Part shown: one piece after another, positions 1 to 64,000 of the stretch
How positions within the stretch are numbered: position 1 is the stretch's first letter
Layout: the number at the start of each line of letters is the position of its first letter
Source: Phaeosaccion multiseriatum
Taxonomy: Eukaryota > Protista > Ochrophyta, other classes
Assembly (NCBI GenBank): GCA_965112735.1
Contig: OZ218961.1
Span: 2,418,001-2,482,000 of the forward strand
DNA: 64,000 nt
Direction: 5' to 3'
Notes under the pieces: generated by a model
What the model was told of the DNA's origin: nothing
The model's database searches: none
What the model saw: the letters and a program-made list of their open reading frames with translations, nothing else
Made by a program: the position numbers and the translations under genes

Positions 1-393
1 ACCTTTGAGGGTCTACAACTCGTCTTGGTGCACTATCTCGACGACGTGGTGTCGCAGGAGATGAAGGCCGGGGGGCCCGCCAGGTACGGTAACTAGGAAG
101 CAAGGAGAAGGGAAAAGTTCGTGGACGATCGATCGTTATTGAAGTGGCGTCGGAACCCAACCCCCCCCCTTCTCTTCCGCTTCTCACCCCCATTCCCCTC
201 CCTCCCTTCCTCCCCTCTGTGAACACAGCCAACTCCTCGCCAACTCGCTGGGGGCTCCCTCCCTCGCCTCCCTTCTCTCAGAGAGCCTCAGCAAGCCCAG
301 GGGTCCTGCCTTCTCGCAACCGCATCAGCCCAAGCCAAAACCCAAGCCCAGGCCCAAACAGCAATCGAAACCGAAGCAGAAGCGCCAGCCTAA

Positions 394-427
<34 letters not shown>

Positions 428-441
428 CAGCAGTTGGTGAT

Positions 442-483
<42 letters not shown>

Positions 484-3400
484 AAACCCGCAAGCCGGAG
501 GAGAGCCTCGGAATGGTGTGCTGCACGACGGTGTCAACGCTTCGGATTATAGTAAGCATTTTCTGCAGCCTCATGGAGATATGACGGGGGCAGCACCCGC
601 ATCAACAGCAGCAGCAGGCCTCCCAGTGAGGATAGGTGGTGGAGGAGGAGGAGGAGGAGGAGGAGGAGGAGGAGGGGGAGAGGGAGGGGTAGATGGATTC
701 TTTCGCACTTTCCCCGATGGGATGATCGAGATGGGAGAGGGTGCGTCTCAGGTCACGAATGGAGACTCTCATCTCTTCGGTGGTGCAGGGGCGGCGCAAC
801 AGGAGCACCAGCAGCATCAGCAGCTGCAGCAGCAGCAGTTGGTGATACAACAGCAGGAAGGGGTAGTGCAGGAGCTACCGGAGGAGGAGAGGGGGTTGGA
901 CGATGAGGCGTTGGACATTGACTCCCTCATGCTCTCTCTCTGCGATGACGACATGGATGATGTGGCCTCGCTGCCCAAGGACGAGGAGGAGGAGCGGCAC
1001 CAACACCAGCAAGATGGGCATGGTGGTTACATGGTTGGCGACGACTTTGATGCTGACCTACTCCTCTCTCCCCTGACTCCGGCTATCGCTATGGCGATGA
1101 CGGACCCTCCTCCACAACCTCCTCCTCTCGCCATTTTGGACTTTGCTCCCTCATGGGATGTACCCCAGGGAGGGGCGAAGATGCTGCTTTGTTTAGCGGC
1201 GCCGCTACAGGTAAGCAACCGTCGTTCGCTCGTTCGTTTTCGTTCGATTTCCTGTGATCCTCCTTCCTCCCTCGGCCTGATCTATCCTTCTATGAATGCT
1301 CTCTCTGTCTCTCTCTGCTGTGTCCACTAGTTGTATGAGTCAGAAGCCAAAGTTAACAAAGTCTCCACTCCCACTTACCCTGCTGCCCGTATGCCCATAT
1401 GACCCCACCTTGTGGATGGACGTCATGACCACCCTGATCATGACCGACTACCCTGTGATGCCTCATACAACCAACAGGAGGGGTGCGCTGAAGTATTTGT
1501 TTTGTTTGGAGAGAACGCCGTGTCCGCTGAGGTGCTGGGCCCTGCGGTGCTGCGATGTGTAGTACCAACTTCCTCCCACCCCAGCAGCACCAGCACCAGC
1601 ATGAGTACCGGCATTAACAGCGGGGGTGGTACAACAGAGGGCACCAGCCAAGCGCAGCAGCTGCACCAGCAGGAAAACACTTCGCCGTCGGCACAAAGTG
1701 GGAGGGGCGGAAAGGGGAAGGCGAAGGGCAAGGGACGCAGCAGCAGAGGGAGGGTGTCACAGTTGGCGGGCAAGACGCCAAGTAGCGGTACCACTGCTGC
1801 TCATCGTGTGCGCTTAAGGCTGTCTCTCAGGTCCGTCCCCTCCTCCTCCTCCTCCTCCTCTGCACTCGCCGCGCCACCCCCTGCGCCGCCGGCATTTGCT
1901 GCCATCGGCTTCCCGGTCCAAGACGACAAGCCGCGGGGTGAAGTGCGCGATACTAGCGGCGAATTACAAAGAGACAATGACAATGCATCATCAGCATCGG
2001 TACCCGCACCGGAGGAGGGGAAAGTCGATGTCGCGTCGTGTTGTTGGTTCGAGTATAGACCGCCGCCGCCGTGCAGCCCACCGCCTTGTGCGTGTGTGTG
2101 TGGCAATCAAAGAGCCGGCGAGCTGCCCCGTGGGGTAGGGGTGGCGGGGGCTCTGGCGGCAGCAGCAGGAGGAGGAGGAGCAACAGCAGCAGCAGCAGCA
2201 GCAGGAGGAGGAGGAGGAGGAATGGGACCCATAGGCGATGCTTCCCTCGGGAGTGGGTCGGTGGTCACTCCCCGGGGGGCACTGAGGCTGGCAGATGGTG
2301 CCTCCCTCTGTTCACCCGCAGGCAGTGCTGGCAGCAGCAGCGCTCATACCCCTCGGTCATGCACGAGCAAGCGAAGTCGGAGGGACATGAACGAGCGCAC
2401 CAGTAGCAGCAGTGCCTCTGCTGGAGCTGGAGCTGGAGGTTCAAGCGCAGCCTCACATCGGACAGGGTGGGAGCGTTTTGAGAACGCAGAGGGCTTGTTT
2501 GACGAGACCAGCAGCACCAGCAGCAGCAGCGACGGTTACGGCGGTTACGGGTCGGACGCTGATGATGAGAAGGTTGCTGCTGCTCAAGGGCTCATTGGGG
2601 CAAGTGGTGGCTTGGGTACATGTGGTGCTGCCATGGGACGGGATGGCATTGGCATTGGTGCCGCCCAGGACAGTGGACACGGATCAAAAATGGGCGGCGA
2701 CGGTCGTCACAGCTCCGGTGCAGTTTCCGGTATGGGATGGGCGGCCACCACCGCCACCAAGGGCAGTAGCTGTAGCGGCATGAGCAAGGGAAACGGCAGT
2801 AGCTATGGCTATAGCAGCAGCAGTAGTAAGACGAGGCATCGAAGCAACAAGATTCGTATCGTGGAGAAACTGGGAGGACTGGCGTCTGCTGACGGAGGAG
2901 GAGGAGGAGGAGGGAGCTCTCCGGTAGGCTTTTCGACCGCGGCGGGGGGCGTCGGTGACGGTGGTGTCGACTCAGCTTCATCACCTCCGGGGTTTGGGGG
3001 GTGGGGGGACGCTGTGATGGCAGGGACAAGGGGTGGAGGGGAGAGTGTAGTAGAGGTAGGAGGAGGAGGAGGAGGAGGAGGAGGAGGAGGAGGAGGAGGA
3101 GGAGGAGGAGGAGGAGGAAGTGGGGAGGTGGGGCTACCGACGAGAGGAAGAGACCCCACGCCACGTGGGCACGGTGGAGCAGGGGGAGGGGGGCGGCGGG
3201 GGGCCGAGGACGAGGAGGACGGAGAAGACGGAGGAGGGGAGTTTGGAAACTTTTTGGATGACCAGGCGCTTGCAGACCTCGGTAACGACGAGTTGGAGGA
3301 GCTGTTGGAGCAACTCTCTCTGACGGTGGTGGCCCAGCTGGCCCAACTTGCTTCTACAGACCAGGTATGTGTGTGTGTGTGTGTATGTGTGTATGTGTAT

Positions 3401-3504
3401 GTGTGTGTACACATGTAGTGCTGAAGTTTGACTTGCATCATTCCTTCAGACGGATCCTCTTTTCTTTCTTGCCTCCCTACACGACTCCTCTCTTTGTGTA
3501 TGTA

Positions 3505-3535
<31 letters not shown>

Positions 3536-6188
3536 CTTCTTTCGCCTGCGCGCTCCCATCAGTTACCCCTTTATTCTTCCCTGGCTGGCTACACCACCTA
3601 CTTTCCTCTCTTTTGACTCATTCACTCCTCTCTTTATGTATGGATGGACTTTCTTCTCTCTCTCTTCTCTCTCTTTTCTGCGTGCCTTACATGAAACCGT
3701 AAACGCTGCTACCCTGACACAAATCAAATCACCACAACCACAGGCTCTGCAGGACGAGCTGAGCGCCCCCGACGAGACCGGCCTTGCCCTCCTGCACTAC
3801 ACTTGCCTCTACAGCGAAGGCCTGGGCAAGCTCGTGCCGGTCTTACTAGAACGAGGCGCGTTGGTCAATCAACCCACGAGCGACGCCAACCTGTCAACCC
3901 CGCTGCATCTCGCGGCCGTGAGTGGAGGAGACATTGGCATTGTTCAGCAACTCATTGTGGCGGGTGCGTCTCTGGCCTCGCTCGACGCCGCGGGTCACAC
4001 ACCGGCCGACGTGGCCTTTCAGAGTGGGTTTGACGCCTTGGGCAATTGGCTGGTCTGGCTCGCGCAGAGCAGTGGTGGTGACGCTTGCCGGGCAGGAGCA
4101 GCGGCGACGGCGGCGGCGAGAGGAGAGGGGGATGCGGGGGTTGTGTTTAGGGAGCTTGGTCTAGCCGAAGCCGCGGCGGGGATCGAAGGCGCAGCAGCAG
4201 GAGCGGGAGGAGGAGGCAGGAGTGAGCCTGCACAACTTGGAAGCAGCAGCAGCAGCAGCAGCAGCAGGATCAGTTGTAGTGGGGGTCTGGGGGCACATGC
4301 GATGCCCAAAAGTGGTCAGAGCGTAGCGGGGCAGCTGCTGCCCGGTGGCACTCCGGCATTGAGGGGGGGCATGGATGTCGCTGCTGGCAATAGCAGCAGT
4401 GAAGGAGGCGGAACGGGTGTGGCGGTGGGAGGAGGAGGAGGAGGAGGAGGAGGAGGAGGAGGTGGTGGTGGTGGTGGTGGAAGAGGAGGAGGAGGAGAAG
4501 GAGAAGGACAACTTCAACTTCAACTTCAACAGCAACATGTTGGGGGTGGCGGCTCGGTGCTCACTGGCCGAGGAGTTTCTCCAAAGGCCGGCAGCAACAG
4601 TCACGGCAGTGGTACCGTGGTGACCACTGCTCTGGGAGGGACCAGTGCCATCAGCACCAGCAGTCTACTCCAAGAGGCCTTTGCTAACCTCACCTTACAT
4701 GAGAAGTGCGCGCTGTCGCTCTCAGTGACACAAGGCGGTGGCGGCGGCGGAGGAGGAGGAGGACAGGGGGGCGGGGCCATGACGGATGGTCCTTCGCGAC
4801 CGATTGGCGACCGAGGAGGAGGAGGTGGTGGTGGTGGTGAAGGCGGCAGGGGCGGTGGCGGTGGCGGCGGCGGTGGTGGTGATGGTGAGGCTTCTGCGGT
4901 TGCAGACGGCAGCGGTGGGATTGGCGCCGGTGTAAGTAAAATACTTAGCAACAAGGAGCAGGAGCGGCAGGAGCAAGAGCTCGCTGACGTGTCGAGCGTA
5001 CTTGCCGCCTCCGACCACAGCAGTCTCACGGCGGCAATGTCGATGATGGGCAGCGCCGAGCGAGGTCAACTGGCCGAAGACGCCCGCATTATACAGCAAT
5101 CGGTGCGTGCGTGGCTGCTTCGGAGGAACTATAAATCCCTCCGAGAGGCGGCACAGACGCTCCAATCGGCATGGAGGTCGAGGCAGCGCTCTCGCCTGAG
5201 ATCGGAGAGTGCGAGTCGCAGCAAGACCGCCGGCAGCAGGGGCTGTGACGGCGGTGACGGCTTGGGGGGCGGGTTGATACCACTTGGGGGCGGTGGACAC
5301 GTGCAGGCGGGTGGGGTGGGGAAGAAGGGGGCGGGTGGTGGTGATGTTGTGGCTGCGGGGCTGCTGCTGCGTACGAGTGGTGGAGCGGAAACCATGGGGG
5401 GGGGCGTGCATGTATATAATGGGGAGAGGATTGCGATGCCAGTAGCAGCAGGGGCGGCGGTAGCAGCGGCGGTTACAGAAGGTGGAGCAGCGAAGGCAGT
5501 TGCTCCGGGCGGTATCCTCGCTGCTGGTGCTGCGGCCGCCGCCGCTGCTGGAATCGCTGTGGCAGGAGGAGGCCGTGGGGGGACTCCTTCTTCTCTCGCT
5601 GGCGCGGGCGGGGGCGCACAGATGGGCAGGGGGACTACAGATGGCGACGGTGCAAGAATGGACGTTGGTGTGGACGATGCGGGGGCGACGGTGGCTGCTG
5701 CTGCCGGGGCTGGAAGGGGAAAGGGGAGGGGGGGTCCCCCTCCTCCTCCTTCTACCGCCTTGGTTATTCGGCGGCAAATCGACGCCGCCAACACTCTGCA
5801 GGCGGCCACGAGGGGTATGTTGGCGAGGAAGAACTTTGCGACGGTCAAGAGGGAAACGACGGCGTTGTTGCTCATTCAGACCAAGCTCAGGCGGTGGCTG
5901 AGGGAGGGCCAGGCTGTGCGGCAGCAGCAGTTGGTGATACAGCAGCAGCACCACCACCAGATGCTGCTCCAGCAACAGCAACAACAACAGCCGCAGCAGG
6001 AGCAGCAGCAGCACCACCACCACCAACAACAACAACAACAACAGCAACAGCAGCAACAACACCAGCAGTTGATCTTACATCAGCAACAGCAGCAGCAGGA
6101 GTTGATCCAACAACAGCAGCAGCAGCAGCAGTTGGTGATACAGCAGCAGCAGGAGCAGCAGGAGCTGTGTGACCTCATGAGCGACTGA
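1..6188 (+). CDS. CAMTA: CAMTA-like calmodulin-binding transcription activator, 5'-partial, spliced (end of CG-1, TIG/IPT, ankyrin repeats, IQ motifs, poly-Q tail)
   Basis: Bases 1-83 read TFEGLQLVLVHYLDD, resembling the CG-1 C-terminal 'IVLVHY'. ILDFAPSWDVPQGGAKMLLC (~1133-1192) and VFVLFGENAVSAEVLGPAVLRCVVP form the TIG domain. Ankyrin: GLALLHYTC...TPLHLAA...DAAGHTPADVA. IQ motifs: ARIIQQSVRAWLLRRNY, AAQTLQSAWR, ANTLQAATRGMLARKNF, LLIQTKLRRW. GT donors at 84, 1211 and 3365; stop at 6186-6188. Domain order matches CAMTA. Confidence 0.85.
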
Positions 6189-6744
6189 GACTTAGGGCCC
6201 TCAGTGCCAAGGTTGAGGTTTGAGGGGATTTTATTGACTAATAGGTGTGTGTGTGTATGTGTGTGGTTTGAGGGGCAGCGGAGAAGAGCCGCCGGGGAAC
6301 AGTTATAACGCCCCCGGGGTGTGCTTGTATGTAAATCGTAAGTACCTATTATAGAAGAAAAAGAAGGAGTCGACTCATTAGAGAGCGACAGTCGTCAGTC
6401 ACAGAGCGGAGCTACAGAGTATAATTTCTCACGAGTTTTAATTATTTTTTGTCATTTTAAATCAAAATACACATGGTGGTATCGTAAGACACGCAGTTTA
6501 CAGTCGCTTGCCTCGCTTGCCTTGCCCGCTCCCCCTCCCGTCTAGCCCAAGCTAGAGCAAGTTCGAGGCTTTTTGGGCTTTGTGGAGCTGTGGTGATATT
6601 TAAAGCCTGAGCTGCCTGGTCTCTTCTTTTTCTTTTTCAGCGCACGGCCAACCTCATTTGTTCAAAACTGCAAATCCTGAGAGAGGGAGGGCCCTCTTGC
6701 CCTCTTGCCCTCTTGCTGGTCTTCGTCCACATGGGCGGTGGACA

Positions 6745-6776
<32 letters not shown>

Positions 6777-6891
6777 TAGGCAGGCAGGCAGGGACAGCTG
6801 CGAGGCGTTTTCCGTTTTCCCACATACATCCCCTGTGAGGAAGGAGGGAGGAGAAGGAGAAGGAAGAGAAAAGGAGCTCTACGCTCTCTCG

Positions 6892-8882
6892 CTACACCTT
6901 TCCCGTAATCTCGGGTACGGCGTCGAAGAGGTCGGCAACAAGGCCGTAGTCAGCAACCTGACGATGGGTCATGGGGTGGGCAAGCAAGTGCAAGCAAGTG
7001 CCAGCCACAGAGCCACACGGGGGCACACAGGGCACCCACAGAGACACAGGCACAGCAGCCCATACCATGAGGGGAGCGAGTGGGGGAACAGGGGCAGGGC
7101 GAGTGGAGGGGGAAGCGAAGGTTGCGGTTGAGCTTCAAGCGGCAGGTTGCGGGCGGGGGATATCGACATGCGTAAGCCGAGGAGCAAACGTCATGTCTGG
7201 TGTGACCACTTCTCCTGCCGTGCGTCTATCGTTGCCTGTGTTCATTCCTCCACTCCTTCCCCTTGTTCCTTCCCCTTGTTCCTTCCTTCCTTCCGTCCTC
7301 CCTCCTTCCGTTCCTCCCTCCCTCCCTCCTTCCGTCCCTCCCTCCCTCCCTCCTTCCGTCCCTCCCTCCCTCCCTCCCCACCTCCCTCCCTCCCTCCGTC
7401 CCTCCCTCCCTCCCTCCGTCCCTCCCTCCCCACCTCCCCACCTCCCTCCCTCCCTCCCTCTCTCCCTCCCTCCCTCCGTCCCTCCCTCCCCACCTCCCTC
7501 CCTCCCTCCGTCCCTCCCTCCCCACCTCCCCACCTCCCTCCTTCCGTCCCTCCCCACCTCCCTCCCTCCCTCCCCCCCCCCCCCCCCTGACCTGGAATAT
7601 GGGGGCCTCCTTGTCCTTATTGATGGCCACAATGCACTTGCTGTCCTTCATGCCCGACAGGTGCTGAATCGCCCCGCTAATACCCACCGCTACGTACAGC
7701 TCCGGAGCCACCACCTTGCCCGTTTGCCCCACCTACATCCGCAAGACACACACAAGGGAAGGGGAAGGTAAGGGCTGGACTGTCCACCATCAATAATGGT
7801 GCATTCGACAAAAGCTTCACCGGATAGCGGTGCGGTATCGCGTTACGGCCCTCCCTCCTTGGCTCGGGGAACGAGGCGCCTACCCTCCCTATCTCCATCT
7901 CTCTTGTCTCTACATGTCGCTGTTTTCTCTTCTCTACAGACAAACCTCTCCCTCCGTCTCGCACATAGGCAAGAACGGCTGCCTCTGTGTCTGCCTCCCC
8001 ACAGCTGCACTGCTGCACCCACGAACTATACGAAACGCACCTGAAGTTCGTTCGGCACCATGCCTGCATCTACAGCAGCTCGAGAAGCCCCGACGGCACC
8101 TCCCAGCTGCCAATGTCGTATGGCGTTTCAGAAAGACGTACAGAGAAGGGTTAGAAACCGAAGAGGAGGGGAGGTGCGGGGAGACGAGAGTGCATTGCAT
8201 GGATCTCTCCCTGCCTGTCCTTTCTGGGCATGAATCGTCAAGTGCACACACACGCACACACACACACACACACGCACACACACACACACACGCACATACG
8301 CACGCACACGCACACACACACGCACACACACACATACGCACCTTGTCCGCGAGTACTTCGAGCATGGCAAAGTTGCTTCCCTCCTTCAGACCCCGCCCAC
8401 CGCTAATCACAACACGGGCGGCCGTTAGGTCGGGTCGCTCCCCACCTCCCACCGCCTCGCTCACAAATGACGACAGCCCCAAATCGGGCTTGTCCAGCAG
8501 AGGCGCGGCCTCGATCGACGCTGAGGGGCATAGATGGGAGAGAACGGAGAGACAGAGAGCACATACATACACACAGAGAGAGAGAGGGAGGGAGACAGGG
8601 AGACAGCGAGAGAGAGACAAGAGAGAGAGAATCGAGACACGTCAGCTTCGGTGGTCGGGCTTGCGCGGTTTCTGGTTTGTGGGCTGCCTAAGCAGGAAGA
8701 GGCCTCGTGCTAGGAGTGGACGGGAAGGGCCCAGCTTACTGCCACAGGGAAGAGAGCAGCCCAAGAGAGTGGTCGGGGAAGTGTCCAGGCGCCGCAGAGA
8801 AGGCCGAGCAATCAAAATCAAGAAGGGCATTGAGCGGGCTGCCTCGGCCCTCATTCACACACACGCACACACACGCACACAA

Positions 8883-8927
<45 letters not shown>

Positions 8928-10219
8928 GCTCTATCCTGAAAAGGGGTCCCATTGTACCCACCTTCTGCCCCCCCTCGCGCCGCCTTGTCGAACGCTGTGC
9001 CTCGGACGGAAAGAACCTTGACACTGTCCCCCGCGCTGACGGTGGCGAGGGCGTTGCCGGCGTACATGGGGCGTTTGAATGTGCTCTCGTCCACAATCTG
9101 CACGGACCACCATCAACAGCACCAGGAGCAGATGGTTATACAGCAGTTGGTGATACGCTAGTTGGTGACACAGCGGTTGCGGCAGAGCATCAGGCGTAGC
9201 TCTTGCTACGCACCGGATCCAAAGCTCTATACATACGATATACCCAAAGCTCGGCACTCCATACCTCCGCCCAAGCCACACGCACACACACACACACGCG
9301 CATGCACGCACACCCACGCACACATGCATACGCACACCCACCCGCACACACCTCTACAACGTCAGTAACGGGCGCGACGTCAAGCAGGGCTCCGAGGCGG
9401 CCCACATAGCTCTTGCCCTGCATGGTGGAGGGGATAAGCACGTGCGAGTAGGACCCGTCCTGCTGGACCTGAAGGTGGCGTTATGAAGGTGGTGTTAAGA
9501 AGGTGGCGTTATGAAGGTGGCATTATGAAGGTGGCGTTATGAAGGTGGCATCATGAAGGTTGCATTATGAAGGTGGTGTTATGATTGGTATGCGGGGGTG
9601 GGGGGTATGCACGTACACACGCACATACGGCGGGGTGTGGGTACGACGAATTGGTACGGAGGGTGGGGAGGGAGGGAGGGAGGGAGGGGAGGGGAGGGGA
9701 GGGAGGGAGGGAGGGAGGAAGGAAGGGAGGGAGGGAGGGAGGGGAGGAGGGAAGGAAGGGAGGGAGGGAGGGAGGGAGGGAGGGAGGGAGGGAAGGAAGG
9801 AGGGTCCACGGGGGCCTTTGTCGGTTCCGCATTTGACGTGGGATCAGCACAAATGGACAGAAGTGAGGAACCATAGCATTCATCCTGCTTGCTGTTGGGA
9901 GCGCTACTGGGCATACTTTGCTGCCTTCCCTCTTGTCGGTCAGTCACACGAGTGTGCTTACGCTTCTACCCCCCCCGCCCTCATTCTTGTGCTCACACAA
10001 ATGCGCAGCTCTTCTCTCTCCCCCTCACCTTTGCCACGGCAGCGGCAAGGTTTTCGGCGAGTCCGTGCTCGAAGGCAGCGTCATCGCCGTGCAGAACCTT
10101 CGGGAGGGGCAGCAGCAGTTGATGATACAGCAACAGCAGCAGCAGCAGTTGATGATACAGCAACAGCAGCAGCAGTAGTTGGTGAGACAGCAACAGCAGC
10201 AGCAGCAGTTGGTGATACA

Positions 10220-10250
<31 letters not shown>

Positions 10251-11373
10251 TTGATGATACAGCAACAGCAACAGCAGCAGCAGTTGATGATACAGCAGCA
10301 GCAGCAGCAGTTGGTGATACAGCAGCAGCAGCAGCAGCAGCAGCAGTAGCATCAGCAGCGGGGCGTTGTTAGAACGCTACTGCACGGAGATGTAGGCGTA
10401 AAGATGTGATGCCCATCTCCCACGGAGCCCCGCCCCCCCTCCCCTCCTCTCCTTGCGCAAGACAGCTTACCTTGTCAACGCCCTCTACTTGAGCGAGCTG
10501 CGTGGCCACTTGTCCGCTGCCGCTACCTAGCACTAACCCATGCACTTCCCCGCCACCAGAGAGCTGGACGGCGGCGGTCACTAGGTGGTGGGGGGGGGCA
10601 GGGGCAGCCGGCAGAGGATCCGGGTCAGGGTCAGGGTCAGGGTCGGGCTTCAAGGTAAAAGCTCAAGGACGAGGGGTCAGGGTGAGTGCCGACAGGACCC
10701 AGGTCAGCTACTCAGTTACGCAGTATATGAGCATAGCAAGGCCTGGGGTTATGCAGTCGGGTGCGAAAGAGAAGGTCCACACACAAACACACACCTGGCT
10801 CGATAGAAAAAAAATTCCAAGGTGTGTCCCTCTGACAGAAAGATTAATAGAAGCATACCTGTGGAGAGGGTGGCAGCGCCTAGGGCCGTGTTGTTGTGCT
10901 CTGCAAGAACCAGAGTGGAGGCGCAGCACTGTTGGCGGGAGACAACCGGGGCCCTGGTCCCACAACGTCGTGACGCCAAGCCCGTTGAGTGCCCCACTCG
11001 CCGGGCGACGGATGCCGCCTTCGAGCAGGAGCGAGGAGTGAAGGGGTTGGGGTATCCAGTTATACATACGCATGAGAGAGTCGAAGGGGGATACGTAGGA
11101 CGGAACACGTCTAGTGAAGTTCGAAAGAAGGGGAAGAGAAAAGGAGGGGGGAGAGGGGCGGGGAGAAAGGGAAGAAGCAGATGCACAGCAGGCTGGCCCA
11201 CAGGTTCCCCTGCTCCCTCCACGCTGGGGCCTAGCACACGTAGTGGCTATTCAACAGAATTGCCGCACAGGATTGGACGTGCTGTTGACAAGAAGCACTG
11301 TCGGGAGGCGTTGAAGTTGACTTGGGTCTTCCTCCCTTTATTAATTTATCCTACTCACCTGACGAAAGAGCAT
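6892..11373 (-). CDS. ETFA: Electron transfer flavoprotein subunit alpha, mitochondrial (multi-exon)
   Basis: Exons read: MLFRQ (11373-11359, followed by GTGAG); [20 protein letters not shown]; [11 protein letters not shown]; [13 protein letters not shown]; [22 protein letters not shown]; [15 protein letters not shown]; [23 protein letters not shown]; [47 protein letters not shown]; [21 protein letters not shown]. These are the standard ETF-alpha FAD-binding signatures. Confidence 0.95.
9470..9580. repeat. Intronic minisatellite, 14-bp unit GAAGGTGGCGTTAT, ~8 imperfect copies
   Basis: Directly visible tandem array next to an ETFA acceptor site. Confidence 0.85.
10110..10350 (+). repeat. Intronic CAG tract carrying 7 copies of the TTG(G/A)TGA(T/G)AC word, ~30-bp period
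   Basis: Copies at 10119, 10149, 10179, 10209, 10251, 10284 and 10311. Confidence 0.9.
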
Positions 11374-11634
11374 TTCGACGCCCTCCTCCGCCTCCCCGAC
11401 ACTGACAGGCCCTTCTCTGATGTACAAAGTCTACTGCTTAATGGAGAGGATGGAGAGGAAGGAGAAGAGAGAGAAAGAGGGGAGAGAAAGACGGAAAGTG
11501 GAAAAAAGAAAAAAAGGGCTCTATTTTAAATGTCGAACTCGATTTCTATTATCTCCGCTCTCTTCTCTCTTTCCTTCCCTACCAAGGGCTCCTTCCCTAC
11601 TTTGGATCCCCTACGTGTGATTCCGGCGGCCGCT

Positions 11635-11851
11635 GGAGGCGTGATTCGTGATTCTGTGCACCGCTACAGGCGTGATTCGTGCTTGTCGGCGGTGCGCCTT
11701 AGAAATAAGGCAATGAAAGAGTAAGTCAGGGACCCGTGTGAGACGCCGAGAATCACGAATCACGCCGAGAATCACGAATCACGCCTGTAGCGGTGCACAG
11801 ATTCACGAATCACGCTTGTAGCGGTGTACAGAATCACGAAATCACGCCTCC
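11635..11851. mobile_element. Putative MITE/foldback element with ~47-bp terminal inverted repeats built from GTGATTC heptamers
   Basis: Left end GGAGGCGTGATTCGTGATTCTGTGCACCGCTACAGGCGTGATTCGTG (11635-11681). Its reverse complement occurs as overlapping imperfect copies at 11774-11851, ending ...ATCACGCCTCC. No coding capacity. Confidence 0.6.
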
Positions 11852-12386
11852 CTCAGAATATGTCAGGGATCGATACTAGTACCAAGCCCAGGAGGGAATG
11901 TACGCGTTCGCCCATGCAGAGGGCTCCCTCACCACCAGCCACTCCCACCAAGACACTCCCCAGCGAGTAAGTCAGCCAGCTACCTCCTCAGGCACGTCGC
12001 TGCTGCCAGGGGCTAACTCCTCCACCCCCTCCTCCTTCCTTCCTTCCTTCATCCACAGCTGGGGCCCGCATTGCGGCGCATTGCGGGAGGGCGAGGGAGC
12101 AGCGGACCCACCACGGCCACCGAACCAGGCGGGTTCTGGCTGCTGTACGCACAGGCCAGGAGAACGCGAATAGTTGTATTCGTCCTGTAGGTGAGTAAAA
12201 AAAGAGATACATCGGTCCCATCATATCTTCTCTCTCCTCACTCTCCTCTCTTTTATATATATATTTATATAGATATAATTCTGATCCATCATATTTTCTC
12301 TCCTCACTCTCCTCTCTTTGTATGTATGTATTATATATATATATCATATATATATATATCATATATATATATTTCATATATATATA

Positions 12387-15300
12387 CTTCTGACCCATCA
12401 TATCTTCTCTATATGTACAAAGCTCTGCTTTGGTGTCTCTCTCCCCCTCCCTCTCTCCTTCTCAATCCCTCTCCTTTCCTCTCTTTCTATGCTCCTAAGG
12501 TTATGCGACACTGGCTGCACAGCATGTCCCGGAGCTGCTCCACCTCAAAGGGCTTGGACAGCACGGCCGAGAAGCCGTTCTCCGCTGCCGTCCTTTGTGT
12601 CATGCCCTCGTCCGCCGTCATGGCTATGATGGGGAGGCGCACACCTCCTTCGCGCCTCCTTAGCTCGCTCGCAATCTCACTGCCGGTGCTAAACTGCATC
12701 CGATTGTCCATGAGCACCACATCGAACAACTCGTCCAACAGCAGCCCCGGGTAGTGTTGCAGCACCTCCCTCCCGTCCTCCAGCATGGTCACCTTGTCAT
12801 CAGCACATCACAACACTCCACTGTTAGTAACAATACAGTTTGTTGTCAGCATCACAACACAACACTCCACTGTTCGTAACAATACTGTCAGGGACAGGCG
12901 CAAATATATACACGGTAGATGGCAACTGACGGGTCAAACAATACACAAACTGAAACTCACCTTGTGCACCCCAAGGGCCTCGAGCATGGCCTGCCCCACG
13001 AAGTGATTGAGGAGGTCATCGTCCACAAACAGCACGCGCAGCTCCGCCAGCAGAGAAGGCCCCCCATCCCCCCCCACCGCCGCCATGCGCACCTCTTCTA
13101 TTACCCTCCTTCCGTCTCCCCCCCGCTGCTGCTGCTGCTGGCTCTTGCTCTTGCTCTTGCTCTCACCCTCCTCCTCCTCCTCCTCCTCCTCCTCCTCCTC
13201 CTCCTCCTCCTCCTCCTCCTCCTCCTCCTCCTCCTCCTCCTCCTCCTCCTCAGTCATGGTGATCGTGGTCCTTGGTATCGTAGTTGCAGTCTGAACCACT
13301 GTCGTGAAGGAGAAGACCGTCCCGCTCTGCCCGTCCGTGCGGTTCCGCAGGGTCAGTTTCCCGCCCATACCCGTACACATGGCCTCGCTGATGTCCAGGC
13401 CGATGCCTGAGCTACGGAGGACGGCGCAGGGCCGTGGTGAGGCAGTCCTTGTGGACAAGCGCTGTTGGTCTTCGCTGTCGCTCTCGTTGTTGCTACTGCT
13501 GCTGCTGCTTCTGCTGCTGCTGCTGTTGCCCAGGGTCTCTCCACCACTGCCGCCACTGCTCGTATTGCCACCATCAATAGACCTCGACGACTCCCCACCC
13601 CCACCCCCTCCTGCCCTTCTCCGTGGCGCCCCGTCACTCCCGCTGCTTACAGTCGCCTCGTCAGTCCCCGTCTCCCTCCCGCTTGTGCCCCTGTCGCCAC
13701 CACCGCCTGTGATGGTGCTCTGCCCATTTCCATTGTCGTCAGAAGAAGGATGGTCCTCGCCTTGCGCCGTGTGGTGGTCTCCGCCTGGAGCGGGGCTCCC
13801 ACGCACACTTGCGGTTGCAGCAGCGGTGCGCGGGAAGATACGGTGGAGCCACGAGGAGCCCCGCCCCGCGCCCCCGGTGGACATGGAGGTAGACTCGTTT
13901 TCCGGGCGGCGGCGGGACCGAACGGGTCTGCGAGCACCTTCGAGACTAAAGCCGAGGCGAGTCCCCTTTTGTCCTTCCGCCTCCTTGTCGCTCTTGTCAT
14001 CACCCTCCAACCCAGTGCCGTTGTCGATGATGGTAATGCGCAGACTGAAGAGCGGAGTACAAGTAGACGAAGAAGCAGAAGAAAATGGACAAGGAGCAGG
14101 AGGAGCGGCAAGACGACCACGAGCGGTGCTGCGTCTCCTCCTCCTCCTCCTGCTGCTGCTGCTGCTGCCGCTCTGGCCTCCACCGCTGTGAGGAGGCTCG
14201 TGAGTTGAAGCATCAACATCGATAGCAGTGGTCCCTTCCCCTGCCCCTGCCCCTGTCCCTGTCCCTGCCACAGACGCCTCTCCCCCTCCTTCGCCCCGCC
14301 CGCTGTTGTCGCGCGTCACTTGGATAGTGATGCTCGGATCGAAGGGCAACGCCGCCTCTTGCCCCTCTTGCCCGCCCCTGCCCCTTGCCGCCGGGTGGGA
14401 GGCTTGGTCGAGGGTTCGGTACTCCCTGATGGCAATGGCCTTGACGCCGTTGGTGATGCCGTTGGCGCACACCTGCTTGTCGGGTCGTGAAGGGTGGCGG
14501 TAAGAGGCAAGCAACCAACAAAAGGGAAGCAATCAAGCAACCAAGCAGGCAAACAAGCAACAAGGAGAAAGAGGGGGAGGCAATCAAGTGAGCAAAGGAG
14601 CGGGCGCACTTGCACTTCACTTCACTAAAAACTGTCGGAGAGGGTACAGGCCCCCACTCGACACAAATCTTCCGTGACCCCGGGGGGAGGGGAAGGGAAA
14701 TGAGACAGACACACACGCAGCCTACCGCAACATCCCCCACTTGGCGGATACGCGCATACAACCAACTGCTGCTGCTCTTCTGCTGTAACTACTGCTCATT
14801 GCTACTGCTCTCTGCTACTGCTCTCTACTCCTGCTCCTGCCAACCGTTTTGGACACACACGCACCCACGCACGCACGCACGCACGCACCTGCATGACTCT
14901 TTTGTCGTCGAGCATCAAAGTCGGGGGCAAATCGTCAGCGATGTGGCACTGAAATGTGATGGATGTGTTCATGCCGCAGTGCTGACTCGCAATGCGGTCG
15001 AAGAAGTCTTTCAGGCACACAGTTGACAGCGACCGAAGCACCACCCCTTCCTCAATGGCCTTGGCGTCCAGGACATCTACACTTAGCATCACCTTTGGGT
15101 GAGTGTGTTGTGGCGCATTGGGGAGGCGAGGTGGGAAGGAGAGGGTGTCAAGTCCATCCTTCGACTGAAGGAGGGAGGGAGGAGAGAGGGAGGGGGAGAA
15201 CACGCACACATGCATACACACATACATACACACGCACCAGCTGCTTGGTAGACATGCGAACGCGCTCCACCCATACAAACGCCTGGGCGCAGGCCCGCTC

Positions 15301-18300
15301 CTCAGCCTCCGCAAGGGCCATCGCACTGGCACCCGCACTGGTCTCTTGAGACCCTCTGTTGGTCTCCAGTGCGGCAGTGTGCCTGGTGGTGCCGCTGCTC
15401 TCCTCTGCCCAGGAGGCGAGAGCGCCAAGAGCGGTGGTGATGGCGTGGAGAGGGTTGCGTACTTTGTGGCAGATTGTTTGTACGGCATCACGCGTCCTGA
15501 GGGTGTGGGGGGGGTGCGAGCACGTACGAAAGATGGGAGTGAGTTGGGTGTGGGGTTAGGAAAGGGTTAGGAGCAAGGAGAGGTATATATAACGCACTAG
15601 AGATCGGAAGAGGTCTAATGGCTATAGAATCGTCCGCTCCCTGCTGTACTACGTACGCACTTACCTTTCTGTGGCGGCCGTTTCGAGCTGAAGGGCCCGC
15701 TGCTGCTCCTCATGCTCCCTGAAGAGTGATCTTTGCAGCCACTCCCACCCCACTATGATGATTACCGACAGGACAGACCCGATCACGGAGCGGTACACGT
15801 AGCGGAGCCTACCGTCGCACACGCACGCAAGTATAGTAAGGATATGCACAGTCATATGGGGATAGGGATAGAGAATAGGGATATAGCGGCGGGGGGGAGG
15901 GGGGGATGCGACAACAAGCCACAAGGGCGGGTCATGGGTGGGGCAGATAAGAAAGAGGAGGGGAGGGGGGGGGGGAGAGAGACGCGGAGAAAGGGGGGGT
16001 GGGTGGGGTGGAGGGTGAGAGTGGGACAGGGGAATTCCAAGCCAAAGCTTACTTGACATGGTTTGGGGCGTTGTTCCGTCGTGTGGAGTTGAAGTACAGG
16101 TCTTGAGACAGATATTTCCTTGCGAAGGCCGCTGCCACGAACGAAGGAGTGTTCATGGACAAGCCGATGGCACTAAAGAGCATGAATCTGATCCCCTGGG
16201 GGGTCCTCAAACACTCGGCGGAGGTGGGCTGGTCGTAGTCGCAATAGTACGTCTGATTCCCCCAGGCCGAGAGGATAAAGGCGCTTGCGAGACTCCAGCT
16301 CCAGCAGCGCAGGAAGTAGAGGCGAAGACGCCAACGCTTGTCGGCCCGCCCGAGCTTCTCTCCCTCCGCCGTCGGCGACAGGAATATTCTGTTACGTTTA
16401 GTTTTCGATAAACAGGGGATGGGGGGAGGGGAAGGCGGCGCGGAGGGTTACACTTACATACATATGCACACATGCACACACGCACACATGCACACACGCA
16501 CACACGCACACATGCACACATGCACACACGCACACACGCACACATGCACACATGCACACATGCACACGCACACATGCACACATGCACACATGCACACGCA
16601 CACACACACACAACGACACACACACACCACCACCTACCTTGCACAGAGATAGAGCACGGCCCCGAAGGCCACGGCCGGCCCTTCAATGAAGTTCCCTCGG
16701 TAGTCGTACTTCGCACCGCCGTTGTAGAGCCGTTGGTACACCAAGGGCCACCACGCGTTGGCGTTGAGCAGCACCAGCACGACCGGGATGATGGCTTGTG
16801 ATTGCAAGTGAAGCCACACCAAGTATCTATCTTCCTCGTCGGAGCGGAATACGAACCCCAGCAGCACGCCGCATACCCTTGTGGCGGTCCTGACAAGACG
16901 ATGCCTTCCCCAGCCCTTGCCGCCGCTCCCGCCGACGCCGCCCCCCTGCGCTGGTATGCCCCCTGCCCCCTGCTTCGCCTGCTGCCACTCTTCCTCCTTC
17001 CTCTCCTCCTGCCGCTCTGGCCAATGCAGAGGCGACTCCTGATACAGTAACTCACCCCCCCAACCTGCATCTACAGCGCTCCTCTGCACAGCACGAAGGG
17101 GAGATGACTGCAAGCCCACATCGACGCTTCCCCTCTCCATTTGATCATCCTCACCAGCGGACTGCAGCCCCTCCTCCCTCTCCATCGCGGACAAAGACGA
17201 GGATGCGGCAGGAGCACGTACCGACAACAAAGCCACTGGAGCCCCCTGTCCCTTCGCCAAGTCAAGTTGCTTGCGTATGCACTGCTGGAGCAGCTGCAAG
17301 GAGTAGGGCTTCTCCAGCACGGCAGAGAAGGCCTCGTCGGTGATGAAGGCCCACTCCCTCCTCCTCCCTGCCTTGAGAGTGGCGGCCACGACGGGAATGC
17401 TCCTCACTCCCCAGCTGCGCAGTTGCCTACAAAGCCCAGTCTCTCCTTCAATGGCCACCGCCTGCTCCTGCTCAGCCTGCTGCTGCTGCTGCTGCTGCTC
17501 AGAAGACAGCACCCGCCCTTCTCTTTCTTCTTCTTGCTCTCGTCGCTGCTGCTCCTCTCCTCTGCTACTCACATGCACGAGGACGAGATCAAAAGCGGCC
17601 TCCAATCCTTGTCCCCGAGGGAAAGCCTGCAGCACCTCCGCACTGCTCTTGAACGCCGAAGTGGTAACCTCTAGTGCATGGAGCAGGCTCTGAGTCATGT
17701 CTCGCTCGAGGTCATCGGTACTGAGCAGCAGCACCCGCACACCCTCCAAGCTGCTTCTGCCAAACGGGTTGCCGGCTCTGCTGCTCCTACACATATCTCC
17801 TCGTCCTCCTCCTCCTCCTCCTCCTCCTCCTCCTCCTACTCGCCCCCCTCCTCCTCCTCCTCCTCCTCCTCCTCCTCCTCCTCCTCCGCCGCCGCCGCCG
17901 CCGCTGTTTCCACCACTCCAAGTGTTCCGTACGTCTGCGTCCAGCAAGTCCGAGACGAAGTCAAGCAGCTGCGAGGAAGCCGAGTCCAGCACCCGCACCC
18001 AATCGAAGAATCCGCCCCACATACCGCCTCTAGGGGAGGCGGGCGGGATCTTGACTGGAGGCAGCGGTAGTGGCCCGGCGGCTGGAGACAGGCCCCGCCG
18101 ATCCTGTGGCTGTTGTATCACCAACTGCTGCTGTCTCTGCTGTGACGCAATGAGGGCCCCAGTGAGAGCAAGCCGCGGCGAGGAAGTTCGGCTCCGTGGC
18201 GACTGCTTCTGCTTTGAGTCGAGCAGGAAGGGCAAAGACAGCCTCTGCAAGTGATGCACAGAGGCTGTGAAGGAGTGCAGCGCGTTTCGAAACTCGTGAC

Positions 18301-19545
18301 AGGCGTAGCGCAGAGTGCGAACCCGCCTCTCCGTCAGCTTCCTCGCCTCCTCCAACCGCCGCAACTTGTCGCTGTAGGCATGAAAGTAGGCCCTCCAGCG
18401 CACCCTCACAGTGACACCGAGCACGAGCATCAGTCCAAGGGTTGTCCAATTGAAGATAAGGGCGTCCAGGACAGTGTATGTGCCCCCGCCGAACCGCCGA
18501 GAGACATCGATAACCTGAATGCTTGTGAAGTAGGCCATGACCGCCCCGGTGACCACCAAGTAGGGGAGGTCAACCTTATGCATGTAGGCAAGGTGTGGTG
18601 GGGTGGGGATGAATGGGGGCGGGGTATGGCGAGGTAGGTGTTGGTTGCTTGTCTGCTCGTTTGCTTGCTTGTGCAGAGCGCACCGCACAGGACCGAGTAT
18701 GAATAGAGTTCTGACACTCGGATCCGAACAGGTAGAAGGCACCACCCCCGACTAGAAGTCTACCTCCCCCGACCTGCGTTGCTCACCTCCAGGCAAAACA
18801 CAAGAAATATGTAGATATTTGAGCTTCTAGGGGCGGTAAAGTCAACACAGCGAGCGTCGCCTGTGCACTTTTGGATGTCGAAGGCAATAGTCCACCCCAA
18901 GGCGAGGGCACTGCACAAGACGCCCCACCAGCTCACAAGGAAGCGAGTGAGCACGTGCTTCCCACCTAGCAATCGCAGGGACCCCGTGTACAGGGCTTGG
19001 AGTATAAGAAATCCCAGGATCACAGGCAGGGCCTGAGAGAGAGAGAGGAAGAGAACAAGAGGCACACACAAGGGCCGAAAAGGGAAGAGAGCAGCAGCAG
19101 CAGCAGCAGCAGCAGGAGGAGGAGGAGGAGGAAGAACATGAGCAAGGAGCAGCGCGGTGGCTAAGAGAAGAGAAGAGCATGCAGGGGGGCAAGAGGAGAG
19201 CGAGGCCTGCTTTTCTCATTTTCCTTCATCTGTCTACTTACCCTGAGGTACAGGTCCTGTCTTCTCACGGGGTCCGGGCGCACGAAATAAAACCACGTCC
19301 AGTGCATAAGGTTGTACCACGTGAGGGCCACCCAGGCTCCCCACTGCCTCCGCTGCATTGAAAAGTCGAGGTAGGCCCTCTCGTCCCTCGGATTGTGGAA
19401 GCGCAGGAAGGTCAGGGTTAGCAGCCGCAACCTCCCCCCTGTGAGCCACGTCATTTGCTGCTCCCTCATGAATGTACACCCTGAGGGTTAAGCACTGGAG
19501 CTCAGCTCATCGACTTTCGTGGGCCCACTGCAATGCGTGCGTGGA
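12387..19545. repeat. Left arm of a large inverted duplication (pairs with 21752-28992)
   Basis: Reverse-complement match from CTTCTGACCCATCATATC (12387) to ...CTGCAATGCGTGCG (~19541). The ORF track is mirrored, e.g. 14802..15491(-) and 25910..26599(+) give the same 229 aa. Confidence 0.97.
12487..19469 (-). CDS. Membrane hybrid histidine kinase, copy A (TM-HisKA-pseudoREC-TM-HisKA-HATPase_c-REC), spliced
   Basis: H-boxes [11 protein letters not shown] and [10 protein letters not shown]; N-box [18 protein letters not shown]; G1 [10 protein letters not shown]; G2 [17 protein letters not shown]; receiver LRVLFVDDD...[10 protein letters not shown]...PIIAMTAD...VLSKPF; hydrophobic exons; GT-AG introns. 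Start codon is tentative. Confidence 0.88.
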
Positions 19546-19635
19546 ATTTTTTGATTTTTTTTTTCCTTTTTCCGCAAAAATACACGCTGCGGAATCACAT
19601 TCACAGATGGCGGCGGAACGGGACCTTTTTTTTTT

Positions 19636-21557
19636 CCCTCCTACCAGGACGACTTCGTCCACCCCTGGCGCGGCAACCTCGCCGACTTCGAGCCCACTCT
19701 CGACACCTTCACCACCGACCTCGCCTCCATCGGCCTCACCCGCCGCACGGACAAGCAACGATACCTCCCCCCCCCGGGCCACCACGTCACCATGGAAGAG
19801 CGCGCATTTGTGGACCGCACTGGCGGCACCATCATCGAGGACGGCGGCTTGAGCATTGTCGGCCTTCCAGTCGGCCACGACGACTTCATCAGAGGTTACC
19901 TCTCCCAAATCATGGTGGACGGACCCGACAGACACGCCTTCCTTCACCTCGCCGAGCAGATCGCCCTCATGCAGGAGACACAACCCGCCCTCCTCCTGCT
20001 CACGAAGTCACTCTCGCCAAAACTCCAGCACTATCTGCGCGGTGCCGCCCCCGGCCAGACGACCAACACCATTGCCTCCCCCGGCGACGCCCTCAGCCTC
20101 GCCGTCGGAGAGGCCCTACTCCAACTCCCAGGAGCGGACACCATCGGAGACATCATCGCCAGCGCACCCTCGGACCGACTGTCGCACCTTCAGCTCGCCT
20201 CACACCAGCACCAACAGATGTTCCTTCCCCAGTCCCAAGGAGGTTGGGGCTCCCTCTCCCTCACCAACACCGCCATACCAGCCTACCTGGGCGCAGCCGC
20301 CGACACCCTCCAGTCAGTGATCACACCGGGAGCCATCTGGCCAGAGGCGGACCTACGCGACCTCGCCCCAGCCCTCCGCCAGAGTAGCTCCGTCCAGAAC
20401 ATCCTCACCACCATCCAGGCCGCCGCCGAAGACGGGACCCTCTCCCGACAAGACCTGGAGATGAATCTCCCCCTCCCCCTGGTCAACCTCGCGCTCACCT
20501 CAGCAGCGGACCGCCAACGAGCTGAGGACGCCTTCGACACCAGCCTCGCCCAGGGCAACTGGGCCCCGCAGCAGCAGACGCAGCGCGCCCTGCAGAGATG
20601 CCTAGCGCCGCAACGCCGGGACAAGTACCGCGCCTCACTGGACCGACTCCCCGACGACGCTGCTGCTGCCGATACCGGCATGGAGTCTCGCCGACAGGCC
20701 AAGTCTCGGCACCTGAGCCAGAGCAGCGACGGGGCCATGGGCTTCATCGCAACCTCACCTGGACAGGTCTCCATGCCGGCCCAAGACATGGTAGGGGCCC
20801 TACGACGCTCCCTCGGCATCAACTGCCTGTACAGCCCTGGGGAACCCGACGCACTAGTCTGCACCCGCTGCAACACACGCGCCGACTCCTCCCACGCCAT
20901 CCAGTGCCCCAACCAGAGCACTCTCTATCACACCGGGATGCTCTCCTCCATCGAGGACATGTTCAAGCAGAACTACGTCTCCCGCGTCGGACACGAGAGC
21001 TCGGAGCTCTTCAACCCCCCGCACAACATCGCCCGGACCTTCCGCATGGACGCCACCCTCCCCCGAGGCGCCCTCTCCGGAGCCCGCGACCCCACCTTTG
21101 CCCACCCGGCGCACATGCTAGACCTAACCCTGAGTAACAACCTCTGCAGGACGGCCTTGAATGTGCTCCGCACGGACATTAGACCGGGAGCGGCAGCCGC
21201 CAACAGCGAGACCCGCAAGGAGCGACATTACAGGGGCACCTACGACCGAGAGCGTGTTCGCCTCTCCACCTTCGCCATCGAGACCCACGGCCGACTCGGC
21301 GCACAGGCGCAATCGCTCCTGCACGCACTCGCCGAGCACGTGGTCACCCGCACTGGCCGCACGGGCTCCTCCACCACCAAGGGCCACGTCCTCACACGAC
21401 TACGCCGCCTCGTCAGCTGCAGCCACCAGATGTGGCTCTCGGAGCGGGAGCGCGCCTTCCTGGGTCGGCTCAACCGCGGAGCCGGCCCCGCACCCCCCCT
21501 CCCCGCCCTAGAGGGGGAGTAACCGGCCCCTCGAGGGCCCCGGAGACACAGCGACAC

Positions 21558-21559
<2 letters not shown>
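19636..21559 (+). mobile_element. 5'-truncated non-LTR retrotransposon with restriction-like endonuclease (CRE-like clade)
   Basis: YQDD at 19642-19653 is in frame with ORF 19792..21522, and there is no ATG between it and the upstream stop. Downstream: RT motif 6/7-like LASIGL...K and GLSIVGLPVG; LPQSQGGWG; CCHC knuckle CTRCNTRADSSHAIQC; endonuclease motifs RMD, LDLT, AAAANSETRKERHY and FAIETHGRLG. Short 3' UTR runs into (CA)n. Confidence 0.85.

Positions 21560-21623
<64 letters not shown>
21560..21623. repeat. (CA)n microsatellite at the 3' end of the retroelement
   Basis: About 32 perfect AC units starting ~38 bp after the ORF stop. Confidence 0.95.
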
Positions 21624-21625
<2 letters not shown>

Positions 21626-21751
21626 TCACACTTTCAGTTTCTTAGGTGATTCCTATTAAGTCAATAAAGTACCCCCTTCCCCCCCCCTTGCGCACACACT
21701 CACAATCACAATATCCCTCCCCTGCTGGGTACGATTGTATTTCTGACCGTC

Positions 21752-23460
21752 TCCCCGCACGTATTGCAGAGGGCGCACGAAAGTCGATGAGCTGAGCTCC
21801 AGTGCTTAACCCTCAGGGTGTACATTCATGAGGGAGCAGCAAATGACGTGGCTCACAGGGGGGAGGTTGCGGCTGCTAACCCTGACCTTCCTGCGCTTCC
21901 ACAGCCCGAGGGACGAGAGGGCCTACCTCGACTTTTCAATGCAGCGGAGGCAGTGGGGAGCCTGGGTAGCCCTCACGTGGTACAACCTTATGCACTGGAC
22001 GTGGTTTTATTTCGTGCGCCCGGACCCTGTGAGAAGACAGGACCTGTACCTCAGGGTAAGTAGACAGATGAAGGAAAATGAGAAAAGCAGGCCTCGCTCT
22101 CCTCTTGCCCCCCTGCATGCTCTTCTCTTCTCTTAGCCACCGCGCTGCTCCTTGCTCATGTTCTTCCTCCTCCTCCTCCTGCTGCTGCTGGTGCTGCTGC
22201 TGCTCTCTTCCCTTTTCGGCCCTTGTGTGTGCCTCTTGTTCTCTTCCCCTCTCTCTCTCAGGCCCTGCCTGTGATCCTGGGATTTCTCATACTCCAAGCC
22301 CTGTACACGGGGTCCCTGCGATTGCTAGGTGGGAAGCACGTGCTTACTCGCTTCCTTGTGAGCTGGTGGGGCGTCTTGTGCAGTGCCCTCGCCTTGGGGT
22401 GGACTATTGCCTTCGACATCCAAAAGTGCACAGGCGACGCTCGCTGTGTTGACTTTACCGCCCCTAGAAGCTCAAATATCTACATATTTCTTGTGTTTTG
22501 CCTGGAGGTGAGCAACGCAGGTCGGGGGAGGTAGACTACTAGTCGGGGGTGGTGCCTTCTACCTGTTCGGATCCGAGTGTCAGAACTCTATTCAGACTCG
22601 GTCCTGTGCGGTGCGCTCTGCACAAGCAAGCAAACGAGCAGACAACCAACACCTACCTCGCCATACCCCGCCCCCATTCATCCCCACCCCACCACACCTT
22701 GCATACATGCATAAGGTTGACCTCCCCTACTTGGTGGTCACCGGGGCGGTCATGGACTACTTCACAAGCATTCAGCTTATCGACGTCTCTCGGCGGTTCG
22801 GCGGGGGCGCATACACTGTCCTGGACGCGCTTATCTACAAGTGGACGAGCCTGGGACTGATGCTCGTGCTCGGTGTCACTGTGAGGGTGCGCTGGAGGGC
22901 CTACTTTCATGCCTACAGCGACAAGTTGCGGCGGTTGGAGGAGGCGAGGAAGCTGACGGAGAGGCGGGTTCGCACTCTGCGCTACGCCTGTCACGAGTTT
23001 CGAAACGCGCTGCACTCCTTCACAGCCTCTGTGCATCACTTGCAGAGGCTGTCTTTGCCTTTCCTGCTCGACTCAAAGCAGAAGCAGTCGCCACGGAGCC
23101 TGTCTTCCTCGCCGCGGCTTGCTCTCACTGGGGCCCTCATTGCGTCACAGCAGAGACAGCAGCAGTTGGTGATACAACAGCCACAGGATCGGCAGGGCCT
23201 GTCTCCAGCCGCCGGGCCACTACCGCTGCCTCCAGCCAAGACCCCGCCCGCCTCCCCTAGAGGCGGTATGTGGGGCGGATTCTTCGATTGGGTGCGGGTG
23301 CTGGACTCGGCTTCCTCGCAGCTGCTTGACTTCGTCTCGGACTTGCTGGACGCGGACGTACGGAACACTTGGAGTGGTGGAAACAGCGGCGGCGGCGGCG
23401 GCGGAGGAGGAGGAGGACGAGGAGGAGGAGGGGGAGGACGAGGAGGAGGAGGAGGAGGAG

Positions 23461-23502
<42 letters not shown>

Positions 23503-26500
23503 GAGGACGAGGAGGAGGAGGAGGACGAGGAGGACGAGGACGAGGAGGAGGACGAGGAGGAGGAGGAGGAGGAGGAGGAGGAGAGGGGCGAGTAGGAGGA
23601 GGAGGAGGAGGAGGACGAGGAGATATGTGTAGGAGCAGCAGAGCCGGCAACCCGTTTGGCAGAAGCAGCTTGGAGGGTGTGCGGGTGCTGCTGCTCAGTA
23701 CCGATGACCTCGAGCGAGACATGACTCAGAGCCTGCTCCATGCACTAGAGGTTACCACTTCGGCGTTCAAGAGCAGTGCGGAGGTGCTGCAGGCTTTCCC
23801 TCGGGGACAAGGATTGGAGGCCGCTTTTGATCTCGTCCTCGTGCATGTGAGCAGCAGAGGAGAGGAGCAGCGACGAGAGCAAGAAGATGAAAGAGAAGGG
23901 CGGGTGCTGTCTTCTGAGCAGCAGCAGCAGCAGCAGGCTGAGCAGGAGCAGGCGGTGGCCGTTGAAGGAGAGACTGGGCTTTGTAGGCAACTGCGCAGCT
24001 GGGGAGTGAGGAGCATTCCCGTCGTGGCCGCCACTCTCCGGGCAGGGAGGAGGAGGGAGTGGGCCTTCATCACCGACGAGGCCTTCTCTGCCGTGCTGGA
24101 GAAGCCCTACTCCTTGCAGCTGCTCCAGCAGTGCATACGCAAGCAACTTGACTTGGCGAAGGGACAGGGGGCTCCAGTGGCTTTGTTGTCGGTACGTGCT
24201 CCTGCCGCATCCTCGTCTTTGTCCGCGATGGAGAGGGAGGAGGGGCTGCAGTCCGCTGGTGAGGATGATCAAATGGAGAGGGGAAGCATCGATGTGGGCT
24301 TGCAGTCATCCCCCCTTCGTGCTGTGCAGAGGAGCGCTGTAGATGCAGGTTGGGGGGGTGAGTTACTGTATCAGGAGTCGCCTCTGCATTCGCCAGAGCG
24401 GCAGGAGGAGAGGAAGGAGGAAGAGTGGCAGCAGGCGAAGCAGGGGGCAGGGGGCATACCAGCGCAGGGGGGCGGCGTCGGCGGGAGAGGCGGCAAGGGC
24501 TGGGGAAGGCATCGTCTTGTCAGGACCGCCACAAGGGTATGCGGCGTGCTGCTGGGGTTCGTATTCCCCTCCGACGAGGAAGATAGATACTTGGTGTGGC
24601 TTCACTTGCAATCACAAGCCATCATCCCGGTCGTGCTGGTGCTGCTCAACGCCAACGCGTGGTGGCCCTTGGTGTACCAACGGCTCTACAACGGCGGTGC
24701 GAAGTACGACTACCGAGGGAACTTCATTGAAGGGCCGGCCGTGGCCTTCGGGGCCGTGCTCTATCTCTGTGCAAGGTAGGTGGTGGTGTGTGTGTGTGTC
24801 GTTGTGTGTGTGTGCATGTGTGCATGTGTGCATGTGTGCATGTGTGCGTGTGTGCGTGTGTGCATGTGTGCATGTGTGCATGTGTGCATGTGTGCATGTG
24901 TGCATGTGTGCGTGTGTGCGTGTGTGCATGTGTGCATATGTATGTAAGTGTAACCCTCCGCCCCGCCTCCCCCCCCCCCCCCCCAACCTGTTGAACGAAA
25001 ACTAAACCCAACAGATTATTTCTGTCGCCGACGGCGGAGGGAGAGAAGCTCGGGCGGGCCGACAAGCGTTGGCGTCTTCGCCTCTACTTCCTGCGCTGCT
25101 GGAGCTGGAGTCTTGCAAGCGCCTTTATCCTCTCGGCCTGGGGGAATCAGACGTACTATTGCGACTACGACCAGCCCACCTCCGCCGAGTGTTTGAAGGG
25201 GCCCCAGGGGGTGAAATTCATGCTGTATAGTGCCATCGGCTTGTCCATGAACACTCCTTCGTTCCTGGCAGCGGCGTTCGCAAGGGCGTATCTGTCTCAA
25301 GACCTGTACTTCAACTCCACCCGACGGAACGACGCCCCAAACCATGTCAAGTAAGCTTTGGCTTGGAATTCCCCTGTCCCACTCTCACCCTCCACCCCAC
25401 CCACCCCCCCGTTCTCCGCGTCTCTCTCCCCCCCCCCCCCCCTCCTCTTTCTATCTGCCCCACCCATGACCCGCCCTTGTGGCTTGTTGCCGCATCCCCC
25501 CCTCCCCCCCGCCGCTATATCCCATTTCTCTATCCCTATCCCCATATGACTGTGCATATCCTTACTATACTTGCGTGCGTGTGCGACGGTAGGCTCCGCT
25601 ACGCGTATCCCTCCGTGACCTCGTGGGTCCTGTCGGTAATCATCATAGTGGGGTGGGAGTGGCTGCAAAGATCACTCTTCAGGGAGCATGAGGAGCAGCA
25701 GCGGGCCCTTCAGCTTGAAACGGCCGCCACAGAAAGGTAAGTGCGTACGTAGTACAGCAGGGAGCGGACGATTCTATAGCCATTAGACCTCTTCCGATCT
25801 CTAGTGCGTTATATATACCTCTCCTTGCTCCTAACCCTTTCCTAACCCCACACCCAACTCACTCCCATCTTTCGTACGTGCTCGCACCCCCCCCACACCC
25901 TCAGGACGCGTGATGCCGTACAAACAATCTGCCACAAAGTACGCAACCCTCTCCACGCCATCACCACCGCTCTTGGCGCTCTCGCCTCCTGGGCAGAGGA
26001 GAGCAGCGGCACCACCAGGCACACTGCCGCACTGGAGACCAACAGAGGGTCTCAAGAGACCAGTGCGGGTGCCAGTGCGATGGCCCTTGCGGAGGCTGAG
26101 GAGCGGGCCTGCGCCCAGGCGTTTGTATGGGTGGAGCGCGTTCGCATGTCTACCAAGCAGCTGGTGCGTGTGTATGTATGTGTGTATGCATGTGTGCGTG
26201 TTCTCCCCCTCCCTCTCTCCTCCCTCCCTCCTTCAGTCGAAGGATGGACTTGACACCCTCTCCTTCCCACCTCGCCTCCCCAATGCGCCACAACACACTC
26301 ACCCAAAGGTGATGCTAAGTGTAGATGTCCTGGACGCCAAGGCCATTGAGGAAGGGGTGGTGCTTCGGTCGCTGTCAACTGTGTGCCTGAAAGACTTCTT
26401 CGACCGCATTGCGAGTCAGCACTGCGGCATGAACACATCCATCACATTTCAGTGCCACATCGCTGACGATTTGCCCCCGACTTTGATGCTCGACGACAAA

Positions 26501-28223
26501 AGAGTCATGCAGGTGCGTGCGTGCGTGCGTGCGTGGGTGCGTGTGTGTCCAAAACGGTTGGCAGGAGCAGGAGTAGAGAGCAGTAGCAGAGAGCAGTAGC
26601 AATGAGCAGTAGCAGAAGCCAGTAGTACCAGCAGAAGAGCAGCAGCAGTTGGTTGTATGCGCGTATCCGCCAAGTGGGGGATGTTGCGGTAGGCTGCGTG
26701 TGTGTCTGTCTCATTTCCCTTCCCCTCCCCCCGGGGTCACGGAAGATTAGTGTCGAGTGGGGGCCTGTACCCTCTCCGACAGTTTTTAGTGAAGTGAAGT
26801 GCAAGTGCGCCCGCTCCTTTGCTCACTTGATTGCCTCCCCCTCTTTCTCCTTGTTGCTTGTTTGCCTGCTTGGTTGCTTGATTGCTTCCCTTTTGTTGGT
26901 TGCTTGCCTCTTACCGCCACCCTTCACGACCCGACAAGCAGGTGTGCGCCAACGGCATCACCAACGGCGTCAAGGCCATTGCCATCAGGGAGTACCGAAC
27001 CCTCGACCAAGTCTCCCACCCGGCGGCAAGGGGCAGGGGCGGGCAAGAGGGGCAAGAGGCGGCGTTGCCCTTCGATCCGAGTATCACTATCCAAGTGACG
27101 CGCGACAACAGCGGGCAGGGCGAAGGAGGGAGAGAGGCGTCTGAGGCAGGGACAGGGACAGGGGCAGGGGCAGGGGAAGGGACCACTGCTATCGATGTTG
27201 ATGCTTCAACTCACGAGCCTCCTCACAGCGGTGGAGGCCAGAGCGGCAGCAGCAGCAGCAGCAGGAGGAGGAGGAGACGCAGCACCGCTCGTGGTCGTCT
27301 TGCCGCTCCTCCTGCTCCTCGTCCATTTTCTTCTGCTTCTTCGTCTACTTGTACTCCGCCCTTCAGTCTGCGCATTACCATCGTCGACAACGGCACTGGG
27401 TTGGAGGGTGATGACAAGAGCGACAAGGAGGCGGAAGGACAAAAGGGGACTCGCCTCGGCTTTAGTCTCGAAGGTGCTCGCAGATCCCTTCGGTCCCGCC
27501 GCCGCCCGGAAAACGAGTCTACCTCCATGTCCACCGGGGGCGCGGGGCGGGGCCCCTCGTCACTCCACCGTATCTTCCCGCGCACCGCTGCTGCAACCGC
27601 AAGTGTGCGTGGGAGCCCCGCACCAGGCGGAGACCGCCACACGGCGCAAGGCGAGGACCATCCTTCTTCTGACGACAATGGAAATGGGCAGAGCACCATC
27701 ACAGGCGGTGGTGGCGACAGGGGCACAAGCGGGAGGGAGACGGGGACTGACGAGGCGACTGTAAGCAGCGGGAGTGACGGGGCGCAACGGAGAAGGGCAG
27801 GGGGGGGGGGTGGGGGTGGCGGGTCGTCGAGGTCTATTAATGGTGGCAATACGAGCAGTGGCGGCAGTGGTGGAGAGACCCTGAGCAACAGCAGAAGCAG
27901 CAGCAGCAGTAGCAACAACGAGAGCGACAGCGAAGACCAACAGCGCTTGTCCACAAGGACTGCCTCACCACGGTCCTCCGCCGTCCTCCGTAGCTCAGGC
28001 ATCGGCCTGGACATCAGCGAGGCCATGTGTACGGGTATGGGCGGGAAACTGACCCTGCGGAACCGCACGGACGGGCAGAGCGGGGCGGTCTTCTCCTTCA
28101 CGACGGTGGTTCAGACTGCAACTACGATACCAAGGACCACGATCACCGTGACTGAGGAGGAGGAGGAGGAGGAGGAGGAGGAGGAGGAGGAGGAGGAGGG
28201 TGAGAGCAAGAGCAAGAGCAAGA

Positions 28224-28257
<34 letters not shown>

Positions 28258-28992
28258 GGGGGGAGACGGTAGGAGAAGAATAGAAGAGGTGCGCATGGCG
28301 GCGGTGGGGGGGGATGGGGGGCCTTCTCTGGCGGAGCTGCGCGTGCTGTTTGTGGACGATGACCTCCTCAATCACTTCGTAGGGCAGGCCATGCTCGAAG
28401 CCCTTGGGGTGCACAAGGTGAGTTTCAGTTTGTGTATTGTTTGACCCGTCAGTTGCCATCTACCGTGTATATATTTGCGCCTGTCCCCTGACAGTATTGT
28501 TACGAACAGTGGAGTGTTGTGTTGTGATGCTGACAACAAACTGTATTGTTACTAACAGTGGAGTGTTGTGATGTGCTGATGACAAGGTGACCATGCTGGA
28601 GGACGGGAGGGAGGTGCTGCAACACTACCCGGGGCTGCTGTTGGACGAGTTGTTCGATGCGGTGCTCATGGACAATCGGATGCAGTTTAGCACCGGCAGT
28701 GAGATTGCGAGCGAGCTAAGGAGGCGCGAAGGAGGTGTGCGCCTCCCCATCATAGCCATGACGGCGGACGACGGCATGACACAAAGGACGGCAGCGGAGA
28801 ACGGCTTCTCGGCCGTGCTGTCCAAGCCCTTTGAGGTGGAGCAGCTCCGGGACATGCTGTGCAGCCAGTGTCGCATAACCTTAGGAGCATAGAAAGAGAG
28901 GAAAGGAGAGGGATTGAGCAGGAGAGAGGGAGGGGGAGAGAGACACCAAAGCAGAGCTTTGTACATATAGAGAAGATATGATGGGTCAGAAG
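21752..28992. repeat. Right arm of the large inverted duplication
   Basis: Reverse complement of 12387-19545, with scattered substitutions and microsatellite length differences; ends ...ATGGGTCAGAAG before (TA)n. Confidence 0.97.
21828..28892 (+). CDS. Membrane hybrid histidine kinase, copy B, spliced
   Basis: Approximate exons: 21828-22055, 22262-22507, ~22716-24776, ~25015-25350, ~25593-25736, 25905-26163 ([20 protein letters not shown]..., not shown in the ORF track), ~26309-26512, ~26942-28417, 28587-28892. Same motifs as copy A. Confidence 0.88.
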
Positions 28993-29003
28993 AAAAAAAA
29001 GAA

Positions 29004-29008
<5 letters not shown>

Positions 29009-29069
<61 letters not shown>
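29009..29069. repeat. (TA)n microsatellite at the outer edge of the right arm
   Basis: About 30 TA units. A degenerate (TA)n also abuts the left arm at ~12332-12386. Confidence 0.95.
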
Positions 29070-29073
<4 letters not shown>

Positions 29074-29408
29074 AAACATACTGACCCCCCAGCCAGCATG
29101 ACGCCGTGCAGAAGGCACTCGTAACGCTGATGAAGGAAAAGGGCCTTGGCCCTGGCAAGGGCCACCATTGACATACTACACGGGATTCCTCTTCGCTCAT
29201 GGCATGGTGCACCGCCCCTCAGAATCCCGTCAGGGGTCGACTAAGCTACGACTACTTGTTGTGCTGTGCCTGTATACCCCACCCCGGAAGCCCTCGGCCT
29301 CTATCCATCGGGACTGAGCACACCCAATGCCTCGCCAAGTCCTCTCGAGTTAACTCTCCTGATTGGCCTCAACTTGTCTCAGCACCGCTCCTTGCGCCTC
29401 TCCCTCTC

Positions 29409-30118
29409 TCCTCCTCCTCCTCCTCCTCCTCCTCCTCCTCCTCCTCCTCCTCCTCCTCCTCCTCCTCCTCCTCCTCCTCCTCCTCCTCCTCCTCCTCCTC
29501 CTCCTCCTCCTCCTCCTCCTCCTCCTCCTCCTCCTCCTCCTCCTCCTCCTCCTCCTCCTCCTCCTCCTCCTCCTCCTCCTCCTCCTCCTCCTCCTCCTCC
29601 TCCTCCTCCTCCTCCTCCTCCTCCTCCTCCTCCTCCTCCTCCTCCTCCTCCTCCTCCTCCTCCTCCTCCTCCTCCTCCTCCTCCTCCTTCTTCTTCTTCT
29701 TCTTCTTCTTCTTCTTCTTCTTCTTCTTCTTCTTCTTCTTCTTCTTCTTCTTCTTCTTCTTCTTCTTCTTCTTCTTCTTCTTCTTCTTCTTCTTCTTCTT
29801 CTTCTTCTTCTTCTTCTTCTTCTTCTTCTTCTTCTTCTTCTTCTTCTTCTTCTTCTTCTTCTTCTTCTTCTTCTTCTTCTTCTTCTTCTTCTTCTTCTTC
29901 TTCTTCTTCTTCTTCTTCTTCTTCTTCTTCTTCTTCTTCTTCTTCTTCTTCTTCTTCTTCTTCTTCTTCTTCTTCTTCTTCTTCTTCTTCTTCTTCTTCT
30001 TCTTCTTCTTCTTCTTCTTCTTCTTCTTCTTCTTCTTCTTCTTCTTCTTCTTCTTCTTCTTCTTCTTCTTCTTCTTCTTCTTCTTCTTCTTCTTCTTCTT
30101 GACTTCTTCTTCTTCTTC
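29409..30118. repeat. Compound (CCT)~93(CTT)~138 trinucleotide tract
   Basis: Uninterrupted CCT from ~29409 to 29687, then CTT to 30100, one GAC interruption and a few more TTC units. Counts estimated from length. Confidence 0.97.
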
Positions 30119-31069
30119 CTCGCCTCCCACTCCACCTTCACCCTTTCCCCGCTGCGGTAGCGCCTCGGCTTCGTCTTGTTCCCTCTCCGCGTTGAGAGAG
30201 CAGGGGGAGAGGGAGGAGCAGCAGACAGAGGCATGTCACCCACCTGCTGCTGGCCAAACAGATGGAGATGGTCACCGATGGTCATCGGTGGGGGGGGAAA
30301 GGGCCAAGTCAACACCAAGTCCAAAGTCCTTCGACACGGTGCAGCTCACTCGAGCGGGAGGCAGATCACCGTGGAGGCCTCTGGCAAAGCTGAGGCCTTC
30401 CATTTGTTCCCCAGAGGGGGCCCACCCAATCACACCCAACCACACCCAAGGGAGGCCGTAGCGCTGAACTTGGCGGTCGCGGTTTGCGCGCATCATCAGC
30501 AGGGAGGCGGCTGAGGAAAGAGACAAGTGCCCAAGAAGCCCCCCCCCCGCCCCCCGCGCGATGGTCGCGAGGAGGAGGAGGCGTCCATGAGAAGCGAGGA
30601 AGACCCACACAACCCCTCGCTCTGCCACCGCTGCTCATGGACAGGAGGGAGGGCAAGGAGAGGAGTAGCCCCGCCGCCCCCGCGCAGCGAAGAAGAGGAA
30701 GGCGCTCCGTGTGGGGGGTGAGGCTCAGATGAGGAAGCGATTCCGCGATAAAAAAAAGCTTACTCTTATACCGTAGGAACATATACATTAAAAAAAATAT
30801 TTGCCTCTTGCTTCCAAGGCCTCGACATAAAGGAAACATCCCATCCCTCCCACCCCCCGGGGATGAAAAGAACGCCTTGGCTCGTCTTCCATCGTCGCTT
30901 TCATCGTCTCCGGAAGATGCGCGAGCATGGCCCCCTTATGTCTCCTTACGTAATCGCTCATAAAAGGATGGTCTTCTACGGCGTAGTGGGCTTCTACCCG
31001 CTCGCTCCCCTACTCCTCTTGCTTCTGATGACTCACTCCTCTCACTTCTGGCGACTCACACCCACCGCT

Positions 31070-32432
31070 TTACAACATGTCGCGGTCGCCGTTGCTGCCC
31101 TGCGAGTGGCTTGGCCGCTGCCCGCCTTGAAAGAGCCCCTCGGACAGTGCTCCTCCTCGGGGTGAAGACACTGCAAACGCCTCCTCCAGGGCCTCCTCCT
31201 TTTGTTGCACACGCGCAGCACACACACACACATCAACACACACACGTGGGGGAGAGGAGGGACGAAGCAGTGAGCTGAACATGCCTTGCTTGACAAGCCC
31301 CGGAGATGCTTGACATCTGACATGCATTGCTTGACAAGAGACATGCCTTGCTTGACAATGGGACAAAGAGGCTTCTCACACCCTCCCCGCACCCCCACCC
31401 ATTCCCGAGGGTGAGGTGAGGTGAGGTGAGGTGAGGTGAGGTGAGGGACGCATACGTATTTCTCTCACCGCTTTCGCAAAGCCGATGAAGATCTGCTCCA
31501 ACGAGGATTGGTTGACGCTGTAGTCCCAAATGCCGCACTCAGTCTTGGCGCCTTCGATGCTTTCGAACACCGTCGCAAGGCTGGTCCCACGCCTGGCCAC
31601 ACGTACGGAGGGGAGTAACGGAAACGCGCGTGGGTGCGTGCGTGTGGGGTGGGGTGGGTGCATGAGAAAGTCAGCTCCTTCTATACGTCGCAACGTCGTT
31701 CTTGCTCCGTTAACGGAGCCTCCATCATGCATTCACCACGACGGAGCAGACTCAATGGGCCGCCCCCACCCCCAACAAGGGGAAGACGTGGGAAGGAAAT
31801 AAAACGAAAAAGAGGTCCCCTCTCCCCCTCGGCCTCATTTCCACCTCACGATCAGTAGATCGATATGAACACAAAAGAAAAGACAGACAGAAATATATGT
31901 AGAAAAATGATATAAATGGAAGGAAGGAAGGAAGGAAGGGAAGGATTCCCCTCCCCTCCACTCCTCCCCTCCTCCCCTGCCCTCCTTCATTCCACTCACC
32001 CCAGCAGCGAGAACTTGACCATCGTCCGGTGCCTCTCCGTGAGCTCCGCCCCAAGCCCAGCCATGAGGGCGAGCACGGCACTCATTCGCTGCGGGGGACA
32101 GCGCACCTCGATGGTGTAACCGCCGCCGAAGCGGGTTTTGAGGTGCTGGCAGCTGCCAAGACAGCGCATCTTGCCGCTCACCATAATGCCGACTCGGTGA
32201 CACAAGGCCTCGCACTCCTGCGCCGAGTTGGGTAAGGCAAGGGAGAAGGAGGAGGGACCCAATTTTTAATAAGTTAATCGAAAAAAGAGGTACGAGAGAG
32301 AGGCAGGAGAGAGGTTGGATCAGCAAAATGAGGGTTGGGGCTTGTAAGAATGCCTTGCCATCAGTTGCCATCAGTGGAGTATCTTTGGCGCGGTTGAGGT
32401 TGAGGATAGGAAAACACTTGAGGAAATGAATA

Positions 32433-32464
<32 letters not shown>

Positions 32465-34466
32465 CCTTCCCTTCTTCCTTTCCTTTCTTCCTTTCCTTCG
32501 TGCCTTCCATCCCTCCTACCTTCCTTCCTTTCCTTTCTTCCTTCCTCCCTTCCTTTGTTCCTTCCTACCTCCCTCCCTTCCTTCCTTCCTTCCTGCTTGC
32601 CTTTCCTTCCTTCCTTCCTTCCTTCCTTCCTGCCTTTCTTTCCCTCCTTCCTTCCTTCCTTCCTTCCTGCTTGCCTTTCCCTCCTTCCTTCCTTCCTTCC
32701 TTCCTTCCTGCTTGCCTTTCCCTCCTTCCTTCCTTCCTTCCTTCCTTCCTTCCTTCCTTCCTTCCTGCCTGCCTTTCCCTCCTTCCCTACCTCCATTGAA
32801 TGCGTGGTGAGGATGATGCTGCGCGCAGAGGACACTTGCGCGATGACCTGCTTTGCATCAACGGATGGGGAGGGGGACAGAACGGTAAAGAGAGAGGCAA
32901 GGCAGAGCCAGACACACACCCGCCAAGATATATATATATATATGTGTGTGTATATGAGAAGCGAGGAAAGGGCGAGAGAAAGAGAGAGAGTGTGCGTGTG
33001 CGTAGTGTATTTGTGAGGTGACCAACAACGAGTTGCCAAGAAGCGGACTTGGAATGATCCGATTACTTCGAGCTTCGCACCTTCCACATTCTCCGTCTCG
33101 CGGCAGGGTCCATCCCTGAAATTGAGCGTCCAATGAGGGTCCAAGCAGCAGGAGGGACGCAAAGAGCAGGCGGAGAGAGAGAGAGTAGAGATGGAGGAGA
33201 GATTCAGAGAGAGGAGTGGACGGGGAAATGGATGGAAGGGCTGGGAGGGACACAAGGCGGAGCTGACAACACACACAGCCAAGTACAGACTTTATCGCAC
33301 TTTACATACATCGAAGCACATTCATCTCTTCGTGGAAGGAAGTAAGCAAGGCAGGGAGCAGGCCAGCAAGCAAGTAAGACAACAGCCTCAAGAGAGTGCT
33401 TACTCTTGCCCTTGCCCTTGCCCTTGCTCTTGCACTTGCTCTTGCACTGCACCCCTCCCTCCCTTCCCTTCCCCTCCCTCCCTGTACATAAAGTGTATAC
33501 ATACCCGTGGAGGGTTCGTCGAGGAAGAGGACGAGCGGGTTGGCGATGAGGGCTGTCGAGCAGAGAAAAGGGCAGGTAGGCACACGGGGAAGGGCGGAGG
33601 CAGGGAAGCAGAGAGAGAGTGAGTGAGAGAGTGAGTGAGTGGAGGAGCGAGTGAGTGAGTGAGTGAGTGAGTGAGTGAGTGAGTGAGTGAGTAAGTGACT
33701 CAGGTTTGAGTCTCCGAGGGCGAGGGGCGGGGGGAGAAGTACTCCCTGGCGAGATGTCAATTCCCATATACCTGCCACCCGCAAACGTGAGTGAACGAAC
33801 GAACGACGCAGCGCCTTTGCTCGTGTCGAAAGGCTTTCTTCCTCTGCCTACCAAGGGGCACTTTCAAGAAAATGACGTCAAATCTCTGCAAGTCAAGTTC
33901 TCCATTGTTCCTGCTGTGAAACGGAACTCACTCACCGATGGCCAGCGAAAGCGCCCTCTTCTGTCCTCCCGAGTACGTGCCCGCCATTCGGTCGGCGCTG
34001 TCTGTGAGGCCCACCATGTGCAGCAGTGCCGCCACCGGATCATCCTGCCCTGCACCTGCTCCACGTCCCTCCTGTGAGTCAAGACCCTCACCACTGCCTT
34101 CTTCCTCATCTTCGTCGTCGTCTTCTCCTGCTGCTGTATCCCCAACCGCTGTAGCTCCCACTGCTATCCATGACCCTGCCATACGCCGCCGCCGTCGCAC
34201 CACCTCGGCCCAGGAAAAGCGGCCTCTCTTCCGCTGCTGTATCACCACCCCGCGCAGTCCACCGTAGAAGTCTAGGGTCTCTCTGCCCGTCATCCAGTCG
34301 AGAAGAGGATCGCTCTGTGGGCAGAAGCCGATCATCTTGTTCACCTCCACTGAGGCGATGGGGCGGCCTCCAATGAGGATCTGTCCGCTCGTGGGTGAGA
34401 GGTCTTTCGTGAGAACCTTTGTTGGGGTCGGCGTTGTGGTTGTGGTTGTGGTTGTGGTTGTGGTCG

Positions 34467-34497
<31 letters not shown>

Positions 34498-34506
34498 GGT
34501 TGTTGG

Positions 34507-34540
<34 letters not shown>

Positions 34541-34588
34541 GGTTGTGGTGGTGGTGACCGTTGTGTAATCCATTTGCACATGCGAAAC

Positions 34589-34619
<31 letters not shown>

Positions 34620-37600
34620 TTGGTGATACAGCCGCATTGGGACGAGGTGTGACAAGGTCATCGTGAAGCGCTGATAAGTGTGGTATAGTCTGGTACAGTC
34701 TGAGAGGAAGGGTTTGCAGAGAGTGGGGGCGTGCGTGCACGTTTAAACGGAAAACCTTCCCCCCCGCCACACACACACACACACACACACACGGGAGGCA
34801 TTCATTTTGAACAAGTACGTGAATTGTGTACTCTCTTTCGCCATTCTTTTCTGCTGACTGACTGACTGACCGACTGACGGACTGACCGACTGATCGACTG
34901 ACGGACTGACGGACTGACTGACTGACTTACCCCCAAGGTCGAGCTCTTTCCCGCACCGTTGATACCCAACAGCCCAAAGCATTCCTGCAAGGAAGGCCAC
35001 GCACAGAACAGAGCCACAAAGACAAGGTCAAGTTCAAGTTCAAGTTCAAGTTCAAGTTCAAGTTCGAAGCGCACAAGGGGGGTGGTGGGGTGTCGAGAAC
35101 GGAGGGGGGGGGGGGGCGGCGTCGGGAAAGGGAAAGGTGGAAGGAAGCGAGGGAGGGAAGGGGGCTCGGGAAAGGGGAAAGTGCCAATAGAGCCTCGACA
35201 AGGGAAAGGAAACCAAACAAACGAACAAGCAAGCAGCATCGCAGACGCAAAACAACAGACCATACTATACACTTTCATGCCATCTTCTATTTGTTCCTTC
35301 TCTTTTGTGTGTGTACCTGTGGCCGCACTCCGAAGCTCATGCCCCGGACAGCTTGCTTCACCCCTCCACAGGGTGAAACCGCTGAAACCGCTGCCACCAC
35401 TCGGCTCGGAGCTCCTCCTCCTCCTCCTCCGTCTGCTCCTCCTGCTGCTGGAAAGCCGACATCGGACCCCTGCCTTTCCGCGCTCGCGTCTCCTTCGCTC
35501 CGCTGCCTCGTCTCCCTTCCCCTCTCCACCCCTCCTTCTCCTCCTTCCCCCCCTCCCCCACCTGCTCTCGACGGGTACACCTTGCTCAAGCCCCTTACAA
35601 AGACAGGATAGGGAAAGCTTCCCTCCTCCTCCTGCCTGTATACCTGCCCCTGCCCATATGCCTGCCTCTGCCCATAGGACTGCCCCTTGTCCTTCATGTC
35701 TTGGGCAAAGGCCCTGAGGCGCTCTCTCTCTTCCCACACGTCTTCATCCTCCTGCTCCTCGTCTTCAGCATCCAAGTCGTCGCCATTTCCCACCCTGTGA
35801 TTGCCGTGATTGCTTGCGTCAAGGCCGGGGCTGCGGAAGCTACCGCCATAGCCTGCCAGCCTCAGCACCAACCGATCGATGATGCTGAAGGAAAGGAAGG
35901 GGCAAAGGACGGGAGGAGGGAGGGAGGGAGGCAGGGAGGGAAGGAGGGAGGGAGGGAGGGAGCGAGGGAGGGAAAGAGGGAGGAGGGAGGGAGGGAGGGA
36001 GGGAGGGAGGGAGGGAGGGAGAGAGGGAGGGAAAGAGGGAGGGAAAGAGGAAGGAGGGAGAGAGGGAGGGAGGGAGGGAGGGAGGGAGGGAGGGAGGGAG
36101 GGAGGGAGGGAGGGAGGGGAGAAGGGAGGAAGGGACACGCACGCACGTGAGGGCTTGAGTTTGCGTTCGCGAGAAGCTAGGTGGGCACCTCACCCATCTC
36201 GAGCAGAGGTAGACAGTCCATTGACTTAGACAGCTCTCCCCACACGCACACGTAAGCACACGTAAGCACACGTATGGTAGGTACTTCTCACAGTCTACGT
36301 ACACTTGAATCATTGACATGCACTACACCATGACTTACTGTGTACAACACAGGCCTGTTGGTCATCCTCTCACAGGGTACCATCCTTTCCACCCCACCCC
36401 ATCACGCACACGCGCCTAAGCCCCCCCCTCCCCCGCCCCATCCCCCCTTTCAAACTTGGTATGTGAAAGGAAGGACACAGCAACATTCCTTCCTTCCTTG
36501 CCTCCCTCCCTCTCCGTCCTCCCCTCCCCTTCCACCCTCCACTTTCTCCCTCCCGCCCTCCCTCCCTGCCTCCCTCCCTACCTGCCTGCCTCCCTCCCCT
36601 CCCCTCCCCTCCCCTCCCCTCCCTCTCCTCCCCGTCCACCCTCGACTCCCTCCCTCCCTACTCACGTGCGTAACGGTGTGACCATCTCGCCCATCACAAG
36701 CTCCAGCAGCAGCACGAGTGCCATGTACACGACTCCCTCCAGCACCATATACACCATACTCCTCCCGCATACATCCCAACTGAGGATGGATACGTCCATA
36801 TGGAACACCTTGCGCTCGTAGTATGAAGTGCTGTGGAGTGAGTGAGGAGCGTGTAGGGTGGAGGGTAGACCGTGGAGGGTGTAGGAGGAGGAGGAGGAGG
36901 AGGAGGAGGAGGAGGAGGGGGAGGAGGAGGAGTAGGAGGAGGAGTAGGAGGAGGAGTAGGAGGAGGAGGAGGAGGAGGAGGGGGAGGAGGAGCAGGTAAG
37001 CAACGCTTAGCTGCACGCTGCACGACACACGATAAGAATAAAAGGTATGAGTTGAGGTGAAAGGCGACAAACGTTGCATCTGTCCCTTCACCCCACTCTT
37101 CATCACCATCATCATCACCATCACCATCATCGTCATCACCATCATCATCATCGTATATAATATCATCTCCTTTATTGACTAATCATCATCATGGTCATCA
37201 TCCCCTTCATTGCCTTATCGTCATCTTCATGTGTTAGCATCATCCCCTTCATTGACTTATGGTCCTCTTGACTCACCTAAGATTGATGAGACCCTCCCCC
37301 AGCAGATAGGGAGGGAAGAGCCGGAACCAGGGCTGCAGGAGAGCAGCGAGCCGAGTGGTACGGGGCACGGCAGACAGGATGAAGTAGCTCAAGACAAACC
37401 CTACGCTGGTGAGGAGGTTGATGGCCATGATGGACATTTGAGCGGTGGAAGGGGAAGAGAAGAGGAAGGTGTAGAGGTAGCAGAGAGGTAGGCAGCCCCA
37501 GCCGTAGACGAGCAGGAGGAGCACGGTAGACCACGCAGAGTCCGCGTGCTAACGGGAGGAGGGGTTGCGGAAGAGGGGGAGGGAAAGGGGGTTAGCGGCA

Positions 37601-40600
37601 TCTCTTTTCGCTCGGGTGCAGCGTGAGACCTCACACACACGCCCACGCACACGCATACGCACACACGTACACACGTACACACGTACACACGCACACACAC
37701 ATATGCACACACGCACGCACACGAATACACACACGAATACACACACGCACACACCACACGCACACACACATTCACACGTACACCTACACGCACTCCTCGC
37801 TAACCCACACATTCACACGTACACCTACACGCACTCCTCGCTAACCCACACACTCACACGTACACCTACACGCACTCCTCGCTCACCTCTATAAAGACTC
37901 TACTCGTGTGTGTCCCATAAGCAACGAAGGCGAAGAAGATGGAGAAGGCGAGCCACAGGTACAGAAAGGCGTCCCACAGGAAGGTGCTGAGCCAGTATGC
38001 AGAGCGCGATGTGCCCGAGATCAGCTGAATGTGTTTGGCCTATTGGGGAGGGAGGGAGGGAGGGAGGGAGGGAGGGGGGGGGGGAGGGAGGAAGGAAGGA
38101 AGGAAAGGAGGGATGTAGGGAAGGAGGAAGAGAGGAAGATAGGAAGGAAGGGAGGGAGGGAGGGAGGAAGGAAGGAAGGAAGGAAGGAGGGAGGAGGAAG
38201 GGAGGGGTGGAGGGATGGAGGGAGGGAGGGAGGAGAGGGGACGTGGTACGAAATGTCGACGTATGGTAAGCACAGTATATAAGTGCTTCACGCAAAGGAG
38301 GAAGGAAGGAAGGAAGGAAGGAAGGTTCTTCCTTCCGAACAAAGGTGAATCGTCCGGAGAACTGATCCTTGCTAACCGCTGACTCAGGACCTATCAGTAC
38401 CACGGACCCTTCACCTCGACACCTCACACCCCACACAAACTGAAACTGATAACTCACCTTGACGGCTCTCTCCTTCACCACAAACACTACAAAAGCAGCG
38501 GGCGCGTAGGCCATAGGAATGAGGATGAAGAGCGAGGTGAGCACGGAGAGCACCGTCTGCGTCTCTATGGATTGCTGCTCCGTCATGGGGAGGGGGTGCG
38601 TGGAGTGTCTAAAGACGGCATCAGGCTGGTTCAGGCACTGGCGGTAAGCAGCCTTGGTGAGCTCCGAGGTCCAGACTGCGACTCCGTGGACGCTGGACGT
38701 GTTGTGCAGCACTGAGACAGACAGACAGACAGACAGAGAGAGAGGGACACACACACACACAAGAGGAGGCAGGGAGGAAGGGGGGAATCGTGAGAGGGGA
38801 CAGACATAAACAGAAGGGAGGGAGGGAGGGAGGGAGGGAGGGAGGGAGAAAACGGTGGGAGGGGGTGTGCTGACCAGTCCACGAACATGGGAATGAAAGG
38901 CAAGAGACACACTCACTCCTCCCAGACACTAACTCACTCCCTGACTCCTTCCGTCCCTCCCTTCTTTCTTCCTCCCTCCCCCGCTCGCTCACTCACTCAC
39001 TCACTCACCCACTCACCCACCCACTCACTCACGCTCACCCACTCACTCCCTCCCTCCCTCCCTCCCTCACTTACCCACTCACTCATTCCTTCCCTCCCTC
39101 ACTCACTCGCTCACTCACTCCCTCACCCACTCACTCACTCACTCGATCACTCACTCCCTCACCCACTGACTCACTCACTCACTCAACCACTCACACAGTC
39201 TCACTCACTCACCCACTCACTCACTAACGCACTCACCCACTCACCCACTCACCCACTCACTCACCCACCCGCCCACTCACTCACTCACTCACTCACCGGT
39301 ATCGTACTTGGCAGGCACGGGCAGCGTGAACTCCGAGTCGGCCCATTGCCCCCCCGGCAGGAGCTCGATGGCCTTGAGCAGCGGCACGTTCACCACATTC
39401 GCATCGAAGTCTCTTCTCAACACCTTGTCTCCCTCATGACCGCCGTCGGGTACAGTGGATATGGACACGTGGAGGTCGTGGAGCGAAGCGTGCACTGCGG
39501 TACAGTACACGAGGCGGGGGTCAGGACAGAGGACAGGGGATGGGTGTCAGGACAGAGGACATGGGATGGGTGTGTGGGTGTCAGGATAGAGGGTGGATGG
39601 GTGGGGGGTGGGTGTCAGGATAGAGGGTGGATGGGTGGGGGGTGGGTGTCAGGACAGAAGGGGGGGGGAGAGAAGACAGGCAGAACAGTTCGAGGCATAT
39701 GGGAGGGCGCACACCCACACGCACACACGCACGTACACACCATCAAACGGCTCGTCCCCCCCCAGGAGGTCCTGCATGGAAGTTTCGTAGTAAGTCACCG
39801 TGCTGAGTGAGAACTGAACCCGGTACCGCGCTGGAGGGTCGTCCGCAGCCCTCTCCGGCTCACCTAACAACGCCCCCAGCAGCTCCAGCACGACCTCTGC
39901 ACATGAAGGAGAGAAGGACACCACAGAAGGGTGGGGGGGAGGAGGGTGGCAAAGCAGCGCGACATGAGCCGCCATTCCTTCCCTTCTCTTCCTCCTTTCG
40001 AGCTCCTTCGTTCCTTCCCTCCCTCCTTCCCCCTCTCCACCCCTCCCTTCCTCCCTCCCTCCTTCCCCGCTCCCTCCCTCCCCTCGCCCCTTCCCTCCCT
40101 TCCCTCCCTCACTCACTCCCTTCTTTCCTTCCTCCCTCCCTCCCTCCCTCACCGCTTCCGGTCGTGTTGGCCGTTGCTTCATCCAGTACTTGCACCACCG
40201 CCGCCACCTCCACCTGCTCGAGCCCCAAACCCTCCAACCACCGCTCCACCTCCGTGGCGGAGAAGGATGCATTGCGCAGGGCCTCCGTCACATTCTCATT
40301 GGCTTGCAACACATCCTCTACCTCCCCCATGTACTCCTCCTCTGCCTCGAAGGTGGTCACGTTGTTATACCCGTCGAGGGCATCTGTAAGCTCCGTAAGT
40401 AGACTGGTCAGCCCTGCCGATTCGGCTGCCTCCTCCGCCGCTTCGCCCAACGTTGCTGCGCTGGTGAGGTCGAAAGGCGAGAAGAAATCGCTGCTGCCAA
40501 TAGTGCTGCTGCTGGATGACCAACTGGTTATGCCGTCGATGCCGAATGTTGTGAGATTCGCCAAGGAGGAGGGCATGGCTGGGAGGAGACGACCGCCTCC

Positions 40601-41359
40601 TTCTGGGTCCCATGTTGAGCTAGTTAAACTATTACCACTACCACTACCGCCAACACCACCAAAACCCCCAGTACTACCACCACCAAAAGGAATACCACCG
40701 ATACTACTAAACCCACCAAAACTGCTGCTGCTACCCCCTTCCTCCACGGCATCATTGAGCGTCGCCGCTGCCCCTCCCAAGGCCACCTCAAGGGCTTGAA
40801 GCAGCGTCTGTGGAGAAGCACTGTTACCACCACCACCACCACCACCACCACCACCGCCGCCGCCGCCGCCGTCGCCGCCGTCGCCGCCGCCGCCATCCAC
40901 GACCCCTGTGCCTGTGGTACTGATGACACCAGACTGTCCCAACGTCATATTCAGAGGCCCTATGCGGTCAAGAGACGCCCTCGACACCACCGGTAGAGTG
41001 GTGTTGATGGGCCCCACGCTCATCCAGGGCAACATGCCCATGCTGTGGAGTGTCACGGCCGTTACCACCCCGTCCTCCAACACGGGCTTAAGAGTGGTCA
41101 TGTCCACGGACACATTCAGGAGCACGGAGTCGCCGCCACCCAACACGTACCCTCCTGTGGGTGGGTAGGGTGTGTGGGTGTGGGTGAGCATGGTGGGTAG
41201 GCGGGTGTGGTGTGTGTGTGTGCGTGCGTGTGTGGGTGTGTGTGTGTGGGGAAGGGGGTGGTGGGTGAGACTGCGTGGGCGTCTGCGTGTGTGGGTGGTG
41301 GGAGGGTGATTGGGTGGGTGAGTGGGTGGCTGGGTGTGTGGGTAGGGTGTGTGTGTATG

Positions 41360-41393
<34 letters not shown>

Positions 41394-41394
41394 G

Positions 41395-41459
<65 letters not shown>

Positions 41460-42664
41460 CACATGTAACGCCTCTTGACTTACTACTCACCGTATCGCGG
41501 GGGACGATTGTGTTCATTGAACGTGTCAAGCATGTAGTCCTGCAGAGTGCCACCCGACGGCTCGACACTCCCGAGAAAGGTCGAGGCATCCTTCAGCTCC
41601 ACATGCCCGGGGTTCTTTGACTTGGGGCCCTCCCCTAGATAGCTGCTCAGCAGAGAGGAGGGTGGAGCTCCTGCTGCTGCTCCTCCTCCTCCTGCTCCTC
41701 CTCCTCCTCCTGCTCCTGCTCCTCCTCCTGCTCCTCCTGCTCCTCCTGCTCCTCCCACCACATCATCAAAGGCGGCTTCTGCTGCCGACGGGGTTGCGTG
41801 TGTGTTGACATAGAGCACCTGCGACGGTCCTGTGTACTGCGAAGCGTCTAAGGTCAGTCGAGGCCCCGCCAGACCGGGGTCGATGGTCAAGATAAGCAGC
41901 ACCAATGCTACAAGACCCGCCGGCAAGAAGAGCTGAAAAAAGAGACTCTTAAGGTCCCTGAGAGCGACAATCTGCCGCTTCATCAGCAACAAGCGGATCT
42001 GGGCGGCGAAGGTCACTACCCCCAGGGTGGGCTGTGCCTTTGCTGCCCATGTTGGTGATACAGCAGCCGCAGCCTCGCCCTCAGAAGGCGCCGCTACCGC
42101 CGCTGCTTGGGGCCGCCTGTGACTCCCTTCATCTTTCTCTTCCTGTATCACCAATTGCGCACTGCTCCTCTCCACGAGCTCAATGCCGCCCTCATCATTG
42201 GCGACTGCTGTATCACTAACTCGCGCACATACCTCCCCTTGTGTGCCTTCATCCTGCCCCCCTCCTGCCACCCTGTGGTAGCGCTGCTGCCGCTGCCGCC
42301 GCCGCCTGCCCAGTTTCAGTTTCAGATTCCCCGTCCCATCCCCAACTCCTTCGCCGCTCCCCTCCTCCTCCTCCTCCTCCTCCTCCTGCTGCTGCTGCTT
42401 CTGCTGCTGCTGTTGCTGCTTCCCCTTGTTGGTCCTCTGCTTTACTTCATTCTCCGCGGTGTCCAAGTGTAAGAACACCTCCTCCAGAGAAGTTACAGAT
42501 ATTCCGTAACCGCCAATGCCCAGGGCCTCCTTGCTCCCCTCTCCTCCCCCCTCTAGCTGCCGGAACAGCCCGGAGAAGGAGCCGCTGCTCGAGAGTGGCA
42601 GCCTGCAGAGAGAGATAGAGAGAAGGAAGGAGACAGGGAGGCGGTACGTCTGTCTGTCTGTCTC

Positions 42665-42751
<87 letters not shown>

Positions 42752-42794
42752 GTCTGTCTGTCCGTCCGTCTGTCTCTCTGTCTGTCTCTCTCTC

Positions 42795-42883
<89 letters not shown>

Positions 42884-44619
42884 CCGCCCGTCCATCTGTC
42901 TGTCCGTCTGTCTTGCAGTCTGTCTACCTCCCTCCCTCCTCTCCCCCAACGCACCCCCTCCTTCCTCTCTCCCTACTTACCTGAACGACACCTCCCCCCC
43001 AGCCTGACTCAGCAGCTGAGCGTCCTTGACTTGTGCCCTGACCCTCTCTCCTATGGCAGCGGCGTTGAAGAGGGCGGCGTTGGCTGCCATACATGTGAAG
43101 TTGTAGCCAAGACCGAAACGTTCTTTGAGGAAGAGTGAGCTGCTCAGTGTTGAGATAGGCGGGGGTGGGGGTGGGCAGGAGGAGAGGGTAGATATGAGAT
43201 AGATGAATTATATCTATATACTACACTTAGTATATATATATACATACATATATATGGACACAAAGAGGAGGGTAGAGGAGGGATGGGGCCGGGAAGGGGG
43301 GGGGGGTCAATCACTCACTCACTCCCTCACTCCCTCCCTCACTCACTCCCTTCCTCCCTCCCTCCCTCCCTCACTCCCTCCCTTCCTCCCTCCCTCCCTC
43401 CCTCCCTCCCTCCCTCCCTTCCTTCCTCCCTCCCTCCCTTCCTTCCTCCCTCCCTCTCACTCACCTCCCCGAGCACCGCATCCTCCCCTGACTCATGATG
43501 AAGATTCGATCGGAGAGTAAGTCCGCCTCATCCATGAAGTGTGTGGTGAGCAAGATGATCCGATTGGCCTTACTCCGAATCAACAAGTCCCACGTCGCTC
43601 TCCTGCTGTAGGGGTCCATGCCCGAGGTGGGCTCGTCAAGGACAATGAGCTTGGGGGTACCGCAAAAGGCAATGGCCACGGAAAGTTTGCGCTTCATACC
43701 CCCGGACAGGTGCTTGCTCAGCACGCCTTCCTTCTCCGTCAGGCCCACAGACTGCAGTTTGCGCTTGATGCTGCGATCCCGAGGGGGCATCACTCTCCTC
43801 CTTCCCATCACCCCCATTCCCCCGACTCTCTCGTCCTCCTCGCTGCTGTCGATGCCTCGGTCTCTGTCTTTCTCTCCCCCTGGCCTCATGCCCCCGCCAT
43901 CGTCTCGTTCCCCTCCCCCCTCCCCCTCTTCGTCGTTCTCCCCCTTAATATCGCTAAACAGCTCGAGGTGCTCTGATGAGAAGGACAGGGGAACGAAACA
44001 TATAGATGGCAGCAGCAGCAGCAGCAGCAGGAGGAGGAGGAGGAGGAGGAGGAGGAGGAGGAGGAGGAGGAGGAGGAGGAGAAGGAGGGAGGGGAGGGGG
44101 GGGGGGAGTGCGATTGAGCTTCGGCAAAGAACCCTCAACTAGTACGGCCTGGAGCCAATCGGTGCTTGCCTGTGGAATGCTTACGGAATGCTTGTGGAAT
44201 GCTCGTGGAATGCTTGTGGAATGCTTACGGAAAGCATGTGGAATGCATGTGAAACGCTTGTGGAATGTGTGTGAAATGCTTACGGAAGGTAAAGCGAGAA
44301 AGGACAGGGAAGAACAACGACAAGGAGAAGAAGAAAACATGATGGAAGGAACCCCCTTCCCCCCCCCCTTCGCCCTTCTTTCGCTCCCTCCCCTCCCTCC
44401 GACCCCTTGCCTATTTATCTATATACATACTCTCCATACCTCGCACTGTCAGGAGAGGAAACAGAACGTTGTGCTGCGGGCAGACCTGGAGGACGTTACA
44501 AACGACGGAACAATAAGGAGAGAAAGGAAAAGAGTCAAGCACATTTATCAGTTAGAACCGTCGAAGAACGGTCGTAGAATGGTCGAAGGACGGCCGTAGA
44601 ACGGTGCAGTCCAAGGGCC

Positions 44620-44657
<38 letters not shown>

Positions 44658-45654
44658 TGCAGACACTGTAGAGAGACCACACCATGTAGACGAAGATATG
44701 GTTCCCTCTCGCTAGCTCGCCCCCCCCCCCCCCCCCCCATCCCTTCTTCCTTCCTCCCTCCCGGCACTTACACACCCACGCATTCACTCACTCACGCACT
44801 CCCGCACTCACCCCGAGCTGCTGTCTGAGCTCCGCCATGTCTGAGCGTATGGACAGGTCTCCTCCTCCTCCTCCTCCTCCTCCTCCTCCTCCTCCTCCTC
44901 CTCCTCCTCCAGCCGCCGATAGGATAGCGTCCCCTGCCGAGGGTGTGATAAGGCCTGTAAGCATGCCGATGGTGGTGGTCTTACCACACCCGTTATGGCC
45001 GAGCAAGACGGATATCTGTCCACTGAGCAGCTCCAGGGAAAGGCCGTCAACGGCAACCTGCAGCATGTATACATAACATGTATGCGAAAGGGTGTCCGTA
45101 TGAGGAAGGAAGAAAGGAAGGGAGAGAGGGAGGGAGGGAGGGAGGGAGGGAGGGAGGGAAGGAGGGAGGGAGGGAGGGGGGGAGGGAGCTCCCTGCCCCC
45201 ACCACACAAGTGCGAACACACACATACAAAAAATCACAGAAACACACACACACATATGCATGCATACTTCTGTTTCTTTCGACGAAGTAAGAGAGAAGTG
45301 AAGAATAAGTGAAGGCTTCTCCATCCCTCCCCCCCCCCTGTGAAGCCAAAGCCACAAGTCGAGGAACCTCAACCTCAACCCCGATTAGCCTCGCCCCTCC
45401 TCACCTTGACTCCGTACTTCTTGCGTAGTCCGAGTAGCCTCACTCTTGGGCCCTCTCGGAGCTCTGGGGCGATGGGCTCAAAGTCCCCCGCTGATGCTTG
45501 CCCCTCCCTGCCATTCACTGCCATCTCCATCTCCTCCTCCTCCTCCTCGTCGTCGTCGTCGTCGTCGTCTTGCTCGGCAAGCCCCTCAGGGTCCTTGCCC
45601 AGCAGGGCGACCGAAGAGAAGGATCTTGAGTCGGATCTCCTCCTCCTCCTCCTC

Positions 45655-45720
<66 letters not shown>

Positions 45721-48700
45721 GTTCCCCTGCTCGCTTGCCTGCTCGGTGCCGCCCTAGTGTGCGAGCCCTCTCTCCCTCCTCCCGCTCTTCCTGATGTAGT
45801 GCCATTACTGCTGCTACTGCTGCTACTGCTGCTGCCGTTACTTATGGTGGTGGCGGTTGTGGTGGAGGTTGGACTGCCCATGTCGACCATCGCATCGGGT
45901 GCAGGAGCTCCTCCCCACTCACCTCCACCCCCCACCTCCCCCTCCCCACCCCCGCCACCCCCCGTTCGCACTTCTCCTCCCCTGCCGGAAGACAAACCGT
46001 GAGGGAGAGGTGCGAATCGCGGCCCAGCCAAGCCGCGTGGCTGGCGACTGTCGCCTCTCCATAAACAACCAACAAGCCAACGAAGACGACCCGGTAGGAA
46101 GAAGAGTGGAGGTAGGGGGGAGCCGTGCTGTCTAGGGAGAACCTTATCCAGGTACCAAGCCAACAGGCCGTATAGGACAGTGTCCAGAGCCATCATCTGC
46201 AGGCAGTGGAGCATGGTGAAGGCGCCTTCCTCTTGTCCGTCGCTAACGTTGGCCCAGCTGCACCCGATGCCTGTGGGTGTATACATATTTTATGTATGTG
46301 TATGTGTGTATGTGTGTATGTGTGTGTGTGTGTGTGTGTGTGGAGGGGGTGCAGCCAGTCAGTGAGTCAGTCAGTCAGTGAGTCAGTCAGTGAATCAGTC
46401 AGTGAGTCAGTCAGCCAGTCAGTCAGTGAATCAGTCCTTTGTGACAAATGAATTTACGCAGCATATGCCTACTTGCACACTCGAGTGTGACCTATACAGG
46501 CTGTCCTTCCCGTTATATAAGGTTATATATGTATGTACCAGAAAGGGCTTGCCGGCCCACCTACCTGCATATTCGTAGTCAGCGAGTACGTCAGCGCCGA
46601 AGGTGAATGCAGTTGGGGAGAGGAGGGATACCCATTTCTTGTTGTCGGAGTGCTCGAAGCGGTTGGTCTGGTAGAAGACATACCGTGGCAACACGAAGCT
46701 GAAGAGGGCCACGGGCCCCACGATGGCGCTCAGCTTGGCGTTGCTGAACAAGGTACTACAGAGGAGAGGAGGGAGCGAGCGAGGGAGGGAGAGAGGGAGG
46801 GAGGGAGGGAGGGAGGGAGGGAGGGAGGGAGGGAGGGAGTCAGTGAGTGAGTGAGTGAGTGAGCGATTGAGGGAGAGAGTGAAGTAGTGGGCAGCGCGCA
46901 CTTGAAAGCGACAGCATTGTGAAGCAACCAAGTCAAGTCAAATGCATCCCCAATCATTTACATAGTAACAAATGCATCATAACGTAAGTGCAATACCTTA
47001 CCTGAGAAGCAGCGCCAGATTCACCTCGCTCATGGCAAAGAGCGAAAAGTAGGCCAACAGCAGCGAGGGCTGCGAATGAGGCAAGAAGGAACTCGAACAC
47101 AGCCACGTGATACTTACGGAGATCCACAGAAACGCCATGCTACCTACGAGCCACCAAGAAAGGTCGTGTACCCAAGTCTTGAGACCCATAATCTTGAGCA
47201 TCTCTCGCTGACGGCACTCCTTCTCCTCCACAATGGCCTTGATAAGACGACTCAACGGGTACATGGTGGACATGGTGAGAGCCAAGCCGAGGAGGTAGCC
47301 CGAGGCCAGGTAGAAGAGGTTTTGGTGGTACGGGGCGGTGGGAAAGGGTTCTGTGAGCATGTTCGGGGGTCGGCAAGGCTGAGCAGAAGGGTCCAGGGTC
47401 GTCGTCGTCGTCGTCGTCGTCGTGCCGAAACCGTCATTATTATTTGCTGCTTGAAAAGAGGAGGCGGGGAGGGTGTATTCGAACATGAAGTCGTCGATGC
47501 CCTGTGAGTGGAGGGGATTGAGGAGGACAACCAACAGGCCAACAAAGGAGGGAAGGTGTGTTAGTGTGCGTGTGAGAATTCTCGAGGGATATGAATCAGA
47601 GAGAGGGAGGGGGAGAGCTAGGGAGAAGGGGGGGGGGGGGAGAGAGAGGGAGACAGAGGCAAGAATTCACGTCATTGTATGGTACAATTGTACAATGTAA
47701 CGGACGAGGAAATCAATCCATGCGTGTCCCGCCCTACCCCTCGGGCCGACTTCGGATCATGATTATTGCCTCCTGGATAATCCCTCCTGCTGCTGTATCA
47801 CCAACTGGTGCGGGTGAGCGAGGACGGTGGGGTTATCTTCTGACGTCCGTCTACAGTACGTACATGAACGAGGGAGAGGAAGCCGCTGAAGAAGTACTGC
47901 CGATAGCGATCGTCCATACCCAGAGACACGATGTCAACCACTGGGAGGGAGGGAGGGAGGGAGGGAGGGAGGGAGGGAGGGAGGGAGGACGGACGGAGGG
48001 AGAGAGGGAGAGGAAGGGAAGAGTGGGGGCGTGAGTGAGTGAGTCAGTGTATCAGTGAGTCGGTGAGGGAGTGAGTGAGTGAGTGAGTGAGTGAGGGAGT
48101 TAGTGAGCCAGTGGGTGAGTCAATGAGGGAGGGTTCCCTTGCTCCCTCCCTACCTACCTCCCTACCTTCGTTTGTGTTGGGCAGTACAGTGAAATTGAGT
48201 CTGAGGGTGTAATCCACGATGCCCTCCTCCACTTCATTGAGCACCACCACGGCCCAGGTGCGCTCGTCAAGATTGTCTGCGGTGGGAGGGGAGGGGGCAC
48301 GTTGGTTGGCGCGTTGGTTGTATAGTACAGAGAAAGGAGGGGGGGGGGGGGGCAGGAGAAAGAGGGAGGGAGAGAGGAAGAGAACGAGGGAGAGAGTGAG
48401 AGAGGGAGCGGAACGGAGAAAGGGAGAGGGAGAGAGGGAGAGAGCGAGAGCGAGAGCGAGGGAGAGAGAGCGGGATAGCGGGAGAGCGAGCAGGAGAGAA
48501 GGAGTCTGTCTTTCTCTCCATCTATATAGTACATACGCAAACACACACACATACACACACACATATATATTTATTATATGTGCGTGTGCGCATCACCAGT
48601 TTCTCTCCCTCCTCACCTAACACGAAGTCGACGGCATCTTCCTCTGTGGCGTGTGTAACGCTCTTGACGTACTGGAAGGCGGGGTTTCTGTCCTCCAGAT

Positions 48701-50071
48701 GTTGCACCAGCGCGGGCACGGCAGGGTGTGCGGCCGGGGCGAAGTGCAGCGTACCCAAGGTGAGAAGGTTTCCGAAGATCCATCCCGCGCTGCTTGCCGT
48801 CAGGGCGTACTCGTGAGCATACTGGCAAGAGGAGGAGACGAGGAGGGGGCAGGTGCGTGGGGGAGGGGGTGAGGAGAAGGAGGAGGAGAGTATGCATGGT
48901 TGTTTGCCTGTGTGTGTGTTCGTGTGTGTTTGTGTGTGGGTGTGTGTGTGTTTGTGTAGGTGTGTTGGTGTGTACATGAGAGAAAATCAGACGCAGTTGC
49001 CCTTCGTAACCAGCCGCCACCTCCTTTCTCCATGCACTGCTGCGGGCACTCACGCACACATCCACGCAATCACGCACACACGCACTTACGCACACACGCA
49101 CTCACGCACACATGCAATCACGCACACACGCACTCACACACACACGCACTCACACACACACGCACACACGCACCCACGCACCCACGCACACATGCAATCA
49201 TGCACACACGCTCTCACGTACACATGCAATCATGCACACACGCACTCACGCACTCACGCACTCACGCACTCACGCACTCACGCACACACGCACTCACGCA
49301 CTCACGCTGTCAATGTTCTCCGAGAGGCTGCGACTGAGGCCGATGAACTGGTCCAGCGTGGGCACCGGGAACGGTCCCTGTTCGGTAGGCATTCGCAGGT
49401 ATACAGGCATGTATTGAGGCCGGGGGTGGCACATGCACATCAGAGGCATGAACAAAAGGCACATCAACGCATCAACACATCAACACATCAGACAGTCAGA
49501 CACATCAATACAGGCAGTCAGATGGGTGGTGACGAGGGTCGATCAATGAGTCAATGGTCGGTGCCCAAAGCACCAGAGCAAAGGCGCCAATAAGCAAACG
49601 CGTGGGTAGGTAAGTGAATTAAGTAAGATGAAGTAAGCTGAAGAAAGTGAATTAAGTAAGCTGAAGATCCAATACCTTGAGAGCGTGGGTAATGAAGTCA
49701 GCAAAGTCCTCTGCCTGGTCCCTGCTGTAACCGCCAAAACCGCGTTGGCCCAAATCTCCAAGGCTGCCAGGGAGGGAGATGTCGACGGTGGCGTGCGTCT
49801 GGGGGGGAAGGGTGGAGGGAGAGACGGAGAGGCGGAGAAGCGGAGGGAGGGAGGGAGGGAGAGAGGGGGAGAGAGAGAGAGAAGAGAGGGAGGGAGGGAG
49901 GGAGGGAGGGAGGGAGGGAGGGAGGGAGGAAGAGGGGGGGAGAGGGAGAGGAGGAGACAGGGAGACAGGGAGGGAGGGAGGGAGAGAGAGATAAGGAGAG
50001 AGGGTTCAAAAGAAAGGGGCGTGACAGTTCTTAGAAGGCAGAGGGTGTTGGTGTTTTTTGATTGAGAGTGT

Positions 50072-50110
<39 letters not shown>

Positions 50111-51024
50111 GGCGTCTCTGGGGGGGACGGGAGGGGAGAGGCGAGCGACTGCAGGAATACGGGCAGTGGGTGGGGGATTGGTCATGCTTGCTTTCGGTTC
50201 TATACTATATGTCGACACACCTTCGCGGCAATGTCGATGACTTTGGTGAGGCTGAAGCCGAGCACCTGCGGCGGTCACGAGGCCACAGCAAAGACTTGGG
50301 GGGTTAGGACAGAGGCACCCACCCTGCAAGAGCATGTTATGGTGTTTTGGTGGAGAGGGTTGAGTGTTTCAGTTTGGGCACCCCCCCCCTCCCTCCCTCG
50401 CTCCCTCCCTGGCATCATCGAGGGTGCCCAACCTCTGTCCCTCTATTGCCTCCCATCTATCGGCTACCCACCAAAACTCCCATGAGCAACAGAGGGGAGA
50501 GTAGCTCACACAGGGTGTCTCCCTTGGAGCGCCACTTTTCCTGAGGGATTATTATAATATATGTAGGACAGCAGGGCGGAGGAGGGGAAGGGAGGTGGGA
50601 AGAGGGGAGGAGAGGTGAGATGATGAGGGGAGAGGATTGAGATTGGGGTGGGCATGGAGAGGACAGGCGACGAGGGATGAGGAGAGGGAGGGTGTGAGGG
50701 GTGAAGGGGGAGGAGAGGGCAATGGAGATGGAGGTGGAAATGGAGAGGAGAGGACAAGAGAGAGAGGAAGGGAGGGGGATAGGAGAGGACAAGAGAGAGG
50801 ATGGAGGAGCATAAATGCATAGGGAGTGTTTTCGCTCTCGGGAGGAACCCCCCCCCCTGAAAATGGAGAAACTCGTCTCATACCCTGGCATGCTTTCGGA
50901 GCATGGCTCTGAGCTGCTGCTTGGCCAGTGCTCTCCCCGTCTTGAGCGGAGAGGCGGACTCCGAGTCGTACGCAAAGCCGTCGTCCTCCACATCATTAGC
51001 GTTCCTCCCGTCCTCCTGATGCAT
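31070..51024 (-). CDS. Full-size ABCA-subfamily transporter (TMD1-NBD1-TMD2-NBD2), >25 exons
   Basis: N-terminus [12 protein letters not shown]|[19 protein letters not shown]; [21 protein letters not shown]1: [62 protein letters not shown]. Second half: [13 protein letters not shown]2: [56 protein letters not shown] at 51024 has an in-frame stop upstream; last exon approximate. Confidence 0.93.
31275..31360. repeat. Intronic tandem repeat CATGCCTTGCTTGACA, ~4 imperfect copies
   Basis: Visible in the last ABCA intron. Confidence 0.7.
39518..39658. repeat. Intronic minisatellite GGGTGTCAGGA(C/T)AGAGG plus G-rich spacer, ~5 copies
   Basis: Visible tandem array in an ABCA intron. Confidence 0.75.
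44170..44290. repeat. Intronic 11-bp minisatellite (GT/AC)GGAATGCTT, ~10 imperfect copies
   Basis: Visible tandem array in an ABCA intron. Confidence 0.8.
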
Positions 51025-51976
51025 ACTTCCCTCCTCTCTTCTGGCCCTCGCCCCCCCCTTTCTCTTTACTTCTTCCAGATCACTGATCGGCTGATGGCCC
51101 TACCCCCATCGCGCAGCAGAGGGGGAGGACATGGAATCTTCTTTCCTCATCTTCTGAAGATCATTCTCAAGAACGCGGGAAGGGGAAGGATCGGCTTCGG
51201 TGCCAATAGCCCCGGGAATCTGGACTCCATAATAGGCCTGGCTACCAAGGCATTTAGGTTCCACGCTCTACAGAAGCATGTTCGTACGGAGGAGGGAGAG
51301 GTATTTGAAAGAGGGGGAGGGGAAGTCACGTTGAGACGTTCATTGACTTACAATTAGTGATCCCAGTGACCGTGGGCGCGTGCGTGGTGCCGCCCAGCCA
51401 GTGGCCAGTGGGTAGCAGCGCACCTGTAGGCCTGCACTCCTCGTAGGACCAGCAAGTCTACTCCCACTTCCAATCCCATGCAATACATTTTCTTAAAACT
51501 GACTACTCTTTGCACTCCCACCGTCCGCCAAGTTGGCGTCTGCCCTATAGGCCGCAGGCCTCCGGCCCGCCTACTAGGCCGCCTAGGCGGCGGCATATAA
51601 ATAGGCCGAGGGCCTACGGCTCTCGCTAGGCCGGGCAATTTTCCCAAAAAAGGCCTAGGCCGCTAGGCGTGCATGGGGCTGATCCCTCCTGCCGGCCTCA
51701 TATTACTATAGGTCCCCTCCTAGGTCGCCTCGAAGTTAACTCGCCGTGAGTGCGCGAGAGTACCTCTGGATGCCTTTGTCGATCTAATGCCACCCATCAC
51801 AGCTCACCGGCTGGCTGGCAGGCTGGCAGTCTTCGCAGTACTGAAACAGGCAGGGGGGGGTTAGAAAGAGGCCGAAGCCTCCTCACGCTATATGGCCCGT
51901 TCTGGCTGCTGGGCCAGACAATTCTCCAGAATAGGACTAGGCCGCTAGGTGTGTCTGGAGTCCATCGTTTCTGTCT

Positions 51977-52013
<37 letters not shown>

Positions 52014-53026
52014 GACAACTCATCCAACTCCCCTCCCTCGAGAGGCCTGGCGTCGCCCTGCCTTCGCCTCTCAGCCTCCCTCTACTTCCTACAAGAGAGT
52101 ACACTCCCCCGTAAAGAGCAGCGTCGAAGACCAAAGCAGCACACGCAGCAGAGAGATCCTCCTCAACCTCCCTCCTCCTCCTCCTCCTCCCTCCTTCTCG
52201 TCGGGGTACAACTTTAATAGTTCAGGCCCATCAATCGAAAGGTACACGTACACTCGTTAGTGAGTTTCGACAAGGTTGGATGTTGGCTCTCACTCTCTTC
52301 TCCTTCCATTCTTCTTTCCAAATACTACGGCAAAATCCCAAATTCCCTTCCCGATAATCCCTTGTTCCCAGCCCAAGTTGCCCTTCGCTCACCACCTTTA
52401 ATTAACCCACAAAACCCCACATGTGCGTCCACAACCATCTGCGACGAAGGGTGCCTGGACCCATCGGCGGAGATGCGGGGAGATACTGTATGTATGCCCC
52501 CGACTTCTGTTCTTCGAACAGAAGCCTATTTTTACCCTTTGGGGTGCACGCGCCAGCAAGCTGAAACGCAAACACGCGCCCACCCCGTGGCCCCAGGGGG
52601 GTCGTCCCCGGGGGAAAATCGTAAGACCTCGTTTGACAAAGCTTTCAATAGAGAGTGAGGGATAAAGAAGACAAGAGAGGACTACCAGGAGGGTAAGAGG
52701 GAGAGAGGCTTTCCTTCCTTCCCTCGCCCACCGCTTTGCGCGCTCCAGCTGTGTTTGAGGCGGCCGGAAAGTTGCGCAGAGCGGGGCAAGGAGGGAGGAG
52801 CAGGAACATCCCGACTGGCACCGTAAGGTGGAGAAAAGGAGAGGTGGAGCCACTGCGGGGCTGGAGAAGGACGTAGGCTGAGTTTATTGAGGCTCGAGTG
52901 AACTGAGGGGCAGGTGCTTGAGTGGCGGGACCGCGGATTGTGTCTGCAGAGGAACTGCCTTTCGCGCCCCTTCGTCTCATTCTCTGGTGCCAACCGCACC
53001 AGGGGAGAGAGTAGGGGGGGGCGACC

Positions 53027-54486
53027 ATGATGGGGGGGGGCGTGACCGGGGGTGTAGTCGGTGGCGACACCCCTCAGCAGCCTCCACAGTACAGCAGTAA
53101 TGACCTGGGCTTTCAGTTGGCCAACGAGGACAGGGGGGTCAAGGTTCAACAAATTGCATCCTTCCTGGGTCAGCTGGAGGGGAAGCGGGAGGACGACAAC
53201 AAACTCATTCAGCTGGCCCACAAGTTCGAGCAGCAGATCTTCCAGGTGGCTCAGAACTTTAACGACTACAACACGCGTATCAATGTCAAGCTGAGCAAGG
53301 TTGCCAAGGTGCGGACCCGGCAGAAGGAGGACTTCAGACAGCAGCTGGGCAGCGGGTCGGCTGGGGGGGCGGGTGGCCTCAATAAAATGTCCTCCACAGC
53401 CGCTTTGGCACACCAGCAGCAGCAGCAGGTGGCGCGCCAACAGCAGCAGATGCAGCAGATGCAGCAGCAGCAGCAGCAACACCGCCAACAGCAACAGCAG
53501 CAACAGCAACAGCATCACCAACACCGCCATCAGCACCAGCACCAGCACCACCTTCAGGCCCAACCCAACTACGACAACTTGACGGATGCAGAGAGGAGCG
53601 CAATGGTGGAGAGATTCAGATTGCGCTTCGAGAGCGATATTCGCTACTTCATCAAGCAGGTGAGTTGAGGCGGTGTGTTTGTGTGAATGGCCTGGAAGAC
53701 AGGGAGGTTGATTCGACTATGCCCGTAGAGTACTGCGTAGAAAAGAGAGAATGGGGGGGGGGGTGAGCGGGTCGTGACCGAAAACGGCGGTTCGAGGCTG
53801 GAGTAGTTGGGGGGGGGGGGGGGGGCATTTCCAACCTGCTGTTTGTGCCTCGTCCTCTCTGACCGCTGACACGTGTGTTGCTATTTACGTAATACGATTT
53901 CGCGGAGGGGGGTATGTGTTCTGTGCCCGGACGATCTGGCAGAATTCTGTCATTTGTTCCGTGGCATGTTTGGTTTCCCAGGCTCATGCGCTCCCTCGCC
54001 TTGTTTCCGCCGTTTCTTCCCATTGGCGATTGTGTTTCTTCTCCTCCCAGGGTGCGACCCTCCTGCAGAAACTAAAAAAGACGGAATCAAGTGCCCAGAA
54101 TTTGAATCAGGTATGGTCAGGGGGAGAAGAGGGGTGGGGAGCAGCTGGGGCGGGGGGGAACGGACGTGCTGTGGTTGTGGTTGCCCCATTTATTATTCAT
54201 TTAATTATGGTAAGCATTCGTCTAACTCGGGCTCTTTTCTTTTCCTCTTCCCCCCCCCCCCCATCCACGGATGAATTTTATTATCGTGTGGAATTATTTT
54301 TCCTTCGCAGGTGAAGAAGCTGGTTCAGTACGTGCGCGAGGGCCACAACGCCCTCACGTATATGAGTCGGTGTCACGCCGGGCACGTGCCATCCGCACCT
54401 TCGCTCCTTTCCCTGGAGCAGACGCTTCAAAAGGTGGACAAGGCCAGCAAAGCGCTACAGAAGATGATCGAGATGTGGAGTCCGGG

Positions 54487-54519
<33 letters not shown>

Positions 54520-54667
54520 TGGAGGAGGAGGGGGAGGGAACGTGCAGTACGTGGATGGGGCACCGGGCTCATCATCATCCTCGTCTTCATCTTCTTCCTC
54601 CAGGCATGTGCTCCAGCAGGGGCACCAGGGGCACCCGCAGCAGCACCAACCGCAGCGGCGCCATTCC

Positions 54668-54711
<44 letters not shown>

Positions 54712-55911
54712 CTACGGGGTTCCTGGCGACGGAAGTGTCAATGTGAATGGGGGCAGGGGGGGCAGTGGCAGATCAGATCCAAACGGCAGTCCTGTGTATT
54801 CGTACTCGTCTTCACAGCAGCAGCAGCAGCACCAGCAGCAGCAGCAGCAGCTCCAACAGCACAAGTATCAGCTCCAACAGCAGGCTCCCCAGACGCAGCT
54901 TCAACACGACAACAACGGGTGGGCCGCTTCGTCGCAGTCGATGGATCTGGCCGATTTGGACGTTGACCCCATTCCCTTGCCCACCAACCATAGTCTCGCT
55001 CGGCAGCAGCAACAACAGCAACAACAGCAGCAGCAGCAGCAGCAGCAGCTTCAGCAGCAGCAGCAGCAGCAGCAGCAGTTTTTGATACAGCAGCAGCGGT
55101 TGCAGCAGCAGCATGGCGCTCAACAGAGCCGTTCGTCTTCTGCCCAACCGCCACCACTTCTTCAACCGCCACCACACCAACACCCGGACGCTCTCGCGGC
55201 AGGCGGAGGGCCCGGAACGCAGGAGAGTTTCACTGACATGCTGACCTCAGCCCCATCCACCCCGGCGGGGGGGGGACCTATGCTAGACCGGACGGATAGC
55301 GCTGTCGACTCGACTGCCTTCCCGTGGTCGGATCCGGTAGACGATCTGTTGGCGGACTCTCTGGACGCCTCCATCGACCCGATTCCCATCGCTTTGGATG
55401 ACAATATGCAATACCTGGGGGGGCATTCGTCGTCTTCCTCCTCCCTACCCATGGCATCCTTGAGCGCAACGTTGAGCACTTCCAGCACAGCGAGCATGAA
55501 CGTTGGCATCAACTCGGCAGGCTCCGTGCACCCTCTTCAGGCTCCTGTCTCGGGAGGGGACGGTGGAGGCGGCGGCGGAGGAGTCGTTGGAGTGGGTGGG
55601 GTAGGTGGTGGAGGTGGCGCGGCGGGGTCTTGGTTGCCGCAGCAGCCACCACAGCAGGATCTACCCTCCTCGACTTCGACCTCGAGTGTGCGACCCTCCT
55701 TCCACGGCAGAGACGTGTCCGACATGAACTTTGACTTTGATATGGAACCCCTCCCACTGGACGACGAGCAGTGGACCAATCCGTCTCCATTGCCTTATGG
55801 TCGAACGGCGTCGGACGTTGCTGAATCAGCGGCCGGCCCCGTGGGAGTGGGAGGAGAGGCGACACAGCCACAGTATGTGCAACAACAACAACAACAACAA
55901 CAACAACAGCA

Positions 55912-55945
<34 letters not shown>

Positions 55946-56473
55946 GGGGGGTCAGCAGCACCGCTTCTTCCGGTAGAGGCAGCGCCATCGGGGAACGGCG
56001 TTCTTAGTGATGGCGAGACTCCGCTCCTGGGGCAGCCCGCGTCTGAGCAGCAGCAGCCCCTCCTGGGCGGCGCACCCGAGCAGGCCGAGCAGGGAGGGCA
56101 GCAGCAGGGAGGCCAACAGCAGCAGCAGCAGCAGGAGCAGCCTGAAAAGGCGGGGACCTCTGAGAATGCATCAGTGAAACTGGAGCAAGGCAAAGACCAG
56201 TCGCCACAGCAGCAGCAGCAACCGAAGCTGGAGGAGCAGCAGGAGGAGGGGGAAGGGAAGGGACAGGGGCAGGATGTAAAGCCCGAAGCAGCGCTTGACG
56301 GTCCACCATCGTCATCGTCGTCCTCAGACGATTCTCTGAAGGCGGAACTTTTGAAGAGTGCGGAGCAGGGGGAAGGTGAGGGGGCTGTGGTTAAGGCGAA
56401 GGCTTTGGAGCTGACGCAGCCCCTTCTGGATGGCGCCGCCACTCTTAATGGTGCCACCACCACCGACACCACC

Positions 56474-56512
<39 letters not shown>

Positions 56513-57925
56513 CAACAACAGCAACAACAGCAACAACAGCAGCAACAGCAGGTCCTTCCCGATCTCTCCGGCAACGTGGCAAAGACGCTCCTTACGGCAT
56601 ATAAGCACCTCTTGCAAGAGTCGTCGGGAAGCCAAGGGGCCGTGCAGTCGCTGCTGGGCTCGGCAACGGACGTCCTCGGTATCGAGGCGATGGACAAGGC
56701 GGCAGCAGCAGCCCCCAGCAGCGGCGAGGCGGTTGCCTTTGGGGGTCCCAAAGAGGCGCTTGCGGTGGCTGGCAACTTGCGGCAGAACGTTAACGGCATG
56801 ATTGTCCTGATGCTCCGAGGACTGGGGGACGATGGCGCGGCGGGGGCGGAGGTTGGAGCGGGTGGGAAGGGTGATGGAGGGGGGGCAACTGCTGCCAAGA
56901 GACCGCGTGAAGGGTCGCAAGGCGACGAGAGGGATAACGATTCGGACGGTGCAAAGAGGAGAAGATTGACGAAGGAGAAGGGGAGTGCAGCCGAGGGCGA
57001 GGCGGCCGCTGCGGCAGTGGCGCTACGCCGTCGCCTTCAAGTGATTGAACAAGGCTTGTCCCATGTTCGTGGGGCCACGTCTGTGGAGCAACATAGTGGC
57101 GCCGTTGTCGCTGGGCGGGAGGCTGCGGCGGCCAATAGCGCCGCTCCCCGTCCCATTGAGGCACACGCAAGCATCCTGCCCCTATCCTCCGTCTTTGTCA
57201 GCGCGGAGGAGTTCGAGAAGGTGGTTGATGGCGAGCAGGGAGGGGCGGGGGGTGGGGGTGGGGTTGTTTTGACTGCGGATAGTCTCAAGGAGGCTCTCCG
57301 GGGGTTACCATTTGCGTCGCCATTCGAATTCGAAGTGGCAGAGGTATGCAGTGGCGGTGGCAGTGGCACTGGTAGTGGCAATGACACAGAGGGGGGGGAG
57401 CAAGGAGGAGGAGGAGGAGGAGGAGGAGGAGGAGGAGGAGCACGCACAATGGTTGTGATGGGTGCACTCCACGGGTTCTTCCGCACGTGGCTGCAGCTCC
57501 GCTTTACAAAGGAGGTCCAGAAGAAGGAGGAAGGTGACGCTAGTGACGGCGATGCTGGCAGTGGCTCCTTCCGTATGCGAGCAAGGGTTGGGGACTTCTC
57601 AGTACTGTCTCACAACGAGGATCCCAAGAGCCTCAAGGAGTCATGGCTGGGCGGTGGTGGTACAGCAGCAGCAGAAGGAGGAACGGGAGGGGAAGCAGGA
57701 GGGGAAGCAGGGGCGGGGGCAGGAGGGGTAAGCACGAGCGCCTCTCCCACCCCCGGCAGCAGCCCCTCCTCTTCCTTCATGGAGGAGGTTACGGGCGGGG
57801 GCTCGTGGCCCAAGAGCTCTATGCAGGTGAGCGGTGAGGGGGAGGCGGGTGGGGGCGACGGGTGGGGGCGACGGCCGTATGCCGAAGATGGACATTGGAC
57901 GCGAGTTGTTTCTAGTGTCGCGCTC

Positions 57926-57976
<51 letters not shown>

Positions 57977-57992
57977 CTCCTTCCCTCCCTCC

Positions 57993-58029
<37 letters not shown>

Positions 58030-58505
58030 TTCCCTCCCTCTCCCTCTCTCCCTCTTTCTCTCTCCCTCCCTCTTGCTTCACCCGCCCCCCAAGGTGTACC
58101 AACGTGTGAGTGCTCACGCAATCCAAGTCTTACACAACCACATGGACCAGGCGGGAGGAGATGCTCCAAAGGCCTTGGCCATGTTCTTCCAGTGGATGGC
58201 CAACTACAAACACTTGTTCAAAGACCCCTGCTCCATCAGCAGCAAGCAGCTCAGGTGAGGAAAGAGGGGGGGCGGGGATGTACAAGTGTGTATAGTGGTG
58301 TGTGTGTTTGGGTCATATCTTCTTGGGATTGACCTTGTGCTGCTGCCCCCCTCCCCCCTCTGATCTAATCCTTGCTTTCCGCTCCTCGTGTGTCACACGC
58401 AGCCTGGAGCCGTCTTCGGCAAACCCTGTGCCTCCGTTTGTGCGCGGCAACACTGGGGAGGCTCTGTTTCCGGCTTCTGTTGCCGACGACACTTCTGTCT
58501 GCTGA
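53027..58505 (+). CDS. Mediator-related protein: N-terminal Med15-type KIX domain, long poly-Q/acidic linker, C-terminal Med27-like domain
   Basis: Exons 53027-53659, 54311-57826, 58094-58254, 58403-58505, all GT-AG and phase-compatible. KLIQLAHKFEQQIFQVAQNFNDYNTRINVKL resembles plant-type Med15 KIX. SWPKSSMQVYQRVSAHA...FFQWMANYKHLFKDPC...L...PVPPFVR resembles Med27. Both recognised by eye. Confidence 0.72.
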
Positions 58506-58919
58506 GGAGGAAGGGAGGGGGGGGGGGGGAGTGTCAGTAGGCATTACAATCTCAATCTACCTCACGTAGTACGTACATAGTTTGAAATTTTTGGGTAGGG
58601 GTAGCGGGGTGAGGAACGAAGGGGACGTCTTCCCGATTTTCGTCTTGCACTCGTTTGTTAATTTATTAAAGGTGAACACAAGGAGAGAAGAGGAAAGTTG
58701 TGAGGGGAAGTTTGTAGTTTTTAGATTATAGTTACGACCACATCATTATCATCATACATCATCATTACATACGTCGCATCGTAGAAAGAGAGAGCCAAGG
58801 CTTTAACAAAAAAAAAATGAGGATGGACCGCGCCGCGGCTCTCTTCTTGGCACGTTGGCTCTGTATCTTGTTCACAGTTGGCAACTTCACACTTCCTCTT
58901 TCCACTTTGTGTATTTGCT

Positions 58920-60537
58920 ATGGCGTCTCCGTCCTTGTCCTTGGGTCGTGCGCTTCGCACCTTCTCCTCCTCCCCTCGAACTCTCGCCGGGGGGGCTTCC
59001 CTGCAACGCTCTCCACCCACGGAGGCAACAGGAGATTTACGAGGGAGGCATTTGCGGCCGAGAGTAAGAGAGAGGGCGCAGATGGCAGGCACTGTAGCAC
59101 GGTTCAGCAACAGTATCATCAGCCGAAGCAGCGGTAGAAGTGCTGCCTTCCATAGTGGGATCTGGACTGATGGTCGGAGGCAGGGTCTGGCTGGCAGAGG
59201 TCCTGTTAGGGGTCACAGCAGCAGCAAACGGAGGACCAGCCTCATCGATGGTGTGTTGAATAGCAATGGAGGGAGGCGAGGTAGTTTAGAGGGGGGTGGA
59301 AGACGGCAATTTCGAGGAGGGGAGGCGCCCCGCCTTCTGGGCATATGTCGATGCATGTCCTCGGACACGCCGTCGATGCTCGTCTTTAACCGAGCGGCCA
59401 AGATGCTGCACCGAGACAGGGCCGCTCTGCGTGCAGACTTGGAGGACTTCCAGTTGAGTGGTGTGCTTTATTTGTGCATTGTTTTTGCCCTTGTTGGTGG
59501 GCCTTTGAGCGAAGCAATCCTCCACTGCGTACCACCTCACCACCCCGGATGCACAACGCACTCACTCATGCACACCACATCAATCGCTTTCACTGACCCA
59601 AGTGTGTGTGTGAACAACACCCTCTCCTGCTGCCCCCACTCCTACCAACGAATGGTAGCTACGTTCACGACCATGTGGCGCGCGTGCTCGTGGATCGAAT
59701 CGAAGACATTACACGCCCCTTTCCGGCGGCCTTGGACCTTGGGTGTAGAAGCGGTATTTTGCGCAGGTTGGCCTTGGCAGAGAGGAGTAGAGAGGAATGA
59801 GGAGACATGGAGAGGAGAGAGGGAACGAACGATAGGGGGGGAGGAAGTGTACGGAGAGGGGGAAAGGGGGCAAGGGAGAGGGAGGGAGGGAGGGAGGGAG
59901 GGAGGGAGGGAGGGAGGGAGGGAGGGAGGGAGGGAGCATTGTGCCTCACTTTCGAAGGGATACTCTCGGTCCCTCCCAGAGTGACTGACCCCCCCCCTAC
60001 CGTTCCTTCTCCCCGCACGCCGCGCTTTCGTTGTTCCGCTTCGGTCGCCGTCTTCTACTGCCGTTTGCTACCATTCATCACCCCCACTTCCTCTTACAAA
60101 GGCTCATCTGCCAGCAGAGGGGCCTGGGAGGAGAGGGCGGCGTGGGGGGCATTACAAGTCTCGTCGAGGTGGATTTCTCCAAAGGTACAATACGCTACAC
60201 GATCACGCGCCTACACCCTACACCTCCCCTCTCCTTCCCCCCAGACCCATCCTGAACTGTGCGAATTAGTCACAACTGCCTGCGTATGTACCACCAAACC
60301 GCAGAGATGCTGCTGCGAAGTGCCTCGGAGTGGGCCAAGGCTGCCCCGTCCAGTGCCACCTCCGTGGAGACGCTCAGCGTGCAGGCGGACGAAGAGTTTC
60401 TCCCCTTCCGGCCCGAGAGGTGAGTGAGCAATTGGTCTGTCTCCCCATGTATCTCTCTCTCTCTCCCGGTGTCTCTCTCTCTCTCTCTCTCTCCCTCTCT
60501 CTCTCTCTCTGTCTGTCTCTCTGTCTCTCTCTCTCTG

Positions 60538-60586
<49 letters not shown>

Positions 60587-60934
60587 TCTTTATCTTTGTC
60601 GTTCTCTCTCTCGATCTCTCCCTCTTTCTGTCTGTGGGGGTGTGTAAGTGTGTAAGTGTGTGAGTGTGTGAGTGTGTGTGTTCACTCGCGCTACCCTCTG
60701 TGTGCTCCCCCGCAGCTTCGATCTGGTGCTGAGCAATCTAAGCCTCCAATGGGTAAACGACCTTCCTCAGGCACTGAAGCAAGTACAGGAGGTGAGGCAA
60801 TCTCGATCTCGATCTCGATATGTGATATCGATATGGATCTCGATATGCGCCTCATCTCCTCTTCCTCCCACCCTTTTATTGCCTTTCTTCTCCGCGTCTC
60901 CCCCTCTCGCTCCCACCGCCACACCCCCTTCACC

Positions 60935-61001
<67 letters not shown>

Positions 61002-62260
61002 CCCCCCAGAGCCTGAAACCCAACGGCTGCTTCATCGCCTCCATGTTCGGCGGCAACAACCTCACTGAGCTCCGTTCCTGCCTCCTCCTCGCGGAACAAG
61101 AGCGAGAGGGTGGTATGTCTGCGCACACGTCCCCAGCCGCCTACATCTCTGACTGCGGCAGCTTGCTCTCGGGTGCAGGCTTTAATCTTCCCACAGTGGA
61201 TCAGGATACCTTTACGGTCCACTATCCGAGCGCTTTTGTCCTTATGGAGCACTTACAGGTATATCGGTAGGATCGGTTTTCAGTTTTCAGTTTTCAGTTT
61301 GTTGAAGAGACATTATCATATATCGAACACCATAAATGGGGTCGATAATCGAAGCTTCTAGCGTCTGAAGGGGTGTATAGGTGGTAATGTGGGGCAGTAA
61401 GTCAGTGGATGGGTAGGGCGAGCTTGACGTGAAGTGACATTCACCCTTGACAATTGAATCCAGAATGCTTGACACTTAAAGGCTTGACTTTAATAAATGC
61501 CATCCACTGCCACCCATCGATCCAATCACCCCAGGCCATGGGCGAGAACAACGCGGCCTTGGGCGGGAGGCCTTACGTCAACAGAGAGACCTTCCTGGCG
61601 GCCGCAGCAGTCTATCAGGACCTTTACGGAGAGGAGGACGGAAGCGTGCCCGCCACTTTCCAGGTGGGTGGGGGGAAGGTGGAGGGCTTTCCGAGTCGGC
61701 AGATGATGCTGGGGTGTCTTCCCTTTCCTCTCTCACAGCGTATGCGTTCGTGTTGCGCTGCTCTACGCTGTATCACCAACTGCTCAGCTTTGTCTCCTCT
61801 GCCCCGAAAGCACATGTCCATTCCTCGCCATCTCCTTCATCCCCCTTACAGTTTTTTGTCTCCACCCCCCCCCCTCCTCCCCCTTCTTTGTGTGTGCGTG
61901 CGTGCGTGTGTGCGTGCGTGTGCGTGCGTGTGTGTGCGTGTGTGTGTGTGTGCGTGTGTGCGTGTGTGTGCGTGTGTGTGCGTGCGTGCGTATGTGCGTG
62001 TGCGTGCGTGTGTGTGTGCGTGCGTGCGTGTGTGTGTGCGTTAGGTCGTGTACATGATAGGCTGGGCTCCTCATGAGTCGCAACAGCAGCCCAAGAGGCC
62101 GGGCAGCGGCGCCACGGCACCTTCCATCGGTTCCTCCGTCAGCCACCACAAGGCCGGGGATACGTTTGCTCCAGCTCCTGCTCCTGCTCCTGCTGGTGGT
62201 GCCGTATCACCAACTGCTCCTGCTACTTCTCCTGTTGCTCCGACGGAGCCGTCAACGTAG
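58920..62260 (+). CDS. NDUFAF5: NDUFAF5 (complex I assembly arginine hydroxylase, SAM-methyltransferase fold), mitochondrial
   Basis: R/S-rich presequence; [15 protein letters not shown]; [24 protein letters not shown]; ADEEFLPF; [17 protein letters not shown]; [23 protein letters not shown]; [13 protein letters not shown]; [27 protein letters not shown]. Confidence 0.93.
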
Positions 62261-62342
62261 TTACTTGCGCGTGGTGCTCCTTCCTTCCGTATGGTGCTGA
62301 GGCAGTCCTCTCATGCCGAGGGGGAGGAGGGGTTTGGGAGAC

Positions 62343-62405
<63 letters not shown>

Positions 62406-62798
62406 GTATCATAATATATGGAGTTTGCACGTTACACGACCGCGCCTGCTCCGCTCTGCACTGCTCTGCTCATCAGCCTCTCTTTGAGGAGAGCGGCGGA
62501 ACAAGCCTTATGGGTGCCCTAGATAGGCGTAGTCGAGCTAATTGGGGTACTGCATTTAATGCCCACTCCATCCCAGCATGATGACTCATGCACTTTGTTG
62601 TGATGAGTGCATCGATTGCTGCTCTCCATTGGAGTAGGCACAAGAAGCTTCGATATCGACCTATTCATTGATATAAGGTCACATGAACTAAAAACTGAAG
62701 CTTAAAAAACTGTTATCGATTCATGTGCTCTACCGCCTTGATGGACCAATCCAATTGCTTGTATTCACACACCGTGTGTTGGTTGCCTCTGCCTACCG

Positions 62799-63011
62799 TT
62801 ACACGGGTCCTTTGTCTTCAGCCTCTCGACGCCCTCGAAGCTGTTGCTGAAGCTTGACCAGAGTCTCCATGTCCCCCGGGTCCACCTCCTCGTCCTCCCC
62901 CACATCCTTGACCCTTGCCAGCACCTCCATCACTTGCTTCACCAGGGCGACTCTCTCCGATGTGGGCCCCTCCTTCCCTCCCTTCTCCTCTTCCTCCTCC
63001 TCCTCTTCATC

Positions 63012-63042
<31 letters not shown>

Positions 63043-64000
63043 GTGCGCCCCTCCCTACCTCCGTGCCCCTCCCGCCCCCTGTCCCGCACTTCCTGGGCCT
63101 TGGTCGCTGCCAACTGAAGTACTTGGTCATCCAGACCCGCCGCCCGCGCCGTGTTCAGTCCGTAACTGCTCTTGGCACACCCTTCAACGAGCTCATAGAG
63201 AAAGATTATCCGCTTCAGTCGATGCCGTGCAGAGGCGGGGGCCTTCTCTTGTGCCTGTGCCCCGCCGCTCCGACCGGTTCCTCCTCCGTCTCCTTCTCCT
63301 CCTTCTCCCCCTTCCTCCTTCTCTTCCGCACCCCCGTCCTCCTCTTCTTCCTCCTCCAGATGGCCCATATGCCCATTGACCACTCGCCCCTCCATGTCCG
63401 GGTCATCAGCCAGCGTCGCCAGCGTTGGGTAGTGCGTGACAAACAACGTAGCGCAGCCAATGCTCTTTACCACGTATCGGAGAGTCGCCATGGCGATCGC
63501 CACACCATCGTGCGTAGACGTGCCCCTTCCAATCTCGTCCAGAATCACCAACGATCGGGGCGTCGCCTTACGAAGGATGGAGCTACAATGCCACAACTCA
63601 AGCATAAACGTGCTTAGCCCGGCCGTGAGGTCGTCACCCGCCCCCATCCGCGTAAACACCCCATCAAGTATGGAGAGTTGGGCCTCCTCCGCGGGCACCC
63701 ATGACCCAATCTGCCCAAGAATACACAAGAGACCCGCCATACGCACGTAACTGCTCTTTCCACCCATGTTGGGCCCGGTCACCACCATACAGCTCCGACG
63801 ACGGCCCTCAATGGTCAGGGACACGTCACTTGCCACGAACTGCCCCTCCATTAGCTGCTCCACAGTTGGGTGCCTCCCCTGCTTGATGCGGATGCCTTTC
63901 CACCCCTCTCTTGCCCCTGCTCCTCCTCCCCCCCCTGCTGCTGCCGCCGCTGGTGCCGACTCAGCTTGTGCTGCCTCCAGTTGAGTGGACCCTACTGCGT
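62799..64000 (-). CDS. MSH3: MutS-family mismatch repair protein, MSH3-like, C-terminal ATPase part (5'-partial)
   Basis: VTGPNMGGKSSYVR, QIGSWVPAE, FTRMGAGDD...STFMLEL, LVILDEIGRGTSTHDGVAIA, TLFVTHYP, SSYGLNTARAAGL. GKSSY and THYP favour MSH3 over MSH2/MSH6. Confidence 0.88.

Follow-up and report, generated by a model that had tools for sequence, protein, structure and literature searches.

Can two homologous histidine kinase modules that reside in one polypeptide, and that have lost parts unevenly, operate as a single signalling unit? This question is raised by a gene at positions 21828-28892 (+ strand) of the window, that is, the whole analysed stretch of 64,000 nucleotides. The model of this gene includes 9 exons, with GT-AG boundaries at every intron, and encodes a 1752-aa open reading frame (ORF) without internal stops:

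21828-22055, + strand, exon 1 (GT-AG model)
22262-22507, + strand, exon 2 (GT-AG model)
22716-24775, + strand, exon 3 (GT-AG model)
25015-25350, + strand, exon 4 (GT-AG model)
25593-25736, + strand, exon 5 (GT-AG model)
25905-26163, + strand, exon 6 (GT-AG model)
26309-26512, + strand, exon 7 (GT-AG model)
26942-28417, + strand, exon 8 (GT-AG model)
28587-28892, + strand, exon 9 (GT-AG model)

The domains follow each other in the order membrane block, DHp1 (His-Glu), Gly/Arg tract, pseudo-receiver, linker, membrane block, DHp2 (His-Lys), ATPase and true receiver. The splice junctions restore the N box and the second helix of DHp2 seamlessly, and a single exon, exon 3, contains DHp1, the pseudo-receiver and the initial helices of module 2 without a break. 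The preliminary description placed two homologous modules in one spliced frame, and this reading stands: the nine-exon ORF is open, and BLASTP links the modules both through the membrane block with DHp (E=5e-7, 23% identity) and through the two receivers, REC1 and REC2 (E=3e-5, 26% identity). The codons that it listed are all exact, namely, His251 at 22992-22994, His535 at 23844-23846, His1015 at 25933-25935 and Asp1680 at 28671-28673, whereas the alignment that it drew between the second DHp helices is weak when these are compared alone (E=1.0). From the reading frame, we consider it probable that both modules are translated as one polypeptide, about 1750 aa long.

Module 1 consists of the following parts:

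21954..22889, + strand, membrane block 1, aa 43-216 (Kyte-Doolittle scan; BLASTP homology to membrane block 2)
22914..23357, + strand, DHp1, aa 225-372 (Pfam HisKA, below cut-off; protein-language-model features)
23370..23624, + strand, Gly/Arg (RGG-like) tract, aa 377-461, 85 aa (in the expected ATPase position)
23673..24149, + strand, pseudo-receiver REC1, aa 478-636 (BLASTP to REC2; protein-language-model features)

In the Kyte-Doolittle scan, membrane block 1 shows five hydrophobic segments, one of them weak and the others strong, plus a Cys-pair loop, and a Pfam search matched it to no family. The H box of DHp1, CHEFRNALH, is in the canonical configuration: His251 is followed by Glu at H+1, and the residue at H+4 is Asn. 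The match of DHp1 to Pfam HisKA (E=0.005, 17.3 bits) lies below the cut-off of 26.9, and protein-language-model features group this piece with HisKA clusters (0.94); its two helices are parted by a 77-aa loop rich in Ser, Pro and Gln. The Gly/Arg tract that follows is a purine-rich triplet microsatellite, with a GC3 of 0.05 compared to about 0.73 in the rest of the gene. No ATPase was detected in module 1 with Pfam, and the stretch between DHp1 and REC1 is of low complexity in all three frames, so that no ATPase is hidden there. The tract is unlikely to be an intron, given that it offers no AG preceded by a pyrimidine tract.

In REC1, the phospho-acceptor slot is occupied by His535 (FDLVLVH), which aligns with Asp1680 of REC2, and the Asp pair, Thr598 and Lys621 are retained; an acidic, Gln-containing insert of roughly 40 aa follows strand 3. 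Searches of Pfam and of PDB sequences returned no match to REC1, whereas protein-language-model features group it with Response_reg clusters (0.94; 25 of 30 matches); a single-sequence AF2 model of REC1 (pLDDT 46) was left out of the evidence. Thus, each element of module 1 in the preliminary reading, that is, a His-Glu H box, a Gly/Arg tract in place of HATPase and a receiver with His for Asp, was seen.

Module 2 is composed of a second set of domains:

24591..25665, + strand, membrane block 2, aa 784-981, exons 3-5 (homology to membrane block 1; hydrophobicity scan)
25675..26350, + strand, DHp2, aa 985-1105, exons 5-7 (Pfam HisKA, below cut-off)
26351..28114, + strand, ATPase (CA) domain, aa 1106-1550 (Pfam HATPase_c, below cut-off; motifs by eye)
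28340..28868, + strand, intact receiver REC2, aa 1626-1745, exons 8-9 (Pfam Response_reg, above cut-off)

The receiver is recognized by profile (Response_reg, E=4.5e-11, 43.3 bits, against a Pfam cut-off of 30.2; NCBIfam matches to the receivers of ArcB, BarA and LuxQ), and it holds the Asp pair, Asp1680 (FDAVLMD), Thr1710 and Lys1731. DHp2 matches Pfam HisKA below the cut-off (E=3.2e-4, 21.1 bits, against 26.9), and in its H box, CHKVRNPLH, His1015 is accompanied by Asn (H+4) and Pro (H+5). At H+1, Lys1016 takes the place of an acidic residue in both copies of the gene described below; we know of no citable kinase that has been tested with Lys in this position. In the ATPase domain, HATPase_c covers the G2 half only and falls short of its cut-off (E=2.2e-5, 25.3 bits, against 26.4). 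The G2 box (SGIGLD, 27989-28018) lies inside the stretch matched by Pfam and NCBIfam, the latter with weak TorS and ArcB matches, whereas the N box ([11 protein letters not shown], 26504-26980, spliced) and the G1 box (VDNGTGL, 27374-27403) were read by eye. A phmmer search of this ATPase against PDB gave no kinase match, and the domain is broken up by two low-complexity inserts, one of about 80 aa and the other of about 170 aa, which might inactivate it. Of the module 2 that was originally described, the intact receiver is secure, the His-Lys H box is read in the sequence with a HisKA match below cut-off, and of the ATPase the G2 half alone has a profile match, also below cut-off; the HMM scans that were proposed as a check recovered Response_reg in REC2, placed HisKA in both modules and HATPase_c under their cut-offs, and returned nothing for REC1.

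The two modules appear to stem from a membrane hybrid histidine kinase that was duplicated in tandem; they are just 23-26% identical, so the duplication is old. The position of intron 3 is homologous to that of intron 1 in module 1, which indicates that the ancestral gene structure survives in module 2, whose first exon became joined to upstream sequence. The upstream receiver exon and the downstream first exon appear to have been united by a read-through fusion, and the sequence between them probably derives from formerly untranslated or intergenic DNA:

24162..24536, + strand, linker from REC1 to membrane block 2, aa 641-765, inside exon 3 (low-complexity)

No relatives of the protein were found in public protein, metagenome and viral collections.

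The gene forms one arm of a 7.2-kb inverted repeat, and the other arm carries the whole two-module gene again:

12321..19545, - strand, second copy (intact 1723-aa ORF, 96.5% protein identity)

The repeat unit extends from 76 nt before the first ATG to about 100-160 nt past the last stop and thus covers both modules. In the other arm, every donor and acceptor site is kept and all key residues are present, including the His in the REC1 slot, [16 protein letters not shown] and CHKVRNPLH. The asymmetry that was noted earlier, His-Glu without an ATPase against His-Lys with one, is accordingly preserved in this copy too, with the caveat that arm divergence is patchy (0-8%), which implies that the arms exchange sequence and that the second copy is no independent witness. 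The Gly/Arg tracts of the two arms differ in length, that of the second copy being shorter by 129 nt. Indels between the arms are multiples of 3 in exons and not in introns, but most of the exon indels fall in triplet repeats, where multiples of 3 are expected anyway. Silent changes are in excess over the whole gene (p=0.006) and within module 1 (16 of 36, p=0.008; 14 of 29, p=0.005, when the Gly/Arg tract is left out), and omega is lower in module 1 (0.39) than in module 2 (0.69). The silent excess argues that module 1 is under purifying selection and is not a decaying relic. The part that diverged most between the arms is membrane block 2 (dN 0.039, dS 0.058, 15 amino-acid changes).

Given this distribution of parts, the two modules might act as one signalling unit. 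The module-2 ATPase, the sole one in the protein, would phosphorylate His251 of DHp1, the sole canonically configured histidine, in an assembly that unites DHp1 and DHp2; this could be a dimer of chains or a four-helix bundle formed by one chain. Asp1680 of the terminal receiver would then accept the phosphoryl group. DHp2, with its retained Asn at H+4, would chiefly scaffold the ATPase and may serve as a phosphatase, whereas the pseudo-receiver, which is not phosphorylatable on Asp, would be a regulatory or docking domain. Judging from sequence features, we give this cross-module phosphorylation of His251 by the module-2 ATPase slightly less than an even chance. A strictly intrachain bundle of DHp1 and DHp2 appears possible rather than probable, and such a single-chain layout requires that membrane block 2 contain an even number of helices. 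Similarly doubtful is the fullest version of the proposal, an obligate single-chain asymmetric kinase with an intrachain bundle and a cyclase-like layout, in which the one ATPase phosphorylates the one competent His, located in the opposite half, and which represents a lineage-restricted family without detectable public relatives.

Support for cross-module transfer comes from the residue at H+1. In HisKA kinases, an acidic residue in this position is needed for kinase but not for phosphatase activity, and Thr or Asn at H+4 is needed for phosphatase activity; all four kinases that were tested require the acidic residue (PMC3510030), in agreement with the earlier statement that autophosphorylation depends on it. 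This requirement bears on the strongest alternative, a conventional homodimeric dual kinase with DHp1-DHp1 and DHp2-DHp2 pairs, in which module 2 would be self-sufficient, passing phosphate from its own ATPase via His1015 to Asp1680, and module 1 would play an accessory part, as an additional sensor input, as a phosphatase, or as a His phosphotransfer station that, like Spo0B or ChpT, relays receiver phosphate to a downstream regulator. Module 2 has Lys at H+1, contrary to all four kinases mentioned above, and the location of the only canonical His-Glu site in the ATPase-less module is hard to explain if that site is never charged by an ATPase. Nevertheless, the His, the H+4 Asn and the H+5 Pro are all retained in DHp2, which shows no amino-acid change between the arms, so that module 2 may indeed be self-sufficient; the loss of parts is uneven, as the preliminary description had it, but "complementary", the term used there, is too strong. 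DHp-only phosphotransferases such as Spo0B and ChpT exist, Tco2 and DhkD, two dual kinases discussed below, are thought to be ordinary multi-domain kinases, and purifying selection on module 1 implies that it does something, which an accessory role would accommodate. On balance, we consider the homodimeric dual kinase a credible but somewhat unlikely alternative.

A second alternative concerns the transcript. The locus could comprise two transcription units or an internal promoter, with module 2 also, or only, made alone and the open linker being a by-product of GC-rich, stop-poor sequence. Membrane block 2 is preceded by two in-frame methionines, Met664 and Met678, and positions 24343-25002, which overlap the linker, are open in a second reading frame as well. 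The linker shows weak codon periodicity (p=0.064), and amino-acid changes there are about as many as silent ones (the arms differ by only 4 substitutions in the linker, 3 of them amino-acid changes). The GC content of the linker (0.64), however, resembles that of coding DNA; its frame is open in both arms, and a stop-free frame arises in shuffled sequences with a chance of 0.013. Furthermore, the inverted-repeat unit covers both modules as one, and module 1 encounters no stop before 24777, so that its product would still enter the first membrane helices of module 2. Separate production of the modules is thus quite improbable, and a fused product that could support cross-module transfer is the preferred reading. 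Finally, that module 1 is a functionless relic of the duplication, persisting as an N-terminal extension, or that the entire protein is a scaffold devoid of catalytic activity, is very improbable: module 1 does lack both an ATPase and the acceptor Asp, with an unstable microsatellite filling the gap, and the module-2 ATPase is heavily interrupted, but the silent excess and lower omega of module 1, the frame, splice sites and His-Glu-x-x-Asn that are intact in both arms, and the 23-26% identity between the modules, which implies that module 1 has been open for a long time, all argue against decay.

The individual parts of module 1 have counterparts in known systems. Pseudo-receivers, such as those of the plant PRR/APRR proteins and subfamily-2 ethylene receptors, have the receiver fold with the acceptor Asp replaced, usually by Glu or another residue, and are used for regulation or docking; REC1 similarly lacks the acceptor Asp, but the replacement is His, and the Asp pair, Thr and Lys are kept. 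Spo0B and ChpT contain a DHp-type hairpin with a phosphorylatable His and no working ATPase, and are separate soluble proteins that are charged from a receiver Asp. Module 1 resembles them in having a DHp hairpin with a His and no ATPase of its own, and in being charged by another domain, as proposed here; unlike them, it is anchored in the membrane and shares its chain with a full kinase module.

As a whole, the protein is similar in layout to the dual hybrid kinases known in eukaryotes, which also have two kinase-like modules and two receiver-like domains per polypeptide: Cryptococcus Tco2 (fungal group XII), Dictyostelium DhkD, Klebsormidium KniteHK1/2 and Capsaspora HK5 (PMC6324907, PMC3783435, PMC13618441). 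Tco2 and DhkD are each described with two histidine kinase domains; Tco2 is predicted to be cytosolic, and in DhkD, both kinase/receiver pairs lie behind one single-pass helix (PMC6324907, PMC3783435, PMC13618441). Here, by contrast, both modules have multi-helix membrane blocks of their own; module 1 lacks an ATPase and carries His where its receiver should have the acceptor Asp, and the H+1 residue of module 2 is Lys. Measured against the two complete kinase domains and two receivers expected of the Tco2/DhkD type, this protein has one ATPase and one true receiver. The architecture is therefore not as unfamiliar as first supposed, dual kinases having been described already; the novelty is in the two membrane blocks combined with the uneven loss of parts. 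Among the little-understood dual kinases of eukaryotes, it represents a further form that is embedded in the membrane and partly degenerate, and the gene's near-identical palindromic copies provide a built-in evolutionary control.

Histidine kinases are normally symmetric homodimers that work asymmetrically, with one ATPase firing at once, in cis or in trans. If the proposed mechanism is correct, kinase asymmetry would be hard-wired into one chain of a natural protein, which would also illustrate how a dual kinase integrates two membrane inputs; with one chargeable His, one ATPase and two sensor blocks, point mutants could assign each step to one half. An analogy can be drawn with membrane adenylyl cyclases and other single-chain pseudo-heterodimers, in which only the paired halves are expected to be competent. 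Their fold and chemistry are unrelated, and intrachain pairing, proven for the cyclases, is only hypothesized for the present kinase, but both proteins alternate membrane block, half, membrane block and half, and in both, this arrangement reflects an internal duplication with diverged halves.

The two homologous histidine kinase modules reported in the preliminary description, with their uneven loss of parts, are confirmed by the gene model and the domain content, and every codon coordinate given there proved exact. The window is eukaryotic DNA of high GC content, in which microsatellites are frequent and the introns, of the GT-AG type, are short. From frame-by-frame translation and splice-site sequences, we modeled the kinase gene as follows:

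21828-22055, 22262-22507, 22716-24775, 25015-25350, 25593-25736, 25905-26163, 26309-26512, 26942-28417, 28587-28892, plus strand, exons 1 to 9

All introns are of the GT-AG type, and the product is 1752 aa long with no internal stops. Two of the junctions validate themselves because they restore conserved elements: the exon 6/7 junction rebuilds helix 2 of DHp2, giving a gap-free alignment with its unspliced counterpart in DHp1, and the exon 7/8 junction rebuilds the N box, with RVMQ before the junction and [11 protein letters not shown] after it.

Domains of the kinase gene product (amino acid positions)
43-216, membrane block 1, 4-5 hydrophobic segments
225-372, DHp1, His251-Glu-Phe-Arg-Asn
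377-461, Gly/Arg tract, occupying the expected place of the ATPase
478-636, REC1, receiver-like, Asp pair, Thr598 and Lys621 retained, His535 at the acceptor-Asp position
641-765, linker, low-complexity
784-981, membrane block 2, homologous to membrane block 1
985-1105, DHp2, His1015-Lys-Val-Arg-Asn-Pro
1106-1550, ATPase, N, G1 and G2 motifs, inserts of ~80 and ~170 aa
1626-1745, REC2, complete receiver, Asp1680

Profile support for the kinase domains other than REC2 is thin. The HMM scans bore out REC2, which, at 43.3 bits, exceeds the Pfam Response_reg cut-off, and left the HisKA matches of module 1 (17.3 bits) and module 2 (21.1 bits) below the cut-off of 26.9, as well as the HATPase_c match of the module 2 ATPase (25.3 bits against 26.4), which covers the G2 half only. 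REC1 had no match in Pfam and, in phmmer searches of PDB, no sequence match, and neither exon 7 nor exon 8 matched a kinase or receiver there. REC1 aligns with REC2 (E=3e-5), with His535 facing Asp1680, and protein-language-model features assigned REC1 to Response_reg clusters and the DHp1 piece to HisKA clusters (0.94 in each case), giving no lead for the membrane block. The AF2 model of REC1, built without an alignment, had a pLDDT of 46 and was left out of the fold search. The membrane block and DHp domain of module 1 align with those of module 2 at E=5e-7 and 23% identity, a level low enough to indicate that the modules are old rather than recent duplicates. In both modules, the third and fourth hydrophobic segments are separated by a loop with a pair of cysteines (C-x6-C and C-x10-C). 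This loop may face outward and contact a ligand, as part of an unclassified sensor domain:

22415-22477, plus strand, Cys-pair loop of module 1, aa 128-148
~25160-25200, plus strand, Cys-pair loop of module 2, aa 894-906

Mutation of four HisKA kinases demonstrated that autophosphorylation, unlike phosphatase activity, depends on the acidic residue beside the His, and that phosphatase activity depends on Thr or Asn at H+4 (PMC3510030). By this rule, DHp1 is fully configured but belongs to a module without an ATPase, whereas DHp2, which has one, combines a kinase-unfavourable Lys with a phosphatase-competent Asn. The simplest interpretation of these sequence features is that the two modules cooperate: the ATPase of module 2 would charge His251 of DHp1, the phosphate would then move to Asp1680, and the pseudo-receiver REC1 would regulate or dock. 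The bundling of DHp1 and DHp2 within one chain, as originally proposed, is plausible; given their long hairpin loops (77 and ~45 aa), the two domains could meet either inside a single chain or across a dimer. The main alternative, which we consider somewhat less likely, is that the protein forms a conventional homodimer: module 2, with its own DHp, ATPase and receiver, would be self-sufficient despite the unfavourable Lys, and module 1 would be an accessory, acting as sensor, phosphatase or phosphotransfer station of the Spo0B/ChpT kind.

Judging indirectly, from the gene structure, the two modules likely form a single polypeptide, and a single transcript spanning both is probable. Exon 3 is one open stretch that encompasses DHp1, REC1, the linker and the first helices of membrane block 2, and the first stop after module 1, at 24777, is reachable only if intron 3, which contains a GT microsatellite (24801-24947), is retained. 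The position of intron 3 in module 2 matches that of intron 1 in module 1 (after ...LYLR / ...LYLCAR); therefore, module 2 has kept the exon structure of the ancestor, while its first exon became joined to the receiver exon upstream. The linker has a coding-like GC content of 0.64, unlike the introns (0.43-0.61), and remained open in frame in just 1.3% of the shuffles; it shows weak codon periodicity (p=0.064). A product consisting of module 2 only could be translated from Met664 or Met678, both of which are in frame, and a second frame is likewise open across part of the linker. The case for one polypeptide is further strengthened by an inverted repeat in which the entire two-module gene is copied head-to-head:

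12321-19545, minus strand, other arm
19546-21751, spacer of 2.2 kb
21752-29054, plus strand, arm with the kinase gene

The copied unit extends from 76 nt upstream of the first ATG to slightly beyond the last stop; therefore, both modules were copied together as one unit. Separately, four sequencing runs from one study, none recorded as RNA (33-337 million letters), each contained 0.66-0.70 of the words sampled from 23640-26200, close to the exon share of this region (0.73); these runs could represent cDNA or a slightly different strain.

The interval separating DHp1 from REC1 encodes no ATPase in any of its frames, and the low complexity of all three rules out one concealed out of frame in the Gly/Arg tract. 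The tract is unlikely to be an intron either: in-frame GT...AG pairs are present, but none of the acceptors has a pyrimidine tract, and such an intron would still leave module 1 without an ATPase. The tract (23370-23624) is an RGG-like repeat encoded by a purine-rich triplet microsatellite, with a GC3 of 0.05 compared to ~0.73 for the gene; the other arm has a version 129 nt shorter. Directly downstream of the kinase gene, at ~29393-29990, is a complementary microsatellite rich in CT.

The arms of the 7.2-kb inverted repeat are 96-97% identical at the DNA level. Modeled with the same exons, the other arm encodes an intact frame of 1723 aa with 96.5% protein identity, all three diagnostic motifs, and 16 of 16 splice sites unchanged, except for one pyrimidine-tract base. 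All 10 exonic indels between the arms are multiples of 3 and none of the 8 intronic ones is, which is weaker evidence than it appears because most of the exonic indels are in triplet repeats. Nei-Gojobori counts of silent and amino-acid changes indicate that module 1 decays no faster than module 2.

Silent changes between the arms (omega; silent/total; expected silent fraction; p)
Module 1: 0.39; 16/36; 0.25; 0.008
Module 1 without the Gly/Arg tract: omega not computed; 14/29; 0.25; 0.005
Module 2: 0.69; 20/63; 0.24; 0.10
Whole gene: 0.56; 37/103; 0.24; 0.006

The architecture and its upkeep by selection are supported. The divergence of the arms is patchy, with no differences in 25752-26500 (DHp2 and its introns) and 5-8% in 24776-25750 (intron 3 and the exons of membrane block 2), including 15 amino-acid changes. 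This pattern suggests that the arms have undergone gene conversion with each other, making the copies less than fully independent, and looks like either conversion sparing the second sensor block or diversification targeting it. The spacer contains an ORF of 576 aa (19792-21522) that matched no Pfam family; a Cys-x2-Cys...His...Cys knuckle-like motif, recognized by eye, is the sole hint of a retrotransposon, an assignment we did not adopt, and the ORF may be a retroelement tail.

In a tblastn search with 24801-24947 masked, no further kinase paralogue was found in the window beyond the two arms. Other features of the window are:

3636-6185, plus strand, ankyrin and IQ-motif protein
33928-34785, minus strand, ABC-transporter ATPase exon
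62799-63860, minus strand, MutS domain V exon (E=1.8e-61)
7206-7800, 16403-16673, 32417-32800, 35828-36188, 42610-42979 and 48995-49300, long arrays with an 8-nt period and some 12-nt steps

Arrays of this type occur also inside introns of the minus-strand kinase copy.

The homologue search yielded no relatives of the membrane-plus-DHp1 region among proteins, JGI metagenome contigs or viral contigs. Exon 3 produced only low-complexity matches in a set of 5.8 billion proteins, and the piece comprising the membrane end and DHp1 had no match at E<=0.001 among 1.84 billion protein representatives (phmmer), a database so large that a relative would need more than roughly 30% identity to be detected. 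An exact-match look-up of the gene product was empty, an exact 41-mer was absent from the JGI metagenome contigs, and a two-module profile matched neither these nor the viral contigs. A full-text literature search found no pseudo-heterodimeric histidine kinase. The architecture, initially described as unfamiliar among eukaryotic hybrid kinases, is only partly so, as two-module "dual" hybrid kinases of eukaryotes have already been described. These are fungal group XII, to which Tco2 of Cryptococcus belongs, a predicted cytosolic protein whose kinase and receiver domains are both duplicated; DhkD of Amoebozoa, in which a single-pass helix precedes two kinase domains and two receivers; and those of Klebsormidium and Capsaspora (PMC6324907, PMC3783435, PMC13618441). 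With one ATPase and one true receiver, the present gene falls outside the strict definition of a dual kinase and, in contrast to those described, has a multi-helix membrane block before each module.
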